Assembly (NCBI GenBank): GCA_964384365.1 | Contig: CAYLKF010000001.1 | Span: forward strand, 212,079 to 276,078 | Length of the DNA: 64,000 nucleotides | From: an uncultured Pseudomonadota bacterium | GTDB taxonomy: Bacteria > UBA10199 > JADFYH01 | Reading direction: 5' to 3' | Shown: piece by piece, positions 1-64,000 of the stretch | How positions within the stretch are numbered: the stretch's first letter is position 1 | How the letters are laid out: each line of letters starts with the position of its first letter | Notes under the pieces: model-generated | What the model was told of the DNA's origin: nothing | What the model saw: the letters and a program-made list of their open reading frames with translations, nothing else | The model's database searches: none | Position numbers and translations under genes: made by a program

Positions 1-1257
1 TAAAGAGTGAAAGAAATGTCGTCCCATTCCATTACAACCATCGTCCGTACCTGCGAGCATATAAAAATCAAAATCTTTGGGAGATGTAGAAAAAAGTCGT
101 GGGTCACAATCTGCATTGCGGCTCACAAAATCAGCACTCACAATAGGTTCGCCCGCCGCCGTTTTTGCATCAACCACTTCTTTAGGCACCGTTCCACAAC
201 CACCAGTACCATGATGAAATTTATACCTCCCAGTTCCAGCCTGCCCAACTTTTCCTAATTGAATCAAGTTACGCACCGTATTCCACTGGCTATTCTGGTC
301 GAGCAATCCATTGCGAAGATAAAAATAAAAAACCTTAGAAGCATCGGCAAATTCCATATTCAAACGATACCCTTCGGGTTCAAAACGATGGGTCCAAATA
401 GAACTTGGAAACAGCACCCTGAGTTTTTCAAGAGTATCGGGCAAGCCCCAAGAAACTCGTTCTGCCACGGTAAGATAACTACTTAAGGCCGCACGCCCTA
501 CCCAAGAAAGGCGAATTTCGGCATCGGTATAGTTGGGGGGCGAACCTTTCCAATCTTTGCATCCGCCCGAGTCAACCAAGCGCGCGGCACCTCCCAAAAC
601 ATTCGATGGGTAAAAAACAGGATCTCGCCAATCTTGGCAATTCTCGCGGTTTTTTTCGGGCCCTTCCCAGGGTCGTCGAAATCCAAACTCTTGGCCCCGA
701 TGAAGATTGCGAATGAAATTAAAAAAGGCGCGTTTTTCATCGGGCGTCCAATCATTCCAGAAAACCACCTGTTTAAAATCAGGTTTATTATCTAACCAAG
801 CATTGTACTGGCAAACCCGTTCTCCCAAACTGACTCCACTGAGCACCTCCCGTAACTGCGCCGATAAAAGAGGCGGGCTATCAAATATAAAATCGTAACG
901 ATACGCTCTCTCCGGGCAAGAGTCTTGGCCCCAATAATCTTGTCGCATCTGGTTCATACAGTTCTGAAGGCTCGTTCGGGTACTCTGGTTATTACGCCCG
1001 GAGCTCGCATCATTTGGATTCACGCGTAGAATGGTTTGAGTGCAGGTTCCTTGTAACGAAAGAAGCGAAAGGTAAAAAGCCCTCGCTTGAAGATTTCGAG
1101 CTTGAGCTTGTAAATCGGCAGCCGTCCAATAAATTTTCTTAATATTCTGAAATTGTAAATTTTGAATCGCTGGATTTTGTTGCTGAAACCCCGCTGCATA
1201 AAGATTCACAGTCGAGAAAAAGAAAATGACAAGAAGAATGAAACGAACAAAAAACAT
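1..1257 (-). CDS. Secreted hypothetical protein, 3' end truncated by window edge (at least 419 aa)
   Basis: Manual minus-strand translation from ATG at 1257..1255 (GGAG 4 nt upstream) runs with no stop to position 1. N-terminus MFFVRFILLVIFFFSTVNLYAAG looks like a signal peptide. Absent from the ORF track because no stop codon lies inside the window. Confidence 0.55.
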   Translation of the reverse strand, partial: MFFVRFILLVIFFFSTVNLYAAGFQQQNPAIQNLQFQNIKKIYWTAADLQAQARNLQARAFYLSLLSLQGTCTQTILRVNPNDASSGRNNQSTRTSLQNCMNQMRQDYWGQDSCPERAYRYDFIFDSPPLLSAQLREVLSGVSLGERVCQYNAWLDNKPDFKQVVFWNDWTPDEKRAFFNFIRNLHRGQEFGFRRPWEGPEKNRENCQDWRDPVFYPSNVLGGAARLVDSGGCKDWKGSPPNYTDAEIRLSWVGRAALSSYLTVAERVSWGLPDTLEKLRVLFPSSIWTHRFEPEGYRLNMEFADASKVFYFYLRNGLLDQNSQWNTVRNLIQLGKVGQAGTGRYKFHHGTGGCGTVPKEVVDAKTAAGEPIVSADFVSRNADCDPRLFSTSPKDFDFYMLAGTDDGCNGMGRHFFHSL

Positions 1258-1455
1258 ACTCCGAAAATTATAGCAGGAGCTCCAACCTCTCACGCTTCAA
1301 AAACGACTGAAAAAACAGAAAAAAATTTCTACAAATCTAAACAAGATACTAAAATTTTGAACTTGTTTTGCAGCTTCACTCTTCATTTAAGTTTTGCTAC
1401 GGTGGGGCTCTTTCAGTTTCCTTTTTAAAAACTTATCTACAGCGAGTAAAACAAT

Positions 1456-3690
1456 ATGCTCGATTTCTTCAGAGATATTTTTTCGGCCGACTTCATGCCT
1501 CACGGACACTGCTATTTATGGACGCCTTCTATTCTTTGGTCGATGGTTCTTTCAGATCTCGTCATTACACTGGCCTACTACTCGATTCCCATTTCTTTAA
1601 TTTATTTGGTTCGAAAACGAAAAGACATTCCCTTTGATTGGGTATTTTGGATGTTTGGTGCCTTTATTTTTCTCTGCGGCACAACTCACCTAATGAGTGC
1701 AATAACCACCTGGGAGCCTGCTTATCGACTCGAAGCCCTGATTAAAATCTTAACAGCCTTCATCTCTATTATTACAGCCATTGCCGTTTGGCCCTTGATT
1801 CCTCGTGCCTTGAAAATTCCCAACCTTCAACAACTCCAAAAGATGAAGCTGGAATTGGAAAGAAACGAAAAAAAGTTTCGAGATCTCGTCGAGTCGGCGC
1901 CAGATGCCTTGGTCATGATCAACAAAGAAGGTAAGATTGTCATGGTCAATGAGCAAACCCAAATTTTATTTGGATACGAAAAATCAGAACTCTTGGGAAA
2001 ATTAGTAGAAATCTTGATTCCAGATCGCTTTCACAAAGCTCACCCACAACACCGAAACAGTTTTTTTAACCACCCTATCCGCAGGCCCATGGGCACAGGG
2101 CTTCAACTCTATGCAAAGCGAAAAAATGGCACAGAATTCCCGGTTGAAATCAGCTTGAGCCCTCTAGAAACCGAAGAAGGCCCCCTTGTTACGGCAGCGA
2201 TTCGAGATGTCACAGAACGCAAAAAAATTGAGCAAATGAAGAATGAATTCATTTCAACGGTGAGCCATGAACTTCGAACTCCCCTCACCTCTATTCGAGG
2301 ATCCTTAGGGCTCATCGATGGAGGCTTGGGGGGTGAAATCTCAGAAAAATCTAAGCCCTTGTTAGAGATGGCTATTAACAACTGCGAGCGTTTAGCAAGA
2401 CTCATCAACGACATTCTAGATATTGAAAAAATTGAAGCAGGAAAAATCGAATTTAAGATGGAGGAAATTTCTGTTCAATCTCTCATTAAACAAGCCATTG
2501 CTACAAACGAGTCTTACGCAAAACAATATAAAGTTGAGTTTCTTTTAGAAAAAGAAAGTACTGATCTCTCCGAAGTAAAAATAAAAGGAGATAACGATCG
2601 TTTAATTCAAGTTTTAACAAACTTGCTTTCAAATGCAGCAAAATTTTCACCTCCTCATTCCAAAATACGAACGTCAATTACCAGAAACTCTTCATTCATT
2701 CGCGTGTCTGTGAAAGATGAGGGTTCCGGAATTCCAAAAGAATTTCAAAACCGTATTTTTCAAAAGTTTGCACAAGCAGATTCTTCGAGCACTCGCCAAA
2801 AGGGTGGCACAGGTTTGGGCCTCAGCATCACTAAAAGCATTGTTGAAAAACACCAGGGAACCATTGGCTTTGAACCGAATTTACCACAGGGGACCACTTT
2901 CTATTTTGATATTCCGGAATACGTGTCTCCGAAACCGGTTTCTGCAATTGAAGAAAACTCTCCAAAACCTCGGATACTTATTTGCGAAGACGATGCCGAT
3001 GTTGCGCGTTTATTGCAAATGATGCTCGATCAAGCGGGGTGTCAAAGCGATATTGTTTACACAGCAAAACAAGCCGAAGAATTCTTAGAAAAAACCCCTT
3101 ACGACGCAATGACTCTCGATATTATGCTTCCTGATCAAGATGGAGTTTCTCTGATTCATCAACTTCGAGAAAACCCAAAAACGCGCGAAATCCCAATCAT
3201 TGTAGTTTCTGTGGTGGCTCAAAAAACAAAACAAGAAGTAGAGCTCAAAGGAGATAGCATCAACATCATTGACTGGATTCCAAAGCCTATCTCTCCGCAT
3301 CGTCTTTTCAATGCAATACACACAGCACTTCGAAAGCACAAAGAACCTCATATCCTTTATGTTGAAGACGATACAGATGTGATTCAGGTGATTTCGAGAA
3401 TGTTAGAAAATGTAGCGCAGTTGACGGCTGCTTTCTCTTTGCGAGAGGCCAAAGAGAAAATTCAAAATGAAAAATTTGATTTGATTCTTTTAGATCTTGT
3501 GCTTCCCGATGGAAATGGAATTGAACTACTTCCCTTTTTAAAAACCTCTTCGGGCAGACCAATTCCCGTAGTGATTCTTTCTGCTCAGGAGGTCAATACA
3601 GAAGTCAAAAAACTCGTTGCAGCCACTTTGGTCAAGTCTTTGGCTTCGATAGAAGATATTGTGGGAACTATTCAATCGCTCCTGAAATGA
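1456..3690 (+). CDS. Hybrid sensor histidine kinase: N-terminal membrane domain, PAS, HisKA, HATPase, two receiver domains
   Basis: ATG at 1456. H-box ISTVSHELRTPLTSIRGSL, G-box GGTGLGLSITKSIV, two REC domains with conserved Asp (TLDIMLPDQDG and LILLDLVLPDGNG). N-terminal hydrophobic region with HGHCYLW motif. Confidence 0.9.
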   Translation: MLDFFRDIFSADFMPHGHCYLWTPSILWSMVLSDLVITLAYYSIPISLIYLVRKRKDIPFDWVFWMFGAFIFLCGTTHLMSAITTWEPAYRLEALIKILTAFISIITAIAVWPLIPRALKIPNLQQLQKMKLELERNEKKFRDLVESAPDALVMINKEGKIVMVNEQTQILFGYEKSELLGKLVEILIPDRFHKAHPQHRNSFFNHPIRRPMGTGLQLYAKRKNGTEFPVEISLSPLETEEGPLVTAAIRDVTERKKIEQMKNEFISTVSHELRTPLTSIRGSLGLIDGGLGGEISEKSKPLLEMAINNCERLARLINDILDIEKIEAGKIEFKMEEISVQSLIKQAIATNESYAKQYKVEFLLEKESTDLSEVKIKGDNDRLIQVLTNLLSNAAKFSPPHSKIRTSITRNSSFIRVSVKDEGSGIPKEFQNRIFQKFAQADSSSTRQKGGTGLGLSITKSIVEKHQGTIGFEPNLPQGTTFYFDIPEYVSPKPVSAIEENSPKPRILICEDDADVARLLQMMLDQAGCQSDIVYTAKQAEEFLEKTPYDAMTLDIMLPDQDGVSLIHQLRENPKTREIPIIVVSVVAQKTKQEVELKGDSINIIDWIPKPISPHRLFNAIHTALRKHKEPHILYVEDDTDVIQVISRMLENVAQLTAAFSLREAKEKIQNEKFDLILLDLVLPDGNGIELLPFLKTSSGRPIPVVILSAQEVNTEVKKLVAATLVKSLASIEDIVGTIQSLLK

Positions 3691-3734
3691 AAAAAAGAAG
3701 GGTTAAATTTTTCTGAGTTTTTTTAACACTGAAT

Positions 3735-3823
3735 TACCTCCTCATATCAGGCCCCACCGTTACAAATTCGCCCAAGCTTTCTAAACCTTCTCGAAGATGC
3801 GCGTTTCGCACATGCTCGAAGGT
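3735..3823. repeat. Left direct repeat: orphan copy of the last ~29 codons plus stop of the ABM-family gene at 11537..11818
   Basis: Base-by-base alignment of 3735..3823 with 11538..11626 gives 86/89 identical (mismatches at 3740, 3770, 3796). The minus-strand reading encodes ...FEHVRNAHLREGLESLGEFVTVGPDMRR-stop, but stops lie immediately upstream, so it is a gene fragment. Confidence 0.85.
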
Positions 3824-3860
3824 GGGCTGAGCACTGGGAATGGCATTTATAAAACCAGAT

Positions 3861-6800
3861 CTAATCTAATTTTTGGGTCAATTCACCTGCAATCATCTCC
3901 GCCTGCTTCAACACCATCTCCGTTGCCAAAGCTTGCATATCGGGTGGATAGCCATATTGGCGAAGCGTTCTTTTTACAGCAACTTTGAGTTGGGCACGTA
4001 CGCTTTCTTTGATAGTCCAATCAATCGAAGCGTTTTGGCGGATTTTTTCGGTTAAGACTACCGCCAATTCTCGTAATTTATCTTTGCCTAGAAGTTCTCT
4101 TGCGCTTTGGTTATCTGCAACAGCAGTATAAAAAGCGTATTCGTGATCGGAAAGTCCCAAAGTTTTAGGCTCTTCATCGATTGATTTGATATCTTTCGCA
4201 AGCTTGATCAGTTCTTCAATCACTTCTGCAGCCGTGATAATTTTACTGTGATAGCGCTTGATGGAATCTTCCAGCATTTCCAAAAGATGTTTGCCTTGGA
4301 TCAAATTTTTCTTCAGTCGTACTTTGATTTCGTCATTCAGAATTTTTTTGAGGGTTTCCAGAGCGATATTCTTGTGCTCCATGTTTTTGATTTCGAGCAA
4401 GAATTCTTCCGATAAAATTGAAATATCGGGTTTCTTAATTCCTGCAGCATCGAACACATCTACTACTTGAGTAGAAACTAGGGCTCGATCAATCAATTGC
4501 CGAATGGTTGTTTCCATTTCTTCATCATTTTTACCGGAGCCCGTGCTGTCAAACTTCACCAATCTCGCTTTCACCGCCTGAAAATAGGCGACTTCCTCTT
4601 TGGCATCCATCGCTTGTTCATGCGGAACAGAAATGGCAAAAGCTTTAGAAAGTGCAGTGACTTCATCAATGAATCGTTTCTTCCCTTTTTCTAAGCCCAA
4701 GATATGCTCTTCCGCAGAAAGGATGAGAGAAAGTTTTTGGGAAGTATTGGCTGAAAAATAATTTTCGTAATTAAAACCGGAAAACATTTGAGAAACCACT
4801 TCGAGCTTTTCCAACAGGAGAGCCACTGCTTTTTCTTGAGTGACTGCTGGATCGCCTTTGCCGCCACTATCCGAATAAAACGAGAGAGCTTTTTTCAAAT
4901 CTGAAGCAATCCCCAGATAATCCACTACCAAACCGCCTTTTTTATCTTTATAAACACGATTCACACGTGCAATTGCCTGCATCAAGTTATGACCTTGCAT
5001 CGGCTTATCAATGTATAAAGTATGCAAACAAGGCGCATCGAAACCGGTCAGCCACATATCCCGCACAATCACCAGCTTTAAAGGATCTTCCGGATTTTTG
5101 AGGCGGGAGGCTAAAGTTCTGCGTTGTTCCTTAGTAGTATGATGTTTGGAAAGTTCAGGGCCATCGCTGGAGGCAGCCGTCATCACTACTTTGATGAAAC
5201 CTTTGGAAAGATCTTCGCTCTGCCATTCAGGCCTCAGTTGAATGATGGCATCGTAAAGAGCCACTGCAATCCGGCGAGACATCGCCACAATCATCCCTTT
5301 GCCTTCAAACACTTCTTGGCGAGCTTCAAAATGGCTCACAATATCTTTGGCAATATTTTGGATTCGATGTTCACTTCCAATTAAAGCTTCCAGTTGCGTC
5401 CATTTCGCTTTGGCTTTTTGCATTTCCGATAAATCTTCATCCGACAATTCTTTATCTAATTCTTCGACCAATTTTTTGCCTTCTGAACTTAATTCCACTT
5501 TGGCAAGACGACTTTCATAATAGATGCGAACCGTCGCTTCATCTTCCACCGCTTTGGCAATATCGTAAATATCGACGTAAGCGCCAAACACTGCTGGCGT
5601 GTTGACATCCGTCCCTTCAATAGGCGTTCCCGTAAATCCTAGATAGGTTGCATTCGGCAAAGCATCGCGCATGTATTTAGCAAAACCATAAACGAGCTTT
5701 TGTCCAATCACATTGCCTTGGGCATCTTTTTCATCCACCGTTTTGGGTTTGAAACCATATTGCGTGCGATGGGCTTCATCGGCAATCACGACGATATTAC
5801 TTCGATTGGAAAGCTCCTCATACACATTACCTTCTTCCGGTTGAAACTTTTGAATGGTGGTAAAAACCACGCCACCCGAGGCTACCTTGAGAAGGTTTTT
5901 CAGATCTTTTCTATCTTTGGCCTGAACAGGATCTTGCCTCAGCAGTTGTTTGGAGGCCGCAAAGGTATCAAACAATTGATCATCCAGATCATTGCGATCG
6001 GTAATCACCAGAATAGTAGGATTATTTAAAGCGCGTACAATCTTGCCCGTCGCAAAAACCATGGTGAGCGACTTGCCAGAACCTTGCGTGTGCCAAACCA
6101 CGCCGCCTTTTCGATCTCCTGTTTCAGAACTCGCGCGCAAAACGGAGTCGACTGCTTTATTGACGGCATAATATTGATGATAGGCCGCCACTTTCTTTAC
6201 TGTTTCAATGCTGGTGATACCTGTTTGAGGATCTTCTTTTTTATGTTTCTCAAAGACGATGAAATTTTGAATCAAATCCAAAAGAGTTTTTTTATTCAGC
6301 ATGCCCTGGATTAAAATTTCCAGCTGGCTCACTAGGTGAGAAGCCTCTGCCTTCCCATCCACCGATTTCCACGCCATGAAGCGACTGTAATCCGAAGAAA
6401 TGGTTCCCGTTTTCGCTTCCAATCCATCAGAAATCACCACGAAGCTGTTGTAGGTGAATAAAGAAGGGATGCTGCTTTTATAGGTTCTGAATTGATCAAA
6501 GGCAGATTTAATCGTGGCGTTTTCATCTGCAGGATTTTTGAGTTCGATCACCATGAGCGGCAAACCATTCACGAAGAGAATAATATCCGGACGTTTGTTC
6601 TGGTTGTTTTCGATGACTGTGAATTGATTGACGATGCAGAAATCATTATTCTCCGGATTTTCGAAATCAATTAGCCATACGTAGTCTCCACGTTCTTCAG
6701 AACCTTCACGTACCAATACATTCACGCCTTCGATGAGCATACGGTGAAAACTTTCGTTATTGTTCATTAATTCGGGAGAATGAATGCGTTGAACTTGCCT

Positions 6801-7013
6801 GAATGCTTCTTCACGCGCTTCTTTTGAAACCTTGGGATTGATGCGATCAATGGCTTCTTTGAGTTTATCGATTAAGAGAACGTCCTCAAAATTCGAACGC
6901 AGTGGATTTTTTTCTCCTGCCGCAATTTCAGGACCGTAGAAGTATTGATAACCTTGCTTTTGCAAAAGCTGGATGGAGAATTCTTCGATGTGGGATTCGG
7001 TGAGGAGAGTCAT
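3861..7013 (-). CDS. hsdR: Type I restriction enzyme R subunit (HsdR)
   Basis: Walker A TQGSGKS and DEAH box VVIADEAHR. The track start at 7028 is a TTG; I prefer ATG at 7013..7011, which overlaps the upstream gene's TGA stop (ATGA) and has a G-rich stretch about 7 nt upstream. Confidence 0.9.
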   Translation of the reverse strand: MTLLTESHIEEFSIQLLQKQGYQYFYGPEIAAGEKNPLRSNFEDVLLIDKLKEAIDRINPKVSKEAREEAFRQVQRIHSPELMNNNESFHRMLIEGVNVLVREGSEERGDYVWLIDFENPENNDFCIVNQFTVIENNQNKRPDIILFVNGLPLMVIELKNPADENATIKSAFDQFRTYKSSIPSLFTYNSFVVISDGLEAKTGTISSDYSRFMAWKSVDGKAEASHLVSQLEILIQGMLNKKTLLDLIQNFIVFEKHKKEDPQTGITSIETVKKVAAYHQYYAVNKAVDSVLRASSETGDRKGGVVWHTQGSGKSLTMVFATGKIVRALNNPTILVITDRNDLDDQLFDTFAASKQLLRQDPVQAKDRKDLKNLLKVASGGVVFTTIQKFQPEEGNVYEELSNRSNIVVIADEAHRTQYGFKPKTVDEKDAQGNVIGQKLVYGFAKYMRDALPNATYLGFTGTPIEGTDVNTPAVFGAYVDIYDIAKAVEDEATVRIYYESRLAKVELSSEGKKLVEELDKELSDEDLSEMQKAKAKWTQLEALIGSEHRIQNIAKDIVSHFEARQEVFEGKGMIVAMSRRIAVALYDAIIQLRPEWQSEDLSKGFIKVVMTAASSDGPELSKHHTTKEQRRTLASRLKNPEDPLKLVIVRDMWLTGFDAPCLHTLYIDKPMQGHNLMQAIARVNRVYKDKKGGLVVDYLGIASDLKKALSFYSDSGGKGDPAVTQEKAVALLLEKLEVVSQMFSGFNYENYFSANTSQKLSLILSAEEHILGLEKGKKRFIDEVTALSKAFAISVPHEQAMDAKEEVAYFQAVKARLVKFDSTGSGKNDEEMETTIRQLIDRALVSTQVVDVFDAAGIKKPDISILSEEFLLEIKNMEHKNIALETLKKILNDEIKVRLKKNLIQGKHLLEMLEDSIKRYHSKIITAAEVIEELIKLAKDIKSIDEEPKTLGLSDHEYAFYTAVADNQSARELLGKDKLRELAVVLTEKIRQNASIDWTIKESVRAQLKVAVKRTLRQYGYPPDMQALATEMVLKQAEMIAGELTQKLD

Positions 7014-8053
7014 AACTCTACCCCCCAAATATTTACTGATTTCGCATCAAACAAATTAACCTTACATTTGAATGATGAGTGAATGGATTTTATATGTTTT
7101 ATATCTTTTTCAGAATAAACACCTATATAAACACTCCATAATTTGGAATCTATATCTTGTTTAGATGCTTTGTTGATAGCATCAATAATATGTTTGTCGT
7201 AATCTCCGAAATTAAAACCAAAAGTGATTAATGAACCTTCTATTGAAGAAAGTTTTTTGTAACAAAAATCAAGATATTGATTGTGTAAAATATGAGAAAG
7301 TTTTTGTTCTCCATCTCCTGCTGTTACAAATACAGGGTATTCCTTATTTTCCATTCTTGTTTTAATATTTTTTAACAAATAATTTCCGTCGTAGATTTCC
7401 TTACTTATTGCAGTGCCACTATCAAATAAATGTAATGCACCGTGTAAGTAATGCACATGTTGTTCCGTACGATTATTACCCCATTCGAGATCGCCGGCTT
7501 CAGCCTCGGCATTTTTATCATCTTCATCATTTATGAAATATTCTCTACCGAAACCGTCTATGATGTTGGCAATACCATCTTGCGAACTCATCAAAACCCA
7601 ATAAAGCAACAAATCGTAATTTGTTGTAAATACATGGCCGTCATTATCAAGATACTCCTTAAGAAATGTTGCACAAAGATTTATTCTATTTTGAGGAATT
7701 TTAAAAATATGCTCAGGATGCAACTGAGAAACGGCATCAATTAAATTTTTCTTTAATGACTCGCTAGCGGCCTTTATTGTACTAGCTAAATTTTGATCTT
7801 TAGAAAACTCAGTGGCGAGTGCGCAAAACACGTCAAGCTCCCTCATGATTTGTTCAAAATTGTATGTTTTAATTATATCAAAAAGTTTCTTTAAAAACTT
7901 ATTATCCGTTTTAAGAAGAAAATCACTTAGGGCGTTATACGAAAATATGGCTTTATCATAAGCCATACTGAAACCATTACCTAACAGTAAGTGTTTAGCT
8001 CTTTTTTTCTTATTCAAATAATTAATAATGTCAGAATACTTTTTAAGCTCCAT
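7010..8053 (-). CDS. SIR2-like (ThsA / SIR2_2 / DUF4917-type) putative NAD+-consuming effector
   Basis: Four motifs in the canonical order: Gly-rich loop LLLGNGFSMAY, FTTNYDLL, HYLHGALH, ITFGFNFGDYD, matching the ThsA SIR2 motifs GAGxS / TTNYD / HGD / GFSFxD as I recall them. Sampled lines give about 25-33% G+C, lower than hsdR. Confidence 0.6.
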   Translation of the reverse strand: MELKKYSDIINYLNKKKRAKHLLLGNGFSMAYDKAIFSYNALSDFLLKTDNKFLKKLFDIIKTYNFEQIMRELDVFCALATEFSKDQNLASTIKAASESLKKNLIDAVSQLHPEHIFKIPQNRINLCATFLKEYLDNDGHVFTTNYDLLLYWVLMSSQDGIANIIDGFGREYFINDEDDKNAEAEAGDLEWGNNRTEQHVHYLHGALHLFDSGTAISKEIYDGNYLLKNIKTRMENKEYPVFVTAGDGEQKLSHILHNQYLDFCYKKLSSIEGSLITFGFNFGDYDKHIIDAINKASKQDIDSKLWSVYIGVYSEKDIKHIKSIHSSFKCKVNLFDAKSVNIWGVEL

Positions 8054-8054
8054 G

Positions 8055-8702
8055 TTATTCTGTCTCTACATTAAACATCTTACATTCAACCGCATAAGCT
8101 CGTGGATCTATGTTATAAAGTATTTCACTAGCTAGATACGAATATTCTCCCATTACAAACTCACCAAATGAATCATCCCAAAATTCATTAAAATCTGAAT
8201 TGTCTTGGTATTCAGAAATTTTCTCCTCAGTTTGTGCTACAGTTGTAAGGGGTGATGATGTTTCAAATCCTCTAATTAATAAAGAAGCCACAATTTCAGT
8301 GGAATCGATCAAAAATTCTTTTGCTAAATGATCAATTTTATTGTTCCTATTTTTTAATTCCTCAATAGTCATACCATGAGAAGTTGAGCCAATATCGTTA
8401 CGTAAATTTCCCATCTGCTGGCCAATAGTTGCCAGAGATCTTGAAATTTGATTGACGAGTTCTTCGCTTTTATAACCAATGGCTATAAAAGCACTTTTCA
8501 AAACCGCATTCATATTTGAGGTGTTTGGCAAGGTAACATCTTTAATTTTACAAATTTCCTTCCCTATCGTTTCAAGAAGAGCTTTTGCATTTTCAAGTGA
8601 TAAGCTGAAATCAGTTTCAGCATATGCTTCTATGCGGCTTACAAAAACCTCAATATCTTTCCATCTCCCGTGTTGCTCTATGACAGCTTTTAGTTTCTGC
8701 AT
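8055..8702 (-). CDS. Hypothetical 215-aa protein, partner of the SIR2-like gene; acidic/aromatic C-terminal tail
   Basis: ATG overlaps the hsdS stop (TAATG); its stop lies 1 nt before the SIR2-like ATG. No catalytic motif recognised. C-terminus EYQDNSDFNEFWDDSFGEFVMGEY is acidic and aromatic-rich. Confidence 0.6.
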   Translation of the reverse strand: MQKLKAVIEQHGRWKDIEVFVSRIEAYAETDFSLSLENAKALLETIGKEICKIKDVTLPNTSNMNAVLKSAFIAIGYKSEELVNQISRSLATIGQQMGNLRNDIGSTSHGMTIEELKNRNNKIDHLAKEFLIDSTEIVASLLIRGFETSSPLTTVAQTEEKISEYQDNSDFNEFWDDSFGEFVMGEYSYLASEILYNIDPRAYAVECKMFNVETE

Positions 8703-9928
8703 TAGAGTGCTTCCTCTTCATACTTCACCCTCACCTCACCACTCATCAGTTTAGGTAAAAGAGTGTCGCGAAGTTTTTCTAAATTTCTTATTTGTTGGTG
8801 ATTCGAATCAATTTTTTCCCAGGCATTTTCGGTAAAATTACAAAAAGTATGTAGGATCTCTTTTGAAGGTAATTGAAACTCAACAGTTTCAATGTCAGAT
8901 GGTTTTAGAGATGGATAAGTAGAAGTTGAAGCTTCAGCAATTGTGCTTAGATATTCCGTCATTTCATTCTGAGTAAGGAGATAATAAATAAAATGCGGAT
9001 TAATAGCACTGCAAGTGAGTACGCAAAAACCAGTTGAAACAACTAAGTTATTAGGCGGATTTTTAATAAATCCATAATGTTTATGATTAGGCCTGACTGT
9101 TGAAACGATAATATCATTATGTTGAACTAACCTTTTGGCCCGACTAGGAGAATCTTTTAGGGAATAAATTTCAAATTTTTCAATTTTCCCTTCTGTAATA
9201 GAACCAGTATCCAAATATTTAATAATTTCGTAAGGATGATCCGTCCTGAGTGTAGAAATATTAGTTTTTGCAATGTCACCTATAGTAATATTTGGCCAAC
9301 TTGGATTAGCCTCCTCCACAAACCACTGCCGAAAAAGTGTTTCAGCAATAGCTTCTAGGGTTTTGTTTTGGCGGTGGAGGAGGTCAATTTTGTCATCCAG
9401 GCTGGAGAGAATTTCGGCGATGGCTTTTTGTTCGGGGAGAGGTGGTAAAAAAAATGCATAATTTTTTATTGCCGTTGGAGAAGTATGTTTTATTGATGTT
9501 CCAGATGATGCGCTGACAATATATTGTTGATACTCTCTAGTTCGCATTAACCAATAAATAAATTCTCTATCCGTATTATTATTATTATTATTATTTTTAA
9601 ATTTAACTAAACCAACTCGTTGATTATGGAGAAAAATGACACCTTCCATATAAGGTATCTTTGCTGTATACCCTAAAGTATCACCGTCTTTACTTAAATC
9701 GGTCATAGTAACAATAATGTCGTCTGGTGTAAGAATATATTCTTTTGGAAAATCAGAGGATGAAAAATACTTAAACTTATCCTGCTTAAACCCACCCCCA
9801 ATATGAAAGTTTCCAGGGGTAACTAGAATTTTATCTGTTTTTTCTTGAGTTATATATTTTCCCTTAAAAGCATAACCATGCTTTATATCTATGACTTCAC
9901 CTAATGTTGTTTCTTCCCACTCACCCAT
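8702..9928 (-). CDS. hsdS: Type I restriction-modification specificity subunit (HsdS), two target-recognition domains
   Basis: Conserved central region LPPLPEQKAIAEIL...LLHRQN and C-terminal repeat LPSKEIL...LEKLRDTLLPKLMSGEV. Start overlaps the hsdM stop by 8 nt. Confidence 0.9.
   Translation of the reverse strand: MGEWEETTLGEVIDIKHGYAFKGKYITQEKTDKILVTPGNFHIGGGFKQDKFKYFSSSDFPKEYILTPDDIIVTMTDLSKDGDTLGYTAKIPYMEGVIFLHNQRVGLVKFKNNNNNNNTDREFIYWLMRTREYQQYIVSASSGTSIKHTSPTAIKNYAFFLPPLPEQKAIAEILSSLDDKIDLLHRQNKTLEAIAETLFRQWFVEEANPSWPNITIGDIAKTNISTLRTDHPYEIIKYLDTGSITEGKIEKFEIYSLKDSPSRAKRLVQHNDIIVSTVRPNHKHYGFIKNPPNNLVVSTGFCVLTCSAINPHFIYYLLTQNEMTEYLSTIAEASTSTYPSLKPSDIETVEFQLPSKEILHTFCNFTENAWEKIDSNHQQIRNLEKLRDTLLPKLMSGEVRVKYEEEAL
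9577..9597 (-). repeat. (AAT)7 trinucleotide repeat inside hsdS encoding a poly-Asn run
   Basis: Plus strand reads (ATT)x7; minus-strand translation ...KFKNNNNNNNTDREF in the first target-recognition domain. Confidence 0.85.
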
Positions 9929-11438
9929 TCAAAACCACCTTCGCTAAATTCTCTAAAATACGTTCATTGAGCTTAACTTCTTCTTTCATCTGAGCTTCCA
10001 ACTCCGCTTTGAGAACGGTAAAGCGTTCTGCAAAATTGAAATCATCTTCAATATCTTCCAAGCCCACATAGCGGCCTGGGGTCAGCACATAATCCAACTC
10101 CTGCACACGCTGGATGCTAGCTGAATTGCAGAATCCTTTTATGTCTTGATATCCATCGTCTTCCGATCGCCAGTTATGATAAGTTTGAGCAATTTTTTGG
10201 ATGTCTTCGTGAGAAAATTCTTTTGTGCGTCGATTGATGAGATGGCCGAGGTTACGGGCATCGATAAATAGAATTTCTTCCCGGCGATAGGTTTTGCCAC
10301 GTCGCAAAAACCATAAAGAAGCGGGGATTTGCGTATTCAGAAACAATTTGGCGGGCAAGTTAACGATGCAATCCACTAAGCGAGCTTCGATCAGTGCTTT
10401 GCGGATTTCGCCTTCGCCGGAGGATTTAGAAGTAAGCGCCCCTTTCGCCATGACAAAACCGGCATGGCCACTCGGAGATAAATGATAGAGGAAATGTTGA
10501 ATCCAGGCATAGTTGGCATTGCCACTGGGAGGAACGCCATATTTCCAGCGACCATCATTGCGGAGCAAATCACCGCTCCAGTCGCTATCATTAAAGGGAG
10601 GATTCGCGATGATGAAATCAGCTTTTAGATCTTTATGCGTATCGTTAAGAAAAGAACCTTCGTTGTTCCATTTCACTTGTGAGCTATCAATACCACGGAT
10701 GGCAAGATTCATTTTCGCCAAGCGCCAAGTGGTTTGATTGCTTTCTTGACCATAAATGGAAATATCGTTGATGCGGCCTTGTCGAGCTTCCACAAATTTT
10801 TCGGATTGAACAAACATTCCCCCTGAACCGCAGCAGGGGTCAAAGACTCGGCCTTTATAGGGCTCCAACATTTCTACCAGTAATTGCACAATAGAGCGAG
10901 GCGTATAGAACTGTCCCCCTTGTTTACCTTCTGCTAATGCGAATTCACCCAGAAAATATTCAAACACATGCCCCAGTATATCGGCACTGCGGGCTTTACT
11001 TTGTTCAATATCGATATTGCTAAATTCATCGATGAGTTTGCCTAAGTTGGCAGAATCTAAATTTCCTCGGGCAAAAACTTTTGGGAGGACTCCTTTGAGG
11101 GAAGGATTATCGCGCTCGATAGCATCCATTGCAGCATCGATGTCTTTTCCTATCTCTGGCAGCTTGGCCCGTGACTGCAAGTAGTTCCAACGCGCGGAAG
11201 GAGGCACAAAAAAAACATTCTTGGCTTTGTATTCGTCACGATCTTCCGGGTCGGCTCCCGCGAACTCTCCTTCGCCTTTTTTGAGTTGTTCATAAATTTC
11301 TTCAAAGGAACTTGAAATATATTTTAGAAAAACCAACCCCAAGACGACATGCTTGTATTCTGCCGCATCAATGTTTTTGCGAAGTTTATCCGCCGCTTCC
11401 CAAAGTTTTTTTTCTAATGATTCAATTTTTGAAGTCAT
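9921..11438 (-). CDS. hsdM: Type I restriction-modification N6-adenine DNA methyltransferase (HsdM)
   Basis: Motif I DPCCGSGGMF and motif IV FIIANPPFN. ATG at 11438..11436 with AGAGGGAG just upstream. Confidence 0.92.
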   Translation of the reverse strand: MTSKIESLEKKLWEAADKLRKNIDAAEYKHVVLGLVFLKYISSSFEEIYEQLKKGEGEFAGADPEDRDEYKAKNVFFVPPSARWNYLQSRAKLPEIGKDIDAAMDAIERDNPSLKGVLPKVFARGNLDSANLGKLIDEFSNIDIEQSKARSADILGHVFEYFLGEFALAEGKQGGQFYTPRSIVQLLVEMLEPYKGRVFDPCCGSGGMFVQSEKFVEARQGRINDISIYGQESNQTTWRLAKMNLAIRGIDSSQVKWNNEGSFLNDTHKDLKADFIIANPPFNDSDWSGDLLRNDGRWKYGVPPSGNANYAWIQHFLYHLSPSGHAGFVMAKGALTSKSSGEGEIRKALIEARLVDCIVNLPAKLFLNTQIPASLWFLRRGKTYRREEILFIDARNLGHLINRRTKEFSHEDIQKIAQTYHNWRSEDDGYQDIKGFCNSASIQRVQELDYVLTPGRYVGLEDIEDDFNFAERFTVLKAELEAQMKEEVKLNERILENLAKVVLNG

Positions 11439-11536
11439 GCTCCCTCTTTATTAAAAGAAAAATCACTCATTTTTGGAATGAGGAATTTCTACTAAAGCTC
11501 CAAGCTTTGAAAAGAAAGATCTATTTTCTCTGATCA

Positions 11537-11818
11537 CTACCTTCTCATATCAGGCCCCACCGTTACAAATTCACCCAAGCTTTCTAAACCTTCTCGAATA
11601 TGCGCGTTTCGCACATGCTCGAAGGTAACTTGGGCGCCCCACTCTTCGATAAAATTAAACTGATAAGTTTCGCTTGGATTTTGTTGAAATTCAAAACCCA
11701 AACATCCCGCACTTTTTAAAGCCGCAGCAATGGTGATACTCAAAAAATTCTTCATCGCTTCTTCTTGACCCGGCAAGGCTTTATAAAGTGAAATCATCCT
11801 CACAGTTTTACGGCGCAT
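11537..11818 (-). CDS. Antibiotic-biosynthesis-monooxygenase (ABM) family protein
   Basis: About 93 aa with an ABM-like pattern (ISLYKALPGQEEA...GCLGFEF...FIEEWGAQVTFEHVRNAH). The track start is a TTG at 11830; first ATG at 11818 has GGAG 6 nt upstream. Its 3' end is the right direct repeat. Confidence 0.6.
   Translation of the reverse strand: MRRKTVRMISLYKALPGQEEAMKNFLSITIAAALKSAGCLGFEFQQNPSETYQFNFIEEWGAQVTFEHVRNAHIREGLESLGEFVTVGPDMRR
11538..11626. repeat. Right direct repeat (the intact 3' end of the ABM gene)
   Basis: 86/89 identity to 3735..3823. Confidence 0.85.
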
Positions 11819-11850
11819 TTTTTTCTCCAATTTACAAAATTAATTTTGAT

Positions 11851-11882
11851 AAAAAAAGGCCCTACAGAATTTCTGTAGGGCC
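11851..11882 (-). terminator. Intrinsic terminator 3 nt downstream of tRNA-Leu
   Basis: 10-bp perfect stem GGCCCTACAG / CTGTAGGGCC with 5-nt loop; the plus-strand A-run 11851..11857 is the U-tract on the minus strand. Confidence 0.7.
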
Positions 11883-11884
11883 AG

Positions 11885-11970
11885 TGCCCGAGGCCGGAAT
11901 CGAACCGGCACGACCGTTTCCAGTCACAGGATTTTAAGTCCTGTGTGTCTACCAATTCCACCACTCGGGC
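11885..11970 (-). tRNA. tRNA-Leu (anticodon UAA), long variable arm
   Basis: Cloverleaf folded by hand: acceptor GCCCGAG/CTCGGGC, anticodon stem CAGGA/TCCTG with loop CTTAAAA, T-stem GCCGG/CCGGC with loop TTCGATT, discriminator A. Confidence 0.85.
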
Positions 11971-12005
11971 TAGCAGATCATTCGTATTAAACGAATGATC
12001 TGCTA
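11971..12005. repeat. 15-bp perfect-stem hairpin abutting the 5' end of tRNA-Leu
   Basis: TAGCAGATCATTCGT - ATTAA - ACGAATGATCTGCTA. No U-tract, so not a canonical terminator. Confidence 0.7.
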
Positions 12006-12038
12006 GGATTTAGTAACTAGTAATTAGTTTTTAGGGGG

Positions 12039-12404
12039 TCAACTTTTATCTTCTAGATTTTTAATTAATCCGCTAAGCATTTTGGAAATTTCAACACATT
12101 CTTGTCGAAATATTTTATATTGCTCCGACGAAATGGATTGAAGATCCAGTCCAAGTTCTAAAAGGGGCACACACTCATAAGTTGATCCTCTTGCTATAGT
12201 GTAAAAATTTTTCTTTTCTTTTAAAGACTCTCTCCCCCCACCTTCTGCTATGTTTAAAGTAATACTCATCGAAGCCCTGCGAAGTTGATCACACCACGAA
12301 AAATTATTTTTTGAAAATGGGCTTATTACTTTTATTATTTGTTTAGAAAAAACAAGCGCCCTCTGATAAACATGTAACTTTTCAAATGAGAACTGTTCGT
12401 CCAT
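12039..12404 (-). CDS. Four-helix-bundle protein (23S rRNA intervening-sequence protein / Avd-like family)
   Basis: Family-typical pattern LHVYQRALVF...DQLRRASMSITLNIAEGGGRES...FYTIARGSTYEC. Confidence 0.8.
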   Translation of the reverse strand: MDEQFSFEKLHVYQRALVFSKQIIKVISPFSKNNFSWCDQLRRASMSITLNIAEGGGRESLKEKKNFYTIARGSTYECVPLLELGLDLQSISSEQYKIFRQECVEISKMLSGLIKNLEDKS

Positions 12405-12438
12405 ATCCCTATCTACTTAAAACTTAACCCTTAATACT

Positions 12439-12470
12439 AAAAAAACTTCCCCGTTAAGGGGAAGTTTTTT
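12439..12470. terminator. Bidirectional intrinsic terminator immediately downstream of tRNA-Cys
   Basis: 8-bp stem ACTTCCCC / GGGGAAGT, loop GTTAA, A-run on one side and T-run on the other. Confidence 0.7.
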
Positions 12471-12471
12471 A

Positions 12472-12543
<72 letters not shown>

Positions 12544-12555
12544 ACAAACCGCCTT

Positions 12556-12662
12556 CCATAAAAATGCATCTGCGGTGTTGCCACTCCTCAACACTCCTCA
12601 CATACCATTAGAGATATGCTCCGGTTGTTTCCTCGTGGCTGCCTAGCATCTGCAATTTTTCT
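12556..12662 (+). repeat. Intergenic block-conserved element, copy 1 of the GTTGCC / CCTCAC / GCTCCGGTTG / GCCTAGCATCTG family
   Basis: Shares four blocks at near-identical spacing with 29261..29336; an internal hairpin co-varies between copies (CATA..TATG here, CGTAC..GTACG there). Confidence 0.5.
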
Positions 12663-12687
12663 GTAAGGCTATTACCAAACTAATATG

Positions 12688-12824
12688 AACAATTCGGCAG
12701 TGTTTCTGAAAGAAGGCAAAGTGCTGAATTCTTTAGGACTCACTAATACAGATCTGCACGTAACAAATTAGTTTCCTTACAGCGCGTTTTACCTGCACTG
12801 AAGAAATACTGCCGAATTGTTTCA
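12688..12824 (+). repeat. Intergenic element with imperfect terminal inverted repeats; shares blocks with 36265..36370
   Basis: Arms CAATTCGGCAGT (12689..12700) and ACTGCCGAATTG (12810..12821). Blocks AAAGTGCTGAATT and CAGCGCGTTTT recur 45-46 nt apart in both copies. Confidence 0.5.
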
Positions 12825-12894
12825 ATTCAAAATGAGCGCTTGACCGCCTTAAAACAGGCGCTTAGCCTTACTGCATCTCACTGGGAGGTGTCAA

Positions 12895-13413
12895 TTGAAA
12901 GGGCAGATGAAAGTTTTGTTGAGTGCCGAGCAGATTCATCAACGCGTAAGCGAGCTTGCGGATGAGATTTGCCGCGACTATGCGGGCCAGGAACTCACTC
13001 TAGTAGGAGTTTTAAAAGGTTCTTTTATTTTCATGGCTGATTTGATGCGAGCCTTAAAACTCTCTCTTCGTTGCGATTTTCTGAGGATTTCAAGCTATGA
13101 TGGCAAAGGCAAGGCTGGCAATATTCGCCTGGATTTTGATCTCATTCAACCCATCGAAGGCTCTCACGTACTTTTAGTCGAAGATATTTTAGATACGGGT
13201 CAAACCCTTCGTTTTTTACTCGCCCATTTGGCTACAAAAAAACCAAAAAGTTTAGAAATTTGTAGTCTTCTTGATAAACAACTCGATTCCACCTTAAGCC
13301 AAAAAGTACGCTATGTGGGCTTTCAAGTGCCAAAGCAATATTTGGTGGGCTATGGTTTAGATTTAGACGGGCATTATCGCGAACTGCCTTACGTTGCACA
13401 GATTGAAATTTAA
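12895..13413 (+). CDS. hpt: Hypoxanthine-guanine phosphoribosyltransferase
   Basis: PRPP-binding motif VLLVEDILDTGQT. The track start is a TTG with GGGAGG 7 nt upstream; an in-frame ATG follows at 12907. Confidence 0.88.
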   Translation: MKGQMKVLLSAEQIHQRVSELADEICRDYAGQELTLVGVLKGSFIFMADLMRALKLSLRCDFLRISSYDGKGKAGNIRLDFDLIQPIEGSHVLLVEDILDTGQTLRFLLAHLATKKPKSLEICSLLDKQLDSTLSQKVRYVGFQVPKQYLVGYGLDLDGHYRELPYVAQIEI

Positions 13414-13532
13414 GAGAGTATAAAAAGATCGTTTTCTTGGGTTCTTTTCAAGAAAAATGTTTTGAACAATTCACAACAAAAGATTAGATAAAGAGAAACT
13501 ATTCGTTCAAACCCTAATCAGGGAGTTAAATC

Positions 13533-13955
13533 ATGATACCCACGAGAAGAATATTTGCCTCTTTCTTTTTGTTTTTTTGCCTTCTTGGGCTTTTTTGGAC
13601 ATCCAGTAGTTTTGGTGAAGCAGATTCCAAAAGTAATCCAGCCTTAAAAGAAGCGATGGCTCAAATGGGAGCTCTCCTCTCTGGGATCGAAATTTCTAGG
13701 ATGCGGCAGGAAAAACCCGATTGGCAAGAAATCGGACAAACGATCTCAAAGATGAGCAAATTGCTCGATAAAATTAAGAAGATGGACACTGATCACAGTT
13801 ATCAACCCTACACCGATGTACTGGGTGCCGCATTGCTTGATTTAAAGCGCAGTAGTGCAAAAAAAGATAAGAATATTTACAATCAACTCGAAGATCTGAC
13901 CGAAAAATGTTTTCGATGCCATGCCGCTCATCGATCAGATTCTTACTGGCGATAG
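13533..13955 (+). CDS. Secreted class II cytochrome c (cytochrome c'-like), C-terminal CxxCH
   Basis: Signal peptide, about 140 aa, heme motif CFRCH near the C-terminus, GGGAG RBS. Confidence 0.55.
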   Translation: MIPTRRIFASFFLFFCLLGLFWTSSSFGEADSKSNPALKEAMAQMGALLSGIEISRMRQEKPDWQEIGQTISKMSKLLDKIKKMDTDHSYQPYTDVLGAALLDLKRSSAKKDKNIYNQLEDLTEKCFRCHAAHRSDSYWR

Positions 13956-13971
13956 GTAAAGGCAATATTGG

Positions 13972-14019
13972 GTAAAAAAACAAAGGCTCTTTGCCTGAAA
14001 GCAAAGAGCCTTTTATTTT
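13972..14019. terminator. Bidirectional intrinsic terminator between convergent genes
   Basis: 13-bp stem AAAGGCTCTTTGC / GCAAAGAGCCTTT followed by TTTTATTTT, with an A-run on the other side. Confidence 0.8.
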
Positions 14020-14052
14020 CAGCCTATTGAAGGAGGTATCAAACAAAAAACT

Positions 14053-15165
14053 TTAGTTGGTATCGTTGACTACTGCTACATATGGATAAGTCGTTGCACT
14101 TCCACTCAAAAGATAAACCCCCAAAACATTATTTAAATAAACGGTATTTCCGGTGGTGGTCGACGCACCTGGAAAGATCACCTCCGCCCAGTTTGCCGGG
14201 CCAAAAGCTCCGGTGCTGGTACGCTGAACCAGGGCATATCCAGCACCCGTGGCACCATCGCTCGCACCACCCACCGTCGTCCAACTCGCCACCAAATGAT
14301 ATTGACCTTCTCCACCATCAATCCCTTCAAAATGAGTCACTTGATTGGTTTGATCGAGAAAATTATACGCTTGCCAATTTGTGGCCTGCTGCGTGGAAGA
14401 ATCCCAATCGACTAAATAAGCGACTTCACCTTCTGTTGCGAGCAAAGGATCATGATAGCCTCCCGCAATGGTATAACTAGTTCCCCCATTCCACCAAATC
14501 CCATAAGCAGAAATGCTGGTGGTACCCGATTTGGTAAGTTCGTAATAGGTAGAATTCGCTGTGTTGTAGATGAAAACGCGCCCCGAGCGAAGCTGAGTAT
14601 CAAAATTTCCAACCGCGACTCCATTCATTGTACTATGCGGCACAGTACCCGCTAAGATATCGCCTCCAGCAACTAGCGAAGTGGGTAAAAGATTAAGCCA
14701 CGTGGTTCCACTCGCATTGGGAGGACCACTATAAAAAAATCCGTAAGTTTTATTATCTCCTTGAATTTGATAAGTCCCCACAGCATTCACTTCACCACTT
14801 CTGCTACTATTATCTGGGCCATAAAGATTTGAAGAAACGATCGTCTGACCCGGCGCCAAGGTTGCAGAAGGTTGAAAAAGATTCCACGTTCCTGCCTCGG
14901 AATTTAAATTACCCTGATCGATAAAAAGTGGCCCTTGATAAAGCAAGGCTGTGCTCACACCATTCACCGTATATCCCCCGCTAATATAAACATCGGTGGA
15001 GCCAGCGACTCGGCGAATACCCGTCACAAAGGTGCTCGGATACTGTGGATCGGTCGGAAAATTATGATAAACCACGCCAGGTTCATTCGGACCACAAGCT
15101 ACAAGGGGATGAAGAAAAACTCCAAAAAGGAGCAAACTAAAAATGGAAACATATTTTTTGATCAT
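14053..15165 (-). CDS. Hypothetical lipoprotein, Gly/Thr/Ser-rich
   Basis: Lipobox-like LVAC after a hydrophobic N-terminus; no recognisable catalytic motif. Confidence 0.6.
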   Translation of the reverse strand: MIKKYVSIFSLLLFGVFLHPLVACGPNEPGVVYHNFPTDPQYPSTFVTGIRRVAGSTDVYISGGYTVNGVSTALLYQGPLFIDQGNLNSEAGTWNLFQPSATLAPGQTIVSSNLYGPDNSSRSGEVNAVGTYQIQGDNKTYGFFYSGPPNASGTTWLNLLPTSLVAGGDILAGTVPHSTMNGVAVGNFDTQLRSGRVFIYNTANSTYYELTKSGTTSISAYGIWWNGGTSYTIAGGYHDPLLATEGEVAYLVDWDSSTQQATNWQAYNFLDQTNQVTHFEGIDGGEGQYHLVASWTTVGGASDGATGAGYALVQRTSTGAFGPANWAEVIFPGASTTTGNTVYLNNVLGVYLLSGSATTYPYVAVVNDTN

Positions 15166-15319
15166 CCGAAAATTTTGAAGATTTTGTTAAATCTTGTCAA
15201 GAAATGTCCAAATTGCTTTTTATTTTTTCATCCCCCTATATTTTCAAAAAGTTAGAATTGAATCCCGGTATTTTAAACTTTCTCTTTCCAGCTTGAATCT
15301 TCTTTTATATTCTCAAGAA

Positions 15320-16582
15320 ATGCCCAACCTTTCTCAAAAACCCCGGGTAATTGTTGTCGGTGCGGGCTTTGGTGGCTTACAAGCCACTCAAGCCTTGAAA
15401 AATGCGGCTGTGCAGATTAGCCTGATCGACAAAAACAATTATCATTTATTTCAACCGTTACTTTACCAAGTTGCCACGGCAGGCCTCTCTGCTCCGGATA
15501 TTGCCGAGCCGATTCGAGGTGTATTGAAAAAGCAAAAAAATGTTGAAGTCTTGATGGGTGAAGTAAAATCAATCACATTAGCTGAAAAATCAGTTATCTT
15601 AGAAAACCGCAAACTGAATTACGATTATCTAATCCTGGCTCCCGGAGCTCATTATAATTATTTCGGCCATTCTTGGGAAAAAGATGCTCCTGGACTCAAA
15701 ACCGTCGAGGATGCGTTGTTGATTCGCCGAAAAATCCTCCTTGCCTTCGAAAAGGCAGAAGTAGAAGAAGATATTGAAACTCGTCAGGCTTTACTAACTT
15801 TTGTCATCGTGGGGGCGGGCCCGACGGGCGTTGAATTGGCTGGTTCCATTGCGGAACTCGCCCATAAAGCACTCGCCGCTGATTTTAGACGCATCAATCT
15901 CCAAGAAACCCGAATTCTCTTAATCGAAGCGGGGCCTCGCATTTTAGCTGGCTTCGATGAACGCTTAGCCCACAAGGCCCAAGAAAAACTAAAACAGTTG
16001 GGGGTAGAAATTTTACTTAGTTCCCAGGTTTCGGACATCCAAAAAACTGGGGTCCACGTAAATGAAAAATTTATCGCGTCGTATACCGTTCTCTGGGCAG
16101 CGGGGGTTGTCGCATCGCCTTTAATTGCAAAATTAGGATGCAAAACCGACAAGATTGGCCGTGCTGTGGTGGAAAAAGACCTTTCTCTTCCGGGCCACTC
16201 CAATGTTTTTGTGATCGGAGATTCTGCGTGCGTGTTTCAAGATGGGAAAGCTTTGGTGGGAATGGCACCCATGGCTAAACAAGAAGGCCTCTATGTCGGC
16301 AAATTAATCCAAGATCAATTGAAGCGAAAATCTACACCCGCTTTTCATTATTTTGATAAAGGCCAAATGGCAACGATCGGAAGAAATTTTGCCATCGCTC
16401 AAGTGGGCTCTAAAAAAATTGCGGGCTTCTTTGCCTGGTTAATGTGGCTCGTGGTGCACATTTTTTATTTGATCAGCTTTGAAAATCGTTTTTCGGTCTT
16501 CACTCAGTGGGTCTGGAATTATTTCACATTTCATCGTGGTGCACGGGTGATTACCTTCGAAAAAGACTCTCACGAACAGTAA
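15320..16582 (+). CDS. ndh: Type II NADH:quinone oxidoreductase (NDH-2)
   Basis: Two dinucleotide-binding motifs (RVIVVGAGFGG and FVIVGAGPTGVE). The track start at 15194 adds an implausible low-complexity extension; I place the start at in-frame ATG 15320. Confidence 0.85.
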   Translation: MPNLSQKPRVIVVGAGFGGLQATQALKNAAVQISLIDKNNYHLFQPLLYQVATAGLSAPDIAEPIRGVLKKQKNVEVLMGEVKSITLAEKSVILENRKLNYDYLILAPGAHYNYFGHSWEKDAPGLKTVEDALLIRRKILLAFEKAEVEEDIETRQALLTFVIVGAGPTGVELAGSIAELAHKALAADFRRINLQETRILLIEAGPRILAGFDERLAHKAQEKLKQLGVEILLSSQVSDIQKTGVHVNEKFIASYTVLWAAGVVASPLIAKLGCKTDKIGRAVVEKDLSLPGHSNVFVIGDSACVFQDGKALVGMAPMAKQEGLYVGKLIQDQLKRKSTPAFHYFDKGQMATIGRNFAIAQVGSKKIAGFFAWLMWLVVHIFYLISFENRFSVFTQWVWNYFTFHRGARVITFEKDSHEQ

Positions 16583-16693
16583 ACTTTATTCTAAAAACAA
16601 GCTCAAAAACACGCATTCATTGTAAATAATTCTCGCCAGGGATTCCCCCACGAAGTAAATCGGGGCTTCCAGCAACTTTGGAAAAATGACTTC

Positions 16694-17077
16694 TTAAAAA
16701 TGGTGAAAGTGCCGCTGAATTTTTTCTAGAAGAGCTTCGTTTTTGAAAGGCTTGAAAATAATTTCTTTCACTCCATCTCGAACCAATTTTTGTCTTTCAA
16801 TATCGTTCAAACTAAGTCCTGTAATAATTAAAACCGGAATATGCTTTGTATCCTCGTGCTTCTGGAGAGCTTTCAAAACCTCAGGTCCTTTGCCCACGGG
16901 AAGATTAAGATCGAGCAAGATCAAACCAGGCTGCTGTTTATGGGCATATTCAATCCCTCTTAAGCCTTCGTGAGCAATCGATACCGAATACCCACGCTGA
17001 TAGAGAAAAGATTCTAAAACAGCCGTGAGATCGGCATTATCATCGATAATCAAAACTTTAGATTGGCTAGTCATCAC
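16694..17077 (-). CDS. Single-domain response regulator (CheY-like receiver)
   Basis: VLIIDDNADL, phospho-acceptor in LILLDLNLP, conserved Lys in FKPF. Confidence 0.85.
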   Translation of the reverse strand: MMTSQSKVLIIDDNADLTAVLESFLYQRGYSVSIAHEGLRGIEYAHKQQPGLILLDLNLPVGKGPEVLKALQKHEDTKHIPVLIITGLSLNDIERQKLVRDGVKEIIFKPFKNEALLEKIQRHFHHF

Positions 17078-17428
17078 TCAACAAGCCTCCACTTCTTCTA
17101 ACTTCTCAAAAAAAATTTATTTTTGATCTTCTCATTCTACATTTTCTGCGCAGAAAAAAATAGAGGATTTCTAAGAAGAAATGTTTACATTTTTTAACAC
17201 TTCTTGAATCACAATTAACAAATCATTACGGATGACCGGTAATTTAATAAGGATAGCCTGAACAAATATCGGGCAAAACCAATTCAAAGCTTCTTCACCG
17301 CGAATAACTGCTTATAAACACACACAACCAAACAGAAACTCATCTCAATCGATTCTTAATGAGATCCATTTTAAAGTTTTACACTCCAATCAAAAACATC
17401 TATAATTTTTTCACCCAAGGGAGGGTTT

Positions 17429-17803
17429 ATGAAACTCAGTTTTATTTTAGTTCTCTTTTTATTTTTCGCTTTCACTGCTCAGGCTCAAGATAAACCCGCG
17501 AACGATGGCCCCTGCCGAGTAATGGAAATTCACTGCCAATGTGAAAATCCTCATCGAGATTTCATTGTCCCTAACCAAAAGGCGGGAAAATTTAACAGCA
17601 CCGAACCAGGTGTTTGTCAGTCTTCGAAAGATATTAACAATCTATTAAAAAGTCATCCTGACCTCTATTGTAGGAGAGGAAGCGATTACCAAAAAGACCC
17701 AACAAACAATGAAACAAACTGCACAAGCACTTGGCGCTGCAAAGTGCCCTGCACCATTGGGGAAATCGGAACACGCTACTCTAATCCTGCAAATGGATTT
17801 TAA
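17429..17803 (+). CDS. Small secreted Cys-rich protein (8 Cys), unknown function
   Basis: Signal peptide MKLSFILVLFLFFAFTAQA, RBS AAGGGAGGG, eight cysteines in about 100 mature residues. Confidence 0.6.
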   Translation: MKLSFILVLFLFFAFTAQAQDKPANDGPCRVMEIHCQCENPHRDFIVPNQKAGKFNSTEPGVCQSSKDINNLLKSHPDLYCRRGSDYQKDPTNNETNCTSTWRCKVPCTIGEIGTRYSNPANGF

Positions 17804-17845
17804 AGAACAAAAATACATTTTCTAAAAGTGTTTTCTCTCATTTCG

Positions 17846-19885
17846 TTATTCCATTTTGAAAACCGGCGTGCGAATCGGCGCAATCGTAAATCCAAAAGTG
17901 AAACTTTGACCCGGTGCCAGATTTTTCTGCCAACTGGGCAACTGCATCGTGGTTTGGTTTGCCGTTTTCGAAATCAAATCGACACTCCACGGCGAAAAAC
18001 CATTTCCTACATTCGCTGAAAATCGCAATCCGCTGAAGGTTGTAGATTTTGTCGTATTCTTGAGCACTGCCTTCATGTTGGCGCCACTCCAAGCTTCTCC
18101 CCTGCCCCACTCAGAATCGATTGAGAGCGTCAAGGTTAAGCCCGACGCAAGATTCTGCACCATTGATCCTTCTGTAGGATTCTGAGGGGGAGAAGGATCC
18201 GGTGCGGGGCTCGGAGCAGGGCTAGGTGGAGCAAGCTCTGTGGCGTTTTGCAAACTGAACGACGGCGTACTCAAAGGAGTCACTGTAAAACCAAAGGTAT
18301 AAGTTTCTCCAGGATCTAACGTGTTGTTGTAAGAGGGTAAACCTACCACGGTTTCAGAAGCGGTTTTCTGAACAGGATCCATACTCCAAATATTAATTCC
18401 ATTTCCTTGATTCGCTTTAATTTGAATTTGATTAAAAGTTTTGGAACTACTCATATTTTTAAGGGTGGCTTTATAAGTCGCTCCACTCCAGGGCTCCCCT
18501 TGGCCCCAAGAATTATCGACAACAAGTTGTAATTGAAAATCGGGCGAGATTGTTTGTGTTAAAGATCCGGGTGTTGGTGCAGGAGCAGGAGCTGGGCTGG
18601 GTGTTGGTGTTGGAGTTGGTGTTGGAGTCGGCGTTGGTGTAGGAGCGGGAGTAGGTGTTGGCGTAGGGCTTGGTGTGGGTGTAGGAGTGGGTGTAGGAGC
18701 AGGTGGAGGATTCCCATACAAAGTTTGAGAAACCAAAGAAGTTAAAGCATATTGATCATCGAGATCAATCGCCCAAATCATGGCTCCGCCCAGTTGTTTA
18801 TTCGTTAAATAATTCAATTTGCGGGTAATCGATTCCGAATCGTCGTAACTAATCCAATTTCCCCTTCCATCGTAGGCATAAGGCGTATCGGTATTTGAGT
18901 CCCACATACGCTGATATTGGCCACTATTCACGAGCTGCTCAATTTCATAATAAGCCATGAAACCGGCTTCTTGAGTGCAAGTGCCTCGCGGCGGATTCGG
19001 ACTCCACGGATTGGTGATCGTACTATTAGGCAGATTGGCCGAAGCGCTGCCAAAGCTTCTTCCATAAAACGGAATTCCTAAAATCAATTTCGACGAAGGC
19101 ACTCCCGCGTTGAGATAAAGATTCACAGTATAATCGATGTAAAAATGCCCATTGGGCACGGAGTCGTGCATCAAGGGCGAGTTGACTCCCGTTTTTGAAT
19201 CCCAACTTCCATGAAAATCGTAAGTCATGAGATTGATAAAATCGAGATAAGGATGAATCAAAGAAAGCTCGTAATTGGCAATGTGCGCTTCGCCCGCAGG
19301 AGCTGCGATTGTAAGCAAAAGCTTTTCTTTTCCGGCAGGAACCCGCTCGGCATCAATGGCTTGCCGAAATTCTTTGAGCAAGGCCGTAAAATTTTTCTTA
19401 TCTTGAGAAGTTCCAGAATGCTCTGCGAATCCGGGGTATTCCCAATCGAGATCAATTCCATCAAATCCGTAAGTTCGGGCATAAGTCATGGCTGAATTAA
19501 TAAAAGTTGCCCGCCGAGCAGAGCTTGAAGCCATCGCAGGAAAGGCATCACTTAAAGTCCAGCCCCCAATTGAAATCAAAGTTTTTAAATGGGGATACTG
19601 TTGTTTGAGGCTATTCAACTGCTCATACAAACCCGGAGAACCGCTGCTGATGTCATTCCACTCAACGGGTTGCACTTGATCACCCGCTCCAATTTTTGCA
19701 AAGGCATAATTGATATGCGTAAAATATTCGGGCCGGACATTGGCAGGAGTGAACTTGCATTGACCCGGCCGGTATTGAGCCCAATTGGTGAAATAGCCAA
19801 CAACTCGTGGAGTGGTATCGGCTCGCACTTCCAGAGAGAAGGCTAAAAGGAGAAATCCCAAAATCAACCGACTCAAGGCTTTCAT
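17846..19885 (-). CDS. Secreted GH18 chitinase with Pro/Thr linkers and two C-terminal CBM2-like modules
   Basis: Signal peptide, catalytic motif [11 protein letters not shown], long PT-repeat linker, two about 100-aa Trp-containing modules ([11 protein letters not shown]... and [11 protein letters not shown]...). Confidence 0.88.
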
Positions 19886-20046
19886 AAATCCCTCCTGGTT
19901 TACCCTCCCCCGCTCCCAAATAAAAAAGGATGGGGGAAAGGGTCGAATTTTTATTCTTAATTTTTTAAGACGATAGGCGGTGAGTTTAGTTTTTTGACTC
20001 GTTTAAGCAGCTTTAACGAAGTTTAGGCAGAAGTAGTAAAATAAAA

Positions 20047-20085
20047 ATCCGGCCTCTGATTTTTTCTCTTTTCGAGAGGCCGGAT
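20047..20085 (-). terminator. Intrinsic terminator downstream of the small membrane-protein gene
   Basis: 11-bp stem ATCCGGCCTCT / AGAGGCCGGAT with U-rich tract on the minus strand. Confidence 0.7.
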
Positions 20086-20161
20086 ATAAAAAACCCCTTT
20101 CACTGAACTGGCAGCGAAACAAACCAAAAATGATTTAGGCGTTTGATTCGAAGACTAAATC

Positions 20162-20404
20162 TTACGCACTAAATCGATTATAAAAATAGGCAAAGAGTGC
20201 TCCGCCAATCAAACCATCGACAAAGCCCCAAACCGCGCCAATGAATGCACCGACGGGTCCTGGAGCATAGCCGTGATAAATGGAAGCCATCACTTCAACC
20301 ACGTGGCCGCCGAATCCATAGTGAGCGGTGATTCCCGTCACAAACATGGAAAGCGCCCAGACGACTCCCATGGCAAGCGCCATGCCTTTTATAGAGAATT
20401 TCAT
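20162..20404 (-). CDS. Small Gly-rich integral membrane protein
   Basis: Start set at ATG 20404 (AAGGAGGG upstream) rather than the track start at 20506; two predicted TM helices. Confidence 0.5.
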   Translation of the reverse strand: MKFSIKGMALAMGVVWALSMFVTGITAHYGFGGHVVEVMASIYHGYAPGPVGAFIGAVWGFVDGLIGGALFAYFYNRFSA

Positions 20405-20583
20405 ATTCCCTCCTTCTTTCTGCCCCGTGCTTGTTTTCAATTCTTCAACAGAAGAATCAAAAGCCCGCACGCCCTCTATTTTCGCTCTTTTCATGGTGAT
20501 TGTCAAAGCAACCTCTAACGCCCTGCGTCGAACGTGTCGGCCGCAAACAACGTATTTATAGATATTTGTTGGCGATTTAGTTT

Positions 20584-21969
20584 TTAAGAAGAGCGTGTAT
20601 ACGGAAAAAGATGGAGAAGTTTTTCAATTTCAGAAGGATTCAAAATTTGGTGTTTTTTCAAAACCTCGCGGAGATTTTTTTTTGTGCGAACCACCTCTTT
20701 TACAATCTCTGCAGTTTTTGCATACCCAATTCGGGGCGCTAAAACCGTAGCAATCGAGGCGCTACTTTCGGCATAAAATAAACACCGATCGTCATTCGCT
20801 TCAATTCCCCGCACACAACGTTCCCCAAAAACCTTCAAAGAATTCGATAAAAGATTGAGCGACCACGGCAAAGAATACGCCACCAAAGGCAACATCACGT
20901 TGAGTTCAAGTTGCCCCGCTTGCGAAGCCAAAGCGATCGACTCGTCTAAACCTAAAACAAAAAAGCAGACCATATCGAGCATCTCGGCCATCACCGGATT
21001 CACTTTTCCTGGCATAATCGATGAACCCGGCTGAAGGGCTGGAAGCATAATCTCGGCAATCCCCGTATTGGGCCCACTGGAGAGGAGGCGTAAATCATTG
21101 GCAATCCGAATTAAATCTAAACTTAAATTCCTCAAACTATTCGATAAATTCACAAAAGGAGCAAAACTCTGCATGGCTTCGAATAAATTTGGAGAAGCTC
21201 TCAAAGGTTCGTGCGTCAGTTTTTTGAGCGCCGCAATTACTTTTTTCTGATAATGGGGGTGAGTGTTAATGCCAGTGCCCACCGCACTTCCGCCTAAGCC
21301 AATCTTGAGTAAATCTTTTTTTGCCTCTTGAATTCTCGAGAGATGATCTTTCAAACATTGGGCATAAGCTGAAAATTCTTGGCCCAAGCGAATTGGCGTT
21401 GCATCTTGAAGATGGGTTCGCCCCGATTTGAGGACACGATTAAAAGTTTTCGCTTTTTTCTGAAAAACTAAAACAAGCGAATGAAGAATCGGTAAAAACT
21501 CTTTTAATCCGCGTAAAGCCGCTAAACGAATGGCTGTGGGAATTACATCGTTGGTCGATTGACACCGATTCACATGATCGTTGGGGTGAACCGGTTTGTA
21601 AGCTCCCTTCGGCTGGCCCAAGAGTTCATTCGCCCGATTCGCAAGCACCTCATTCACATTCATATTATGACTGGTGCCCGCTCCCGCCTGAAAAACATCC
21701 ACCACAAATTGATCGCGAAATTTTCCAGCGAGGATTTCGTCGCAAACTTTTACAATCGCCTTCGCTATTTTCGGAGAAATTAATTTGAGTTCTGAATTTG
21801 TCAGGGCCGCCGCTTTTTTAATGAGGATAGTCGCTTCTAAAAAATGAGCGTGTGCTCGCCAGCCACTGATTGGAAAATTCTCGAGGGCCCGCGCGGTTTG
21901 AATTCCGTAATAAACCTCTGCAGGGATTTTTTTAGAGCCTAAAGCATCTTTTTCAAGGCGGCAGGGCAT
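20584..21969 (-). CDS. aspA: Aspartate ammonia-lyase / class II fumarase family enzyme
   Basis: Signature GSSIMPGKVNPV; the N-terminus YYGIQTARALENF resembles aspartase more than FumC. Confidence 0.75.
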   Translation of the reverse strand: MPCRLEKDALGSKKIPAEVYYGIQTARALENFPISGWRAHAHFLEATILIKKAAALTNSELKLISPKIAKAIVKVCDEILAGKFRDQFVVDVFQAGAGTSHNMNVNEVLANRANELLGQPKGAYKPVHPNDHVNRCQSTNDVIPTAIRLAALRGLKEFLPILHSLVLVFQKKAKTFNRVLKSGRTHLQDATPIRLGQEFSAYAQCLKDHLSRIQEAKKDLLKIGLGGSAVGTGINTHPHYQKKVIAALKKLTHEPLRASPNLFEAMQSFAPFVNLSNSLRNLSLDLIRIANDLRLLSSGPNTGIAEIMLPALQPGSSIMPGKVNPVMAEMLDMVCFFVLGLDESIALASQAGQLELNVMLPLVAYSLPWSLNLLSNSLKVFGERCVRGIEANDDRCLFYAESSASIATVLAPRIGYAKTAEIVKEVVRTKKNLREVLKKHQILNPSEIEKLLHLFPYTRSS

Positions 21970-22051
21970 GTTTTGATCATACGCTTTTCTTAAAGGTAAA
22001 TCTTCTCTTTTTGTTTGTCAGAAATCCCCAAAAAAGTTAACCCTCACAACA

Positions 22052-23290
22052 ATGAGCTCCATTTTGAGCACCTATTTTAATCGCCGTATCTTAACGGTAC
22101 TTCTTCTCTCATTTTCTTCGGGTCTTCCCTTAGCCATGGTGGGCGGCACTTTGCAAGCCTGGCTCGCCACCGAAAAGGTCGATATTCGAACCATCGGATG
22201 GTTCACCTTGGTTGGGCTACCTTACACCTGGAAATTTCTTTGGTCTCCTTTTTTTGATCGCTATGTAAGCCGTTTCTTAGGCCCGCGTCGTGGCTGGATT
22301 TTAGTCTTACAACTTTTATTGATGGTAGGAATTGCAGGCATGGGCTTGTTAAGCCCTCATTCCCATATTCAAATTTTGGCGCTCGTCGCTATCGGCGTCG
22401 CTTTCTTAAGCGCGAGCCAAGATATCGTCATTGACGCCTACCGGGTAGAAGTGCTCCGCCCCAATGAACGAGGTTCTGGCGCAGGAGTCACTAATTTAGG
22501 CGCTCGCGTTGCCTTACTTTTATCAGGCGCGGGGGCCCTGATTCTATCGGATCATCTTCCGTGGAATACGGTCTATTTATTGATGGCGACCTGCTTAATC
22601 TTAGGAATGGTCGCCACTTTCTTTGGCCCCGAACCCGAACGCGTCATTAAACATCCCACTTCTTTGAAAGATGCCGTGGTGGATCCTTTTCTCGATTTTT
22701 TCAAGCGCAAGGATGCCATCGCCATGCTCTTTTTTGTCATCCTTTATAAATTTGGGGATGCTTTTTCGATGGCCTTGGCCACTCCTTTTCTGCTCGATGT
22801 GGGCTTCACAAAAACCCAAATCGGTGTGGCTTTTAAAGGGGTGGGAATGGGTGCGACCATCGTCGGCGCTTTAGGTGGCGGAGCAATCATCGCTCGAATC
22901 GGCCTTAATCGTTCGCTTTGGATTTTTGGCGTACTCCAAGCCCTCTCCAATATTGGTTTTATTGTCTTAAGCTCGGTGGGAAATAGTTTCCCTTTATTAT
23001 TGACGGTGATGGGCATTGATAACATCTGCGCAGGATTAGGAAGCGCCGCCTTCTTGGCCTTTTTGATGTCGGCTTGTAATGTGCGTTATACCGCAACCCA
23101 ATATGCGTTGCTTTCCAGCGTGATGGCGATTGCAAGAACCTTTGTGGGCCCTCCGGCCGGATATGTAGTTAAAGCCTACGGCTGGCCCACCTTCTTTTTA
23201 ATTAGTATGGTCTTGGCAATCCCCAGCCTCATGCTCTTGCACCGCTTTGCCCCCTGGGGAAAATCCGACAAACAAATTGCAGAAGTTTGA
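22052..23290 (+). CDS. ampG: AmpG-family muropeptide MFS transporter
   Basis: Multi-TM protein with an AmpG-like N-terminus (LLSFSSGLPLAMVGGTLQAWL). Confidence 0.8.
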   Translation: MSSILSTYFNRRILTVLLLSFSSGLPLAMVGGTLQAWLATEKVDIRTIGWFTLVGLPYTWKFLWSPFFDRYVSRFLGPRRGWILVLQLLLMVGIAGMGLLSPHSHIQILALVAIGVAFLSASQDIVIDAYRVEVLRPNERGSGAGVTNLGARVALLLSGAGALILSDHLPWNTVYLLMATCLILGMVATFFGPEPERVIKHPTSLKDAVVDPFLDFFKRKDAIAMLFFVILYKFGDAFSMALATPFLLDVGFTKTQIGVAFKGVGMGATIVGALGGGAIIARIGLNRSLWIFGVLQALSNIGFIVLSSVGNSFPLLLTVMGIDNICAGLGSAAFLAFLMSACNVRYTATQYALLSSVMAIARTFVGPPAGYVVKAYGWPTFFLISMVLAIPSLMLLHRFAPWGKSDKQIAEV

Positions 23291-23326
23291 GCAACTTAAA
23301 CGAAAACTTAAACCGATAAAGGAATT

Positions 23327-24883
23327 ATGAAGAAAAATTTCATCTTTCTGTTTTGTGCCCTTTTCTTATTTTCTTGCAACAGCACCGATAATAATTCTTC
23401 TGAAAATTCTGCGGGAACCCCCAACAATACAACGCCCGCTTGCCAAAATAATAGTTTGGCTGCTTTTCCGGGTGCTGAGGGTTTTGGATCATGTGCAAGC
23501 GGAGGCCGGGGCGGGCAAGTTTTATACGTCACCAACTTAGAGGCTGATCCGCGAGGAGAAATTCCGGGTTCGCTTCAATGGGCGCTCAATCAACCGGGCA
23601 GACGCTATATCCTCTTTAAAGTAAGTGGCACCATCAACGGAACGGTAGAGCTCAAACAAGGTGATGTGACAATTGCCGGACAAACATCCCCCCAAGGTAT
23701 TATTGTGCGAGGCCTTGATATTCAAGGGGATCAAGTCTGCGAGGCAGATAATTGCCCTCTTCCCTCGGTTTATCCCCAAAATTTTATTGTGAGACACTTA
23801 AGATCGCGCATTGAAGGAGGCCCTGGTTCTCCCGGCTTTTTAGATGAAGATTCGCTTCGTCTTCATCATGCCGTCAACGGCATCATTGATCATTTTTCGG
23901 CGGAAAATGCGAGCGATGAGGCCATGCAGATTTCTTTTTCTCGCGATATCACCATTCAAAATAGCATCTTGGCAGAAACGATTGGAGATCACGCCCGCTA
24001 CGGAGGAATGCTCATTAATTATTCCGATCCTCCACGGGGTTTTCCACTCGATCGCTTATCGATTCATCATAATCTCTGGAATCGAATTGTCGGACGCTTG
24101 CCTGAAATCTCACGCGATAACTCTGCCTCGAATGGGAGCACCCTCGAGATTGAAGTCTCCAATAATCTTGTTTGGGATCCGGGTGTTTATATAGAACTCG
24201 CCCTGCATCAGCCCGAAAATGCCTCGGCTTTATTGTTTTATCACTTGAATGTCATCGGAAACCTTTTCTTCGCTCGAGCAGTGAATAGCGACGCTTTAGG
24301 AAATTTCACTTATGGTTTAATGGATTCCAGTTTTCTGCAAGATCTGCCTGCGACGCATCCCACCACCACTTATTTTTCAGACAATATCATTAATCTCTAC
24401 CCGGATCGTCGGGACTACCAACTTCTCTATCGCAACAATGATTATCCGACTACGCTCAGCGATGCGGCAGCATTACCTTATCCAGATGCTTCTCATCTGC
24501 CTTCTTTTGCAAGGTCCACTCGACATAATTTCCCTGCAATCACCTACACGCCTTCTACAGGGCTTCGCGCTTACATGCTCGCTCAAGCCGGTGCCTTTCC
24601 GCGTGATGCCATGGATCTCCGCTTAATGGATTTCGTGAATCGCCAAACCTTTGATACCAATCCCCGAAATCTCAATCTGCGCCGCGATGCCTTCTTAATT
24701 CCAAATTCGACGACTGGCGCTCCGGTCGATAGCGATAACGACGGCATGCCGGATGATTGGGAAAGAGCCAGAGGATTGAATCCGAGTGTGCAAGACCACA
24801 ACGGTACTCAACTCTCACCCCAAGGTTATACCAATTTAGAAGTTTATTTAAACGAGCTGGCCAATAATCGTTTGGGGAGTTAA
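23327..24883 (+). CDS. Lipoprotein with pectate-lyase-like beta-helix domain
   Basis: Lipobox LFSC, pectate-lyase-like motifs IIDHFSAENASDEAMQIS and SIHHNLWNRIVGRLPEISR, Asp-rich C-terminus. Confidence 0.6.
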   Translation: MKKNFIFLFCALFLFSCNSTDNNSSENSAGTPNNTTPACQNNSLAAFPGAEGFGSCASGGRGGQVLYVTNLEADPRGEIPGSLQWALNQPGRRYILFKVSGTINGTVELKQGDVTIAGQTSPQGIIVRGLDIQGDQVCEADNCPLPSVYPQNFIVRHLRSRIEGGPGSPGFLDEDSLRLHHAVNGIIDHFSAENASDEAMQISFSRDITIQNSILAETIGDHARYGGMLINYSDPPRGFPLDRLSIHHNLWNRIVGRLPEISRDNSASNGSTLEIEVSNNLVWDPGVYIELALHQPENASALLFYHLNVIGNLFFARAVNSDALGNFTYGLMDSSFLQDLPATHPTTTYFSDNIINLYPDRRDYQLLYRNNDYPTTLSDAAALPYPDASHLPSFARSTRHNFPAITYTPSTGLRAYMLAQAGAFPRDAMDLRLMDFVNRQTFDTNPRNLNLRRDAFLIPNSTTGAPVDSDNDGMPDDWERARGLNPSVQDHNGTQLSPQGYTNLEVYLNELANNRLGS

Positions 24884-24954
24884 TTTAATCAATCGGATTA
24901 TCCCTCAAAAAGTTCCAAGTGCAAGGCGGTGTAGGCAGGAGGCGACCAAACGCA

Positions 24955-25983
24955 CTAATACGTCTTACCTTCCATTTCTTTATTCAACTCGTTTCCCTTT
25001 TCCTCTTCTTTCAACTGAGGCAAGCTTTCGGGTGCAGTCGGTTTGGTGTAGAAAACGTAATGCAATAATTTTCCGGCAAAGAAATTGCGGAGCTCGCGCG
25101 GCGTGTTCCACTCGTTGATATTTCCGAAATGATCGGCGATGGAAACCGAATCTAAAGTAAGCTCTAGGGTGCGAGAACGTAAATCAGGTTGAGCCCGTGA
25201 AAAATAAAGGGAACAATCGTAATATAAATTTTTCACCCGAGGACGACACTTGGCTTGAGGAATTCCCACCAAGTTTCCATCGACCGTTGCCTTAAAAAAA
25301 ATCTGGAGCGAATCGGGTTTGATTCCTGAAATAAGATCCGTTGTAATCACCCGAAAGCGAATTTTAACCCAGGCACGGTTCCAGTCAAAATGGATGGGCT
25401 CAACCAGCGGCGTATAGGTCACAATTTTTTCAAGAATAGGCGGAAATTTATCTAAACTGGGAGAAGAAATTTCAATCAATCCTACCGGATCTAAATTTTC
25501 GAGTTCATCGCGGTAAGAAACCGCATTCCGAGAAGTTTGAATTAAGTCGAGCTCAATCAATTTATATTTTCCAGGCGGGATTTCAGGCGGAACCTGGACT
25601 GTGCCGATATAGCACCCTTGGCCATCGGGTTGAATCACCACACTTCGAAGCTTGGTTACTCCCACGAGACGGCTGGGCGGCTCTCCTCCCTCCAAAGTAA
25701 TCTCGATTTGGCGAAGAAAACGACGCGTTCGGGCAAAGCGCTCATCTTTTGGATTCAATTTCAAACAAAAATAGGCTTTATCGCGCTCCCCTAAATGAAC
25801 CGACTCCCCTTTATAATTCGGTTTTTTCTTATCGAGAAAAAAAGAAAGACTCCCTAAATTTACAGGAACGTAAGGAGGAGGTAAGCTGACTTGACTCTCT
25901 GCGCTCGGCTGAGAGCCAGGAGCATCTGCCCAAGCAGAGCCCATACAAACAAAACTAAAAATTAAGAAAAATAAAAAGCGCAT
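24955..25983 (-). CDS. Secreted hypothetical protein
   Basis: Signal peptide MRFLFFLIFSFVCMGSAWA; no motif recognised. Confidence 0.55.
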   Translation of the reverse strand: MRFLFFLIFSFVCMGSAWADAPGSQPSAESQVSLPPPYVPVNLGSLSFFLDKKKPNYKGESVHLGERDKAYFCLKLNPKDERFARTRRFLRQIEITLEGGEPPSRLVGVTKLRSVVIQPDGQGCYIGTVQVPPEIPPGKYKLIELDLIQTSRNAVSYRDELENLDPVGLIEISSPSLDKFPPILEKIVTYTPLVEPIHFDWNRAWVKIRFRVITTDLISGIKPDSLQIFFKATVDGNLVGIPQAKCRPRVKNLYYDCSLYFSRAQPDLRSRTLELTLDSVSIADHFGNINEWNTPRELRNFFAGKLLHYVFYTKPTAPESLPQLKEEEKGNELNKEMEGKTY

Positions 25984-25991
25984 CGGTAATT

Positions 25992-26420
25992 TTATATTGG
26001 TTTAAAAATAACAAGTAAGACCGCCGCAATCAAAATCAAAGCGGGAAATTCATTAATAAATCGGCACGCCTTCTCCGATAAAAAGAAATTTCCCTTCTTA
26101 AAGCGCTTATGGGTAATGCCTGCAAAAATTTGATACCCCAAGAGAAGGGCTACCAAGCTCAACTTCATGTGCAACCATTTCTGCGCCCACAAACTCGGAT
26201 TCAACCAAATCATTCCGAAGCCAAATAAAAAAGTAAGGGCCATGGCCGGATGCATAATCGCATAAAGCAATTTTCTTTCCATCAAACTGTAGGCTTCTCG
26301 AAGCTTAGGCTCTTCTCGAAATTTCACATGATAAACAAAAAGACGAAAAATATAGAAGAGACCCGCAAACCAAGCCACCATGAAAATAATATGGAATGCT
26401 TTAAACCAAAGATAAGGCAT
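25992..26420 (-). CDS. hemJ: Protoporphyrinogen IX oxidase HemJ family membrane protein
   Basis: N-terminus MPYLWFKAFHIIFMVAWFAGLFYIFRLFVYH matches the HemJ pattern; start moved to the first ATG (26420). Confidence 0.75.
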   Translation of the reverse strand: MPYLWFKAFHIIFMVAWFAGLFYIFRLFVYHVKFREEPKLREAYSLMERKLLYAIMHPAMALTFLFGFGMIWLNPSLWAQKWLHMKLSLVALLLGYQIFAGITHKRFKKGNFFLSEKACRFINEFPALILIAAVLLVIFKPI

Positions 26421-26631
26421 AAAGAGGGCCCTAACAGACGATTTGAATGGATGCAATCCTACTTTTCTTTCTCTAAGGATTGGCTTAGAGAAATTTAATA
26501 GTCTGCATTTCTAAAATGGATGTCATCTCGAGTCCCGCGTGGCGGAACGAAAGATCCAGTATTTTCTCAATTCAGCAAACCAGATCTCTCACTTCGTTCG
26601 AGATGACACCCCAAGAAATTACTAAAATAGT

Positions 26632-29229
26632 ATGGATTTTATTAGCTCCAAAAATTTAAGACCTCTCTTAAAAAGCATTATCGAATCGATTGTCGAATTG
26701 CATATTGGTCATCGTTTGATCGATAGTTTTTTGGTCTTAACCCCCAATGAAACAAGTGCCGAAGATTTAAGACAACTTTTTTTACAAAATCCTCAACTTG
26801 GAGGAGTGCTCACCGGCAAAAGTATCACTTCTCTGGGCAAATGGATTGCGCAATCAAGCCAAGAAATAGATTATAAAGCAAAAAAAGCACCTTCTTATAT
26901 TCAAGAAACTTTGCTCAAAAGTATTGTTCATCCCGATTTAACTGCAAATTACTCCGAGCTTTCTTACAAAAGCATTTTACTTTTGATTCAATCGTTCCGC
27001 GAGGAGTTCTTCAATGCTGCGTCTCTCAAAAATTTTCTCGAAGGATTTGACCCTGTTTTGGCGCAATATTGCCATGCGTGGTTTAAAAACTATGAACAAG
27101 CCATCGAACAGCACGCTCATCTTAAAGATTTTACCTGGCAGGCCGAGCTCTGTTTTCGGGAAATTTCTCAAAAAAAATTAACCGCTTTAAAGCCCATTCG
27201 TCGCATTTATTACTTAGGTTTTTTAGATTTCCCTCCCCTTCTCAAGAAGCTGACTCAAAGCCTTGAAAAATATTATCCAGAAATTTCTCAGATCGTGCTT
27301 TGTCAAATTCCTGAAACCTTAGACCCTCAAGATTATCTTTCTAAAACTTGGGAAGAAAATCTAAAAAATCTAAATTATTTTGAAGATAAAAGCGAAAATA
27401 CACTTTCGCTCAATGAATACACGAGCCCCTTCGAAGAAGCTTCGGCTCTCCTCTCAGAAATAAGTGAAAAAATTCAGGCGGGTGTTGATCCGAGCAGCAT
27501 TGCGCTCACGCTTCCTGCAAACGATTTCTGGCAGCACTATTACCAAGAACAACTCGAGGCCTTGGGGCTTTTTCCTCATTTTCCTTCGAATAAAAAACTC
27601 AGCCGATGTCTTATTCTTGAAGATTTTTTTGATCTTACTGCCCCACAAGCACTCGAAAAAGTAGAAACTTTACTCACTCAAAAAAGAAAAATTTTAAATT
27701 CCCTTCGCCAAACCTTGCCTGCCGAAGAATTAAAAGCGCTCGAAGGCTTTAAAGAAACTTTAGAGGAGATCCTTTTTTATCAAGAAGAATATCCGTGGCT
27801 AAAACCCCATTTTCCTTCTCTGCGTCAAATTGCTCAGCAAATTTTTCTACCTTTAAAGAGGGTTAGCCATCGCGGCATTCAAATTCGAAGCTTAGATCAA
27901 GTGGGGTTAAAACAATTTTCTTATAATTTTATTCCTCAACTCACGGAGAGCTCTTTTCCAAAAAACCCCGAACGTTTTTTGGGGCTCGCTCTCCCCAACC
28001 ATTCAAGAGAGCTCAGCTACCAACAAGCAATCTACCAAGATCTGCTGCACTCCGCTCAAGAAGTAAAAATTACTTATTCAAAAGTGGGGGTCCAGGCCAG
28101 AGAGCAAAGTCCTTCGTCGTTCATCATCGGAAATTTTAACCCAAGCTCTTTTCCAAATCTCTTTTGGGGAGCCCCTCTCCTCCCCGCTTCTTTTTCAGAA
28201 CGATTGGCCACTGAAAGGCTTCGCCAAGAAGATCTGAATTACCAACACGCTTACGGAGGCTGGATCACCAACAAGCAAACTTTAGAAAAATTGCAAAATT
28301 GGGCGGCCCAGGCTTTTTTCTCGGCCTCGCGCCTTGAAAAATATGCAAACTGCCCTTTTAGCTTCTTTGCCAGCACACTGCTCCGACTCGAAACAGAAGA
28401 AGAAAAAAATCTAGAAGGCGATGCGCGAGAGCAAGGAAAATGGGTTCACCAGTTGCTTGAAAACTTCTTCAAACAAAATCGTGATCTGCTTAAAAATGCT
28501 GGCTTCAATCGTGAACTTCGAAAAGAAGTCGAAGAAAAAATAAAAGAAGAAATTCACCGGGCCGCAGCACTTTTTTTAAAAAACAAACCTTGGGTGCACC
28601 CCAAGCTTTTTGAAGATTTTGCAGAGCGTGCCTTAAAAACCTGCCACGACCTCTTTCAACATTTTTGGAAACAATGGGAAGAAAAACGCCCCGCTCTTTT
28701 TATTCCAGAATTTTTTGAATATTCTTTCGGAAAAAATACAGCCCTTACCCTTCAACGCCAGGGCCTGCCTCCCCTTCGTTTAAAGGGTCAGATCGATCGC
28801 ATCGATGTTAGCGAAGATCGAAAAGAATTCATCACCTGGGATTATAAAACCGGCGGAGTGGAGGGGCTTACGCGAGAGATTAAAGAATTTAAAAAACTCC
28901 AACTCCCTCTCTATCTCAGGGCGGCTCAAGAGATTGAAAGTTTACAGGCAAGCACGGGGGTGGCTTCTCTTGCGCTGGGATTAAAAGAGATGAACGATAA
29001 TCAAGGCCTTGCCCAAAAAGAGCGTGCCTCCGTTTTTGGATTCAAAGGCCGTCCCGGATGCCTGCTCCCCGAAAAGGCTTGGGAGGATTTTTGGCCGGCG
29101 TTTGAAGAGAAAATTCTAGATTATTTTGAAAAAATTTATCGCGGCGATTTTCGCACTCAACCCGAACCTTGTTCGGAATATTGCGAATACCGCACGATTT
29201 GTCGATACCATGAACGCAAAAAATCTTAG
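26632..29229 (+). CDS. AddB-like PD-(D/E)XK nuclease subunit with C-terminal Cys cluster
   Basis: C-terminal nuclease motif DRIDVSEDRKEFITWDYKTG and Cys cluster CSEYCEYRTIC; no clear helicase motifs. Confidence 0.65.
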   Translation: MDFISSKNLRPLLKSIIESIVELHIGHRLIDSFLVLTPNETSAEDLRQLFLQNPQLGGVLTGKSITSLGKWIAQSSQEIDYKAKKAPSYIQETLLKSIVHPDLTANYSELSYKSILLLIQSFREEFFNAASLKNFLEGFDPVLAQYCHAWFKNYEQAIEQHAHLKDFTWQAELCFREISQKKLTALKPIRRIYYLGFLDFPPLLKKLTQSLEKYYPEISQIVLCQIPETLDPQDYLSKTWEENLKNLNYFEDKSENTLSLNEYTSPFEEASALLSEISEKIQAGVDPSSIALTLPANDFWQHYYQEQLEALGLFPHFPSNKKLSRCLILEDFFDLTAPQALEKVETLLTQKRKILNSLRQTLPAEELKALEGFKETLEEILFYQEEYPWLKPHFPSLRQIAQQIFLPLKRVSHRGIQIRSLDQVGLKQFSYNFIPQLTESSFPKNPERFLGLALPNHSRELSYQQAIYQDLLHSAQEVKITYSKVGVQAREQSPSSFIIGNFNPSSFPNLFWGAPLLPASFSERLATERLRQEDLNYQHAYGGWITNKQTLEKLQNWAAQAFFSASRLEKYANCPFSFFASTLLRLETEEEKNLEGDAREQGKWVHQLLENFFKQNRDLLKNAGFNRELRKEVEEKIKEEIHRAAALFLKNKPWVHPKLFEDFAERALKTCHDLFQHFWKQWEEKRPALFIPEFFEYSFGKNTALTLQRQGLPPLRLKGQIDRIDVSEDRKEFITWDYKTGGVEGLTREIKEFKKLQLPLYLRAAQEIESLQASTGVASLALGLKEMNDNQGLAQKERASVFGFKGRPGCLLPEKAWEDFWPAFEEKILDYFEKIYRGDFRTQPEPCSEYCEYRTICRYHERKKS

Positions 29230-29231
29230 GT

Positions 29232-29354
29232 GGCACCTCTAAAAACCACCCATCTGCCTTGTTGCCTGTTCGCTTACAATCCTCACGTACATTTAAAGTA
29301 CGCTCCGGTTGCAAGCTCACAGACGCCTAGCATCTGGACATTTTTAGAGGTACC
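29232..29354 (+). repeat. Intergenic block-conserved element, copy 2, with terminal inverted repeats, between the AddB-like and AddA-like genes
   Basis: Arms GGCACCTCTAAAAA and TTTTTAGAGGTACC (13/14 complementary); interior blocks shared with 12576..12652. Confidence 0.55.
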
Positions 29355-29368
29355 AAAAGTAAATAAAG

Positions 29369-32300
29369 ATGAAACTGAACTTTAATCAAATTCAGGCCTC
29401 TGAAAGCATCGATCAGCATGTCTGTATCTTGGCGAGCGCAGGCTGTGGGAAAACCACGGTTTTGGTCGCGCATTATCTAGAACTTCTCCGAAAGAAAAAT
29501 TTGCGGCCCTCGCAAATTGTCGTTACCACTTTTTCTGAAAAATCGGCGGCAGATATCAAACAAAAAATCCTCCATCTCTTTCGAGAATCCGAAGATTTAG
29601 CACATTTACTTCCTGAATTTCTTCAAGCGCCCATTTCAACCCTCCATGGTTTGGCGGGCCGAATTTTAAGAGATTCTTCATTCTTGCTGGGGCTCGATCC
29701 GCATTTTCGGGTTTTAGATGAAAATCAAGCCGCAAGCCTTCAAAATGAGGCCTTAAAAGAGGTTCTTCAAGAACAACTCCATCAATCCTCCCCTTTTCTT
29801 AGCCTACTCATCCAGACTTATCCTTGGAGAGGTTTAGAAAGGGAGTTTTACGATTTGCTTCAAGCCTGGCCCGAGTGGAAGGAGCGTTTTTCTCAGGATT
29901 TTGAAAAAGGCTCCGATGAGACCGAAACAAAATTAAAAGAGGCTTTTGCCCAAGTTTTTCTTAAAATATTAGAAAAATATGAAGCGAAGAAAAAAGAAAA
30001 AGAACTGCTTGATTTTAATGATTTAGAAGAAAAAGCCATTGAACTGCTTCAAAAAAATATCTGGGTGGCCAAACACTATCAAAAACAATGGAAAGCCTAC
30101 CTGATTGATGAATTTCAAGATACGAGCCACCGCCAAGATCTTCTTCTCTCTCTTTTGCTGCCCCAAAATTCCGAAGGAAAACTCTCTCTCCAAACCCATT
30201 TGGCGATTGTGGGAGACCCCAAACAATCGATTTATGGCTTTAGGGGAGCAAAAGCCCACATTTTTGAGAAGTATCAAGCCCTCATCGAAAATTCGGGAGG
30301 CATGACTGTTGAGCTCAATGAAAACTATCGAAGCCCCAGCACTCTTCTCGATTTCATCAATGCCCTTTTTACCCCTATTTTTTCGAATTACTCTTCTTTG
30401 ATCGGCAACCGAGAATTACCCCAATCTTTAGAAATTTTAAAAAGTAATGAAATCATCGAAGAAATGAAGAGCGATGAGAGAAGAAAACAAGAAGCACAAT
30501 CTTTAAGCCTTCATCTTCAACAGATTTTAAAAGAAGGAGTAAAAAGCAAAGAGATTTTCGTTTTGGTTCGTTCTTCGAGATCAATGGCTCCCTATCTGAA
30601 AGCCTTTCGAAACGCAGGGCTCCCTGTTTTTGTGAAGTCAGGAGAAAGCTTGCTCACCCGGCAAGAAATTCAAGATTTACTTCACGCCTTAAGAGTTTTT
30701 CTCTACCCCAACCAAGCCCTTTCTTGGATCGGTCTACTCCGTTCTCCCGCCTTTCATTTAAGCGATGAACAACTACTGGAATACTCGCTCGATCATGGGC
30801 TGAAGCCCGACTGGACCCAAATTCACCCTCTTGCTCAAAAGCTCCTTCAACAAGATAAAAACCAATCACCGAGCCAATTTATCGAATGGTGGCTCAACGA
30901 AACCGCACTCATTTCATTATACAGTGCAGAGCCTTCTCTTCAGCCCCAGGCACAAAACCTGCTTCAATTTTATAATTTTTGTTTTGAATGGGAACAAACC
31001 CACCCCGCAAAACTTGAAGAGTTTTTAAAAGAAATGGAGGTCTTGATTGAAGAAAATATCCCTTTCAATAGTTTGAGCGATCAGCTGGGAGGCAATCAGG
31101 CCATTACTTTCATGACCATCCATCAATCAAAAGGCCTCGATCTCCCCGTGGTGGTTTTGCCCGATCTTAAAGTCAACTCTTCTCAAGCCGAAACCCGCTC
31201 TTTAATTTGTGCCTGGGAAAAAAAATGGGGATTAAAAGTTCCCGATTCAAAACCGGGGCTCAAAAAAAATCTGAAAAGCTCAAATGCCTTTCAAGAAAAT
31301 CTCAAAAACCTTCAAGCAGCGCAGGCCGAAGAAGAAAACAGAATTTTTTATGTTGCAACAACCCGCTCTACCCAAAAACTCATCTTAGGTTTTCTACCTT
31401 CTGAAAATCAAAAACTCGGGGGCAAGCCCCCGAGTTTGATCCTGAGCGACCCTTCGACTCGCTCCGCTCGCTCAGGGTCATCCTTCTCTATATTGTCTCG
31501 GCCCCAAGGAACCGAATTTCAGGAGTCGAAGGATGAAAAAAAAGAGAGCAAACAGGCCCGCGATTTCTTACAAACCGTCGGAAAAAACTTCTCTGCTGTT
31601 CGCTGGATCTCTCCTCTTCAAGAAATTTCAGAGCCCAACGAAAATAAAATTTTAAATAAAATACAAACGCTCTCTGCTTTTAAGCACAAACAAATTCTCC
31701 ATTTTGGAGTAAGTGCTCTAGAAACTTTTCAAAGATCCCCTCAAGAATATCGAGAGCGCTATATTGATCAAATTCCTGCGGAAAGTCTCTCAGGAGCTAA
31801 CCGTTTTCGTCCGAGCTCTTCACTCAGTGGCTTGAAAAAGGGGCAAATTCTTCACGAAGCTTTGTATCTTTATTTCAAAGAAAAAACTTCTAGCCCGGCT
31901 GAAATCTTAACCAGTTGCCTGGCCAAGCATGCAATCGATTCTCAAAACCTGCCAGAACTGCTAGAAATCTTCTCGCGCACTCTGAAGCATTCAAACTTTT
32001 CTCCGATCTTAAACGCCCAAGAAGCCTATTTTGAAATCGATTTCAGGCTCCTTTTAGATTTTTACGAGATTCAAGGGGCTATCGATTGTCTTTATTTGCA
32101 TGAAAAAACCTGGAAGGTTTTAGATTATAAAACCCATGCCTTAGAAGAAAATCGAAGCAAGAAAGAGCTGCCCGCAAAACCCTTTGAGTTTCAGCTCAAA
32201 ACCTATTGTCTTGCCGCCAGCAAAATGTTGGGTCAAACTACAGAGAGAGCTGAGGTTTATTTTATTATACCCAATAAAACTTTCTCTTTTAACTTTAAAG

Positions 32301-32380
32301 AGGAAGAGCTTAAGAAACATGAGCTTTATTTAAAAAACTTAATGAATGAAATTAATCAATTCACTCTGACTTCCTCATGA
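29369..32380 (+). CDS. AddA/RecB-like UvrD-family helicase with C-terminal nuclease domain
   Basis: Walker A SAGCGKTTV, motif II IDEFQDTS, FYVATTRS, C-terminal IDCLYLHEKTWKVLDYKTH. Confidence 0.8.
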   Translation: MKLNFNQIQASESIDQHVCILASAGCGKTTVLVAHYLELLRKKNLRPSQIVVTTFSEKSAADIKQKILHLFRESEDLAHLLPEFLQAPISTLHGLAGRILRDSSFLLGLDPHFRVLDENQAASLQNEALKEVLQEQLHQSSPFLSLLIQTYPWRGLEREFYDLLQAWPEWKERFSQDFEKGSDETETKLKEAFAQVFLKILEKYEAKKKEKELLDFNDLEEKAIELLQKNIWVAKHYQKQWKAYLIDEFQDTSHRQDLLLSLLLPQNSEGKLSLQTHLAIVGDPKQSIYGFRGAKAHIFEKYQALIENSGGMTVELNENYRSPSTLLDFINALFTPIFSNYSSLIGNRELPQSLEILKSNEIIEEMKSDERRKQEAQSLSLHLQQILKEGVKSKEIFVLVRSSRSMAPYLKAFRNAGLPVFVKSGESLLTRQEIQDLLHALRVFLYPNQALSWIGLLRSPAFHLSDEQLLEYSLDHGLKPDWTQIHPLAQKLLQQDKNQSPSQFIEWWLNETALISLYSAEPSLQPQAQNLLQFYNFCFEWEQTHPAKLEEFLKEMEVLIEENIPFNSLSDQLGGNQAITFMTIHQSKGLDLPVVVLPDLKVNSSQAETRSLICAWEKKWGLKVPDSKPGLKKNLKSSNAFQENLKNLQAAQAEEENRIFYVATTRSTQKLILGFLPSENQKLGGKPPSLILSDPSTRSARSGSSFSILSRPQGTEFQESKDEKKESKQARDFLQTVGKNFSAVRWISPLQEISEPNENKILNKIQTLSAFKHKQILHFGVSALETFQRSPQEYRERYIDQIPAESLSGANRFRPSSSLSGLKKGQILHEALYLYFKEKTSSPAEILTSCLAKHAIDSQNLPELLEIFSRTLKHSNFSPILNAQEAYFEIDFRLLLDFYEIQGAIDCLYLHEKTWKVLDYKTHALEENRSKKELPAKPFEFQLKTYCLAASKMLGQTTERAEVYFIIPNKTFSFNFKEEELKKHELYLKNLMNEINQFTLTSS

Positions 32381-33795
32381 CTACAGGGGCACGGGGGATG
32401 AGGTTCGCTGCATCCCCCGATACTATGGACGCACAAACACGGCAAATTTTGGAATGGTCTGGAGAACCCGAAAAAGCCTTTTTCGATTTCCAAATCTTTT
32501 GTCAAAGGTACCAAGAAAAAACCGGCCAAGAATTTGATTTAGAACCCGTCAATGCCAAACGTCTGCTTTCAATCTTCGGAAATTCCTTTTTCTTAACCCG
32601 TTTTCTCTTAAAACACCCCGAAGAAGCCGATGGAGTTGTGAGCTCTCCCTGCTTTGAAACCGATAAATCGATTCAAGAATTCACTGAAGAACTCAATCTC
32701 TTCATTCCAAACATTTTCGAACTTCCACTCTCAGAGTTCGGTAAAAAACTTCGCTTCTACAAATATCGCGAATATTTACGCTTAACAGCTAAAGATCTTT
32801 CACAGGTTGCAGGGCTCTCTACCGTTTTAAATGAGCTCTCTTACCTGGCCACCGCCCTCATCCAAAAAACCTATGAATATTTTTATGCCCGTTTAAGCCA
32901 GGAATTAGGAGAACCCGAAACCAATAGTTTTGGCATTATTGCTCAAGGAAAACTAGGGGGCATGGAACTCAATTACTCCTCGGATGTTGATCTTCAATAT
33001 GTTTACCAAAGCGACCATGGCATTTTAAAAAAGTCTTCGCTCTCTCCTCACGAGTTTTTTGTGAAACTGGCTGAAAAAATTTCTCATTTTTTAAGCGAGA
33101 AAACCCCCGAAGGCTTTCTCTACCGCGTCGATTTAAATTTAAGACCCGAAGGCAAAAGTGGAACTCTCGCCAACTCATTATCTGCAATTGAATTGTATTA
33201 CGAAAGCTTTGGGGCTGAGTGGGAAAGACAAGCCCTAATTCGCGTTTTGCCGGTGGGTGGAAATCCTGAACTAGGAAAAACTTTTTTGAAGGTTATAGAA
33301 CCCTTTGTGTGGCGAAAAAGCATGGATCTGGGTGTGATTGAGAAAATGAAAGAGATGAAACAAAAAATTCGCCACTCGATTGCCGATTCCTTGACCAAGG
33401 GCTTTCATGTAAAACTGGGCGAAGGGGGAATTCGCGAAATTGAATTTTTTGTGCAAACCCTACAACTCTTATATGGCGGACGACATCCTGAGCTCAGAGA
33501 ACCTTCTACCCTGCCTGCCATTCAAGCTTTAAACAAATTTCAATTTATTCCGTCGCTTCAGGCCTCTCAACTCAAAGAGGCTTATCTTTTTTTACGTTCC
33601 TTGGAGCATCGTTTACAAATGGTTGAAGAAGCTCAAACCCATCGTATTCCCGAAGATTCAAAATCCCAACAAGCTTTGGCCAGGCGTATGGGATATTTCG
33701 AAGAAGATCCTGAAAAAGCCCGCGAGCATTTGCAAGATGATCTCACTCATTACACCGCTTTTGTAAAAGCAACTTTTCAGGATTTATTCCGATAA
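32377..33795 (+). CDS. glnE: Glutamine synthetase adenylyltransferase GlnE, N-terminal half as a separate ORF
   Basis: Nucleotidyltransferase motif GKLGGMELNYSSDVDLQYVY; start overlaps the addA-like stop (ATGA). Confidence 0.75.
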   Translation: MTTGARGMRFAASPDTMDAQTRQILEWSGEPEKAFFDFQIFCQRYQEKTGQEFDLEPVNAKRLLSIFGNSFFLTRFLLKHPEEADGVVSSPCFETDKSIQEFTEELNLFIPNIFELPLSEFGKKLRFYKYREYLRLTAKDLSQVAGLSTVLNELSYLATALIQKTYEYFYARLSQELGEPETNSFGIIAQGKLGGMELNYSSDVDLQYVYQSDHGILKKSSLSPHEFFVKLAEKISHFLSEKTPEGFLYRVDLNLRPEGKSGTLANSLSAIELYYESFGAEWERQALIRVLPVGGNPELGKTFLKVIEPFVWRKSMDLGVIEKMKEMKQKIRHSIADSLTKGFHVKLGEGGIREIEFFVQTLQLLYGGRHPELREPSTLPAIQALNKFQFIPSLQASQLKEAYLFLRSLEHRLQMVEEAQTHRIPEDSKSQQALARRMGYFEEDPEKAREHLQDDLTHYTAFVKATFQDLFR

Positions 33796-33846
33796 AGACC
33801 TCCTCCTCTTAAGATTAAGAGGGGGTATTAATGGATGTATTAAAAC

Positions 33847-34989
33847 ATGCTCAACAAACAAAACCTTGAAAAAGAAATTACCGAAGAAATTGAATCGTTG
33901 CCCGATCTCGAGGCCAAACTTGATATTATTCGCGTCTTTAAAAACAACCACCTCAAGGCACTTCAACAAACTGATCATAATGATTTAAACCAGCTTCCCG
34001 AAATTTTTAAAGACTTAAGCCTCATCGCCGATACCTTGGTGGAAGCCACTTTAAAACTTGCTGAAAAAGAGATTCAGAAAAACTATGGGATTCCTTCTTA
34101 TACCGATAATCTTGGAAACATCAGCGAATCCGAATTTGCGATTGTCGCTCTAGGTAAATGGGGTGGCAAAGAAATTCATTACGGCTCTGATCTTGATTTA
34201 ATCTTTCTCTATACTCGCGATGGCGAGACTCGTGGACGCAAGAAAATCACCAATAAAGAATATTACATTCTACTTGCCCAAAAACTGATCTCTTTTTTAA
34301 CGGCCTACACCTTTCACGGCTATGCCTATAAAATTGATACCCAACTTCGCCCTTCGGGCAATCAAGGCGCCTTGGTTTCTTCGCTCAATGCTTATTTCGA
34401 TTATCAACGGAACAAGGCCCAATTTTGGGAAAAACAGGCCCTACTCAAAGCCCGCTTTGTGGCCGGTTCTCCAAGTTTCGGCTCTTCTTTAAAAGGCCTT
34501 TTCCAACAACTCATTTTCTCAAAAGATTTTCCGCCCGATTTAAATACGAAAATTCACCACATGCGCATGCGTATGGAAAAAGAGAATGGCCGTGAAACGG
34601 CGAGGCGCCTTCATTATAAATTGGGATTTGGGGGTTTAACCGACATTGAATTTCTCACCCAATATCTTCAACTCAAAACCGGAAAAGTCTTTGAAAATTT
34701 TTTAACCGGGAACACGCTCGAGGCACTTCAAAAAATGGGTGAAAAGGGTCTTCTCAAAAAGACCGATTACACGCTTTTACGCGAGGCTTATCTTTTTTAC
34801 CGACTTCTAGAAACGCGAATGGAAGTCAACTTCGATCTTCGTGAGGGCTATATTGATCCAGAAAGTCATTTATTAGAAAATTTAGCCGAACTTATGGGGG
34901 AGACTTCCCAGGCATCTTTGCTTGAACATTTTCAAAAAACCCGAGATGATGTGCGTAGAATTTATTTAGAAATCTTAAAACTCGAATAA
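33847..34989 (+). CDS. glnE: Glutamine synthetase adenylyltransferase GlnE, C-terminal half as a separate ORF
   Basis: Second nucleotidyltransferase motif GKWGGKEIHYGSDLDLIFLY; separated from the first half by 51 nt containing a stop. Confidence 0.75.
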   Translation: MLNKQNLEKEITEEIESLPDLEAKLDIIRVFKNNHLKALQQTDHNDLNQLPEIFKDLSLIADTLVEATLKLAEKEIQKNYGIPSYTDNLGNISESEFAIVALGKWGGKEIHYGSDLDLIFLYTRDGETRGRKKITNKEYYILLAQKLISFLTAYTFHGYAYKIDTQLRPSGNQGALVSSLNAYFDYQRNKAQFWEKQALLKARFVAGSPSFGSSLKGLFQQLIFSKDFPPDLNTKIHHMRMRMEKENGRETARRLHYKLGFGGLTDIEFLTQYLQLKTGKVFENFLTGNTLEALQKMGEKGLLKKTDYTLLREAYLFYRLLETRMEVNFDLREGYIDPESHLLENLAELMGETSQASLLEHFQKTRDDVRRIYLEILKLE

Positions 34990-34992
34990 TTT

Positions 34993-36225
34993 ATGTCTCT
35001 TCACCTGATTTCTCAAAAATTAAATACCTCCCAAGAAGCGCTAGAAACTTATTTCCAAGCTGAATTTGAAAAAACGCCACCGCTGCTCTATCTCTCTTGC
35101 GACATTCGCAATTCTGGGCAGAAAATATCGGTGGTCGATACCAATCTTTACCCGGCGGGTTTCAATAATCTCTGCAAAGCTTATACGGCCCAAGCGGTGC
35201 ATCAATTTAAGCAATATCTTCAAAGGTTTTTTCCAACGGCCCAAAAAATATTGCTCTTCACCGAGGCACACACGCGAAACAAGTTTTATTTCGAAAATAT
35301 TTCTCGCCTCGCCGAAATGTTAAAATCCGCTGGGAAAGAGGTCGAAATCGGACATCCCCAAATCGAAAACTCAGGGCCTTTAAGCTTGCCGAACATCACG
35401 TTGAATTTGCACGCCCTACAAAAACAAAACGATCAGCTTTCGACAAAAGAAGGATGGTTTCCTGATTTAATTATTTCGAACAACGATTTTTCTTCGGGCC
35501 CCCACCCCTTGCTTGAAAATATTCAACAGACCGTGATTCCTCCCATGGCCTTAGGCTGGCACTCGCGCCAAAAGAGCGTGCACTTTCAACTGTATGAAAA
35601 AGTCTGCCAAGAAGTAGGTAAAATTTCAGGGCTTGACCCGTGGCTACTCTCCTGTGAGCAAGAACTCATGCGCAATATTCAACTCACTGAAGCAGAAGGC
35701 TTGAAAAACATGGCACAAAAGGTAGATGAAGTTTTGGCCCGCATTCAAAAAAAATATGCCGAATACAAAATCGATTCTTCACCCTACGTGTTTATTAAAA
35801 ATAACTCGGGCACTTATGGAATGGGAATTGCCTATGTAAGTAGTGCCGACGAGATTTTGAACATGAATCGCCGTTTGCGCAACAAGCTCCTCTCTTCGAA
35901 GGGCGGCGGAAGCCCGAGCGAGTTTTTGATTCAAGAAGGAATTCCTACGATTGATTCGTATAGTAGCTATCCCATGGAACCCGTAATTTACATGGTGGGT
36001 GACCAAAGCATTGGGGGATTTTTTAGACTCAATGAAGAAAAAGATGAATGGAGCTCACTCAATACCCAAGGCATGGCCTTTTCTTGCCTTTGCCTTCATA
36101 AGCTCGACGAGCCCCATGAAGAACCTTTTTTGAATTGTGCGGAAAAAGCAAATTTGCTGAAAGTATCTTTCCTGCTCGCGAAAATGGCAGCCTTAGCTGC
36201 AGCTAGGGAGAATAAAACTCTCTAA
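34993..36225 (+). CDS. Putative ATP-dependent carboxylate-amine ligase-like protein, uncertain
   Basis: 410 aa; segment YVFIKNNSGTYGMGIAYVSSADEI resembles an ATP-grasp nucleotide-binding strand; no confident family call. Confidence 0.4.
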   Translation: MSLHLISQKLNTSQEALETYFQAEFEKTPPLLYLSCDIRNSGQKISVVDTNLYPAGFNNLCKAYTAQAVHQFKQYLQRFFPTAQKILLFTEAHTRNKFYFENISRLAEMLKSAGKEVEIGHPQIENSGPLSLPNITLNLHALQKQNDQLSTKEGWFPDLIISNNDFSSGPHPLLENIQQTVIPPMALGWHSRQKSVHFQLYEKVCQEVGKISGLDPWLLSCEQELMRNIQLTEAEGLKNMAQKVDEVLARIQKKYAEYKIDSSPYVFIKNNSGTYGMGIAYVSSADEILNMNRRLRNKLLSSKGGGSPSEFLIQEGIPTIDSYSSYPMEPVIYMVGDQSIGGFFRLNEEKDEWSSLNTQGMAFSCLCLHKLDEPHEEPFLNCAEKANLLKVSFLLAKMAALAAARENKTL

Positions 36226-36264
36226 ACTAACTATAGAGCGGGTCAGCGTTTTTGAAGTGAGCGG

Positions 36265-36370
36265 AAAAGTGCTGAATTATCGATTAAAAAAAATAGAAGA
36301 ACTTTAAAAAATCTTAAATGCTTCCTCGCAGCGCGTTTTTACGCGAACTGAGAAAATGCTGAGCCGTGGC
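36265..36370. repeat. Intergenic element homologous to 12718..12824
   Basis: AAAGTGCTGAATT at 36266 and CCTCGCAGCGCGTTTTT at 36324, same spacing as the copy upstream of hpt. Confidence 0.5.
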
Positions 36371-36399
36371 TAAAAAAATGGATTTTAAAAAGAGCTCAA

Positions 36400-36765
36400 C
36401 TACTCGGCGTAATTTCTTTCGACTCGCTCTTGTTCTTCTTTACACCGAATACAAAGATCGGTCACCGGCCGAGCCTCAAGCCGCTTCACGCCAATTTCTT
36501 CTCCGCAAGATTCACAAACGCCGTAATCACCTTGTTCAATTTTAACTAAGGCCTTGTCGATTTTTTTCACCAAAGTTCGTTCGCGATCGCGAAGCAAAAG
36601 GTTCATGGATTGATCGGCCTCAGAAGAAGCGAGATCCACTTCATCGGGAAGATCATCGGTATCGACAACCAATCCGGTTTCACGCGTGCTTTGAGCACTT
36701 CTTAACAAGTCTTTCTTTCTCTCTAAAAGCAAATCTTTAAAGCGTTTTAATTCTTTCTTATTCAT
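36400..36765 (-). CDS. dksA: DksA/TraR-family C4 zinc-finger transcription factor
   Basis: CESCGEEI...LCIRC zinc finger, about 120 aa. Confidence 0.88.
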   Translation of the reverse strand: MNKKELKRFKDLLLERKKDLLRSAQSTRETGLVVDTDDLPDEVDLASSEADQSMNLLLRDRERTLVKKIDKALVKIEQGDYGVCESCGEEIGVKRLEARPVTDLCIRCKEEQERVERNYAE

Positions 36766-36894
36766 AAGTCCTCCCTCAAACCTTGAATCTTCTCAAAAAA
36801 ACCAAAGATTTGGAATATGAATTTTTGAAAAAAAGGAGAGCTTAAATCGTCAAAAAACATGACAATGTCAATGTGTTTTTGTTAGATCAAAAAA

Positions 36895-37215
36895 ATGGGC
36901 AATAAACGACCAGAATCGATTCAAGATATTTTAAGTTCGGCTTTTAAAGGCTTAGGGTTAGAGGAAAAAATTCGAAAATATACCCTCTGGAATCACTGGC
37001 CTGAAATCGTTGGCCCCAAGATCGCCGAAAAAACAAGCCCGGTCCGTGTTCAGGGGAGCACCCTAGTCATCGGCGTTGAATCTCATGCCTGGATGAATGA
37101 ACTCACCCTGATGAAATCGATGCTCCTCGAAAAAATCCATCAAAACCAAAAAAACTGTCCGATTAAAAATTTAAGATTTGAGTTACGAGGCAAAGATTCT
37201 AATCGAGCCGATTAA
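36895..37215 (+). CDS. DUF721 / DciA-like protein
   Basis: About 106 aa with the pattern WPEIVGPKIAEKTSPVRVQGSTLVIGVESHAWMNEL. Confidence 0.55.
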   Translation: MGNKRPESIQDILSSAFKGLGLEEKIRKYTLWNHWPEIVGPKIAEKTSPVRVQGSTLVIGVESHAWMNELTLMKSMLLEKIHQNQKNCPIKNLRFELRGKDSNRAD

Positions 37216-38497
37216 ACAAAAGCCCCGATAAAAGTTTAGGATAGAAGAAGGTGGATTTATGCGGCATACGCTCACCAATATTGGAGACTTCTTCCACTTG
37301 TTTCATCTTGGTAGGGTTTAAAATGAAACTGAGAGATGCTTGCCCTTTTTGAGGGGCCTGCAAGGCTTCTTGGGTATCTTTCACATAATGGATTTTCTTG
37401 GCCTCATCGCCCTCGTTTAAATTCACTTCAAACACTTGCGGAAGCAAATACTTATGGAGCAAGGTCACATCTAAATTACGAACCGCCGAGGGAATTTTGG
37501 CTAAGCTCTCGATTTTCTCCACACGAGAGGCATCGGTTTTAATCACCCAAAACTGATTGGAGGTGGCGAGTAAAAAGGCAATCGCTTGTTTGGAGTTTGC
37601 AAGATCTTTTAAAGCGAGAGCAGAATCCGTATATTCTTTCACCTCAAAATTTTTCTGAATTTTCTCAAGGGCCTTTGCAAAATCAACCTTCGGTTTTTCA
37701 ACCAAAACTCGGTGAGTCGGCAAAATCACCAAGCCTTCGTCTTCCATCGGGCAGAGATACATCATTACGAAGTTGGCTGGAGCATTTTCATCGTTCAATT
37801 TTCCTTCGGCCTTTAAATAATCCCGATAGCCTAAGGCCGTTTCATAACGATGGTGGCCATCCGCAATGAAAACGACTTTATCTTGCATGGCTTCATCCAC
37901 TTTTTGCAGAATTTGAGCCTCTGCCACGCCCCAAACCTGGTGGCGATTGCCCTCTTCGGTTTGGATATCGATTAAGAGTTTTTTACCGGGCGCCTCTTCC
38001 AATAAATTCAAAACTTTTTTGCCTGGGTCTCCATAAATGCCGAAAATAGGAGAAAGATTAGTTTGAGTCTCCTTAATCAAATGCATGCGATCGGCCTTAG
38101 GGCCCGCAAAGGTGTGTTCATGCGGGCGTATTCGCCCTGTATCAAAAGATTCCACGCGGCGCGCGGCAATAAAACCTTTTCGCGTGAGAGTTTTGCCATC
38201 GTCTAAGCGATACGTTTGGTGATAGATATAGAGCTGCGCTTGGCCATCGCGCTCCAAGATATTTTGTTTCTGCCAATCTTCTAAATACGACTTCGCCACT
38301 TCATATTTACTTTTTTGATCGCCTTCTTCTTTCGTGAGAATCAAACGCACCACATTGAAAGGGCTCTGCTGATACAGCTTTTCACGAAGTGTATCATCGA
38401 TCACATCGTAAGGAGGCGCCACCACATCGGCGATATTTTTAATTTTTTCAGGATTGTAACGAAGCCCTCTAAAGGGCGAGATGGTTTTTTTTGTCAT
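37199..38497 (-). CDS. DUF1015-family protein
   Basis: N-terminus PFRGLRYN...VVAPPYDVI, typical of DUF1015 as I recall it. Confidence 0.55.
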   Translation of the reverse strand: MTKKTISPFRGLRYNPEKIKNIADVVAPPYDVIDDTLREKLYQQSPFNVVRLILTKEEGDQKSKYEVAKSYLEDWQKQNILERDGQAQLYIYHQTYRLDDGKTLTRKGFIAARRVESFDTGRIRPHEHTFAGPKADRMHLIKETQTNLSPIFGIYGDPGKKVLNLLEEAPGKKLLIDIQTEEGNRHQVWGVAEAQILQKVDEAMQDKVVFIADGHHRYETALGYRDYLKAEGKLNDENAPANFVMMYLCPMEDEGLVILPTHRVLVEKPKVDFAKALEKIQKNFEVKEYTDSALALKDLANSKQAIAFLLATSNQFWVIKTDASRVEKIESLAKIPSAVRNLDVTLLHKYLLPQVFEVNLNEGDEAKKIHYVKDTQEALQAPQKGQASLSFILNPTKMKQVEEVSNIGERMPHKSTFFYPKLLSGLLFNRLD

Positions 38498-38586
38498 AGG
38501 GCCCCTCTTTATGAAAAGAGCTCTATAAATGTCAATGAAGGGATTAAATGATTTTTATTTAAAAATGAATGGAGAGAAGAGCGTGA

Positions 38587-39858
38587 TTAATTATGATAAA
38601 GGCTTTTCGAGGCAATATCGCGCCTGAATTGCATTCCTCGCCAATAAATCTTGGAGACGGCTTCATAGGCACGATTCACGGCCTCTTGAAGAGTATCGCC
38701 CAAGGCACTAACCAGCAAAACTCGGCCCCCATTAGTAAACCATTTGCCTTCCTTTTTAATTGTGCCCGCATGAAAAACTTTCACCTGCTCCATTTTTTCG
38801 GCGTCTTCGATTCCTTTAATTTCATCACCTTTACTTGGAGTTCCTGGATACCCTTCGGCTGCCAAAACCACACCCACACAAGATTTTTCATGCCAGGCGA
38901 TTTTATATTTCGATAAACGATTTTCAATCGTGGCAATCATCAATTCCACTAAATCGGATTTCATACGCGGCAAGATCACTTCACATTCCGGATCTCCAAA
39001 ACGCACGTTGTATTCTAAGAGTGAAGGCCGATCGTGATGAATCATCAAACCGGCATATAAAACACCGTGATAAGAGATATTCTCTTGAGCAAAACCTTCT
39101 AAGGTGGGTTCAATAATCTTCTTCATCGTTTGCTCAAAAACATCGGGGCTCACAATCGGAGCAGGAGAATAAGCACCCATTCCACCCGTATTCGGCCCCT
39201 GATCGCCTTCGAAAATTCTCTTATGATCTTGGCTGGTGGCTAAAGGAAGCGCGGTTTTTCCATCGGTAATCACCATAAACGAAGCTTCTTCGCCCTGTAA
39301 AAAACTCTCGATCACCACTTTATTTTGATCACCCACACTTTTCTTCACCAAAATCTCATCAATCGCTTCTAAGGCTTGGGCAAGATTTTCAGCAATGATC
39401 ACTCCTTTTCCAGCGGCTAATCCATCGGCTTTAATCACAATCGGAAACTCTTGGTTTTCTAAATAAGATTTTGCAGCCTGAGCCTCTTCAAACACTTCAT
39501 AAGAAGCGGTGGGAATATTATTTTTTTTGCAAAGTATTTTAGTGAATGCCTTCGAAGCTTCGAGTTGAGCCCCCTGCAAAGAAGGCCCAAAAATGGGCAC
39601 ACCCACCTTGCCACAGGCATCCACCACACCATTCACCAACGGGGCTTCAGGCCCCACCACCACCAAATCAATGCGTTGACGAAGGGCGAAATCGGCTACT
39701 TTTTCAGGAGAAAGAATATCTAAGGCAACACATTCTCCAAGCGCCGCCATTGCATCACTACCTGGGGCGATAAAAAGTTTCTTTAAACGCAGACTCTGCG
39801 TAATTTTCCAGGCCAAGGCATGTTCTCGGCCACCCGAGCCTAAAAGGAGAATGTTCAT
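38587..39858 (-). CDS. purD: Phosphoribosylamine-glycine ligase
   Basis: MNILLLGSGGREHALAWKI N-terminus; ATP-grasp core. Confidence 0.92.
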   Translation of the reverse strand: MNILLLGSGGREHALAWKITQSLRLKKLFIAPGSDAMAALGECVALDILSPEKVADFALRQRIDLVVVGPEAPLVNGVVDACGKVGVPIFGPSLQGAQLEASKAFTKILCKKNNIPTASYEVFEEAQAAKSYLENQEFPIVIKADGLAAGKGVIIAENLAQALEAIDEILVKKSVGDQNKVVIESFLQGEEASFMVITDGKTALPLATSQDHKRIFEGDQGPNTGGMGAYSPAPIVSPDVFEQTMKKIIEPTLEGFAQENISYHGVLYAGLMIHHDRPSLLEYNVRFGDPECEVILPRMKSDLVELMIATIENRLSKYKIAWHEKSCVGVVLAAEGYPGTPSKGDEIKGIEDAEKMEQVKVFHAGTIKKEGKWFTNGGRVLLVSALGDTLQEAVNRAYEAVSKIYWRGMQFRRDIASKSLYHN

Positions 39859-39880
39859 CTTTTATAACTCCAATTTTCAA

Positions 39881-40026
39881 TAGACTTCTTTCGTAACCGT
39901 CACGAGCAATTGACCTGCAAGGCGCGGTGGGACCCGTTTTCCGTAGCGTACAGTGACGTACGTGAGGAAAATGGGGGAACCGCAACGCAGCAGGGCATTT
40001 GCGCAGTAGGTTACGAAAGAAGTCTA
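39881..40026 (-). repeat. Long inverted-repeat element filling the purH-purD intergenic region (18-bp perfect arms, 110-nt interior)
   Basis: TAGACTTCTTTCGTAACC (39881..39898) and GGTTACGAAAGAAGTCTA (40009..40026). The right arm contains the purH stop codon. The interior, read on the minus strand, contains CCTCACGTAC..GTACGCT.CGG related to the 12556 and 29232 elements. Confidence 0.6.
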
Positions 40027-41604
40027 ATGCCTAAAATGCCGCATTCCGGTGAATACCATCGCCAAATTATGCTCATTCGCGGCCTGAATCACTTCTTCAT
40101 CGCGCACCGAACCACCCGGTTGAATTACGGCCGTAATTCCATATTGAGCGGCAGCATCGATTCCATCGCGAAAAGGAAAAAAGGCGTCGGACGCTAAAAC
40201 CGAGCCTTGCAAGGTTTCCTGGGCTTTTAAGCCACCCAACTTCACCGAATCAATTCGGCTCATCTGCCCTGCTCCAATTCCTACGGTATAACCCGGCTTC
40301 GCAAAAATGATGGCATTCGACTTCACATGTTTCGCCACTTTCCAGGCAAAGTTTAAGGCTTTCAGCTCACTGGCTGTAGGTTGGCGCTTACTCACAATCT
40401 TGCATTGGCTCACATCAATCTTGCCCAAATCACGGTTTTGGAGCAAAAGGCCACCCACGATTTTTCGGAGTTCTAGCCCTTCAGGCTTCCATTGCTTCGA
40501 AGAAGGCGTTTTCAAAATACGGAGATTCTTTTTTGTTTTCAGCAAATCGAGCGCTTGCGGCTCGTAATCGGGCGCTACAATCGCCTCAAAAAAAGTCTGA
40601 TTAAATTCTTGGGCAAAATCTAAATCGACTCGGGCATTCACGGCAACAATTCCACCAAACGCCGAAGTCGGATCACAAGCCTTCGCGCGATCGAAGGCCT
40701 CTTTGAGCGAATCACCCAAAGCCACTCCACAAGGATTATTGTGTTTGATGATTACACAGGCGATTTCTTCAAATTCTTTTACCGTATCTAAAGCCGAATC
40801 GAGATCTAAAATATTATTATAAGAAAGCTCTTTGCCATGCAAAACACTCGCGTTGGCGATAGAGGGTTCGTGAATGCCTTCAAAACGGTAAAAGGCCGCT
40901 TTTTGGTGAGGATTTTCTCCGTAGCGCAATAGAGAAATACCTTGAGCCTGCAAATTCAACACTTGAGGAAAGGCTTGCGCCTGAGGCACTTCTTCTGCCG
41001 CACACTCGGCAATACTGGTGAGATAATTACTAATCGCTCCATCGTAGGCAGCCGTATGCGAAAAAGCCTTTTGAGCAAAATAAAACCGCGTGGAACGATC
41101 GATCTTTCCCTCGTTCTTTTTCAAAATCTCAATCACCCTTGAGTAATCTTGAGGATCCACTACTACGGTGACCGATTCGAAGTTTTTCGCCGCCGAACGA
41201 ATCATCGAAGGCCCACCAATATCGATATTCTCAATGGCGGTTCCTAAATGAGTGCCGGACTTTGCAACCGTTTCTTCAAAGGGATAAAGATTCACCACCA
41301 CCAAATCAATGGGGCGAATTTGTTGGGCTTCCATTTCTTTGAGGTGTTTTGGATCATCGCGTTTTCCGAGCAAGCCCCCATGAATCTTTGGATGCAGCGT
41401 TTTAACCCTCCCATCTAAAATTTCGGGAGAACCCGTAAAATCAGAGACTTTAATAACCGGAATATTTTCTTTTTTCAAAATCTCGGCCGTATTTCCGGTA
41501 GAAAGAATTTCAACGTTGAGCGAGTGAAGAGTCTTGGCCAATTCTACCAAGCCTTCTTTTTTTGAAACACTCACCAAAGCACGACGAATCAAAACTTCTT
41601 GCAT
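40024..41604 (-). CDS. purH: Bifunctional AICAR transformylase / IMP cyclohydrolase
   Basis: MGS-like N-terminal domain (ALVSVSKKEGL) and AICARFT domain. Confidence 0.92.
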   Translation of the reverse strand: MQEVLIRRALVSVSKKEGLVELAKTLHSLNVEILSTGNTAEILKKENIPVIKVSDFTGSPEILDGRVKTLHPKIHGGLLGKRDDPKHLKEMEAQQIRPIDLVVVNLYPFEETVAKSGTHLGTAIENIDIGGPSMIRSAAKNFESVTVVVDPQDYSRVIEILKKNEGKIDRSTRFYFAQKAFSHTAAYDGAISNYLTSIAECAAEEVPQAQAFPQVLNLQAQGISLLRYGENPHQKAAFYRFEGIHEPSIANASVLHGKELSYNNILDLDSALDTVKEFEEIACVIIKHNNPCGVALGDSLKEAFDRAKACDPTSAFGGIVAVNARVDLDFAQEFNQTFFEAIVAPDYEPQALDLLKTKKNLRILKTPSSKQWKPEGLELRKIVGGLLLQNRDLGKIDVSQCKIVSKRQPTASELKALNFAWKVAKHVKSNAIIFAKPGYTVGIGAGQMSRIDSVKLGGLKAQETLQGSVLASDAFFPFRDGIDAAAQYGITAVIQPGGSVRDEEVIQAANEHNLAMVFTGMRHFRH

Positions 41605-41618
41605 AAAAATTTCCTTTT

Positions 41619-42749
41619 CTAATTCGATGTCGACTGAGCTCGCACTGCTAAACGAGGAACCCGACTAGAAATCCCACAAAAAATTTCGTAAGAAATTGTT
41701 TTAATTTTACTGGCCAACTCTTCGGCAAACAAAACTTCTTCGCCTTGTTTACCAATCACCACCACTTCATCTCCTAAAGCCACTTCGGGGATATCGGTTA
41801 CATCAATCAAAGTTAAATCCATGCAAACTCGCCCCACCACCGGAACCCGCCGCCCTCGCACTAAAACTTCGCCACAATTTGAAAACGAACGCGAATAACC
41901 ATCGGCATAACCTAAAGCCATAATGGCAATCTTACTCGGACGAGACGTGTAATAGCTTGCCCCATAAGATAAAGCCGCCCCTGAAGGAAATTCTTTTAAA
42001 GAAACGATCTCCGTTTTCCAACTCAAGACTGGTTCTAATCGAATTTGAGACTCAAAACGTGGATTCGGATAAGCCCCGTACAACGCGATACCCGGCCGCA
42101 CCAGGCTTGTTTGATCGACCCGTTTTTCAATTAAGGCCGCACTGTTTGCAATATGAAAAAAAGGGATCTGCATTTCGCTTAATTTTTCGCGCACCTCTTC
42201 AAATCGAGAGTACTGCTCTTCGGTGGGGTGCGGGTTTTCTTCATCCGCACAGGCGAGATGGGTCATTACTCCTTCTAATTTCAAGGCGGGAGAATCTTGA
42301 ATCAATTTCAAATAACGCGAAAGCTCTTTTGGAAAAATTCCCAAGCGCCCCATGCCGGTATCGATTTTGAGATGAAAAGGTAAAATCGAGGGCGAACCCG
42401 AAAGTTCTTGGGCCAAGCGGCGCAGAGTTTCTTCTTCAAATAGAACGGGGGTAATTTGATATTCGAGTAAATCTTTGGCACTGGCTTTAAAGGCTCCGCC
42501 AAAACACAAGATCGAACGCGAAATACCTGCTTTTCGAAGCTCCAACCCTTCTTCAATCGTCGCCACCCCAAAAGTAGTTGCGCCCTCAGCCTCTAAAACA
42601 CGCGCCACAGTAACTGCACCATGCCCGTAAGCATTGGCCTTCACCACGGCCAAAATGCCTTGATCCCCTGCACAGGCTTTTAAGGCTTGATAATTATGGC
42701 GAAGAGCGGCCAAATCGATTTCACAAAAACTAGGGCGGAAAAAGGGCAC
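41619..42749 (-). CDS. alr: Alanine racemase
   Basis: PLP-binding motif AVVKANAYGHG. Start codon is GTG. Confidence 0.9.
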   Translation of the reverse strand: MPFFRPSFCEIDLAALRHNYQALKACAGDQGILAVVKANAYGHGAVTVARVLEAEGATTFGVATIEEGLELRKAGISRSILCFGGAFKASAKDLLEYQITPVLFEEETLRRLAQELSGSPSILPFHLKIDTGMGRLGIFPKELSRYLKLIQDSPALKLEGVMTHLACADEENPHPTEEQYSRFEEVREKLSEMQIPFFHIANSAALIEKRVDQTSLVRPGIALYGAYPNPRFESQIRLEPVLSWKTEIVSLKEFPSGAALSYGASYYTSRPSKIAIMALGYADGYSRSFSNCGEVLVRGRRVPVVGRVCMDLTLIDVTDIPEVALGDEVVVIGKQGEEVLFAEELASKIKTISYEIFCGISSRVPRLAVRAQSTSN

Positions 42750-42764
42750 AGTTGCCTCGTCTAA

Positions 42765-42925
42765 ATTCCAGAATGTTTTCTTTAATTTTTTTGGATGTCT
42801 GAGCGTCCAAAAACAATCGCTCTTGAACTTTCACTCGCGGTTACTCAAAAACACGAAAAACGCACCGTGAAAGAGCGATTCAAAATCGCGAGTTTCCAAA
42901 AAAATTAAAGAAAACATTCTGGAAT
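42765..42925. repeat. 161-bp palindromic element with 30-bp perfect inverted-repeat arms in the divergent alr / MBL-gene promoter region
   Basis: ATTCCAGAATGTTTTCTTTAATTTTTTTGG (42765..42794) is the exact reverse complement of 42896..42925. The 101-bp interior has nested inverted repeats. Confidence 0.8.
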
Positions 42926-42993
42926 GGATATTATATTTTCTATTTACGCTTTTTGATTGGTGCGTTATTTCTCCTATTCTAAGGAAACGGTGA

Positions 42994-43752
42994 ATGTCAA
43001 AACTTAAAATAACATCGATTGGGCACGCGAGCCATCTCATCGAGATGGACGGCGAATTTCTGATTACTGATCCAAATTTCTCGCGAAAAATGTGGATTGC
43101 GAAACGTGAAAAAGAGCCCGGAATTGCCCCCGAAGATTTACCCCAGCTCGCCGCGATTGTTGTTACTCATGCACACTACGATCACCTCGATCTTTTTAGT
43201 TATAAATACTTCTCCATTCATATTCCAATCGTAGTGCCCGAAGGCTTGGGGAGTTTTATAAAAAAGCATCTACGAAACCCCGTAATTGAAATTCCAAAAG
43301 AAGGTTCTGTGTTGGTGGGAGGAATCAAAATCCATCGCGTGCCCGTAAAACATTTTGGTTTTCGCCTTTTCGGGCTCACCTGGCGTGAAACCACAGGTTA
43401 TCTTTTTGAAAAAAACGGCAAAAAAGTTTATTTTCCGGGCGATACCGCTTACGGCGATGGTGAGCATTTTCGAAAAGCGGCTGCAAAACACGCGATTGAT
43501 GCCGCCCTACTCCCAATTGGTGCTTATGCCCCGCGCTGGTTTATGAAAAGTCGGCATATGAATCCACCCGATGCCCTTCAAGCGTTTAGCGATTTAAAAG
43601 CAAAAGTGATGATTCCTTATCACTGGGGAGTATTTCAAATTTCTGCCGAACCTGTCGAGGCCCCGCGGGAATGGCTCGAGCAAATTCTCAAAGAAAAACC
43701 GGATTCTCGCGTAAAAATCTTGCGCCCCGGAGAACATTGGAGCTCCGAATGA
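42994..43752 (+). CDS. MBL-fold metallo-hydrolase
   Basis: Metal-binding motif VTHAHYDHLD. Confidence 0.8.
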   Translation: MSKLKITSIGHASHLIEMDGEFLITDPNFSRKMWIAKREKEPGIAPEDLPQLAAIVVTHAHYDHLDLFSYKYFSIHIPIVVPEGLGSFIKKHLRNPVIEIPKEGSVLVGGIKIHRVPVKHFGFRLFGLTWRETTGYLFEKNGKKVYFPGDTAYGDGEHFRKAAAKHAIDAALLPIGAYAPRWFMKSRHMNPPDALQAFSDLKAKVMIPYHWGVFQISAEPVEAPREWLEQILKEKPDSRVKILRPGEHWSSE

Positions 43753-44333
43753 ATTCCAAAATCTATGCTTTGATAATTCCCCTCCTCTTTTTGCCTTTTT
43801 TTCTTCACGCGGGTGAAACCCCGATTAGTGAAGGTGAGATGGTGCGCGTCATCAATTCGAATTTTGGAGATAGCCCGCTTTATCAATCGAAAGATATTCC
43901 CGATAAAGAGCTTCATGCTTTCGATTTTAACGACGACGGAAAATCGGAATGGGTGGTGATTCCCCAAAATGCCTGCGGCATTACCAATACCTGCCATATT
44001 TTTCTTCTTCAACAGACCCAACATTCGAAAGATAACTGGAAACTCCTTCTCTTGGCGAACGGAAAGATTACTTCACTCACGCCCTGGGGAATTTTAATCC
44101 TGCCCCGCAAAACCAAAGGCTATGCCGATCTGGCAACCGTCTTCGATCAAGGCCACGATTCTAAAGGCAACCGGATTCTCGATCGACGCATTTATGTTTG
44201 GAACGGAAAGCAATACGAAGAGTGGAACGGCATCTACCCTCCTCCCTCCGAAAAATCCGAAGAAATTCAAAAAAGCCTAGAACAGCTCAACCAGCTTCGA
44301 TACTCTCCAAAACTCTCTCGGAAGCCTAATTGA
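43749..44333 (+). CDS. Secreted hypothetical protein
   Basis: ATG at 43749 overlaps the upstream stop (ATGA); signal peptide MNSKIYALIIPLLFLPFFLHAG. Confidence 0.6.
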   Translation: MNSKIYALIIPLLFLPFFLHAGETPISEGEMVRVINSNFGDSPLYQSKDIPDKELHAFDFNDDGKSEWVVIPQNACGITNTCHIFLLQQTQHSKDNWKLLLLANGKITSLTPWGILILPRKTKGYADLATVFDQGHDSKGNRILDRRIYVWNGKQYEEWNGIYPPPSEKSEEIQKSLEQLNQLRYSPKLSRKPN

Positions 44334-44366
44334 CATCTCAAAAAGCTCGGTGTTACACCTTCGCAA

Positions 44367-44567
44367 ATGGAAATTCTTCTGAACGGTGAACCTTTTCAAC
44401 TCAGCTCACCCGAAACCTTAAGCGAGCTTTTAAACAAGCACTCGATTAACCTTTCGTTTTGTGCAGTCGCTGTGAACCGAAAAGTTGTTCCCCGCTCCGA
44501 ACTTGCTAAAACTCAAGTGCAAGAAGGCGATCAAATCGAGATCGTTCAAGCCGTGGGGGGGGGATGA
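44367..44567 (+). CDS. thiS: Thiamine biosynthesis sulfur-carrier protein ThiS
   Basis: 66 aa ending in GG. Confidence 0.85.
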
Positions 44568-44632
44568 AGTTTGACAACTCTCGCATTCCACTCGGAGCCA
44601 AAGGAAATGTAGGTTTTTTAGAAAGGAAGCTC

Positions 44633-47075
<2,443 letters not shown>

Positions 47076-47076
<1 letters not shown>

Positions 47077-47143
47077 GTTTAAACAAATCAAACATTTAGT
47101 TTAAATAAAGTTTAAATAAAATACTTTTAAAGTTTAAATAAAG
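47076..47143 (+). promoter_or_regulatory. Three direct copies of GTTTAAATAAA (plus a variant GGTTTAAACAAA) upstream of the HTH-ATPase gene
   Basis: Copies at 47099, 47110 and 47132; variant at 47076. Confidence 0.4.
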
Positions 47144-47162
47144 TTGATATATTCAAGTAGTC

Positions 47163-48185
47163 ATGAAAGATAAAATACTTGAATTTATTAATAAAAAACA
47201 AAAGGTTAGCACAAGCCAACTTGCCTTAACATTTCAACTCACTCCCCAGGGGATTCACAAGCATCTCAAAAAGCTTCTCCAAGAAGGTACAATCCTCAAA
47301 CAAGGAACGAGTCGAAAAACCAGTTATTATATTCCTCACAATACTTCCTCTCTTATTTCTCAAAATTCAGGTCTCGAAAGCAAATTTCGGAATATTAATC
47401 TGCAAGAAGACAAAATCTTGAAACAATTTGAACAAACGACCCCCTTTCTGAGAAACCTTCCCGAAAATACAGCTCATATTCTCTACTTTTCGTTTACTGA
47501 AATGCTCAATAACGCAATTGACCATTCTCATTCCAAAACGATTTCCATTCGATGGAATAACCAAGAAAACAAGATTTCTTTTGAGATTGAAGATAAGGGA
47601 ATTGGAATTTTTTCAAACATTCAAAAAAAGAAAAAACTTTCCAGCGATCTCGAAGCCATTCAAGACCTACTCAAAGGCAAAGAGACCACCCAACCCGAAA
47701 AACATTCGGGAGAAGGAATTTTTTTCACTTCAAAAATAGCAGACTTATTCTTTATCGACAGCCACCGCAAAAGGCTCACATTCAACAACACTCTGCCAGA
47801 CATCTTCATTCAAGACATACGAAATAAAAAAGGCACTCTCGTACATTTTGAAATTACCCGAAACACTTTAAAAAAATTAGAGAATGTTTTTCAGGAATAT
47901 ACCAATGAAGATTTTGAATTTGAGAAAACCCAGGTCAAAGTTTCTCTCTACAAACAAGGAATCGTCTATATTTCACGCTCTCAGGCAAAACGCTTATTAC
48001 ATGGCCTGATTCGTTTTAAAAAAATCATCCTCGATTTTCAAGGAGTAGAAACTGTGGGTCAAGGCTTCGCCGATGAAATCTTCCGAGTCTTTCAAAATCA
48101 ACATCCCGAAATTGAAATTTCGCCGATTCATATGCACGAAAATGTGGAATTTATGGTGAAACGGGCAAAGGCAAACAGCATGTAG
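47163..48185 (+). CDS. wHTH / GHKL-type ATPase-like / STAS-like (DUF4325-type) regulatory protein
   Basis: N-terminal wHTH (VSTSQLALTFQLTPQGIHKHLKKL), central EMLNNAIDHS...IEDKGIGI, C-terminal ILDFQGVETVGQGFADEIF. Confidence 0.5.
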   Translation: MKDKILEFINKKQKVSTSQLALTFQLTPQGIHKHLKKLLQEGTILKQGTSRKTSYYIPHNTSSLISQNSGLESKFRNINLQEDKILKQFEQTTPFLRNLPENTAHILYFSFTEMLNNAIDHSHSKTISIRWNNQENKISFEIEDKGIGIFSNIQKKKKLSSDLEAIQDLLKGKETTQPEKHSGEGIFFTSKIADLFFIDSHRKRLTFNNTLPDIFIQDIRNKKGTLVHFEITRNTLKKLENVFQEYTNEDFEFEKTQVKVSLYKQGIVYISRSQAKRLLHGLIRFKKIILDFQGVETVGQGFADEIFRVFQNQHPEIEISPIHMHENVEFMVKRAKANSM

Positions 48186-48186
48186 T

Positions 48187-48984
48187 TTACCTAAACTTCT
48201 CATCATTCAACTTCCAATCATACCCCATAAAGCGCAGATTAAAATTTCGCGGAAGCTTAGGGAGACGTATTGAAATAAAAAATCGATTCGAAACAGTCCA
48301 AATTCTAAAATCTTCGTCGAACCACAAAAACAGAGGAGAGGCGTAAAAAATATTTCGCGTGGGGTCGTAATAATTCTTGGAAAAATCGAGCAAGAAGGCC
48401 AGCACCACTGCCTCGGCCTTTTGATTAAAGGTTGCCCCGCTATAGGCCTCTTTCAAGAGCGGTGCAGAACTCATCGAGGCATTCACGCGAAGCAGATGCA
48501 AGCGCGGGTCGGGCAATTTTTCTTTGAAAACTTTTTTCTCGAAATCGAGAAAAGAAAGCTTTTCGCCCGGAAAAGCCGCCACTTCATAACGAGGCCCATC
48601 AAAAAACTTTGGAATTTGCGCCACAGTTTGAATCGGATAATGCTTCAAAACTTCATTCAAGACTAAAGCATTATAAAGATTCAACCAATAAGCCTCCACT
48701 TCTTGAATGGGCTCGAGCTTGAATCCATCCACCTTCACCATATCTTGAATATACGCCTCTAAACGGGCCAAGGCTTCTTTATCGCGCTTAAATCCTCTGT
48801 AGTTCACCAAGCCTTTTTTATCAACGTAGCGCTCGAGGAGTTCAGACAACACCACATGATTGAGTGTTTTTACCGCCGGCGCCGATTCAGATTCCGGAAG
48901 ACTTTCTTGGGCAAAACTTCGAAAAGAAAGAGATAAAAAAAGGAAAAGAAATAAAATAAATCGTTTCAAGAAATTCTCCTTCAA
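48187..48984 (-). CDS. Secreted DUF547-family protein
   Basis: Signal peptide; DUF547 hallmark AYWLNLYNALV. Confidence 0.65.
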   Translation of the reverse strand: MKENFLKRFILFLFLFLSLSFRSFAQESLPESESAPAVKTLNHVVLSELLERYVDKKGLVNYRGFKRDKEALARLEAYIQDMVKVDGFKLEPIQEVEAYWLNLYNALVLNEVLKHYPIQTVAQIPKFFDGPRYEVAAFPGEKLSFLDFEKKVFKEKLPDPRLHLLRVNASMSSAPLLKEAYSGATFNQKAEAVVLAFLLDFSKNYYDPTRNIFYASPLFLWFDEDFRIWTVSNRFFISIRLPKLPRNFNLRFMGYDWKLNDEKFR

Positions 48985-50117
48985 ACACTGCGTTCTGGAT
49001 TTTGAGAAAGAGAATCTTTCTTAAGGATCAAGGGCGATTTGATCGGTGGACGCGCTCGCGATTCAAAAGCAGCTTTCAATTGCCCGCAAGCACCCAAAAT
49101 ATCTTGCCCTCGGCTTGAGCGAATATTGGTTTGAAAGCCGTGGTCTAGAAGATATTTTTGAAAGCGCCGCACACTTTCATCGCTCGGCCTCGAAAATTCA
49201 GACCCTGGAAACTCATTAAAAGGAATCAAATTAATTTTGCAGGGAATTGTGGCCAAAAGTTTCGTTAAACGCTTGGCATCTTCTGGTAAATCGTTCACGC
49301 CCGCAAGCATGACATACTCCATGGTGATTTTCCCTTTTTTACCCAAGGGATATTTGCGGCAGGCCTCTAACAAGGCCTCCAGCGGATATTTACGATTAAT
49401 TGGCACTAACACATCACGCACCTCATTGGTGGTGGCGCATAACGAAATTGCCAACTTCACATCGGAGGCGTTTCCAAACTCGAGCATTTCAGGAACCAAT
49501 CCACTGGTCGAAACGGTGACCTTTCGTTTGGAAAGATTCAAACAGCGATCATCCACCAAAACTTGCACAGCCGGAATCACGGCTTTCAGATTATGCATGG
49601 GCTCGCCCATGCCCATGAACACAATATTGCTAATCCGCTCTCCTTCACGGAGATTACGCTTCACTGTCATCACCTGTTCCACAATCTCCCATTGAGTCAG
49701 GTGTCGTTTCAAACCCACCGTGGCTGTTAAGCAATAGCGGCAAGCCATGGCACAGCCCACTTGCGAAGAAATACAAAGAGTCAAGCGCCCTTCATTAGGA
49801 ATTAAAACCGATTCTACAGTTTGACCATCGGGTAAACGCAGCAGATACTTGCGTGTGCCATCTGAAGAGACCTGCTCAGTTTCAACTTTTAATCTTTCTA
49901 AAGAAAACTGGGCACTCAGATCTTCGCGAAGCTTTTTGGAAAGATTACTCATCTCCGAGAAATCGGCTACATCGCGTTCATAAATCCAACGCAAAACCTG
50001 ATCAAAACGATATTTTTCTACGCTGAGGGCTTTGAGTCGTTCTTTCAAATCGTCGAGGGCTAAATTTTTGATATTCTCGAGGGTCATGGCAGCCCCCATA
50101 CCAAGCAGATTTTCCAA
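48981..50117 (-). CDS. rlmN: 23S rRNA / tRNA adenine-C2 methyltransferase RlmN (radical SAM)
   Basis: Radical-SAM cluster CAMACRYC and GMGEP motif. Confidence 0.9.
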   Translation of the reverse strand: MENLLGMGAAMTLENIKNLALDDLKERLKALSVEKYRFDQVLRWIYERDVADFSEMSNLSKKLREDLSAQFSLERLKVETEQVSSDGTRKYLLRLPDGQTVESVLIPNEGRLTLCISSQVGCAMACRYCLTATVGLKRHLTQWEIVEQVMTVKRNLREGERISNIVFMGMGEPMHNLKAVIPAVQVLVDDRCLNLSKRKVTVSTSGLVPEMLEFGNASDVKLAISLCATTNEVRDVLVPINRKYPLEALLEACRKYPLGKKGKITMEYVMLAGVNDLPEDAKRLTKLLATIPCKINLIPFNEFPGSEFSRPSDESVRRFQKYLLDHGFQTNIRSSRGQDILGACGQLKAAFESRARPPIKSPLILKKDSLSQNPERSV

Positions 50118-50207
50118 CGATTAGCAAGAGAGGCAATATTTCATAAAAGGAGGTTCTTCTTGAACTTAAAAGGAAATTTTGCCTAAGAATCATTCAGGAG
50201 AAAAATC

Positions 50208-51110
50208 ATGAAAAAAACCTTAATGTTTCTGGGGCTCTTCCTCGGTATTTTACTCAGCCCTACCCTCGAATCGAAAAACCGGAGCGCCGAAAGCATTCCT
50301 CAAAAGACGGTAAAATTCTTCAGTTTTGGCGATTGGGGTTCGGGAACTCAAGATCAGAAAAACGTCGCGGAGCTCAGCAAAAAAATATGCAAAGAATTTG
50401 GCTGCGATTTTGGCTTACTTTTGGGAGATAATTTTTATCCGAGCGGCGTCAAAAACACTCAAGATCCTTATTGGAAAGATCGATTTCAAAAAATCTATGA
50501 AGGCTTGAATCTCCCGTTTTTCGCAGCGCTTGGAAACCACGACTGGCGAGGAAACGCCACGGCTCAAGTCGATTTTTCTAAGATCGACAAAAACTGGAAG
50601 ATGCCTGGATTTTTTTATAGTTTTACAGCGCCCTTGAACACGCCGAATCCCTTGCTAGAAATCTTTGTCTTAAATTCCAACCAGTTTGACACGGATTCCG
50701 AGCAATGGCTGAAAGTGGCTTTAGAAAAATCAAAGGCTCCGTGGAAAATGCTCGCCTTTCATCATCCGATTCTCAATACCGGTGATAAGCACCCTCCCGA
50801 TCAAATGAAAATGTGGCCCCGCTTGAAACCCATTGTTTGTGGAAAAATTGATCTCATTCTTTCGGGGCACGAGCACATCTTCGCCCATCTCCGCCCTCAA
50901 CCGAACGATTGTCATTATGATCAAATTATTATCGGCACAGGCGGCAAAGAGCTTTATGGCATTACAACAACCTCTGCAAACACGCTTAAACTCAATGCCG
51001 ATGCCCACTTTGGATTAGGCTGGTTTGAAGTAAGCACGAAAAAAATGGACCTGAAATTTTTCAAAGTGCCGGGAGAAGAGGCGTATTCCTACACTTGGGA
51101 GAAAAAATGA
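50208..51110 (+). CDS. Secreted calcineurin-like metallophosphoesterase
   Basis: Motifs GDWGSG, GDNFYPSG, LGNHD, GHEH; signal peptide. Confidence 0.8.
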   Translation: MKKTLMFLGLFLGILLSPTLESKNRSAESIPQKTVKFFSFGDWGSGTQDQKNVAELSKKICKEFGCDFGLLLGDNFYPSGVKNTQDPYWKDRFQKIYEGLNLPFFAALGNHDWRGNATAQVDFSKIDKNWKMPGFFYSFTAPLNTPNPLLEIFVLNSNQFDTDSEQWLKVALEKSKAPWKMLAFHHPILNTGDKHPPDQMKMWPRLKPIVCGKIDLILSGHEHIFAHLRPQPNDCHYDQIIIGTGGKELYGITTTSANTLKLNADAHFGLGWFEVSTKKMDLKFFKVPGEEAYSYTWEKK

Positions 51111-51122
51111 AAGTCGTATAAA

Positions 51123-52049
51123 TTAAAACGGCAAGCGGAAGGTTCCAACGGTAACAGAAGGCTTCATCAATTTACCACTCAACTGCAACTTATAACTACC
51201 ATCGGCTTCGCGTTGAGATTCGAGAAGGGCTAAAATCGGAAGCTTTTGAAGGCTTTCCCCCTTAATTTTTGCAACCCCTGAGAGATCGATCATATAATCT
51301 TCAATATGCATTCCGGGGGTAATCTTGCCTTTCAAATTTAATTCTAAATCCCCTCCCGCAAAAGTGAGCTCTTGAATATTCCAATCTTGCTTCGCATAGG
51401 TCGCTATCAATTTAGAATTTTTCCCGGTAGAAAGTTTAATGGCGGGGATTTCCATTTCACTGCCCGGCATATCGGGGCTCATGGGCACCTGAAAGGCCGT
51501 GGTTCCGAAATCAACAAAATTCAAATTGATTTCCCCTTCACTCTTCGAGGGATTGTTCGAATAAAAATCGGTATAAAATTTTCCGTCCAGCTTGCCTTGA
51601 AAATGCGAAAGAAGGCTACTTCCCCCTGAACTTCCAAGCTCTGCCAAATTGAGTTCATCAAAATCTAAGCGAAGCTCACTCTCCGAAGAAGAATTATAGT
51701 ATCTTCCCGAAACCTCACCTTTTCCCACCACCACATCAAAATTAAACTTGGCATTTTTCTGGAGAATCGCCAGCAACGAAGGATTCAAGCTCACCTTTGT
51801 AGCCTTTAATAACACAGTGGGTTGAGCTGAAGACTGATCGGTCACTTCAACGCCCTTGAAACTAAAACCAAAGATCAAACCCGCACTCATTTTATTTACT
51901 TTAATTCGGTATTGTTGGCCTAAGGCATCTTCGATCTTGCTCAAAACGAAATTTTTTAAGACTTCATCCGGAAAAGTCGCATACAAAAAGAAAACAAAAA
52001 AGAAAAAGAAGGCACCCGTATAAAGAATAATACGAAGAGTTTTGTTCAA
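51123..52049 (-). CDS. T2SS-associated membrane protein (GspN-like)
   Basis: Last gene of the gsp cluster; single N-terminal TM helix. Confidence 0.45.
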   Translation of the reverse strand: MNKTLRIILYTGAFFFFFVFFLYATFPDEVLKNFVLSKIEDALGQQYRIKVNKMSAGLIFGFSFKGVEVTDQSSAQPTVLLKATKVSLNPSLLAILQKNAKFNFDVVVGKGEVSGRYYNSSSESELRLDFDELNLAELGSSGGSSLLSHFQGKLDGKFYTDFYSNNPSKSEGEINLNFVDFGTTAFQVPMSPDMPGSEMEIPAIKLSTGKNSKLIATYAKQDWNIQELTFAGGDLELNLKGKITPGMHIEDYMIDLSGVAKIKGESLQKLPILALLESQREADGSYKLQLSGKLMKPSVTVGTFRLPF

Positions 52050-52648
52050 GAGGTTCCTCCTTCTTTTAAGGAGTAAGTCGAAACATCGAAAGACACATCA
52101 AAAAGCTGGCGATTATCGTAACGCGGCTTAATTTGAAGTTTTTTCACTTTAAACCCGGCCTGAGGAAAAGTTTCAATTTTATATAAATAATCGAGGGCTT
52201 GTTGAAGGCTCACCCGAGAAAGCCGCACCGAAGCACTTTGCTCATCGATAATATCACTCGAGGCACTCAGCGGATTTTCTTTGATCGAATCGATATTTTT
52301 ATCGATTCCACTCTGGGCAGAAAGTGATTCGAGCGTGGTAGAAATTGCTACCTTTCCTTTGCTGCCCCAAGCACCTTCAATAGCTTTTTGGCGACCCACC
52401 AAATCTTGGTATTCGCGCAGCTTTCCCTGCAAGTCATCCATATTTTTTTGATGATTCAAAACATTCTTCTCTTTTTTAGAAATTTTCGAGGAGGCGCAAG
52501 AAATCGGAATAAAAATTAATAGAAGAAGCACAATGCCCGACCCTACCAAAGCAATAATCTGCTGCCTGGAATCGAAGCCTAAGAAAACGTTGTAGAGTTC
52601 TTCAACATTTAAACGTTCTTTGAGCGAATATTTACTTGAGCCCGACAT
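52046..52648 (-). CDS. gspM: Type II secretion system protein M
   Basis: About 200 aa, single TM, position after gspL. Confidence 0.6.
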   Translation of the reverse strand: MSGSSKYSLKERLNVEELYNVFLGFDSRQQIIALVGSGIVLLLLIFIPISCASSKISKKEKNVLNHQKNMDDLQGKLREYQDLVGRQKAIEGAWGSKGKVAISTTLESLSAQSGIDKNIDSIKENPLSASSDIIDEQSASVRLSRVSLQQALDYLYKIETFPQAGFKVKKLQIKPRYDNRQLFDVSFDVSTYSLKEGGTS

Positions 52649-52660
52649 TCAAATCTCCGT

Positions 52661-54247
52661 TTAACTGGCTGCACCAATATCAAAAGAGAGCGAAAATTTA
52701 ATTTCATCTTGCACTCCCTTTCTTACATTTCCTGTTTGCACATTCTTAAACTGGGGAATTTTCTCTAGCGAATTTTTAACCTTATCAACCGCCTCGTAAG
52801 AAGTAGTTCTTCCTTCAAAACGCACATGATCACTGGCTACATTCAAATCATCTACTTCAAGTTTTAGATCTTGCTTCGGCGGCAAGGCACCCGAGAGCAA
52901 GCGTAAAATTTCTAGGGCCGAGAGTTCATTACCCCCTTCTAATTTTTGCAGACGATCTTTGGTTTCACTAATACGAGAATTCACCAACGAAAGAGCCTCT
53001 TGAGCCCCTTTCGGAGGTTTTTTCAAGCCCTGCAAGCCTTGGCTCACCAAATCGGAAACACTGCGATTCATGCTTTTTTCATGGCTACCCAACAAATAAA
53101 GACTCATTCCGAAATACAAAATTCCCATGAAAACAACCAAAACAGCCATCACGGCGACCTGACGCGACCAACCTGAGATCATTTGAAGATCTCTCTTATA
53201 GGCAAATTCGCCGCTTCGAAAATTAAGGGCATTTACTTTTGAAGGATACAGCGCCCGGAAAAGCAGCGCTAAAGAGGGCGCCACGACAGTTCGGGCGGCT
53301 TCAGGATCACTCAAACGCGTATAACTGTAATCTAAGACATCGAGGGGCGAAACGTTTAATCGTAAATTCGTTGAGAGATATTGATCAAGTCCCGCCAATT
53401 TCGACGTCCCTCCGGTAAGATAGACGGCTTCTATCTTTTTTCCACCGCCTTCGTAATAAGCAAAAAGAGTTTGGCGAATATGAATGAGCAATTCATCAAC
53501 GACTTCTTGAATCACTGCTGCAAGCTTATCGCCCGTTTCAAAAGGAGAAACCTGCCCCTGCTTCACTTTCATCCCTTCGGCAGTTTCGAGATCAATTTCC
53601 AACTTACGAGCGATTTCATGCGTAATATTTTTTCCGCCGATTGCTAAAGTACGAGCAAAGCGAAGCTCAGAGCCTTCCATCACACAGAGGTTAGTTTTGG
53701 AGTGCCCGATATCTAAAAGAATATAATAGCCTTCGGGGGGCAACATACCCGAAAGATGCAAGCCTGCTAAGTCGACACATTCTACACCTACATAGCGGGG
53801 CTCCGCGGCAGCTTGGGTCAAGATATTCAAAAATTTTACCAATTCTGCCTTGGGAGTATAAAACGATAATACTTTCGAATGATTGGGAGTCTTCTCGAGA
53901 ATGATGTAATCAATCGCCAAATCTTCAATCGAAAATGGCACATGCGTTTCTAATTCAAACTCTAGTGCCGAATCGATTTTTTTGGGCTGATTGAAAGGAA
54001 ATTCCAAAACACGAGAAGAACATTGATAACCTGAGAGCGAAGAAACTACCGTATCGTATTGCCATTTTTTTTCTTCAAAAAATTTAGTGAGTAAAGCCGT
54101 TGTCGCTTGCTCAGGCGTGAGCACATCGTGGGTAACGAGTGGAAGCTCATAGAAATCCGTCACGTAAAACTCCCCCAACGATCGCTCGGCACGCGCAACC
54201 TTGATGGAGTAAGATCCAACATCGATTCCCAAAATAACCTGAGGCAC
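52661..54247 (-). CDS. gspL: Type II secretion system protein L (actin-like ATPase fold N-domain)
   Basis: N-terminus ILGIDVGSYSIKVA (PilM/GspL-like), central TM. Confidence 0.7.
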   Translation of the reverse strand: MPQVILGIDVGSYSIKVARAERSLGEFYVTDFYELPLVTHDVLTPEQATTALLTKFFEEKKWQYDTVVSSLSGYQCSSRVLEFPFNQPKKIDSALEFELETHVPFSIEDLAIDYIILEKTPNHSKVLSFYTPKAELVKFLNILTQAAAEPRYVGVECVDLAGLHLSGMLPPEGYYILLDIGHSKTNLCVMEGSELRFARTLAIGGKNITHEIARKLEIDLETAEGMKVKQGQVSPFETGDKLAAVIQEVVDELLIHIRQTLFAYYEGGGKKIEAVYLTGGTSKLAGLDQYLSTNLRLNVSPLDVLDYSYTRLSDPEAARTVVAPSLALLFRALYPSKVNALNFRSGEFAYKRDLQMISGWSRQVAVMAVLVVFMGILYFGMSLYLLGSHEKSMNRSVSDLVSQGLQGLKKPPKGAQEALSLVNSRISETKDRLQKLEGGNELSALEILRLLSGALPPKQDLKLEVDDLNVASDHVRFEGRTTSYEAVDKVKNSLEKIPQFKNVQTGNVRKGVQDEIKFSLSFDIGAAS

Positions 54248-55545
54248 TATTCAACCCTCCAAAATAATTCTTTCCATTGGGCAGGATTATTGCCACTCGC
54301 GTTGAGAACTTCAACAATTTTTACACGGGCATTTCCCAACTCGCCCTTTGCGTGAATCGTAAAGATTACTTCTTGATCGGTTAACATCGAACTAAAGCCA
54401 GAAGTAGTGCCAGCAGCCGACGGCTGACTTTGAGGTGCTCCGGCAGAAGGCACCGAGGGGCTATTATTTTGAGCATTCGGAGCTGTCGCACCCAATGCTT
54501 CATTCAATGCTTGCCCCATTGCCGCCGTATCAGGACATTTACCTTGCACAGCCGACATCGCATTTTTAAGGCGTTCTGCATTGTCCATGCGTAAAGGCTC
54601 CATGTCGTCTCGCTTTTGAGTATAAGCCACGATCATCGCCTGCAATAATTCATCGGAGGCAACACACGCATTTATCTTATCGGCATCTCGATACACAGTC
54701 ACATTTTTTTTGAGCTCTTGCAATAAATCTTCTTTCATTCCCGGTACAAAAATCAGTTCTTCGACATCTAAAAGTTTCCCATTTTTAGGACGCGCTGTAG
54801 TTCCTGCATAACTCGAACTTTCACTCCCTCGTTCTCCACCCCCAAAATCATTCACCGCATCATTCTTATCGATAAAATCTGCAATTTTAGCCGCCAAATC
54901 GGTAGATTCTCGGGTTTTATCTTTGAAAAAACGCTCGAAAGGTTTTTGCTGAAGCAAAAACATAAGCACATACTTCAACCGATCGTATTCGGGTTGAGTG
55001 GCAGTAAGAGCAAAAAAAGCGTTGAGCGGTAATTTACCTTCTTCAGCATCGATATCCGATGAAAAATTTCCATCAAAATCTAAAAATTCTTTGGCAACTT
55101 TATCATTAAAACTATTCGATTTTTGTTTTACGGCTTCCAACGTTTTGGCATCTACCCCACTCTCTTCGGGTGCATTTTCTTCTACCCCTTCTCCAATGCC
55201 AGGAGTTTTCGCTAAGCCACGAAGAAGTTCAGAATTAATAGGAAGCATTTTATAAAGAGGCTTTACCTGCACATTACGGTTTAGCTTCTTGGCTGCCTCG
55301 GCAATCATTTTTTTTGCTTCTTTATCGTACTGAATCATCAATTTCGAAAAATAGAGGGCCGACTGCGCCATATAATACGATTGGAGTCGATCGCGCTCAT
55401 TCATCGCGATATTAAAAGTCACATTCGAATGGGTTGCAAAATTGATTACCAGAGTGGAAATGATCATGAGCGACGACAAAACCAATAAGAGAGATATTCC
55501 GCGGGTGTTGCCATGAAATCGTCGATGTTTTTTAGAAAAGTTCAT
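54247..55545 (-). CDS. gspK: Type II secretion system minor pseudopilin K
   Basis: N-terminal hydrophobic helix ISLLLVLSSLMIIS; position after gspJ. Confidence 0.65.
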   Translation of the reverse strand: MNFSKKHRRFHGNTRGISLLLVLSSLMIISTLVINFATHSNVTFNIAMNERDRLQSYYMAQSALYFSKLMIQYDKEAKKMIAEAAKKLNRNVQVKPLYKMLPINSELLRGLAKTPGIGEGVEENAPEESGVDAKTLEAVKQKSNSFNDKVAKEFLDFDGNFSSDIDAEEGKLPLNAFFALTATQPEYDRLKYVLMFLLQQKPFERFFKDKTRESTDLAAKIADFIDKNDAVNDFGGGERGSESSSYAGTTARPKNGKLLDVEELIFVPGMKEDLLQELKKNVTVYRDADKINACVASDELLQAMIVAYTQKRDDMEPLRMDNAERLKNAMSAVQGKCPDTAAMGQALNEALGATAPNAQNNSPSVPSAGAPQSQPSAAGTTSGFSSMLTDQEVIFTIHAKGELGNARVKIVEVLNASGNNPAQWKELFWRVE

Positions 55546-55547
55546 TT

Positions 55548-56417
55548 TTAGTAAGCCAAGGGTGCTGCATAAAGTTTTACATTTGCATAAGTTGCCAATT
55601 CAATTTCTTCATCTGAATCAGGGTCTTTCAATTTTAAGGTAATCTTAACCATTCGCGGAAGATGATTGCTAAACTCGAGTTGGGAGGAATCCCAACTTTT
55701 CGACCAATCTTTTTTAGTCGCATCGTAATATTCAAAACGCAGATCGCTCACACTCCCCACCATCTCTTCGATTTTACCCCCTTCTTCGGGGCGATCATCT
55801 AACAGCCTCTGTTCACGACGCTTCAAAATATTGGTCTCACTCTTCTCAGGATCTTTTTCTAAAAAATATCCTATTTCCCCAAAATTGTTTTCTTGGGATT
55901 CAGCAAAATAGCGCTCAATAGAGAAACTGGCAAAGTTCACATGATCTTGTTCTCCTTTAAACACTGTTTTTTTACGGCCATCGTTCCCCAGAAAATCAGG
56001 GCTCACAATCAGAAAAGACATTTCTAAATCTCGCGCCATTCGCCCCAATGCAAGAGAGGCCTGATGCATCAGTTCATCTCGATCTTCGGTACTCTGATTG
56101 GTTTTAACCGTCTCGGTCATCGAAGCATAAAGCAAAACGGTCATGAGCGCCAAAATGCTGATCGCGATCATCACCTCAATCAGCGTGAAACCCTGAGAAA
56201 ATAAATTTTGACTTGAAGATAACGGATGCCTTCTTCTTGAAGTAAAGGAAAAACAAGCCGAAGCCTCTCTATTTTGACCCAAGCAAATCGAGGAATTCGT
56301 ATAAAAAAGAGGGTTCCTTGCGGCGGATTTTTTCCTGAACGGAAAGAAGGAGGCATCTGTAAAGTAGCCTCTACTTAAGATTAGCGATGTGCGTTGTAAC
56401 GACGACTTTCTCTTCAT
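55548..56417 (-). CDS. gspJ: Type II secretion system minor pseudopilin J
   Basis: Prepilin motif GFTLIEVMIAISILAL. The track start overlaps gspI; the true start is probably a non-ATG codon further downstream. Confidence 0.7.
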   Translation of the reverse strand: MKRKSSLQRTSLILSRGYFTDASFFPFRKKSAARNPLFYTNSSICLGQNREASACFSFTSRRRHPLSSSQNLFSQGFTLIEVMIAISILALMTVLLYASMTETVKTNQSTEDRDELMHQASLALGRMARDLEMSFLIVSPDFLGNDGRKKTVFKGEQDHVNFASFSIERYFAESQENNFGEIGYFLEKDPEKSETNILKRREQRLLDDRPEEGGKIEEMVGSVSDLRFEYYDATKKDWSKSWDSSQLEFSNHLPRMVKITLKLKDPDSDEEIELATYANVKLYAAPLAY

Positions 56418-56928
56418 CTCCCTCTTCCCCTCCTTCCCCCCATGAAATGGTCACCTGAACTTCACGAATAGCCTCGGAGATTTTTTTGGTCACCACTTGA
56501 GCCATATTATTGGCAGCCATTTCAACCGCCCCATTAGCACCGCTTCCTCCGGTTGCCGCCGATAGAGTTTCTGGGCTGGGAGCTCCAGTTCCCTCCATCA
56601 TTTCGGCAGGAAGTTGTAAAACAGGAAGCTGTACTTTTTTAACGGTATAAGCCCATCTATAATCTTCGAAGGGTTTTTCAAAAGTTCCGTTTTCTTCTTT
56701 TTCATCAGGAAAAGCACCTCGCGCAATATCTTGCTCAATATTCAAAAGAATCTCCGACATTTTTTGGCGCGCTAGAAAATTTGATTTTTCGGTGCTCTCT
56801 GCCATTCCAGAAGCCTTCAAACTATTTCCAACAGAGCTATAGAGGGTAATCAACGAAATCGAAAGGATGGCCAAGGCAATCATCACTTCTAAAAGAGTAA
56901 AGGCCGAAGATGTTTTACTTTGGACCAT
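56371..56928 (-). CDS. gspI: Type II secretion system minor pseudopilin I
   Basis: Prepilin motif AFTLLEVMIALAIL. Confidence 0.75.
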   Translation of the reverse strand: MVQSKTSSAFTLLEVMIALAILSISLITLYSSVGNSLKASGMAESTEKSNFLARQKMSEILLNIEQDIARGAFPDEKEENGTFEKPFEDYRWAYTVKKVQLPVLQLPAEMMEGTGAPSPETLSAATGGSGANGAVEMAANNMAQVVTKKISEAIREVQVTISWGEGGEEGDEEKVVVTTHIANLK

Positions 56929-57021
56929 TCTTAAAATTCTCCTAGAAACCTCTGAAAACTAGCCAGACGTCAGGCATCTGCAAACGAGCAACAATGCAGA
57001 TGGGTAATTTTAGAGATTCCC

Positions 57022-57675
57022 TCACTTCTTTTCGTCTTCAGGTTTATACTCGAAATATTCGCTGCGAATCTTGCTTCGGCCCGTTGCAGGAAAAACTTCA
57101 ATCGAATAAAAGCTCTCTTCTTTTTCATCGGTCAAATTGATCACGGCTTTTTCAACCCAACCATTCGGAAAAAAATAAATCGCCACCTTTCCCGATTCCA
57201 CTTTTTTTCCATAATGTTCCACATACACATCTTTAATTCGAACCCCACTCGGAATCTCGATAGGTTTTAATAAAAAATTCGTCTCTTGATTAAAACTTAC
57301 TTGGGCGGCCCCTTCGGGCTCGGGCTCTGGAGCATTTGCGTCTGTATTGGGAGCTGTGCTTGCCTTCGGTTCAGAACCCACCGAAGGATCATCGGGAGTT
57401 CCATCTGGCGTTGCAACAATTTTAAAAGGATCTTCCGCAGATTCTACAGAAAAAGTACGAGCACCAAAATCAATTAAGAGGCGATAGTATTGATTCTTCA
57501 CCGCCGCTTCATTGTAGACATATTTGATTGTACCGGAGAGTTGATCGGCCGTGGTTGAAATCTTTTCCCCAAACAAGTCCTGCAGAGTAAAGGCAGTAAG
57601 CCCCATAATGAGGGCAATCACCGCCACCGTGACCATGATTTCAATTAAAGTGAAGCCACGTCGGCTCTTAAACAT
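57022..57675 (-). CDS. gspH: Type II secretion system minor pseudopilin H
   Basis: Prepilin motif GFTLIEIMVTVAVI. Confidence 0.75.
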   Translation of the reverse strand: MFKSRRGFTLIEIMVTVAVIALIMGLTAFTLQDLFGEKISTTADQLSGTIKYVYNEAAVKNQYYRLLIDFGARTFSVESAEDPFKIVATPDGTPDDPSVGSEPKASTAPNTDANAPEPEPEGAAQVSFNQETNFLLKPIEIPSGVRIKDVYVEHYGKKVESGKVAIYFFPNGWVEKAVINLTDEKEESFYSIEVFPATGRSKIRSEYFEYKPEDEKK

Positions 57676-57767
57676 AAGGAATCAACAAAGAGAGGTTAGA
57701 AAAGAAAATCGCTTCGACACTCAAAAATGCCCACGATACAAGGCACTCGTGCATTTTTCAGCATCGA

Positions 57768-58244
57768 TTATTTAGTAATCTCAAAGTTCTTGATATCGGT
57801 ATCGTAATCTTCTCCGCCTTCTTGCCCATCTCTTCCTAAAGAGATAATTTCATAAGGGTGCCCAGCGTTTCCGGGGCTGGTGTAAATGAGATCATTTCCC
57901 CATGCGTCTTTGGGAAGTTTTTTCAAATAACCATCTTTGGGGTAATTATCAGGAATTTTTCCTACGGTGGGTTTTTCAACCAACGCTTGCAAACCTTGCT
58001 CTGAACTCGGGTAAGAGCCGTGTCGTCTTTTATACTGATCTAAGGCCGCTTCTACATTTTTGATTCCAATTTTCGTGGTTTCCACCTTCGATTCATCAAG
58101 ATAATCTAAAACGTTGACGGTTACCAAGGCTGCGATCGAGCCGATAATAGCAACCACCACCATGATTTCGATTAGGGTCATTCCTTTTTGAGAGGTTTTA
58201 GAAGAAACTCTAGTTCTGAATTTCTGAAGCACATTCTTAAACAT
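57768..58244 (-). CDS. gspG: Type II secretion system major pseudopilin G
   Basis: KG|MTLIEIMVVVAIIG with Glu at +5. Confidence 0.85.
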   Translation of the reverse strand: MFKNVLQKFRTRVSSKTSQKGMTLIEIMVVVAIIGSIAALVTVNVLDYLDESKVETTKIGIKNVEAALDQYKRRHGSYPSSEQGLQALVEKPTVGKIPDNYPKDGYLKKLPKDAWGNDLIYTSPGNAGHPYEIISLGRDGQEGGEDYDTDIKNFEITK

Positions 58245-58300
58245 TTTTGATCTCCTTTAATTGAATAGATCTTAACGAGCCATCTTAAGACTCACAGAAT

Positions 58301-59530
58301 TTACCCTCTCGCAATTTGATTGAGCTTGAGGATTGGAAATAAAATCGAAAGAACAATAAAACTAACCACCGCCCCCATCACCACAATCATGATCGGTTCT
58401 AAGAGCGTTGTCAAAGTAGAAACTTTGGTATCGACTTGCTGATCGTAAGCATCGGCCACTCGCTCCAACATGGTTTCGAGCTCGCCCGTTTTTTCTCCAA
58501 TCGCAATCATCTGAGTAACAATGGGAGGAAATTGCCCGCTCCGTTTTAAGGGCTCTGCGAGCGATTCTCCCTCTTTCACGCTATCTTTAGTTTCTTCAAT
58601 CACTTTTGTTAAAACCGAATTTTGAACAATATTTTTCACAATGTCCATCGAAGTTAAGAGCTGCACGCCAGAAGACATCATGGTGGATAAGGTTCTGCAA
58701 AATCGAGAAATTGCAATCATCCGAAACATTTCGCCAAAAATAGGCATTTTTAACATGTTTCGATCAATAAACTCTCTTCCTTTAGGAGATTTCTGAAATC
58801 GCATGAACAAATAAGCACCCAAAGGAATCAACAGAATCACAATATACCAATACCCTGCCAAAAAATCACTCACGCCCACCAAAATTTTAGTTGGGAGAGG
58901 AAGGGTGGCCTTGGTATCGTCAAAAATTTTAGTAATTTTGGGCACCACACTAACCAAAAGAAAGCCCATCAAGAGCACACCAACCGTCATCATAATAATA
59001 GGATAAGTCAGCGCCCCTACCACTTTACTTCTCAGCTTTGCCTGACCTTCTGTAAATTCGGCCAAGCGTTTGAGAACAATTTCAAGCGCACCGGAGGCTT
59101 CACCTGCAGCAATCATGTTTACAAAAAGTTCGCTAAAAATTTGAGGGTAATGGCGCATCGCATCGGCTAAACGAGAACCTTCGGTAACCCGATCGCGAAT
59201 CTGAGAAAGCGTTTCACGCAATTTTGGATTTTCAACCTGTTCCACCAAAGCCGACAACGAATCTACCAAAGGAATATTAGCTCCAACGAGGGTGGCCAAT
59301 TGGCGAGTCATGTTGGCCAAATCTTGAACGCCCACCCGCTGAAATAAAGAAGAGAACGGATTCGCTTTCCCAAGAGTATTCGAAGAGGCTTGCCCCCCCT
59401 CAATCACTTCTGTCGGGAAAATATTCATGCGACGGAGCTTCGCCCGAGCCGCTTTAATATTTTCTGCATCCACCCGACCGGAGGATTTTTTTCCGTTTGA
59501 ATCAATCCCTTTATAAGAAAATATTGGCAT
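58301..59530 (-). CDS. gspF: Type II secretion system inner-membrane platform protein F
   Basis: GspF-like N-terminus MPIFSYKGIDSNGK and two repeated T2SSF domains. Confidence 0.85.
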   Translation of the reverse strand: MPIFSYKGIDSNGKKSSGRVDAENIKAARAKLRRMNIFPTEVIEGGQASSNTLGKANPFSSLFQRVGVQDLANMTRQLATLVGANIPLVDSLSALVEQVENPKLRETLSQIRDRVTEGSRLADAMRHYPQIFSELFVNMIAAGEASGALEIVLKRLAEFTEGQAKLRSKVVGALTYPIIMMTVGVLLMGFLLVSVVPKITKIFDDTKATLPLPTKILVGVSDFLAGYWYIVILLIPLGAYLFMRFQKSPKGREFIDRNMLKMPIFGEMFRMIAISRFCRTLSTMMSSGVQLLTSMDIVKNIVQNSVLTKVIEETKDSVKEGESLAEPLKRSGQFPPIVTQMIAIGEKTGELETMLERVADAYDQQVDTKVSTLTTLLEPIMIVVMGAVVSFIVLSILFPILKLNQIARG

Positions 59531-59701
59531 TCGAAATAATTGTCCTTAAATTTTCATTATTATAATTTCTTTTAGAACCGTTATGAGCGGGCTCAAGACA
59601 AGGCGGGCGAGGAGAAAAGCCGCAGCGTATATGAATATACGTGAGGATTTTTCGACGAACCCAACGCAGTCATTAGTCCGCGTAATAGGTTATAAAAGAA
59701 A

Positions 59702-61411
59702 TTATTCTCTCATCTGATCTTCTTGTGTAACTCGGAGCAACTCTTCAATGGTTGTTTCTCCCGCCAAAACTTTTCGCGCTCCATCTTCACGCAGAGTAAG
59801 CATTCCTTTTTCCATCGCACGTCGCTTAATCCGGCCGGCCTCGACCCCTTTCATAATCATGGAACGAAGTTCATCATCCATCACCAAAATTTCATGAATA
59901 CCGGTTCTACCGGCATAGCCCGTATCTAAGCAGGCAGGGCAACCTTTGGCCTTGAAAACAAATTTATCGACAACCTTCGCGGGATCTAAGCCTATCTGCG
60001 CCAGCTCCTCGGCACTAGGTTTATAACGAGCGCCACATTCTTTACAGACTGTTCGCAAAAGACGTTGCGCCATAATGGCGATCACCGATGAGGAAACCAA
60101 AAAAGGCTCCACACCCATATCGATCAAACGCGCAATCGAAGAGGCCGAGTCGTTGGTATGTAAGGTTGAAATAACCAAGTGTCCGGTGAGTGATGCCTGA
60201 ATTGCAATTTCGGCGGTTTCACGATCTCGAATTTCTCCGATCATCACTACGTCTGGATCTTGACGCAAAATCGATCGCAAACCGGTTGCAAAAGTAAGAT
60301 CGATCTTCGGGTTCACTTGAATCTGGTTAATACCCGGAATTTGATATTCAACAGGATCTTCAACCGTGATGATTTTCAAATCGGTGGAGTTAATCTGAGA
60401 AAGCATGGCATATAGAGTTGTCGTTTTACCAGATCCGGTAGGCCCTGTGACCAAGATAATTCCGTGACTTTTATGGATTAAACTTTCGACGGTCTTTAAA
60501 TTCTGCCCTTCAATTCCAATAACTCCCAGAGAAAGAACAACTTTACTCTTATCGAGGAGACGCATCACAACCGATTCTCCAAAACTCGTAGGCAAAGTCG
60601 AAACACGAATATCGATATCTTTTCCTGCAATTTTAATACGAATACGCCCGTCTTGAGGGAGTCGCTTCTCCGCAATATTGAGATTAGCCATAATTTTAAT
60701 ACGACTAATCACCGAATTTTGAACTTTTTTAGGCGGATGCATAATATCGTAGAGCACCCCATCGATTCGAAAACGCACGACCAAATCTCGCTCAAAGGGC
60801 TCAACGTGAATATCGGAGGCTTTCGACTTTACAGCGCGAGAGAGCAAACTATTTACAAGTTTAATGATAGGCGCTTCATCAGAAACATCTAACAAATCTT
60901 GCGGTTCTTGAAGTTCTTGAGCCAGGGTATCTAGATTTTCTTCCGAAAGATCTTCCATCACGGCCTGATCGGTTTCGGTGTTTCGATTATAAACTTCGTT
61001 AATGGTTTCTAAGATTTGAGAGGAGCTCGCAATAACGGGCTTGATCGAAAGATTGAGCAAAACATGTAAATCGTCTAGGGCATGAATATTAATCGGATCA
61101 GAGATGGCCACTTCGAGATCGTCCCCAACTTTGCGCAAAGGAAGAAGTTCATTTTTCTTCGCATAGTTAATGGGAATTTTCTTGATATAGTCGTAGGGGA
61201 TCTCATCTGTTTTCAGGCGACTTGAATAAGGAATACCCACCTGAATACTAATCGCCTTCAAAATATCTTCGGATTTTAAATAACGAAGCTGAACGAGAGC
61301 TTCTCCTAACTTTATATTCTTTTCCCGCTGAACCAGTAAGCCCTCTTCAAGCTGGGCTTCGGTGAGAGAAGTATTTTCGAGTAAAATATTTCCAAGGCTT
61401 CGATCATCCAT
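59702..61411 (-). CDS. gspE: Type II secretion system ATPase E
   Basis: Walker A GPTGSGKTTT and C-terminal Cys motif. Track start 61468 is a TTG; first ATG at 61411 has GAGGA about 10 nt upstream. Confidence 0.9.
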   Translation of the reverse strand: MDDRSLGNILLENTSLTEAQLEEGLLVQREKNIKLGEALVQLRYLKSEDILKAISIQVGIPYSSRLKTDEIPYDYIKKIPINYAKKNELLPLRKVGDDLEVAISDPINIHALDDLHVLLNLSIKPVIASSSQILETINEVYNRNTETDQAVMEDLSEENLDTLAQELQEPQDLLDVSDEAPIIKLVNSLLSRAVKSKASDIHVEPFERDLVVRFRIDGVLYDIMHPPKKVQNSVISRIKIMANLNIAEKRLPQDGRIRIKIAGKDIDIRVSTLPTSFGESVVMRLLDKSKVVLSLGVIGIEGQNLKTVESLIHKSHGIILVTGPTGSGKTTTLYAMLSQINSTDLKIITVEDPVEYQIPGINQIQVNPKIDLTFATGLRSILRQDPDVVMIGEIRDRETAEIAIQASLTGHLVISTLHTNDSASSIARLIDMGVEPFLVSSSVIAIMAQRLLRTVCKECGARYKPSAEELAQIGLDPAKVVDKFVFKAKGCPACLDTGYAGRTGIHEILVMDDELRSMIMKGVEAGRIKRRAMEKGMLTLREDGARKVLAGETTIEELLRVTQEDQMRE

Positions 61412-61468
61412 AGCTTCAATTTCCTCTTTTGAGAATGATAATATAATCTTCTTCGTCAAAGAGAACAA

Positions 61469-61506
61469 TAAAAAAGGCGTTCCGTTTCGCGGAACGCCTT
61501 TTTTTT
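61469..61506. terminator. Bidirectional intrinsic-terminator-like hairpin between gspD and gspE
   Basis: 9-bp stem GGCGTTCCG / CGGAACGCC, 8-T run on the plus side and A-run (U-tract for the minus strand) on the other; about 15 nt after the gspD stop. Confidence 0.7.
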
Positions 61507-61522
61507 GGACAGATCAAAAAAT

Positions 61523-64000
61523 CTAATCTTTAATATATTGCGAACGAGCTCCACCACTGGGCGTTCCAGGCTCTGGAGCAGGAGGAGAAGAACTGGGCGG
61601 GGGCGAACTCGCACTTGTCGAAGAGCCCGAAGAAATATTCTTCTCTTTCACGCTACTACTTTTCGAACTGACAGGTTTCGCAGCGGGAGGAGGCGCCGAA
61701 GCAGGAGCTGGAGTCGAAGGTACTTCTTCATAGAGCTTCGATTTAGGCGATTGAACTTGCACCGGCTCGTAGGTGTAATCGACCACCTGAACATCTTTCT
61801 TAAACTCCAAAAGCTCCGCCGTATGTGAACGAATCGATTGGCGAATAGCCTTTTGCTGACTCGCTCCATAGTTCTGTTCAATAAACATATTTCGCTCTTC
61901 AACTTTACGTTGCAGAACTTTCAAGAAATCAGTGGTATCACGGATAATATAAGGACGAAGGAAAACTAAGATATTGGTCTTGGTTTTCGTCATGGTTTTT
62001 CGCTTAAAGAGATTCCCTAAAACCGGAATATCTCCCAAGAAAGGAATTTTCTGATCGCGTTGACTGAGCTTATCGTCGATCAAACCACCGATCACCACGG
62101 TTTGTTGATCTTTTGCAACGATTACTGTTTCAACAGCACGCTTGGTCGTGGAGGGTCCTAAAGAAACTAGAACTGCTTCAGAAGTTCCGGGAATAACCGC
62201 TGTAATTTCTTGTTTCACTTTCAAGCGAACCATATCCCCTTCGTTCACTTGAGGAGTAATTTTTAAGGTAATACCCACGTTTTGCCGGGTGACGTTGAAG
62301 GTCGAGTTACCGCCCGAAGTCACCGTGGTACCAGTTGGGAAAGGCTCTTCACTTCCCACTACGATTTCGGCTTCTTCGTTATCGAGCGTTAACAAGTTAG
62401 GTGTCGACAAAACGTTAACGTTACGATCGGTTTGTAGGGCATTCACAATATAACCGAATTTAGGAACGGTAATCGTCGTGGTAGTTCCATCGGCATTGGT
62501 TTGAGTGAAGGTTAGATTGTCATTGGCTACCAAACCTGCCGCACCCGCACCTGAAAGAGCCGCTGCAAGTCCTGTAGAAGTGCCTCCCAGTAACGATCCG
62601 AAAATGTTCGTGCTATTTCCACCAATATCAACCGGCGCTCCGCCTTGTCCACTCACCCCAACATCGCGGTTTTTATCGATACTCAATTCCATAATCACCA
62701 CTTCAACATAAACCTGACGCCTTGGAATATCGAGACGGTTAATCACTTCATCCACTAAAGTTTCATAATCTTTTTGAGTAGAAGTAATAATCAGAGAGTT
62801 GGTGGATTCATCCGCCGCAACCTTGATGCCGCCTTCAAATTCGGCCACAGTGGGAGCTCCACCTGTTTTTGCAGCAGCTGTGGGGGCTCCGGGCGCTGCA
62901 CCAGGGGTAGCTGCTTTGGCGCTGCCTGTTAAAGCCGACAAAACATCCGCCATTTTCTTGGCTTCGGCATTTCTTAAATAATGCACATGTACTTTACCCT
63001 GCGGGCCATCTACTGCTTTATCTAACTGAGCCATCAATTCTCGCACCTTCGGGATCGCACGCTTCGAGGCTAAGATAATCACAGAGTTAGTACGTTCATC
63101 CGGAATAACCTTCGAAATAAACGGGACATCTTCTAAATCACCCGGTTTTGCCGCTCGTTTTCCAGCAGCTCCCCCTTGATCGAGATACAACTTCTGAACT
63201 TTATCAGCTACATCTTTGGCCGAGGCATTTTTCACCTTCACAATTTCGATCATTTGTTCGGGGCCCTGGGTGTCCATCTCCTTAATAATCTTGAGTAGAC
63301 GATCAATGTTGCTACCCGAATCGGTCACGATCAAAGTGTTGGTAGAAGGAATCGCAAAGAGATTTCCTTCTTTTGAAATGAGGGGCTTAATGGCTGAAGA
63401 GATATCGAGCGCACTCACATTTTTAAGACCCATGATGCGGGTAATAAAACTATCGGTAAAGGGAGAATCTTCTTTATAGATCGGAATTGGATTAGTGAGC
63501 GCATCTTTTAAAGGAACAATCTTCACCAACTCACCCGGCCCGGTCACCACCGTAAAACCTAAAACTTCAAGGGCAGAAAGAAACGCTTGATAAGCCTCTT
63601 CGAGAGTCATCTTGCGTTCCGATAAAATGGTTACTTTTCCGCGAACTTTATCGTCGATCAGAAAATTTTTGCCCGCCGCTTTACTGATCTGTTTAATGAT
63701 CTCTCGAATATCGGTATCCACCGCATTCAAAAAGAAACCTTCATCACCCCCTGCATCGGAAGGAGTCAAACCTTGAGGAGCCCCCGCTTTTGGAGGAGTT
63801 GCCGCAGGAGAATTTGTTTTACTCAAATCTTCATACCTCGGCGCCTGGGGAGTTCCGGTAGCCGCAGGGCGACTGGTAGCGGCCGTTGGAGTACCTGAAA
63901 GAGTTGGAGAAGTGGGAATTGTAGGCACACTAGGAACTGTAGGAGCAGCGCTTGGTGCAGGCCGGGAAGTTGCAGGCGTTTGAGTAAACCCGAAGGAAGC
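61523..64000 (-). CDS. gspD: Type II secretion system secretin D, 5' end outside the window
   Basis: Secretin-like N0 and secretin domains. The reading frame stays open from the track's GTG start (63928) to the window edge; C-terminal Ser/Pro-rich tail. Confidence 0.85.
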   Translation of the reverse strand, partial: ASFGFTQTPATSRPAPSAAPTVPSVPTIPTSPTLSGTPTAATSRPAATGTPQAPRYEDLSKTNSPAATPPKAGAPQGLTPSDAGGDEGFFLNAVDTDIREIIKQISKAAGKNFLIDDKVRGKVTILSERKMTLEEAYQAFLSALEVLGFTVVTGPGELVKIVPLKDALTNPIPIYKEDSPFTDSFITRIMGLKNVSALDISSAIKPLISKEGNLFAIPSTNTLIVTDSGSNIDRLLKIIKEMDTQGPEQMIEIVKVKNASAKDVADKVQKLYLDQGGAAGKRAAKPGDLEDVPFISKVIPDERTNSVIILASKRAIPKVRELMAQLDKAVDGPQGKVHVHYLRNAEAKKMADVLSALTGSAKAATPGAAPGAPTAAAKTGGAPTVAEFEGGIKVAADESTNSLIITSTQKDYETLVDEVINRLDIPRRQVYVEVVIMELSIDKNRDVGVSGQGGAPVDIGGNSTNIFGSLLGGTSTGLAAALSGAGAAGLVANDNLTFTQTNADGTTTTITVPKFGYIVNALQTDRNVNVLSTPNLLTLDNEEAEIVVGSEEPFPTGTTVTSGGNSTFNVTRQNVGITLKITPQVNEGDMVRLKVKQEITAVIPGTSEAVLVSLGPSTTKRAVETVIVAKDQQTVVIGGLIDDKLSQRDQKIPFLGDIPVLGNLFKRKTMTKTKTNILVFLRPYIIRDTTDFLKVLQRKVEERNMFIEQNYGASQQKAIRQSIRSHTAELLEFKKDVQVVDYTYEPVQVQSPKSKLYEEVPSTPAPASAPPPAAKPVSSKSSSVKEKNISSGSSTSASSPPPSSSPPAPEPGTPSGGARSQYIKD

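What the first reader, a model, noticed from the sequence alone, without database searches (positions are those of the whole stretch)
3735..11626. R-M/SIR2 locus bracketed by 89-bp direct repeats that duplicate the 3' end of an ABM-family gene
Base-by-base alignment: 3735..3823 matches 11538..11626 at 86 of 89 positions. The right copy is the intact 3' end of the ABM gene (including its TAG stop); the left copy is an orphan fragment with stops immediately upstream. This is the signature of an insertion or cassette exchange at the 3' end of the ABM gene, and recombination between the repeats could excise the 7.7-kb locus. No integrase or transposase is present, so movement may depend on homologous recombination or a factor encoded elsewhere.
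Basis: seen in the sequence. Interest (0 to 1): 0.75.

Follow-up and report, generated by a model that had tools for sequence, protein, structure and literature searches.

The report
Restriction island inserted with 89-bp target duplication
A 7.7-kb phage-defence gene cluster (a type I restriction-modification system with two extra defence genes) was inserted at the very end of a small host gene, duplicating that gene's last 89 bases on both sides; a related genome still has the unoccupied site, and this way of inserting restriction genes has been described before.

Summary
Window 3735-3823 and 11538-11626 are a direct repeat, 86/89 identical, with sharp ends and no third copy. The repeat is the last 29 codons plus "TA" of the stop codon of a 93-aa ABM-fold gene (11537-11818, minus strand). 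Between the copies lie 7,714 bp holding one tightly packed operon: hsdM, hsdS, an Abi_C gene, a DUF4917/SIR2-like gene (PADLOC candidate PDC-S21) and hsdR.

In the closest related genome found (L002, a 418-kb JGI contig; also L003), the ABM gene is followed after 37 nt by the convergent histidine-kinase gene. Both window copies align to that single target.

No integrase or transposase was found in the island or in any scanned ORF of 150 aa or more in the window. The island has no terminal inverted repeats. Both junctions appear in a second assembly.

The locus meets every criterion of "R-M insertion with long target duplication" (Nobusato 2000; Furuta, Abe and Kobayashi 2010). That class includes repeats that span a stop codon and leave the target gene intact. 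The main rival is a decayed, integrase-less integrative element (CIME-like).

Verdict: real, correctly read, and a new member of a known kind. Excision through the repeats is plausible but not shown.

The parts
3735..3823 (-). Left repeat copy. It is an orphan 3' fragment of the ABM gene (codons 65-93 plus TA; its own stop TAA is at 3734-3736). It is contiguous with the native spacer and the kinase gene.
   Evidence: 86/89 identical to 11538-11626. It lies inside one alignment of window 4-3823 with L002 14006-10193. It has no start codon and an in-frame TAG at 3866-3868.
3824..11537 (-). Inserted DNA (7,714 bp), absent from the related genomes L002 and L003. It consists of a 98-nt leader, a five-gene operon and a 37-nt tail.
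   Evidence: No counterpart in L002 or L003. GC is 39.3% against 42.9% for the window, and 31-34% in the middle three genes. No terminal inverted repeats.
3861..7013 (-). hsdR, the type I restriction subunit (1050 aa from the ATG at 7013).
   Evidence: Pfam HSDR_N, SWI2_SNF2, T1R_D3-like and T1RH-like_C. PADLOC REase_I at 1313 bits. TIGR00348 at 638 bits.
7010..8053 (-). DUF4917 / SIR2-like gene embedded in the hsd operon (PADLOC candidate defence gene PDC-S21).
   Evidence: Pfam DUF4917 7e-44 and SIR2_2 3.9e-6. PDC-S21 1e-109. The nearest relative elsewhere is 72% identical.
8055..8702 (-). Abi_C-domain gene (215 aa) embedded in the hsd operon.
   Evidence: Pfam Abi_C 2.7e-7, 31 bits against a cutoff of 24. 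Homologues at 52-59% identity sit between hsdS and hsdR in at least nine related hsd loci.
8702..9928 (-). hsdS, the specificity subunit, with two target-recognition domains.
   Evidence: Pfam Methylase_S in two stretches. PADLOC Specificity_I 8e-100 over the full length.
9921..11438 (-). hsdM, the type I methyltransferase subunit.
   Evidence: Pfam HsdM_N and N6_Mtase 8.8e-111. PADLOC MTase_I 8e-197.
11538..11626 (-). Right repeat copy. It is the working 3' end of the ABM gene. The stop codon TAG is completed by the first base of the inserted DNA (11537).
11537..11818 (-). The target gene: an intact 93-aa ABM-fold (dimeric alpha-beta barrel) gene.
   Evidence: Pfam ABM 3.4e-4, 21.2 bits, just under the cutoff of 23.1. 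Homologues P0004 and P0005 carry PF03992. A family profile hits the solved chain PA3566 (1x7v) at 1e-8 and three other solved chains of about 100-120 residues, deposited as conserved or hypothetical proteins. That these chains are ABM-fold is my recollection; the output does not say it. 92% identical to L002's protein.
1456..3690 (+). Hybrid histidine kinase, the native convergent neighbour of the ABM gene.
   Evidence: Pfam ETR1_N, PAS, HisKA, HATPase_c and two REC domains. It lies directly next to ABM in L002.
11884..11970 (-). tRNA-Leu(taa) just upstream of the ABM gene, followed by a strong terminator hairpin at 11858-11882. In L002 this tRNA is the attachment site of an integrase island.

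Best explanation
Foreign DNA carrying a complete type I R-M operon (hsdM-hsdS-Abi_C-DUF4917-hsdR) was inserted once into this lineage, after it split from the L002 lineage. The insertion point is the junction between the ABM stop codon and its downstream spacer. The event duplicated 89 bp of the target in place: ABM codons 65-93 plus TA.

One copy stays fused to the ABM 5' part, so the gene remains intact. Its stop codon is rebuilt as TA plus G from the insert. The other copy is left as a dead fragment between hsdR and the native spacer and kinase gene. This is the 'insertion with long target duplication' described for R-M genes.

The way the duplication arose is inferred, not shown. The most likely route is two breaks or nicks 89 bp apart (or joins to two sister copies), repaired around the incoming DNA without a dedicated recombinase.

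Three consequences are also inferred. The operon probably reads through from the ABM promoter, because no terminator and no sigma-70-like promoter lie in the 98-nt leader. It probably ends at the native ABM terminator region. RecA recombination between the repeats could delete the island precisely, or release a 7,803-bp circle, at low frequency.
For: - The target is single-copy in the relative. L002 10193-10280 aligns to both window copies. Flanks are collinear at 82.8% (kinase side) and 91.5% (ABM/tRNA side).
- The repeat has sharp ends, with no extended homology on either side.
- Both copies carry this lineage's own alleles. They share three differences from L002 and differ from each other at three fast-evolving sites: left vs L002 4, right vs L002 5, left vs right 3. 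The ABM subfamily is rare, with 5 homologues among 5.8 billion proteins and no hit in 185,579 species genomes. The island proteins have no relative at 90% identity or more anywhere, and the nearest are 72-82% identical and spread across phyla including archaea. An in-place duplication needs no pre-existing homology on the incoming DNA.
- The insert contains only the operon plus 98 nt and 37 nt. It has no integrase, transposase or terminal inverted repeats. None was found in the scanned ORFs of the rest of the window either.
- All the criteria of Furuta et al. 2010 are met. [quoted passage not shown]
- Both junctions are confirmed in a second assembly.
Against: - The duplication ends exactly at the stop codon, and its first 39 nt form an imperfect palindrome. 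Both features are also what an attachment site at a gene's 3' end looks like.
- The neighbouring tRNA-Leu in L002 hosts a classical integrase island.
- A related hsd-DUF4917 operon rides on an integrase element with 95-nt repeats in Solitalea agri.
- The molecular mechanism of long target duplication has never been demonstrated for any member of the class.
- Only one occupied lineage and one empty lineage are available.
- Polarised by L002, two of the three post-duplication changes fall in the selected copy and one in the neutral copy. This is not what simple decay predicts, though the counts are tiny.
Confidence: 0.55

Rival explanations
1. The island is a decayed or non-autonomous integrative element, like the cis-mobilizable elements (CIMEs) of streptococci or the e14 and phage 21 integration into icd. 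A tyrosine or serine recombinase integrated a circular element whose attachment site mimics the last 89 bp of the ABM gene. The repeats would then be attL and attR. The recombinase gene has since been deleted or is encoded elsewhere and acts in trans.
For: - The repeat coincides with the 3' end of a gene and restores it, stop codon included.
- The repeat starts with a 39-nt imperfect palindrome and folds stably, z = -3.2.
- A neighbouring classical case exists in L002: 56-bp tRNA-Leu repeats with an integrase.
- The same HsdR family, with a DUF4917 gene, lies inside an 18.7-kb integrase element with 95-nt repeats in L027.
- CIMEs of 1.2-13 kb at 3' ends of protein genes are common (PMC7563491).
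Against: - There is no integrase or remnant. Only 98 nt and 37 nt of non-coding DNA lie inside the repeats, which leaves little room for recombinase arm sites.
- Two separate clean deletions would be needed to trim an L027-like element down to the operon.
- No other element was found at an ABM 3' end in any ABM-bearing contig.
- The incoming attachment site would have had to match a rare, clade-restricted gene at 97%, while the cargo has no close relative anywhere.
Confidence: 0.27
2. The island arrived by Campbell-type homologous recombination. A circle (or a transformed fragment that circularised) carrying the island and one 89-bp ABM copy had popped out of a conspecific donor through its own repeats. 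It then recombined with the resident ABM 3' end. This explains spread within the species, but not how the first duplication arose.
For: - Both copies are nearly identical to this lineage's own sequence.
- The SNP pattern fits a crossover in the first 26 nt of the repeat: the right copy is non-L002-like at two downstream sites, and the left copy is L002-like there.
- A cycle of amplification and release through flanking repeats was hypothesised for R-M units (PMC2853133).
Against: - 89 bp is a short substrate for RecA.
- No donor, circle or second occupied strain is known.
- The island proteins occur in a single genome.
- The SNP pattern is equally compatible with an in-place duplication followed by three substitutions.
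Confidence: 0.13
3. The structure is an artefact: an assembly chimera joined through a shared sequence, or a chance similarity.
For: The window comes from a metagenome-type assembly, and repeats can cause misjoins.
Against: - The chance probability is about 1e-38.
- Each junction is reproduced at 100% identity in the Logan contigs L094 and L001.
- The copies share no exact block longer than 29 nt, and they differ at three positions, so they are two real loci.
Confidence: 0.02

Closest known systems
R-M gene insertion with long target duplication (Nobusato et al. 2000, Gene 259:99, cited from memory and as ref. 37 of the next paper; Furuta, Abe and Kobayashi 2010, NAR 38:2428, PMC2853133)
   Same: R and M genes form the insert. 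The insert is under 20 kb, the duplicated target is over 30 bp, and no mobility genes are present. A related genome holds the target once. The repeat spans the stop site so the target gene survives. One published type I case (H. influenzae NTHI0188-0193) also has extra genes inside the hsd cluster.
   Different: The 89-bp duplication is about twice the 46-47 bp of the table rows I read. The host is an uncultured lineage of unknown competence. The embedded genes are Abi_C and DUF4917/PDC-S21. The duplicated segment is bounded by inverted hexamers (ACCTTC...GAAGGT), a feature I did not see discussed in the parts of the paper I read.
Cis-mobilizable elements (CIMEs) and other integrase-less remnants of ICEs and IMEs at the 3' ends of protein genes (PMC7563491)
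   Same: A cargo-only island of a few kb, flanked by direct repeats that duplicate the 3' end of a protein-coding gene. It has no recombinase of its own.
   Different: CIMEs are recognised through att sites shared with intact ICEs or IMEs at the same site. No such element is known for the ABM site. There is very little non-coding DNA inside the repeats, and no sign of a decayed recombination or transfer module.
e14 and phage 21 integration into the icd gene of E. coli (from my own knowledge, not checked here)
   Same: Integration into the 3' part of a protein gene. The gene is kept intact by one copy of its 3' end, and a displaced orphan 3' fragment is left at the far side of the element.
   Different: Those elements encode their own integrase and carry a diverged replacement 3' end. 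Here there is no integrase, and the two copies are 97% identical.
Type I R-M operons with embedded defence genes (prrC in EcoprrI, from memory; TgvAB in Vibrio cholerae VPI-2, PMC11411939)
   Same: Extra defence genes lie between hsdS and hsdR within one operon.
   Different: Here the embedded genes are an Abi_C-domain protein and a DUF4917/SIR2-like protein. Their function and any cooperation with the R-M system are untested.

Membership tests
R-M insertion with long target duplication (criteria of Furuta et al. 2010) | The inserted segment contains both R and M gene homologues. | tested here: met
   hsdR, hsdM and hsdS are all full length.
R-M insertion with long target duplication (criteria of Furuta et al. 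2010) | The insert is shorter than 20 kb. | tested here: met
   7,714 bp lie between the repeat copies. The start-to-start spacing is 7,803 bp.
R-M insertion with long target duplication (criteria of Furuta et al. 2010) | Direct duplication of a target longer than 30 bp, present once at the empty site of a related genome. | tested here: met
   89 bp, 86/89 identical. L002 10193-10280 and L003 carry it once, with collinear flanks.
R-M insertion with long target duplication (criteria of Furuta et al. 2010) | No integrase, transposase or other mobility gene in or next to the unit, and the repeat is not a multicopy element or tRNA. | tested here: met
   No such Pfam or NCBIfam hit in the island or in the scanned ORFs of 150 aa or more in the 64-kb window. 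There are only two copies in the window. The repeat is protein-coding, not a tRNA. The rest of the genome could not be examined.
Site-specific integrative element (integrase island, ICE/IME/CIME) | A recombinase gene inside the element. For a CIME: att sites shared with intact elements at the same site. | tested here: not met
   No recombinase in the island. None of the ABM-bearing contigs examined (L002-L010, L013, L095-L097) has an element at the ABM 3' end. The sample is small.
Site-specific integrative element (integrase island, ICE/IME/CIME) | Direct repeats that duplicate the 3' end of the target gene and restore it. | tested here: met
   The repeat is ABM codons 65-93 plus TA of the stop. 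The gene is intact.
Site-specific integrative element (integrase island, ICE/IME/CIME) | Excision to a circular form and a restored attB. | not testable with these tools
   No reads are available. Exact-protein look-ups found only the occupied-site contigs in sample SRR8893623.
Transposon-like R-M unit (terminal inverted repeats plus short target duplication; Furuta et al. 2010) | Terminal inverted repeats at the ends of the insert. | tested here: not met
   The 80-nt ends aligned in inverted orientation score no better than shuffles, p = 0.80. No such pair appears.
Type I restriction-modification system | HsdM, HsdS (two target-recognition domains) and HsdR present as intact genes in one cluster. 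| tested here: met
   Enzymatic activity was not tested.
DUF4917 / SIR2-like candidate defence gene (PADLOC PDC-S21) | Full-length match to the family profile above the curated cutoff. | tested here: met
   DUF4917 at 150.9 bits against a cutoff of 28. PDC-S21 at 1e-109 over residues 1-343. Anti-phage function was not tested.
ABM (antibiotic biosynthesis monooxygenase-like) fold, the target gene | Match to Pfam PF03992 above the gathering score. | tested here: inconclusive
   21.2 bits against a cutoff of 23.1 for the window protein. Homologues P0004 and P0005 carry PF03992. The family profile hits the solved chain 1x7v at 1e-8.

The most novel reading that the evidence does not exclude
The two ends of the duplicated 89-bp target are inverted copies of one hexamer (5'-ACCTTC on each strand), and the first 39 nt form a palindrome. 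If this is not coincidence, it marks where a sequence- or structure-specific nuclease made two staggered nicks 89 nt apart. That would be the first mechanistic clue to how R-M units insert with long target duplications, a process described in 2000 and never explained.
Probability: 0.07. Interest if true: 0.7.

Novelty: new member of a known kind. Interest (0 to 1): 0.33.

Why it matters
It is a clean natural example of a defence island that has no mobility genes and entered a chromosome without damaging the target gene. Occupied and empty sites were both recovered, and both junctions were confirmed in a second assembly. It extends the "long target duplication" class to an uncultured lineage and to a type I system carrying Abi_C and DUF4917/SIR2-like passengers.

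It lies within about 10 kb of two other differences between the two genomes: an integrase island at tRNA-Leu in the relative, and a small four-helix-bundle gene between two tRNAs here. It is therefore a compact illustration of a variable defence hotspot.

It does not change what is known. The insertion mechanism remains as open as it was, and this uncultured organism is a poor system in which to test it.

Tried and rejected
- **Extended homology beyond the 89 bp.** MAFFT suggested weak similarity between the 98-nt leader and the native spacer and kinase 3' end, and between the 37-nt tail and the upstream ABM codons. Local alignment against 2,000 shuffles gave p = 0.14 and p = 0.50. Rejected.
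- **Terminal inverted repeats of the insert.** None, p = 0.80.
- **The ABM 3' end as a recurrent attachment site.** A degenerate 32-nt pattern for the conserved C-terminus found nothing in 185,579 species genomes and one metagenome contig, L013, which has no duplication. In the P0004 lineage the strain-variable junction lies about 70 nt downstream of the stop, not at it. L004, L095, L096 and L097 have other neighbours and no duplicate.
- **Unusual nucleotide-level conservation of the 89 bp.** This would hint at an RNA or DNA element. Synonymous sites vary freely in L004 and L005. Rejected.
- **XerCD/dif-type (IMEX) integration.** By eye, a 'GCGCATA' heptamer resembles the XerC arm of E. coli dif as I recall it, but no XerD-arm-like sequence follows it, and such elements have 28-bp sites. 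Not pursued.
- **Donor search.** Island proteins are singletons at 90% clustering. The nearest HsdR is 76% identical and the nearest DUF4917 72%, in many phyla. No donor was identified.
- **Bracketing repeats around 49 related hsd loci.** Only L027, L032, L019 and L035 have single pairs, all far from the operon. L029 has many pairs that look like dispersed repeats. L027's pair belongs to an integrase element.
- **Organism name.** Source names were truncated or absent, and a paper search for the sample ids found nothing. The taxon stays undetermined. The type II secretion genes suggest a diderm bacterium (my inference). The nearest PurH outside its own 90% cluster is 77% identical.

Full report
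**1. The observation.** Window 3735-3823 and 11538-11626 align without gaps at 86 of 89 positions. The three mismatches are at 3740/11543, 3770/11573 and 3796/11599, which leaves exact blocks of 5, 29, 25 and 27 nt. The chance of such a pair anywhere in 64 kb is about 1e-38. It is the only long direct repeat in the first 20 kb, and there is no third copy in the window.

The ends of the repeat are sharp. The sequences just outside the copies show no significant similarity to each other (p = 0.14 and p = 0.50 against shuffles).

**2. Anatomy.** Everything between the copies is on the minus strand and forms one tightly packed operon, with overlaps or gaps of a few bases at most:
- hsdM, 9921-11438
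- hsdS, 8702-9928
- a 215-aa Abi_C-domain gene, 8055-8702
- a 347-aa DUF4917/SIR2_2 gene, 7010-8053
- hsdR, 3861-7013

The assignments rest on Pfam, PADLOC (REase_I, Specificity_I and MTase_I; the DUF4917 protein is candidate PDC-S21, 1e-109) and NCBIfam.

The right copy is the last 29 codons plus the 'TA' of the TAG stop of an intact 93-aa gene at 11537-11818. This gene scores just under the Pfam ABM cutoff. Two homologues, P0004 and P0005, carry PF03992. The family profile hits four solved chains of about 100-120 residues, the best being PA3566 (1x7v) at 1e-8. The output gives only their deposited names, so their being ABM-fold is my recollection.

Upstream of it lie a strong terminator hairpin (11858-11882), tRNA-Leu(taa), a 23S-rRNA-IVP-family gene, tRNA-Cys and hpt.

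The left copy sits 37 nt past the hsdR stop. It has its own TAA, an in-frame TAG 14 codons upstream of the repeat and no start codon. About 44 nt further on is the stop of a convergent hybrid histidine kinase (1456-3690).

**3. The empty site.** The ABM protein has only five homologues among 5.8 billion proteins. The closest (92%) lies on a 418-kb JGI contig, L002. There the ABM gene is followed after 37 nt by the convergent orthologous kinase gene. A short second contig, L003, shows the same arrangement.

BLAST gives window 4-3823 = L002 14006-10193 (82.8% identity) and window 11539-11940 = L002 10280-9880 (91.5%). L002 nt 10193-10280 is therefore matched by both window copies and is present there once. 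The 7,714 bp at 3824-11537 are an insertion in the window lineage, with an 89-bp duplication of the target. The base that completes the ABM stop codon (G of TAG, 11537) belongs to the insert.

**4. Not an artefact.** Two Logan contigs from run SRR8893623 reproduce each junction at 100% identity. L094 covers window 1-4378 (kinase, left repeat, hsdR 3' end). L001 covers 8066-11956 (Abi_C gene to tRNA-Leu). The two copies share no exact block longer than 29 nt.

**5. No mobility genes.** There is no integrase, transposase, resolvase or relaxase hit in the island or in any scanned ORF of 150 aa or more in the window. The rest of the window is ordinary chromosome: fumarase, AddAB-like nucleases, GlnE, GshA, PurD, PurH, Alr, ThiG, ThiC and a type II secretion cluster. 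The insert has no terminal inverted repeats.

**6. Origin of the cargo.**
- Each island protein is a singleton at 90% clustering among about 15 billion proteins.
- The nearest DUF4917 is 72% identical.
- The nearest HsdR proteins are 71-76% identical and spread over Bacteroidota, Proteobacteria, Spirochaetes, Methanosarcinales and others.
- In those 80 loci the distance between hsdS and hsdR varies from zero to several kb. Abi_C homologues (52-59%) sit there in at least nine loci, and DUF4917 in a few.
- GC is 44% in hsdM and 43% in hsdR, but 31-34% in hsdS, Abi_C and DUF4917.

Together these suggest a widely exchanged hsd frame with a swappable middle. Extra defence genes embedded in type I operons have precedents, such as TgvAB in V. 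cholerae (PMC11411939).

**7. Which mechanism.** Two readings fit the architecture.

*(a) In-place long target duplication.* Both copies carry this lineage's alleles. They share three differences from L002 and differ from each other at three fast-evolving sites: left vs L002 4, right vs L002 5, left vs right 3. The target gene family is tiny and clade-restricted. The cargo is foreign and has no close relatives. The insert contains nothing but the operon. An in-place duplication needs no homology on the incoming DNA.

The locus meets every criterion that Furuta, Abe and Kobayashi used for 'insertion with long target duplication': R and M in the insert, under 20 kb, a duplication over 30 bp, no mobility genes, and an empty site in a relative. 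Those authors report type I cases with embedded genes. [quoted passage not shown]

*(b) An integrase-less remnant of a site-specific element (CIME-like; PMC7563491).* Three things favour this:
- The repeat coincides with the gene's 3' end, and its first 39 nt form an imperfect palindrome (fold z = -3.2).
- In L002 the tRNA-Leu about 65 nt upstream of ABM carries a classical 8.46-kb integrase island with perfect 56-bp repeats.
- In Solitalea agri (L027) an hsdM-hsdS-DUF4917-hsdR operon of the same family lies in an 18.7-kb integrase element with 95-nt repeats.

Against it:
- There is no recombinase or remnant.
- Only 98 nt and 37 nt of non-coding DNA lie inside the repeats.
- No other element was found at an ABM 3' end.

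I put (a) at about 0.55 and (b) at about 0.27. A Campbell-type homologous entry from a conspecific donor gets about 0.13; it would explain spread but not origin.

**8. Function and consequences (inferred).** No terminator and no sigma-70-like promoter were detected in the 98-nt leader. The operon is therefore probably transcribed by read-through from the ABM gene. It probably terminates in the native ABM-kinase spacer, after the orphan fragment.

Recombination between the repeats could delete the island precisely and restore an L002-like site. The exact blocks of 25-29 nt are near the lower limit for RecA-dependent exchange in E. coli (from my own knowledge). Exact-protein look-ups found only occupied-site contigs in the sample. 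Excision remains a possibility, not a finding.

**9. An unexplained detail.** In gene orientation the duplicated segment begins ACCTTC and ends GAAGGT(A), so each strand starts with the same hexamer. Only 0.15% of random 89-mers from the window do this, allowing one base of slack at each end. The hexamer occurs 55 times in the window, and one copy is already mutated (ACCTCC in the left repeat). It could hint at staggered nicks, but I treat it as probably coincidental.

**10. Verdict.** It should be filed under a described phenomenon, as a new member of the class 'R-M insertion with long target duplication', with a CIME-like remnant as the serious alternative. Interest is modest: it is a tidy example, not a surprise.

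Noticed in passing
L002 1388-9935 (related genome); the corresponding window site is 11849-11970: In the relative that lacks the R-M island, tRNA-Leu(taa) carries an 8.46-kb island flanked by perfect 56-bp repeats of the tRNA 3' end (1418-1473 and 9880-9935). The island holds a tyrosine integrase, a Toprim/AAA_25 primase-like gene, an HTH regulator, and DnaJ- and NYN-domain genes. The window has no such island. Two different islands therefore occupy neighbouring sites about 65 nt apart in sister genomes.
   Followed up: partly
window 11971-12469: A 23S_rRNA_IVP (four-helix-bundle) gene (12039-12404) lies between tRNA-Cys and tRNA-Leu. L002 has only 131 nt between the two tRNAs. This is a third insertion/deletion difference within this 10-kb neighbourhood.
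   Followed up: partly
window about 9575-9595 (inside hsdS): An in-frame (AAT)6 tract encodes six consecutive Asn in the first target-recognition domain of HsdS. It is a possible length-variable simple repeat.
   Followed up: no
window 11538-11626 and 3735-3823: The duplicated 89-mer is bounded by inverted hexamers (ACCTTC...GAAGGT). Its first 39 nt (gene orientation) form an imperfect palindrome. The ABM 3' region folds with z = -3.2. The palindrome is partly kept in L004 but not in L005.
   Followed up: partly
window 32377-33795 and 33847-34989: Two adjacent ORFs each carry GlnE plus GlnD_UR_UTase domains. The glutamine synthetase adenylyltransferase appears to be split into two genes, or interrupted, rather than being one roughly 950-aa protein.
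   Followed up: no
window 18570-18707 (inside the GH18 chitinase gene, 17846-19885, minus strand): A tandem 12/18-nt periodic repeat lies within the chitinase gene. By position it may fall in a linker between the catalytic domain and the CBM49/CBM_2 domains. I did not translate it or check the domain boundaries.
   Followed up: no
L027 4087-22927 (Solitalea agri NZ_JAMWYS010000003.1): An hsdM-hsdS-DUF4917-hsdR operon of the same HsdR family lies in an 18.7-kb element with a tyrosine integrase, DUF3987, DUF6371 and Peptidase_M78 genes. The element is flanked by 95-nt direct repeats (98% identical). This shows one vehicle by which this R-M family moves.
   Followed up: partly
L005 10353 vs L008 1175 (a more distant ABM lineage): Strains with the identical ABM protein P0004 differ by a roughly 2-kb insertion/deletion (a TIG-domain gene) that starts about 70 nt downstream of the ABM stop. 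The region downstream of this gene is variable there too, but the break is not at the stop codon.
   Followed up: partly

Follow-up and report, generated by a model that had tools for sequence, protein, structure and literature searches.

What do two additional genes do when they separate hsdS from hsdR in a Type I restriction-modification (R-M) operon, and do they act as a pair? The question is raised by the window, the whole stretch of 64,000 nucleotides that was analyzed, in which a 215-aa protein (AbiC215) and a 347-aa SIR2-like protein of the DUF4917 family are encoded inside such an operon. A first-pass annotation took the two genes for one cassette, a candidate second-line abortive-infection effector kept latent by, or signaled through, the Type I complex. 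After inspection of the sequences, predicted folds and genomic neighborhoods of both proteins, we believe that the two genes probably form independent extra layers of a Type I R-M operon and not a single two-gene module.

The operon and its Type I R-M genes

The first-pass annotation described five co-oriented and coupled genes, and rereading of the coordinates and junctions agreed with it in every case: all five minus-strand ORFs lie where it had placed them (Table 1). As read from the sequence, the overlap between hsdM and hsdS measures 8 nt, TAATG contains both the hsdS stop and the AbiC215 start, a single base separates the AbiC215 stop from the DUF4917 start (TAA-C-ATG), and the stop of the DUF4917 gene overlaps the hsdR start in ATGA. 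While the ORF list extends hsdR to a TTG at 7028, the alignments of its homologues begin at the ATG listed in Table 1. The tRNA-Leu(taa) and its terminator-like hairpin (a T-run after an 11-bp stem, of which 7 pairs are GC) form the upstream limit of the hsd region (11858-11970).

Table 1 Features of the hsd region of the window
Feature	Position	Strand	Description
hsdM	9921-11438	minus	Type I R-M methyltransferase subunit, 505 aa
hsdS	8702-9928	minus	Specificity subunit, 408 aa
AbiC215 (215-aa ORF)	8055-8702	minus	Solo AbiJ-type HEPN, Pfam Abi_C
DUF4917 / SIR2-like gene, 347 aa	7010-8053	minus	PADLOC candidate PDC-S21
hsdR	3861-7013	minus	Restriction/translocase subunit, 1050 aa from ATG at 7013
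tRNA-Leu(taa)	11884-11970	minus	ARAGORN
Terminator-like hairpin of tRNA-Leu(taa)	11858-11882	minus	Terminator scan

The assignment as a Type I R-M operon with embedded genes was likewise borne out, as HsdM, HsdS and HsdR are found together with Pfam and PADLOC E values from 1e-27 to 0. HsdM matches N6_Mtase (8.8e-111) and HsdM_N (7.4e-28) of Pfam and MTase_I of PADLOC (8.2e-197), and its identity to the HsdM proteins of other operons with AbiC215 is 73-85%. HsdS matches Methylase_S in two stretches (9.7e-27) and the PADLOC model Specificity_I (8.3e-100). HsdR contains HSDR_N (1.7e-54), SWI2_SNF2 (7.9e-79), T1R_D3-like and T1RH-like_C (7e-129) domains and matches REase_I of PADLOC with 1313 bits. 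Its similarity to HsdR of the Type IC enzyme EcoR124I is only distant (4e-37 across residues 106-496).

Distribution of the two embedded genes

Several observations favor a single abortive-infection cassette, in which AbiC215 would be the HEPN sensor or regulator and the DUF4917 protein the NADase effector, latent in or signaled through the Type I enzyme. The genes are adjacent in one translationally coupled operon, they share a low GC3 (0.25-0.26), and both occur together in two further loci, L007 and L144. A survey of the neighborhoods of homologues, which covered the best-scoring 80 loci per scan including some near-duplicates, argues against this reading. An AbiC215 homologue lies near DUF4917 in only one of the 80 sampled DUF4917 loci (L007), and a close DUF4917 relative (66%) lies near AbiC215 in only one of the 84 sampled AbiC215 loci (L144). 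The second figure becomes two of 84 if L143 is counted, where the DUF4917 relative is distant (427 aa, 27% identity). Gene order is not constant either, being DUF4917-AbiC215 in L007 and L144 and AbiC215-DUF4917 in the window. The closest DUF4917 relatives (66-69% identity) are found in or beside hsd operons without AbiC215, and dozens of AbiC215 operons have no SIR2 gene. Low GC3 is general in hsdS and AbiC215 over 43 loci, and in the window hsdS is at 0.25 compared with 0.42-0.43 for hsdM and hsdR; the low values are therefore no sign of a joint insertion. On these co-occurrence counts the two-gene cassette of HEPN and SIR2 proteins was rejected, and we regard it as very improbable.

The DUF4917 gene has no conserved partner, as no neighbor cluster is common to more than 14 of the 79 sampled loci. 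Among 120 immediate neighbors, the families are Methylase_S (8), ResIII (8), Eco57I (6), N6_Mtase (5), RE_endonuc (4), N6_N4_Mtase (3), HamA (2) and AbiEii (2); the neighbors include genes of Type II, IIG and III R-M, Hachiman and AbiE systems in addition to unrelated genes. This strong association with restriction and defense neighborhoods is what the first-pass annotation had led us to look for. Its members are distributed over free-living and environmental phyla at ~55-70% identity. DUF4917 is a free-standing, horizontally moving single gene that stands next to restriction and defense genes of many kinds.

The place that it occupies in the window is a variable one. Between AbiC215 and hsdR, 23 of 66 related operons carry an insert, which may be RhuM/Fic, Gabija, Kiwa, GmrSD, Mrr, an AAA+ ATPase with an S8 protease, or DUF3800. 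RhuM/Fic is the commonest of these (a cluster of 9 ORFs from 8 loci). Such varied and unrelated systems fit permissive insertion. The slot ahead of hsdR is a variable cargo site, and DUF4917 is its guest in the window.

Linkage, motif and possible role of AbiC215

AbiC215 belongs to the Pfam family Abi_C (PF14355; 2.7e-07, 31 bits, cut-off 24), which we take to be Pfam's model for the AbiJ-type HEPN domain. This family membership was overlooked in the first-pass annotation.

The gene is tightly linked to the hsd core. hsdS is found at most 120 nt upstream in 75 of the 79 sampled loci, and hsdR is found downstream in 66 loci (67 with L129, whose HsdR match of 40% identity missed the counting filter), the remaining contigs ending too early to judge. 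Three NCBI/ENA genome or MAG records show the order hsdM-hsdS-Abi_C-hsdR. The pairwise divergence of AbiC215 correlates with that of HsdR (Mantel r 0.85) and of HsdM (r 0.79), both with a permutation p of ~5e-4, and the correlations are equally strong as that of HsdM with HsdR (r 0.83). As its divergence follows that of HsdR, AbiC215 acts as a co-inherited fourth gene. It was absent from 62 more distant loci, whose HsdR proteins are 41-62% identical, with the exception of one weak partial match. AbiC215 behaves as a conserved fourth gene in one Type I clade, at the position of prrC in EcoprrI. One operon possibly of the same clade, L003, has no AbiC215 (HsdM is 72% identical over a fragment, HsdR segments are 63-82% identical, and the contig stops inside hsdR), and hence AbiC215 may be dispensable in its clade.

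The EcoprrI locus has the order hsdM-hsdS-prrC-hsdR, and PrrC is an anticodon nuclease. The analogy with PrrC, drawn earlier for the presumed cassette, is apt for the kind of locus, but the position and the linkage to hsd genes belong to AbiC215 and not to the SIR2-like gene. Recurrence between hsdS and hsdR, which the first-pass annotation proposed to survey, is found for AbiC215 but for only a minority of the DUF4917 loci. Like PrrC, AbiC215 is encoded in the interval from hsdS to hsdR and has a HEPN-superfamily domain in which an Arg and a His are conserved, and it parallels the near-exclusive Type I linkage reported for PrrC, unlike DUF4917, which lies mostly outside hsd operons. The two proteins differ in that PrrC possesses an ABC-ATPase/P-loop domain, whereas AbiC215 is only 215 aa long and gave no match to an ATPase family in the profile searches. 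Their HEPN families are also different, that of AbiC215 being AbiJ/Abi_C, and the Type IC enzymes are only remote relatives of the Type I enzyme in the window.

A R101-N102-x6-H109-G110 motif of AbiC215 is invariant in 24 sequences that are otherwise only ~55-62% identical, a pattern suggestive of a conserved active site. The Arg to His spacing (Rx7H) exceeds the canonical Rx4-6H by one residue, and the predicted model, all-helical save for a short beta-hairpin close to the C-terminus, is uncertain around the motif. Both features would suit a non-catalytic structural or regulatory Type I subunit that would control, for example, HsdR assembly, restriction alleviation or operon expression, as would the co-inheritance with the hsd core, which is as strong as for true subunits, and the existence of HEPN domains that are non-catalytic RNA-binding modules (PMC3710099). 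Since the four motif residues are invariant and the AbiJ family is listed with a conserved HEPN motif (PMC3710099), we consider a non-catalytic role rather doubtful.

In the reading that we favor, of two independent layers, AbiC215 would be a stripped-down PrrC, predicted to be a latent HEPN ribonuclease or an RNA-binding accessory. Its activity may be tied to the state of the surrounding Type I enzyme, and cleavage of host RNA by AbiC215 would abort the infection once restriction is subverted. We hold it as a tentative possibility that AbiC215 goes further and is an ATPase-less counterpart of PrrC, a minimal HEPN ribonuclease and a true fourth subunit of the Type I enzymes of one widespread clade. 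HsdR, or the enzyme once assembled, would then keep it inactive until phage anti-restriction disables the enzyme and sets it free, and the gap before hsdR would be a dedicated docking site for defense cargo. The operon would combine three layers, namely restriction, RNA cleavage and NAD+ depletion by a DUF4917 NADase. If this were true, SliP of C. jejuni, a DUF4917 protein discussed below, would primarily be a restriction-linked anti-phage NADase.

Solo AbiJ-type HEPN genes within R-M operons were noted in 2013 (Anantharaman et al., PMC3710099), and AbiC215 is of the same kind via Abi_C. That paper does not describe a fourth gene that is specific to one clade, keeps a fixed position and co-diverges with the hsd core, nor a cargo slot adjacent to it. 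Their quantification here is new.

The DUF4917 protein among SIR2 proteins

Profile searches, suggested in the first-pass annotation for both embedded proteins, gave matches above cut-off for each. The 347-aa protein matched DUF4917 (PF16263; 7.1e-44, 150.9 bits, cut-off 28) and SIR2_2 (3.9e-06, 27.4 bits, cut-off 24.5) of Pfam. The four SIR2-type motifs that had been recognized in it, G25-N26-G27-F28-(S29), N145-Y146-D147, H204-G205 and G279-F280..D286, are invariant across 25 DUF4917 homologues. Its SIR2-like identity is far above chance.

Structure prediction pointed in the same direction. In the AlphaFold2 model (pLDDT 75.7, pTM 0.79), a predicted SIR2 domain and a helical insert make up nearly all of the 347 residues. 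Foldseek ranks the SIR2 subunit of SIR2-HerA as the best PDB match of the model (E 1.4e-09, with a range of 1e-9 to 1e-5 for this subunit), followed by FAM118B, SPARSA and sirtuins; the classical sirtuins CobB and SIRT5 have E values above 0.05. The DUF4917 protein is SIR2-like by sequence, motifs and predicted fold.

The SIR2 effectors of the SIR2-HerA, Thoeris and DSR systems consume NAD+. The model resembles the SIR2 subunit of SIR2-HerA (Nezha; PDB 8uae, 8su9, 8j4u) with a probability of 1.0 and a TM-score of 0.46-0.51, and both the FTTNYDL and the LHG motif align in a weak profile match, but the sequence identity is only 15-18%. A HerA partner is present neither in the window or its operon nor among the top neighbor families of 79 DUF4917 loci. 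With ThsA of Thoeris the protein has in common the SIR2 domain and its catalytic Asn and His motifs. Whereas ThsA is a SIR2-SLOG protein that works with the TIR protein ThsB, the window protein consists of SIR2/DUF4917 only, without SLOG. No TIR gene is found in the window or its operon, and TIR is not a recurrent partner of DUF4917. The ThsA model of PADLOC did not match the protein, and the NCBIfam model SIR2_antiphage scored 13.8 bits against a cut-off of 500.

By far the best defense-related match is the PADLOC candidate PDC-S21 (PDLC04960; E 1.1e-109, 365 bits), which extends end to end from residues 1-343 on model positions 1-334 of 336, while the PADLOC SIR2 models matched weakly (best E 7.6e-07). 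According to Payne et al. (bioRxiv 10.1101/2024.01.29.577857), PDCs are predictions that go back to genes found inside Type I R-M, BREX or DISARM systems. The embedded arrangement matches that of DUF4917 in the window; PDC-S21 is a single-gene candidate, predicted only, and the window adds a neighboring HEPN gene. The main text of that paper covers neither PDC-S21 and its mechanism nor a HEPN neighbor of the AbiC215 type, and our literature search found no mention of PDC-S21 by name. Together with the solo AbiJ-type HEPN genes known from R-M operons (PMC3710099), PDC-S21 corrects the earlier impression that no such architecture had been described.

SliP (CJJ81176_0779) of Campylobacter jejuni 81-176 is the only experimentally studied DUF4917 protein that we found. 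It has a G-N-G NAD-binding motif, and its gene shares an operon with the Type I hsdR CJJ81176_0780 (PMC10421069), so that by description it is like the window protein in family, motif and hsdR operon. Purified SliP performs lysine deacetylation stimulated by NAD+ and zinc, lowers NAD+ about two-fold in vitro, and is reported to be a flagellum-secreted histone deacetylase that affects neutrophil activation (PMC10421069). This host-directed role differs from the anti-phage role that we propose for DUF4917 of the window. The findings on SliP support a conventional sirtuin-like deacetylase with a regulatory or host-directed function, whose position in the hsd operon would be incidental. Against it, the predicted fold is nearest to defense-type SIR2 NADases (E 1e-9) and not to CobB or SIRT5, an environmental family with restriction- and defense-rich neighbors is a misfit for a virulence factor, and sliP itself shares its operon with hsdR. 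A deacetylase of this kind is quite improbable here.

The operon of sliP (PMC10421069) would also suit a DUF4917 protein that guards the Type I system on its own, sensing HsdR or the enzyme and depleting NAD+ upon anti-restriction in the manner of PrrC. The DUF4917 gene lies inside the hsdS-hsdR interval of the window, L003, L229 and L230, often as the immediate upstream neighbor of hsdR, and one gene away from hsdR in L007 and L144; Type I genes are found within 10 kb in at least 17 of 80 sampled loci, and PDC-S21 was itself defined from embedded instances. But no Type I gene could be detected within 10 kb of roughly three quarters of the sampled homologues, the other neighbors belong to Type II, IIG and III R-M, Hachiman and AbiE systems or are unrelated, and the slot receives many unrelated systems, which fits permissive insertion. 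The predicted structure also leaves no obvious docking domain beside the SIR2 domain and its helical insert. A dedicated guard therefore appears unlikely. Because most DUF4917 homologues lie outside hsd operons, obligatory signaling through the Type I complex is argued against; since the gene recurs beside hsdR in several lineages, functional cross-talk with Type I is possible.

In our preferred reading of two independent layers, DUF4917 would be a self-contained SIR2-type enzyme that moved horizontally, landed in the slot and is expressed from the hsd operon through translational coupling. It would consume NAD+ during infection, like the SIR2 effectors of SIR2-HerA, Thoeris and DSR, without the need for the Type I complex. 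As a separate observation, TIR genes are present in two of the related operons, L229 and L230.

Organisation and setting of the hsd operon

The first-pass annotation had described five co-oriented minus-strand ORFs in the order hsdM, hsdS, a 215-aa gene (AbiC215), a 347-aa gene (the DUF4917 protein) and hsdR, with coupling at every junction. All five were present in this order, and the junctions agreed with the sequence: hsdM shares 8 nt with hsdS, TAATG joins the hsdS stop to the AbiC215 start, a single base separates the AbiC215 stop from the DUF4917 start (TAA-C-ATG), and ATGA joins the DUF4917 stop to the hsdR start. The start of hsdR is the ATG at 7013, the point where the homologue alignment begins. 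Pfam and PADLOC identified all three subunits of the Type I restriction-modification (R-M) enzyme.

Features of the operon, its upstream region and three inserts of related loci
Feature	Position	Strand	Basis or location
hsdM	9921-11438	minus	Pfam and PADLOC, unambiguous
hsdS	8702-9928	minus	Pfam and PADLOC, unambiguous
AbiC215 (215-aa ORF)	8055-8702	minus	Pfam Abi_C
DUF4917 protein (347-aa ORF)	7010-8053	minus	Pfam DUF4917, SIR2_2; PADLOC PDC-S21
hsdR	3861-7013	minus	Pfam and PADLOC, unambiguous
97-aa ORF	11537-11830	minus	Weak match to ABM (antibiotic biosynthesis monooxygenase), 3.4e-04, below cut-off
tRNA-Leu(taa)	11884-11970		Just upstream of the operon, with its terminator
23S_rRNA_IVP four-helix-bundle protein, 121 aa	12039-12404	minus	Pfam, 9.8e-30
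tRNA-Cys	12472-12543		Beyond tRNA-Leu and the 23S_rRNA_IVP gene
AAA+ ATPase and S8 protease insert	L100 8689-12122		Between AbiC215 and hsdR
Gabija insert	L094 4935-8530		Between AbiC215 and hsdR
KwaB and putative KwaA insert	L156 3893-5445		Between AbiC215 and hsdR

The operon is flanked by housekeeping genes (hybrid histidine kinase, phosphoribosyltransferase, NDH-2, GH18 chitinase and fumarase), and neither an integrase nor a larger defence island was found around it in the window. The 97-aa ORF lies between the tRNA-Leu terminator and hsdM and may be co-transcribed with the operon. With a tRNA gene on either side, the 23S_rRNA_IVP gene lies ~600 nt upstream of the operon.

The three central genes of the window operon have a GC3 of 0.25-0.26 (hsdS, AbiC215 and DUF4917) versus 0.42-0.43 for hsdM and hsdR. 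A recent insertion was rejected as the explanation because the same depression runs across 43 related loci, where GC3 averages 0.36 for hsdS and 0.38 for AbiC215 versus 0.50 for hsdM and 0.49 for hsdR; in examples from high-GC hosts the values are ~0.5 versus ~0.8. As a property of the operon family, low GC3 says nothing specific about insertion in the window. The pattern suggests more frequent exchange between hosts for the centre of the operon than for its conserved ends.

The DUF4917 protein and its genomic neighbourhoods

The SIR2 call of the first-pass annotation was borne out by profile searches, conserved motifs and structure comparison. The 347-aa protein matches Pfam DUF4917 (7.1e-44) and SIR2_2 (3.9e-06), and the motifs G25-N26-G27-F28-(S29), N145-Y146-D147, H204-G205 and G279-F280..D286 are invariant in 25 aligned homologues. 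An AlphaFold model built from this alignment (pLDDT 75.7, pTM 0.79) found the SIR2 subunit of SIR2-HerA/Nezha as its top solved match in Foldseek (E 1.4e-09 to 1e-05, TM ~0.46-0.51), followed by human FAM118B and SPARSA. The classical deacetylase sirtuins CobB and SIRT5 were matched at E > 0.05 only.

The protein is essentially a single SIR2 domain with a helical insert, in which Pfam, PADLOC and profile searches detected no SLOG, STAND, HerA-binding or other recognisable sensor domain. Because such domains are lacking, we place it in neither Thoeris nor SIR2-HerA. It differs from Thoeris by the missing SLOG domain, and although the SIR2 subunit of SIR2-HerA is its nearest fold, it has no recognisable HerA-binding domain.

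A PADLOC match to the model PDC-S21 spans the whole protein (E 1.1e-109), this HMM match being the sole source of the PDC-S21 identity. Payne et al. obtained the PDC models, "phage defence candidates", from genes that lie within BREX, DISARM or Type I R-M loci ("guilt-by-embedding"), and PDCs in PADLOC are predictions rather than tested systems (bioRxiv 10.1101/2024.01.29.577857). Given this match and the derivation of PDCs by embedding, the window arrangement is already catalogued as a single-gene candidate from genes embedded in R-M, and the architecture can no longer be called undescribed. That R-M operons can harbour defence genes is established, and the SIR2 family in question is on the candidate list already; the gain is incremental and not conceptual. 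Our literature searches found no mechanistic study of AbiJ with hsdR or of SIR2 genes embedded in Type I R-M, and no experimental study of the solo HEPN class.

Scanning one genome per GTDB species gave 422 DUF4917 loci, of which the best 80 (47-68% identity, very diverse phyla) were taken. The immediate neighbours are rich in restriction and defence families, the 120 neighbours of at least 100 aa including Methylase_S (8), ResIII (8), Eco57I (6), N6_Mtase (5), RE_endonuc (4), N6_N4_Mtase (3), HamA (2), AbiEii (2) and Schlafen/AlbA_2 (2). Type I genes lie within 10 kb in at least 17 of the best 80 loci; in seven of these DUF4917 sits between co-oriented Type I genes, hsdM-like upstream and hsdR-like downstream, except that the upstream gene is hsdS-like in one of the seven (L007). 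Among the closest relatives of the window protein, P0005 has the order hsdM-..-hsdS-DUF4917-TIR-hsdR and P0019 the order hsdM-TIR-..-hsdS-DUF4917-hsdR, while in P0003 the gene follows shortly after an hsd operon and shares an island with GmrSD and AbiEii. AbiC215 is absent from all three. When the genes within six positions were clustered, no partner was common to more than 14 of 79 best-scoring DUF4917 loci. Recurrence directly before hsdR in several lineages speaks for a DUF4917 protein that itself senses the Type I enzyme; we consider this unlikely.

TIR_2-domain genes occur in Type I operons with the closest DUF4917 relatives (L229 8150-9202; L230 3166-4053), and in L229 the TIR_2 gene adjoins DUF4917. 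A Thoeris-like pairing of TIR and DUF4917 was rejected, as TIR homologues do not recur near DUF4917 in the surveyed loci. A 376-aa SIR2_2-family gene outside DUF4917 lies between hsdS and hsdR in L228 (768-1898), and a 27% identical relative occupies the same place in L197 (~10869-11672). Type I operons thus recurrently contain SIR2-type genes, and these come from more than one family.

SliP is the sole DUF4917 protein with experimental data. It is CJJ81176_0779 of C. jejuni 81-176, reported as a secreted lysine deacetylase that is stimulated by NAD+ and zinc and activates neutrophils; sliP and the Type I R subunit gene CJJ81176_0780 belong to one operon, and polarity on CJJ81176_0780 accounted for the first transposon phenotype (PMC10421069). 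By family and gene context, SliP is a further hsd-embedded DUF4917 protein with the same embedding as in the window. This context, not discussed in PMC10421069, suggests a restriction-linked defence origin and puts SliP in a setting that its authors did not read as defence. The activity of SliP bears on the reading of the window protein as a non-defence deacetylase; set beside the distant CobB and SIRT5 matches and the defence-rich neighbours, this reading appears improbable.

AbiC215 as a clade-specific gene of a Type I operon

AbiC215 scores 31 bits (2.7e-07, cut-off 24) against Pfam Abi_C, which we regard as the Pfam model for HEPN domains of the AbiJ type. In 24 aligned homologues of ~55-62% identity, L100-R101-N102-x6-H109-G110 is invariant and a C-terminal block (FNEFWDD..GEF.MG.YSY.ASEIL) is strongly conserved. 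The Arg-His spacing is Rx7H versus the usual Rx4-6H, and the AbiC215 profile, searched against PDB sequences, returned chance-level coiled-coil matches only. With moderate confidence, AbiC215 is a predicted HEPN protein.

We collected four AbiC215 loci from three exact-protein look-ups and the 80 best-scoring metagenome loci. Every locus with enough sequence has the order hsdM...hsdS-AbiC215...hsdR, with HsdM 73-85% and HsdR mostly 69-77% identical to the window proteins. The hsdS end lies within 120 nt of AbiC215 in 75/79 loci. An hsdR gene follows in 66 loci, or 67 with L129, whose HsdR match (40% identical) falls below the count filter; in the others the contig ends 0.1-2.9 kb past the gene, too close for absence of hsdR to be judged. 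Across 27 non-redundant operons, pairwise divergence of AbiC215 follows HsdR divergence (Mantel r 0.85) and HsdM divergence (r 0.79) as strongly as HsdM follows HsdR (r 0.83; permutation p ~5e-4 for all three). AbiC215 has therefore been co-inherited with the core genes and not shuffled in.

AbiC215 is clade-specific. In 62 comparison loci retrieved from viral contigs by an HsdM search (HsdM 48-79%, HsdR 41-62% identical), either hsdR or other genes come after hsdS, with no AbiC215 except for one weak partial match. Plasmids are not its habitat, since a protein search of 72,556 plasmids gave one weak match of 27% identity. At least one locus without the gene may belong to the clade (L003: HsdM 72% identical over a fragment, HsdR segments 63-82%, contig end inside hsdR), and AbiC215 may thus not be indispensable. 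Compared in search of a possible docking surface, HsdR differences between operons with and without AbiC215 are scattered (residues 101-150, 501-550, 801-850 and others) and confounded by phylogeny.

The first-pass annotation had joined AbiC215 and DUF4917 in one RM-coupled NADase cassette of unknown architecture; its sequence observations were right and this reading was not. An AbiC215 homologue is found near DUF4917 in only one of the best 80 of 422 loci (L007, hsdS-DUF4917-AbiC...hsdR). From the AbiC215 side, the 84 loci hold one close DUF4917 (L144, 66%, upstream of AbiC215) and one distant, 427-aa DUF4917 (L143). The two genes assort independently, and we reject the single module as a highly improbable reading.

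Proposed roles and variable slots

The locus combines a known class, the solo HEPN gene, with a listed, untested single-gene SIR2 candidate, PDC-S21. Gene identities, motifs, folds, linkage and the contents of the slots are what the analysis shows, whereas the activities that follow are inferred. We favour, with some reservation, two independent layers over one module. DUF4917 would be an autonomous SIR2-type NAD+-consuming effector, probably produced from the hsd operon by way of translational coupling, and would add an abortive-infection layer. AbiC215 would be functionally linked to the Type I enzyme of its clade, as a HEPN RNase or an RNA-binding accessory and plausibly as a minimal guard like PrrC, the anticodon nuclease of the EcoprrI locus. 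If both activities are real, one operon would unite DNA restriction, HEPN RNA cleavage and SIR2 NAD+ depletion.

AbiC215 occupies the position between hsdS and hsdR that prrC has in the EcoprrI locus. PrrC, too, has a HEPN nuclease domain, which the R-M enzyme holds in a latent state until the T4 Stp peptide releases it (PMC3710099). PrrC also has an ABC-ATPase domain, whereas AbiC215 has none, so AbiC215 may act like PrrC but is not a member of its family. Solo R-M-linked HEPN proteins are a class already known from comparative genomics (PMC3710099); new here is the quantification of AbiC215 as a fourth gene that diverges together with the core genes of one Type I clade. Owing to its strict position and co-divergence with HsdR, AbiC215, at half the size of PrrC, allows a direct test of a PrrC-like guard mechanism, and the HEPN gene is a more promising experimental lead than DUF4917.

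The AbiC215-hsdR slot, occupied by DUF4917 in the window, is filled (> 300 nt between the two genes) in 23/66 loci, which matches what a permissive site for defence cargo would show. The commonest insert is RhuM/Fic (a cluster of nine ORFs from eight loci). Others are Gabija (an AAA_15/OLD-TOPRIM protein with a UvrD helicase), Kiwa (KwaB), GmrSD, Mrr-type nucleases, an AAA+ ATPase with an S8 protease, DUF3800, Fic-HTH, a distant DUF4917 and unknowns. The inserts of L100, L094 and L156 listed above are complete known or candidate systems. Operons of this family thus form a natural, isogenic-like series in which the slot is empty or carries DUF4917, Gabija, Kiwa or GmrSD. With this series one could examine whether an embedded system responds to the state of the R-M enzyme or does no more than share a promoter. 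In L092 the slot holds a weak 23S_rRNA_IVP relative (29 bits, below cut-off).

The hsdM-hsdS slot is filled in 18/50 loci, most often by a YhcG/DUF1016 PDDEXK nuclease. A 352-aa protein of this type (Pfam 1.1e-56) was seen in L086, L088, L090, L091, L096, L134 and L145, and a Bro-N protein lies in the same slot of L082.

Follow-up and report, generated by a model that had tools for sequence, protein, structure and literature searches.

A stand-alone SIR2-like protein of the DUF4917 / PDC-S21 family inside a type I restriction-modification operon, and its candidate role as an NAD+-cleaving defence enzyme

The stretch of DNA under study, 64,000 nucleotides from an uncultured Pseudomonadota bacterium and hereafter called the window, carries on its minus strand a type I restriction-modification (R-M) operon in which two further genes are embedded (Table 1). 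The order of the five co-oriented, tightly packed genes is hsdM-hsdS-Abi_C-DUF4917-hsdR. Of the junctions, hsdM and hsdS overlap by 8 nt and hsdS and Abi_C by 1 nt, 1 nt separates Abi_C from the DUF4917 gene, and the latter overlaps hsdR in an ATGA, in which its stop codon and the ATG of hsdR share nucleotides. From the L001 gene call and the sequence of this junction, hsdR probably starts at the ATG at 7013 rather than at the TTG at 7028. Inside the operon, promoter-like sites were rarer than in shuffled sequences and a terminator scan gave no convincing internal terminator, the sole strong terminator of the scan lying upstream of the operon (11882-11858). The rest of the window is occupied by housekeeping functions (GlnE, ThiC, type II secretion, purine synthesis), and genes for a UvrD-type helicase and a PD-(D/E)XK nuclease are also present and are read as AddAB-like.

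Table 1. Genes, protein motifs and compositional features of the R-M operon (positions are those of the window)
Feature	Positions	Strand	Evidence or remark
hsdM, type I methyltransferase, 505 aa	9921..11438	minus	Pfam HsdM_N and N6_Mtase (E=9e-111); PADLOC MTase_I (E=8e-197)
hsdS, type I specificity subunit, 408 aa	8702..9928	minus	Pfam Methylase_S in two stretches; PADLOC Specificity_I (E=8e-100)
Abi_C-domain gene, 215 aa	8055..8702	minus	Pfam Abi_C (E=2.7e-7)
DUF4917 / PDC-S21 gene, 347-aa stand-alone SIR2-like protein	7010..8053	minus	ATG start
hsdR, type I restriction subunit, 1050 aa from the probable start	3861..7013	minus	Pfam HSDR_N, SWI2_SNF2 and T1RH-like_C; PADLOC REase_I (E=0)
Low-GC block (about 29-37% GC; GC3 about 25%)	7010..9930		Gene-wise GC and GC3; 200-nt profile
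GNGFS, residues 25-29	7967..7981	minus	Glycine-rich loop that follows strand 1; equivalent of the G-X-G NAD-phosphate loop
Helical small domain, residues ~35-135	7649..7951	minus	Insert between strand 1 and strand 2 (structure model)
FTTNYD, residues 142-147	7613..7630	minus	Putative catalytic Asn145 and Asp147
HYLHGA, residues 201-206	7436..7453	minus	Putative catalytic His204
FGFNFGDYD, residues 278-286	7196..7222	minus	Conserved block of the Rossmann domain, made up of a strand and a loop

The initial annotation, which was made from the sequence alone, had placed a 347-aa open reading frame between the Abi_C gene and hsdR. This frame is confirmed, and its strand, on which that annotation was silent, is the minus strand, the opposite (plus-strand) frame across the gene being riddled with stops. 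The four motifs that had been read from the translation are present in their canonical order, as is the pair that is catalytic in ThsA, the Asn and the His (N145 and H204 in the window protein). The gene had also been called AT-rich, and rightly so: its GC content is 31.3% and its GC3 26%, against 42.9% GC window-wide, with values per 60-nt line from 18 to 43%. More specifically, the low-GC block is sharply edged and consists of exactly the DUF4917 gene, the Abi_C gene and hsdS, while hsdM and hsdR match the window as a whole in composition. This pattern fits an import of the variable middle of the operon, perhaps through recombination within the flanking hsdM and hsdR, which are conserved.

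Profile searches assign the protein to the Pfam family DUF4917 (PF16263), whose model it matches from end to end and far above chance (E=7.1e-44; 150.9 bits, the cut-off being 28; residues 22-343 aligned to all 311 model positions, 1-311), and to the PADLOC family PDC-S21, of which one model, PDLC04960, aligns to residues 1-343 (E=1.1e-109; model positions 1-334 of 336) and a second, PDLC04961, also matches (E=1.6e-64). Below PDC-S21, the PADLOC-DB matches are generic SIR2 models only. Three families matched in Pfam at E<=0.01, that of AbiH not being among them, and a scan of the protein against NCBIfam gave no match. The gathering score of SIR2_2 (PF13289) was marginally passed (27.4 against 24.5 bits; residues 140-306). 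The initial annotation had further described about 70 residues without a domain after the SIR2 core, and this does not hold, since the DUF4917 model runs on to residue 343; in the structure model described below, two more strands and helices follow FGFNFGDYD at pLDDT >90. The protein is a single-domain one, without a fused sensor domain. Its nearest relative is 72% identical, and the family as a whole is large, of constant length and under evident purifying selection, with 4027 matches at E<=1e-5 (90% clusters) in many phyla and an archaeon, and 1503 representatives (50% clusters, E<=1e-10), of which the full-length ones mostly have 330-380 aa.

The PDC label stands for ‘phage defence candidate’ and covers 145 untested systems, whose nomination goes back to the finding of their genes inside BREX, DISARM or type I R-M operons (bioRxiv 10.1101/2024.01.29.577857). 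PDC systems are explicitly unvalidated, and were left out of the DefensePredictor study for this reason, so that phage protection by the DUF4917 family is a candidate role; a literature search for ‘PDC-S21’ found no paper. The window gene has the arrangement of a PDC-S21 cassette, namely a single gene of about 345 codons inside a type I R-M operon, in which all genes are on the minus strand and overlap or abut. It has no feature that would distinguish it from other members, although its locus additionally holds the Abi_C gene. It is thus another member of the catalogued candidate family and no new type of system, and, as the family had already been catalogued for defence, its occurrence here will not be unexpected to specialists.

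Direct sequence matches to solved protein chains are weak and local (E ~0.1), and therefore a comparison at the level of the fold was needed. An AlphaFold2 model built from an alignment of 57 homologs (pLDDT 80.3, pTM 0.82) predicts a Rossmann-type SIR2 fold rather than a non-SIR2 one, in agreement with the initial reading. In a Foldseek search of the PDB, the top positions are taken by the Sir2 subunits of the E. coli SIR2-HerA (Nezha) system (PDB 8w9l, 8j4u, 8su9), with E-values down to 7.5e-11 at about 15% identity, followed by human FAM118B and SIRT5. ThsA (PDB 7uxt, 6lhx) appears at mid-rank, structurally no closer than ordinary sirtuins, and SirTM stands well below the defence NADases. 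By the predicted model, the closest structures are therefore Sir2 of SIR2-HerA and not ThsA. Membership of SIR2-HerA was nevertheless rejected, as no HerA gene is among the neighbours or in the top 25 families listed for the window; with no adjacent HerA ATPase, activation would not be HerA-driven.

Weak as they are, the sequence matches to solved chains fall on the motifs. In the local HMM alignment to E. coli Sir2 (8j4u_A), FTTNYDL is paired with FTTNYDL, LHGAL with LHGSL and FGFNFGDYD with NGFGFGDYH, and FTTNYDL of PsSIR2 is likewise matched by the TTNYD block (the alignments to 8j4u_A and 8w9l_A both being local). The putative catalytic residues of PsSIR2 are N163, D165 and H212 (PMC11472057), of which the first two correspond, by alignment numbering, to N145 and D147 of the window protein. 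SaSir2 has the dyad N226/H287 and loses its activity altogether with H287A (PMC11514289); in ThsA, NAD+ cleavage is abolished by N112A and by H152A (PMC7272460). His204 is the putative counterpart of the catalytic His in both enzymes (H287 and H152, respectively). These equivalences draw on the weak local HMM alignments (E ~0.1) together with the global fold scores.

The same positions stand out in the conservation of the family. In the 57-sequence alignment (A1), G25, N26, G27, F28, N145, Y146, D147, H204 and G205 are invariant. Among 67 divergent members (A6, ~30-35% identity), the invariant positions are N26, G27, E67, Y146, D147, H204, G205, K251, G279, D286 and H288, while G25, F28, S29, H112, P113 and N145 are conserved in at least 90%. 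The putative catalytic Asn (in TxNxD) and His (in HG) are thus both conserved and aligned to the residues of the solved enzymes, and the residues of the predicted NAD pocket (G25-N26-G27-F28-S29, N145/D147 and H204) are kept.

The small domain, which is modelled with low confidence, is all-helical, with six helices at pLDDT 56-71. It lies where PsSIR2 has its own small domain (residues 53-130), by which the NAD pocket is blocked and without which the NADase becomes active; comparable autoinhibition has been described for ThsA. By analogy, the small domain of the window protein is proposed to be an autoinhibitory or regulatory lid.

The setting of relatives was surveyed in the best 80 species-representative loci, where type I R-M parts were sought within 8 kb by phmmer with the Hsd proteins of the window. 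Such parts were found at 18 of the 80 loci, and strict embedding (same strand, with hsdR downstream and either hsdM or hsdS upstream) at 8, so that about a fifth of the relatives lie near detectable type I R-M genes and most are not in R-M operons. For instance, two loci (L003 and L004) have the order hsdS-DUF4917-hsdR, in another (L002) the gene comes after hsdR and GmrSD, and in a further one (L005) it lies amid ordinary genes. When the two genes flanking the relative on either side at the 80 loci were tallied by Pfam family, the list was led by Methylase_S, N6_Mtase, ResIII, HSDR_N, GmrSD_N, MmeI_Mtase, AbiEii, HamA, Mrr_cat, RVT_1, HD-CE and DarT; it revealed no recurrent partner gene, and HerA is not among its top 25 families. 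At the window locus, neither TIR/ThsB nor HerA occurs among the operon neighbours or among the top 25 families listed from the whole-window Pfam and PADLOC scans. No family member was found in the INPHARED phages, and the relatives on plasmids (36) and IMG/VR contigs (14) are distant ones only (~30% identity).

The neighbouring Abi_C gene was considered as an obligate partner of DUF4917 and rejected as such, because the two are adjacent at only one of the 80 loci (L012, in swapped order) and because all three look-ups of Abi_C loci gave hsdS-Abi_C-hsdR without DUF4917. From these comparisons of gene order, the Abi_C gene, whose family has 1219 matches, appears to be a resident embedded gene of this type of R-M operon and not a partner of DUF4917.

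Taken as a whole, the evidence leads us to favour, with moderate confidence, a stand-alone SIR2-like NAD+-cleaving enzyme that makes up a single-gene cassette within the variable middle of the type I R-M operon, is autoinhibited and acts by abortive infection. The enzyme would be inactive at rest, probably because the small domain covers the NAD pocket, an arrangement that is modelled on Sir2 of SIR2-HerA and on ThsA. A phage-derived cue would free the enzyme, which would then hydrolyse NAD+ to ADP-ribose and nicotinamide, and the loss of NAD+ would abort the infection, restriction being the first line of defence and this the second. The fold, the kept active-site residues, the single domain, the lack of a partner gene, the packing of the operon and the defence genes near relatives are what the analysis shows, and hydrolysis as the chemistry (rather than transfer or deacylation), the small domain as a lid and defence as the role are inferred.

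Other chemistries can be proposed for the same fold, and one has been published within the family. SliP of C. jejuni (Cjj81176_0779), compared here by its published description, is annotated as DUF4917, has G-N-G at residues 24-26, almost where the window protein has it, adjoins type I hsdR and is the sole DUF4917 protein with biochemistry. It has been interpreted as a secreted effector performing NAD-dependent lysine deacetylation, namely a flagellum-secreted histone deacetylase that promotes neutrophil activation, whereas the window protein is read as a defence NADase; the glycines G24 and G26, equivalent to those of the window protein, were mutated in that study, and purified SliP lowered NAD+ in vitro (PMC10421069), a loss which is, in our reading, compatible with an NADase. 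That the window protein would likewise be a sirtuin-type NAD-dependent lysine deacetylase, acting on cellular or host proteins and not in phage defence, is considered improbable. The signal of the SliP assay was raised more by zinc alone (3.11-fold) than by NAD+ (1.92-fold), which we regard as atypical for a sirtuin (PMC10421069), and SliP itself shares an operon with hsdR. [quoted passage not shown] Furthermore, its nearest structures are defence NADases and not deacylases, its neighbours are restriction and defence genes, and the family is found in free-living bacteria and an archaeon, which have no animal host. An ADP-ribosyltransferase with SirTM-like chemistry, modifying a phage or host macromolecule instead of just using up NAD+, is also considered unlikely, even though NAD+ hydrolysis and ADP-ribosyl transfer are indistinguishable by sequence: besides the low rank of SirTM in the fold search, the gene has no macrodomain or other reversal enzyme next to it, and the conserved N...D...H set is that of NADase-type defence Sir2 proteins.

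The identification as ThsA, the Thoeris effector that is triggered by a cyclic ADP-ribose isomer made by a TIR protein, was implied by the initial annotation, and the two parts of that SIR2/ThsA reading fared differently, the SIR2 part being upheld by HMMs and fold and the ThsA part refuted by the missing SLOG domain and ThsB. The likeness to ThsA consists in the SIR2-like NADase domain, the catalytic Asn and His and the proposed autoinhibition; with DUF4917 filling residues 22-343 of 347, the window protein has neither SLOG nor an N-terminal transmembrane domain, there is no adjacent TIR/ThsB gene and none in the top 25 families listed for the window, and no ThsA model is among the PADLOC matches, which are PDC-S21 and generic SIR2. 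Together with the mid-rank structural match, this led to the rejection of Thoeris membership, and the chance that the protein is a ThsA is taken to be negligible. It is very unlikely, too, that the gene is non-functional or merely hitch-hikes with an exchanged hsdS segment. Such a history would be consistent with the sharply bounded low-GC block that the gene shares with hsdS and Abi_C, which itself is consistent with recombinational import, but the ORF is intact and of full length, every family-invariant residue is kept, translation is coupled to hsdR through ATGA, and the family is one of constant length under purifying selection.

Among other defence proteins, DSR1 and DSR2 carry a large sensor region that is fused C-terminally to SIR2, whereas the 347-aa window protein is a single domain without such a sensor, as is in line with the length of its family (~330-380 aa). 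Lactococcal AbiH is a single-gene, sirtuin-like abortive-infection protein with demonstrated phage resistance, for which NAD+ depletion has been suggested (PMC13064643). The likeness of the window protein to AbiH is that of one stand-alone SIR2-like Abi effector to another and is functional and architectural only, the mechanism of AbiH itself being a proposed one. As for position in the operon, the parallel is PrrC of EcoprrI, an anticodon nuclease that the R-M complex silences until a phage anti-restriction peptide triggers it. Like PrrC, the window protein would be an abortive-infection effector encoded within a type I operon, between its hsdS and hsdR; silencing by the R-M complex is a feature of PrrC, however, and most DUF4917 relatives lie outside R-M operons. 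A more far-reaching reading, which is put forward as a speculation and is rather doubtful, is that the NADase and the Abi_C protein are PrrC-like ‘guards’ of the type I enzyme, co-translated with HsdR, silent as long as the R-M complex is intact and released by a phage anti-restriction protein, and that SliP is primarily an R-M-embedded anti-phage NADase. If this were true, restriction would be coupled within a single operon to a pair of different suicide effectors, one acting by NAD+ depletion and the other possibly as a HEPN-like RNase (Abi_C).

Returning to the favoured reading of an autoinhibited stand-alone NADase, its consequence concerns the sensing of infection. SIR2-type NADases recur as effectors in bacterial immunity and, to our knowledge, the characterised ones all have a partner or a fused sensor, such as ThsB/SLOG, HerA, the C-terminal region of DSR2, pAgo or a STAND NTPase. 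DUF4917 proteins are SIR2 proteins of ~345 residues with neither, which makes the sensing of infection by so minimal a SIR2 protein an experimentally tractable question. The window locus offers a clean test case for it, in that a single operon holds a restriction system and two embedded candidates. The finding also bears on how SliP is to be read, since this ‘secreted sirtuin’ virulence factor belongs to the same family and has the same genomic context.

The operon carries a block of low GC content with sharp edges (window 7010-9930; GC at third codon positions about 25% versus about 42%), which corresponds exactly to hsdS, the Abi_C gene and the DUF4917 gene, with hsdM and hsdR on either side at native composition. 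The pattern suggests that the variable middle of the operon was brought in as one unit. In the mechanical ORF list, hsdR starts at a TTG at 7028 (minus strand), overlapping the DUF4917 gene by 19 nt; an alternative ATG at 7013 (minus strand), which gives an ATGA stop/start overlap and a product of 1050 aa, matches the start called for hsdR on L001, an identical Logan contig.

A gene for a hybrid histidine kinase, whose N-terminal domain is ethylene-receptor-like, runs convergently towards the 3′ end of hsdR. Upstream of the operon, a hairpin is the strongest terminator-like site of the region (see table). Other cassettes are embedded between hsdM and hsdS or hsdR in restriction-modification loci of other genomes with the same HsdR type (T1RH-like_C); restriction-modification systems of this family appear to act as a hotspot for such cassettes. 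The SIR2_2 protein among these cassettes differs from the DUF4917 protein.

Features around the operon and cassettes at other loci
Feature	Locus	Coordinates	Strand	Remarks
Hybrid histidine kinase	window	1456-3690	+	ETR1_N (E=1e-39); PAS, HisKA, HATPase, two receiver stretches
97-aa ORF	window	11537-11830		between 23S_rRNA_IVP-family gene and hsdM; sub-threshold ABM match
Terminator-like hairpin	window	11882-11858	-	11-bp stem, T-run; after 23S_rRNA_IVP-family gene
23S_rRNA_IVP-family four-helix-bundle protein	window	12039-12404	-	E=1e-29; just upstream of operon
TIR_2 protein + unknown ORFs	L003/L004	4166-8004
Bro-N	L087	4970-5824
KilA-N	L089	4988-5806
376-aa SIR2_2 protein	L002	1768-2898

Among the relatives, the homolog of Flavobacterium sinopsychrotolerans (L070:7989-9032) lies in two ORFs (7989-8540 and 8673-9032) and is apparently a disrupted copy. 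SliP of C. jejuni, published as a ‘secreted sirtuin’, is itself a DUF4917 protein and an operon-mate of a type I hsdR (Cjj81176_0779/0780; PMC10421069), the same genomic context as that of the DUF4917 gene in the window. In the SliP assays, the deacetylation signal was increased more by zinc alone than by NAD+ (PMC10421069). The reading of SliP as a defence NADase appears to have been left out of consideration so far.

What the first reader, a model, noticed from the sequence alone, without database searches (positions are those of the whole stretch)
7010..9600. The inserted genes and hsdS look more AT-rich than hsdR and flanking genes
By-eye counts on sampled 60-nt lines: about 23-33% G+C in the SIR2-like and partner genes and parts of hsdS, versus about 45-55% in hsdR, purH and the kinase gene. 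This suggests the cassette (and perhaps hsdS target-recognition domains) was acquired separately from the hsdM/hsdR backbone. These are rough estimates, not computed window statistics.
Basis: seen in the sequence. Interest (0 to 1): 0.5.

Follow-up and report, generated by a model that had tools for sequence, protein, structure and literature searches.

The report
AT-rich variable core of restriction operon
The AT-rich stretch is real: it is the swappable middle (DNA-specificity gene plus two add-on defence genes) of a travelling type I restriction-modification operon, a known kind of mosaic and not a new system.

Summary
Window 7014-9920 has 33.2% G+C against 43% for the window. It holds hsdS, an Abi_C protein and a DUF4917/SIR2-like protein, with GC3 of 0.25-0.26. 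The flanking hsdM and hsdR have GC3 of 0.42-0.43. Codon usage, dinucleotide and tetranucleotide signatures are more deviant than in every other 2.9-kb window.

- In 39 related operons (hsdM 66-86% identical) the stretch between hsdM and hsdR holds different cargo.
- Two relatives about 95% identical in backbone DNA differ by whole-gene cassette swaps.
- The hsdS target-recognition domains are shuffled, while its central conserved region keeps host-like G+C.

Three results limit what the trough says about this genome.
- It is family-wide: 42 of 43 loci, mean -8.4 points, including three operons with no cargo.
- DUF4917 genes are AT-richer than their flanks in 67 of 71 genomes.
- The block has no insertion scars. 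An 89-nt direct repeat brackets the whole 7.7-kb operon, so the operon probably arrived as an already mosaic unit.

This is a new member of a known kind: defence genes embedded in type I R-M loci, as with PrrC, Rlo and TgvAB.

The parts
3735..3823 (.). Left copy of an 89-nt direct repeat. It is an orphan duplicate of the last ~29 codons plus stop of the ABM-like gene.
   Evidence: It is 97% identical to 11538-11626 and sharply bounded on both sides. On the minus strand it encodes ...RNAHLREGLESLGEFVTVGPDMRR, which matches the C-terminus of ORF 11537-11830.
3861..7013 (-). hsdR, the type I restriction subunit. It has host-like composition and its ATG at 7013 overlaps the stop of the DUF4917 gene (ATGA).
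   Evidence: Pfam HSDR_N, SWI2_SNF2/ResIII, T1R_D3-like and T1RH-like_C; PADLOC REase_I 1313 bits. GC 0.428, GC3 0.423. Junction read.
7010..8053 (-). DUF4917 / SIR2-like gene (PADLOC candidate PDC-S21), the AT-rich cargo gene next to hsdR.
   Evidence: Pfam DUF4917 E 7e-44 and SIR2_2 E 4e-6; PDC-S21 E 1e-109. GNGFS, TTNYD and LHG motifs are invariant in 23 homologues. The model's best fold matches are Sir2 of SIR2-HerA (E 2e-10) and ThsA. GC 0.313, GC3 0.264.
8055..8702 (-). Abi_C-domain gene (215 aa, HEPN-like), the AT-rich cargo gene directly after hsdS (TAATG overlap).
8702..9928 (-). hsdS specificity subunit, AT-rich overall and a mosaic of four parts: TRD1 9464-9928, central conserved region 9305-9463, TRD2 8843-9304, C-terminal conserved region 8702-8842.
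   Evidence: Pfam Methylase_S in two stretches; PADLOC Specificity_I E 8e-100. GC3 is 0.15-0.28 in both recognition domains and 0.45 in the central region. The conserved regions are 57-88% identical to relatives, and the recognition domains are unrelated or displaced.
9305..9463 (-). hsdS central conserved region, a segment of host- and backbone-like G+C inside the AT-rich block.
   Evidence: Codons 161-200 have GC 0.47 and GC3 0.45. It is 70-88% identical to the relatives' hsdS, and it is the only part of hsdS that aligns between L084 and L090.
9575..9595 (-). (AAT)7 run inside TRD1 of hsdS, encoding seven asparagines.
   Evidence: Read directly; the protein shows KFKNNNNNNNTD.
9921..11438 (-). 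hsdM methyltransferase subunit. It has host-like composition and overlaps the hsdS start by 8 nt (ATGGGTGA).
   Evidence: Pfam N6_Mtase E 9e-111 and HsdM_N. GC 0.443, GC3 0.427. Junction read.
11538..11626 (.). Right copy of the 89-nt direct repeat. It is the 3' end of the intact ABM-like gene (11537-11830, minus strand).
   Evidence: The gene has a weak Pfam ABM match, E 3e-4. The 7714 bp between the two copies (3824-11537) hold only the five-gene operon.

Best explanation
The AT-rich block is the exchangeable middle of a five-gene type I restriction-modification operon: hsdM, hsdS, Abi_C, DUF4917, hsdR. The genes are all on the minus strand and are packed with overlapping or abutting start and stop codons.

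In this widely transferred operon family, hsdM and hsdR are strongly conserved and sit close to host G+C. I infer that they act as homologous anchors for recombination. Between them, the hsdS recognition domains and a variable set of defence genes are replaced module by module from an AT-rich mobile gene pool. That middle therefore stays about 8-10 points lower in G+C than the backbone.

In this genome the whole 7.7-kb operon, already a mosaic, was probably inserted into the 3' end of an ABM-like gene with an 89-nt target duplication.

On function:
- Shown by sequence and fold: a complete type I R-M system, a SIR2-type protein that keeps all catalytic motifs, and an Abi_C (HEPN-like) protein.
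- Inferred: the two cargo proteins are abortive-infection effectors, an NAD+ hydrolase and probably an RNase. They would back up restriction and are co-expressed with it.
For: - Composition.
- Tight coupling of all junctions.
- Same backbone, different cargo.
- Census of 112 cargo ORFs from 39 loci: OLD/Gabija/AriA-like ATPases, PIN_12, Abi_C, AAA_13, RhuM, KwaB, GmrSD_N, Fic and Abi_2.
- The trough is family-wide. The hsdM-hsdR interval is below the backbone in 42 of 43 loci (mean -8.4, sd 4.1). hsdS is below in 38 of 38 and cargo in 35 of 36. The window sits at z = -0.47 within this distribution.
- The backbone is about equal to flank G+C (+1.6 points), whereas the interval is -6.9 points.
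- Direct cassette exchange at about 95% backbone identity, L084 against L090.
- Recognition-domain shuffling: the window's TRD2 is 71% identical to L089's TRD2 and 56% identical to L084's TRD1. The conserved regions are 57-88% identical.
- The host-like central region of hsdS sits inside one ORF. Selection on expression level cannot explain that pattern.
- An 89-nt, 97% identical direct repeat brackets the operon. Two of 23 testable relatives also have flanking repeats. Long target duplications around R-M insertions, including a type I operon interrupted by other genes, are described in PMC2853133.
- DUF4917 genes are AT-richer than their flanks in 67 of 71 genomes.
- SIR2 motifs and fold.
Against: - No donor or near-identical relative was found. 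The nearest DUF4917 is 72% and the nearest Abi_C 62% identical in protein, and the block's DNA is at most ~70% identical to anything retrieved. Neither the timing nor the order of events in this lineage is shown.
- No genome of the same species was available, so the empty site was not seen.
- The cargo and hsdS slopes against backbone G+C are about 0.5, and backbone and interval have similar slopes against flank G+C (0.53 and 0.52). A built-in compositional offset, not faster turnover, therefore remains possible.
- The three mismatches in the repeat could mean an old insertion, or a repeat that came in with the donor.
- No function of the cargo was tested.
Confidence: 0.65

Rival explanations
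1. One reading: hsdM and hsdR are a resident backbone, and the Abi_C-DUF4917 cassette (with hsdS or its recognition domains) was inserted between them in this genome, recently enough that its G+C has not drifted to the host value.
For: GC3 drops sharply at the hsdM/hsdS and DUF4917/hsdR junctions. hsdM and hsdR have native-like codon usage, B = 0.24 and 0.20. Cassette swaps at exactly this position occur between close relatives.
Against: There are no repeats, scars or mobility genes at the edges of the block, and every junction is an overlapping start/stop. The only insertion signature encloses the whole operon. The same trough is present in 42 of 43 relatives, and in three operons with no cargo, so it does not date an event. 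The nearest cargo relatives are only 62-72% identical.
Confidence: 0.2
2. The AT-richness is a built-in property of these genes and not a record of transfer. It might come from selection for rare or AT-rich codons that keep toxic effectors and HsdS at low levels, or from silencing of AT-rich DNA.
For: The offset is systematic: hsdS in 38 of 38 loci, cargo in 35 of 36, and DUF4917 in 67 of 71 genomes. Interval and backbone have similar slopes against host G+C.
Against: Within the single hsdS ORF, GC3 switches from 0.15-0.25 in the recognition domains to 0.45 in the central region. These boundaries match the recombination modules seen in relatives. All five genes share one tightly coupled operon. 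Cargo G+C does follow the host partly (slope about 0.5), and Abi_C in L089 has backbone-like G+C, 0.459 against 0.456.
Confidence: 0.12
3. Chance fluctuation, or an effect of amino-acid composition alone.
For: GC1 and GC2 are also low in the three genes, so protein composition contributes.
Against: GC3 lies at z = -3.6 to -4.0 in three adjacent genes. No other 2.9-kb window reaches the block's G+C, dinucleotide or tetranucleotide deviation.
Confidence: 0.02

Closest known systems
EcoprrI (prrA-D) of E. coli: a type IC R-M operon with the embedded anticodon nuclease gene prrC
   Same: A latent suicide-type effector gene lies inside a type I hsd operon and is co-transcribed with it (PMC3874165). 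In relatives of this operon the same position often holds AAA_13 (PrrC/RloC-like) proteins.
   Different: The cargo here is an Abi_C (HEPN-like) protein plus a DUF4917/SIR2-like protein, not PrrC. No physical masking by the R-M complex is shown.
Rlo genes of Campylobacter jejuni type I loci, and TgvAB in the Vibrio cholerae VPI-2 type I operon
   Same: Variable defence genes sit between hsdS and hsdR in a five-gene operon. TgvAB protects against phage independently of HsdR (PMC11411939).
   Different: The protein families differ (GmrSD-like there). The compositional mosaic and the family-wide trough were measured here and are not taken from those papers.
R-M gene complexes inserted with long target duplications (Furuta, Abe, Kobayashi 2010)
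   Same: A whole R-M unit is bracketed by a unique direct repeat of tens of bases. That paper includes a type I M-S-R operon interrupted by two unrelated genes, with a 46-bp duplication and deviant G+C (PMC2853133).
   Different: The repeat here is 89 nt with 3 mismatches. The empty site was not observed.
Defence-type SIR2 proteins (Sir2 of SIR2-HerA/Nezha, ThsA of Thoeris) and C. jejuni SliP (DUF4917)
   Same: The DUF4917 model matches Sir2 of SIR2-HerA (Foldseek E 2e-10) and ThsA better than the classical sirtuins SIRT5 and CobB, which score E 0.03-0.1. The GNG motif that SliP needs for NAD+ use is present (PMC10421069).
   Different: There is no HerA or SLOG partner, and the protein stands alone at 347 aa. 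SliP is reported as a secreted deacetylase, a role that nothing here supports or excludes.
Type I HsdS domain shuffling (exchange of target-recognition domains between conserved regions)
   Same: The two variable recognition domains are separated by conserved regions. One of the window's domains matches a relative's domain in the other position.
   Different: No inverted repeats or invertase for phase variation were found in the locus. Exchange here appears to be between genomes, not within one.

Membership tests
Type I restriction-modification system | HsdM with an N6-adenine methyltransferase domain and the HsdM N-terminal domain | tested here: met
   N6_Mtase E 9e-111, HsdM_N E 7e-28; PADLOC MTase_I 654 bits.
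Type I restriction-modification system | HsdS with two target-recognition domains separated by conserved regions | tested here: met
   Methylase_S in two stretches. The conserved regions are 57-88% identical to relatives and the recognition domains are variable.
Type I restriction-modification system | HsdR with an N-terminal nuclease domain, an SF2 motor and a C-terminal domain | tested here: met
   HSDR_N, SWI2_SNF2/ResIII, T1R_D3-like and T1RH-like_C.
Type I restriction-modification system | Sequence-specific methylation, and restriction of unmethylated DNA | not testable with these tools
   Needs a methylome and transformation or plaque assays.
Defence genes embedded in type I R-M operons (PrrC / Rlo / TgvAB kind) | Non-hsd genes lie between hsd genes, on the same strand and in the same operon | tested here: met
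   Junctions are TAATG, TAAcATG and ATGA.
Defence genes embedded in type I R-M operons (PrrC / Rlo / TgvAB kind) | Cargo varies between otherwise related operons | tested here: met
Defence genes embedded in type I R-M operons (PrrC / Rlo / TgvAB kind) | The cargo confers phage defence, alone or coupled to the R-M complex | not testable with these tools
   Only family membership is known: PDC-S21 is a candidate and Abi_C is a family name. No paper in the library mentions PDC-S21.
SIR2-superfamily NAD+-consuming enzymes (DUF4917 branch) | A significant match to DUF4917 / SIR2_2 profiles | tested here: met
   DUF4917 150.9 bits (cut-off 28); SIR2_2 27.4 bits (cut-off 24.5); PDC-S21 365 bits.
SIR2-superfamily NAD+-consuming enzymes (DUF4917 branch) | Rossmann GxG motif, the N-x-D motif and the catalytic His are conserved | tested here: met
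   G25-N26-G27, N145-Y146-D147 and H204-G205 are invariant in 23 sequences. Assigning them to the sirtuin motifs is my inference from established sirtuin knowledge.
SIR2-superfamily NAD+-consuming enzymes (DUF4917 branch) | SIR2 fold | tested here: met
   Model pLDDT 79, pTM 0.82. Foldseek probability 1.0 to Sir2 of SIR2-HerA and to ThsA. TM-scores are only about 0.5.
SIR2-superfamily NAD+-consuming enzymes (DUF4917 branch) | NAD+ hydrolysis or deacylation activity | not testable with these tools
   Reported for the distant homologue SliP (PMC10421069).
HEPN-type RNases (Abi_C) | A match to the Abi_C profile | tested here: met
   31 bits against a cut-off of 24, covering residues 74-142 only.
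HEPN-type RNases (Abi_C) | The R-x(4-6)-H catalytic motif | tested here: inconclusive
   R101 and H109 are invariant, but seven residues separate them (RNDIGSTSH).
HEPN-type RNases (Abi_C) | The HEPN helical fold | tested here: inconclusive
Horizontally acquired segment, by composition and context | Deviant G+C, codon usage and oligonucleotide signature | tested here: met
   The background is the 64-kb window only.
Horizontally acquired segment, by composition and context | Insertion boundaries (repeats, scars, mobility genes) at the edges of the AT-rich block | tested here: not met
   None at about 7013 or about 9930. The 89-nt repeat lies outside hsdR and hsdM.
Horizontally acquired segment, by composition and context | Absent from, or different in, close relatives | tested here: inconclusive
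   The cargo differs in family relatives from other organisms. No same-species genome was available, and exact look-ups of hsdR and the ABM protein found nothing.

The most novel reading that the evidence does not exclude
The interval between hsdS and hsdR in this operon family may be a dedicated exchange site for abortive-infection effectors guarded by the restriction enzyme. On this reading Abi_C (HEPN-like, habitually placed right after hsdS) and DUF4917 (SIR2-type) are kept inactive by the assembled type I enzyme, as PrrC is in EcoprrI. They would be released when a phage anti-restriction protein disables that enzyme. hsdM and hsdR would serve as universal recombination anchors, making the family a natural, integron-like carrier of defence cargo across bacterial and archaeal phyla.
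Probability: 0.15. Interest if true: 0.6.

Novelty: new member of a known kind. Interest (0 to 1): 0.3.

Why it matters
For annotation, the result shows that a G+C trough inside a type I R-M operon marks the specificity-plus-cargo module. It is not evidence of a recent insertion. The real insertion boundary can lie outside the operon, as the 89-nt repeat does here.

The trough could be used as a cheap signal for finding candidate defence genes in this operon family. Of 39 related operons, 36 carry one to eight extra genes, many from known or candidate defence families and some unannotated.

It also places an untested candidate (DUF4917 / PDC-S21) and an Abi_C protein in a context where coupling to restriction could be tested directly.

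Tried and rejected
- Exact-sequence look-ups of hsdR and of the ABM-like protein found no other contig. The DUF4917 look-up gave only a 3.7-kb duplicate of this locus. No same-species comparison or empty site was therefore possible.
- No donor was found. The block's DNA is at most ~70% identical to any retrieved locus.
- DUF4917 homologues on plasmids are only about 30% identical, and there are none in the phage collection. No vehicle was identified.
- NCBIfam has no model for either cargo protein.
- PDB sequence searches gave nothing significant for Abi_C and only marginal SIR2 hits for DUF4917.
- No paper in the library mentions PDC-S21.
- The promoter and terminator scan gave fewer promoter-like sites than shuffles and nothing useful inside the block.
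- A fixed two-gene Abi_C + DUF4917 system was considered and rejected. The pair recurs in only one other retrieved locus, L006, in reversed order, and each gene occurs without the other.
- hsdS phase variation by inversion was considered and rejected. There are no long inverted repeats and no invertase in the locus.


Full report
**1. The observation**

The finding claims that the genes between hsdS and hsdR, and parts of hsdS, are more AT-rich than hsdR and the flanking genes. This is correct.

- The 1-kb bins 7001-8000, 8001-9000 and 9001-10000 have G+C of 0.321, 0.338 and 0.342. The window mean is 0.429 and the sd of bins is 0.036.
- The locus is a five-gene operon on the minus strand: hsdM 9921-11438, hsdS 8702-9928, an Abi_C-domain gene 8055-8702, a DUF4917/SIR2-like gene 7010-8053, and hsdR 3861-7013.
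- GC and GC3 are 0.443/0.427 for hsdM, 0.342/0.247 for hsdS, 0.343/0.255 for Abi_C, 0.313/0.264 for DUF4917 and 0.428/0.423 for hsdR.
- Against 45 other ORFs of the window, the three middle genes lie at z = -3.6 to -4.0 for GC3, while hsdM and hsdR lie at +0.2. Codon bias is 0.40-0.45 for the middle genes, against 0.26 +/- 0.04 for the background, 0.24 for hsdM and 0.20 for hsdR.
- The 2907-bp segment 7014-9920 is more deviant in G+C, dinucleotide relative abundance and tetranucleotide frequencies than all 112 other windows of the same size.

It is about 10 points, not about 20. The block extends to 9928, not 9600.

**2. Fine structure**

GC3 changes within a few tens of codons at the hsdM/hsdS junction and abruptly at the DUF4917/hsdR junction. 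Inside hsdS, both target-recognition domains have GC3 of 0.15-0.28. The central conserved region (codons ~160-205, window ~9305-9463) has GC3 of 0.45, like the backbone.

All junctions are overlapping or abutting start and stop codons: ATGGGTGA, TAATG, TAAcATG and ATGA. There is no non-coding DNA and no scar at the edges of the AT-rich block.

**3. What the genes are**

- hsdM, hsdS and hsdR have the full domain sets of a type I R-M system.
- The 347-aa protein matches Pfam DUF4917 (E 7e-44), SIR2_2 (E 4e-6) and the PADLOC candidate PDC-S21 (E 1e-109).
- In an alignment of 23 homologues, G25-N26-G27, N145-Y146-D147 and H204-G205 are invariant. I read these as the sirtuin Rossmann, N-x-D and catalytic-His motifs.
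- Its AlphaFold model (pLDDT 79, pTM 0.82) matches Sir2 of the SIR2-HerA defence complex best (E 2e-10), then ThsA. It matches classical sirtuins much less well.
- The only studied DUF4917 protein in the library is C. jejuni SliP, an NAD+-dependent enzyme (PMC10421069).

**4. Comparative evidence on separate histories**

- hsdR and hsdM have their nearest relatives at only 81% and 86% protein identity. Those relatives are spread over many bacterial and archaeal phyla, so the backbone is itself a travelling unit.
- The six nearest backbones carry other cargo between hsdS and hsdR: PIN_12; PIN_12 + AAA_13 + KwaA/KwaB; PIN_12 + AAA_13 + OLD-like; DUF7946/7 plus an unknown gene; and Abi_C + DUF6119.
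- A scan with hsdM gave 39 non-redundant operons in which both hsdM and the hsdR start are visible. The interval between them is 1.1-9.4 kb. Only three operons have hsdS alone, and the other 36 carry one to eight extra same-strand genes.
- These extra genes include OLD/Gabija/AriA-like ATPases, PIN_12, Abi_C, AAA_13, RhuM, KwaB, GmrSD_N, Fic and Abi_2.
- The clearest case is L084 against L090. hsdM is 94% identical in DNA, the hsdS C-terminus plus PIN_12 plus AAA_13 is 95% identical, and hsdR is 96% identical.
- In the same pair the recognition domains do not align, DUF4160 is present only in L084, and KwaA/KwaB in L084 is replaced by an OLD-like gene in L090. The breakpoints fall at the end of AAA_13 and the first base of hsdR. 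That is the position DUF4917 occupies in the window.
- For hsdS, the window's conserved regions are 57-88% identical to relatives. TRD2 is 71% identical to TRD2 of L089 and 56% identical to TRD1 of L084, and TRD1 has no relative in the set.

**5. Are the two cargo genes a pair?**

They are not.

- Abi_C homologues sit on the same contigs as hsdR homologues (matching contig lengths) and directly after hsdS in L089 and L171; L110 and L111 also carry it between hsdM and hsdR. Abi_C is habitual cargo of this backbone.
- DUF4917 has 490 relatives in the genome collection, across most phyla and at 53-68% identity among the 80 best loci kept. It occurs mostly outside this backbone. In L172 it lies downstream of hsdR beside a GmrSD gene.
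- The two genes are adjacent in only one other retrieved locus, L006, and in the opposite order.

**6. What the low G+C means**

- The trough is a family trait. The interval is below the mean of hsdM and hsdR in 42 of 43 loci (mean -8.4 points, sd 4.1). hsdS is below in 38 of 38 and cargo in 35 of 36. The three hsdS-only operons still show a drop of about 10 points.
- The window's value of -10.3 points is ordinary for the family, at z = -0.47.
- Backbone G+C is close to that of the surrounding DNA (+1.6 points over 22 loci), and the interval is 6.9 points lower.
- DUF4917 genes are lower than their flanks in 67 of 71 genomes, staying at 0.28-0.39 in all but one host with flank G+C up to 53%.

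The trough therefore says that this DNA belongs to the fast-exchanging, AT-rich defence pool. It does not date an event in this genome.

A purely selective cause, such as rare codons for low expression, is less likely. GC3 switches within the single hsdS reading frame at the same boundaries where relatives recombine. It is not excluded, because the slopes against host G+C are alike for backbone and interval.

**7. An unexpected boundary**

- An 89-nt direct repeat, 97% identical and sharply bounded, lies at 3735-3823 and 11538-11626.
- The right copy is the 3' end of an intact ABM-like gene (11537-11830). The left copy is an orphan duplicate of the same 29 codons plus stop, located 37 nt beyond the hsdR stop.
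- The 7714 bp between the copies hold only the operon (GC 0.393).
- This is the pattern described as R-M insertion with long target duplication, including a type I operon interrupted by unrelated genes (PMC2853133).
- Two of 23 testable relatives also show flanking repeats, L133 and L169.

The most economical reading is that the operon entered this genome as one already mosaic unit. hsdM and hsdR are as foreign as the middle and merely match the host's composition.

**8. Comparison with known systems, and verdict**

Defence genes embedded in type I R-M operons are well known. Examples are PrrC in EcoprrI (PMC3874165), and the Rlo genes and TgvAB (PMC11411939). Deviant G+C and codon usage of R-M genes are a classic observation (PMC2853133).

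This locus is a new member of that kind, with an Abi_C protein and a DUF4917/SIR2-type protein as cargo.

Interest is modest. The points worth keeping are the family-wide, quantifiable trough as a locator of defence cargo, the 89-nt repeat that marks whole-operon insertion, and the untested possibility that the cargo is functionally coupled to the restriction enzyme.

Noticed in passing
window 3735-3823 and 11538-11626: An 89-nt direct repeat (97% identical, 3 mismatches) brackets the whole hsd operon. The left copy is an orphan duplicate of the 3' end of the ABM-like gene at 11537-11830. Two of the three differences are synonymous in that gene's frame.
   Followed up: partly
window 9575-9595 (minus strand): An (AAT)7 run inside TRD1 of hsdS encodes seven consecutive asparagines. 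It is an in-frame trinucleotide tract that could vary in length. None of the compared relatives has a TRD1 related enough to check.
   Followed up: no
window 12039-12404 (minus strand): A four-helix-bundle gene (Pfam 23S_rRNA_IVP, TIGR02436) is as AT-rich as the cargo (GC 0.336, GC3 0.262). It lies just outside the repeat-bounded insertion. A perfect 16-nt inverted repeat at 11970-12006 and a strong terminator-like hairpin at 11858-11882 lie downstream of it on its own (minus) strand.
   Followed up: no
window 47163-48185 (plus strand): This is the second low-G+C spot of the window (GC 0.364; the 1-kb bin is 0.338). The gene encodes an HTH + HATPase_c_2 + DUF4325 (STAS-like) protein.
   Followed up: no
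L084 1854-2240 and 6449-8004; L090 5803-7524: Two metagenomic operons about 95% identical in backbone DNA differ by a DUF4160 gene between hsdM and hsdS, and by KwaA/KwaB (Kiwa) against an OLD-like ATPase-nuclease next to hsdR. This is a natural example of a defence cassette swap with breakpoints at gene boundaries.
   Followed up: yes
L172 40-11214: The closest DUF4917 relative on a long NCBI contig (69% identity) lies downstream of hsdR in an island with GmrSD, SelO and AbiEii. A different SIR2_2 gene occupies the position between hsdS and hsdR there.
   Followed up: partly
L133 5237-5275 / 14862-14900; L169 9409-9494 / 18774-18860: Two other operons of the same family have direct repeats (39 nt at 95%, 87 nt at 87%) upstream of hsdM and downstream of hsdR. 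This suggests that insertion with long target duplication recurs in the family.
   Followed up: no
window 8843-9304 compared with L084 2233-3408: The window's second recognition domain is 56% identical to the first recognition domain of the L084 HsdS. Domains therefore move between the two positions as well as between operons.
   Followed up: partly
window 10119-10238 and 9939-10058 (hsdM 3' part): Two short dips of GC3 (0.30 and 0.35) occur in the last 100 codons of hsdM, before the sharp drop at hsdS. The DNA alignment to L082 stops 80 nt before the hsdM stop, whereas the alignment to L089 runs to the end.
   Followed up: no
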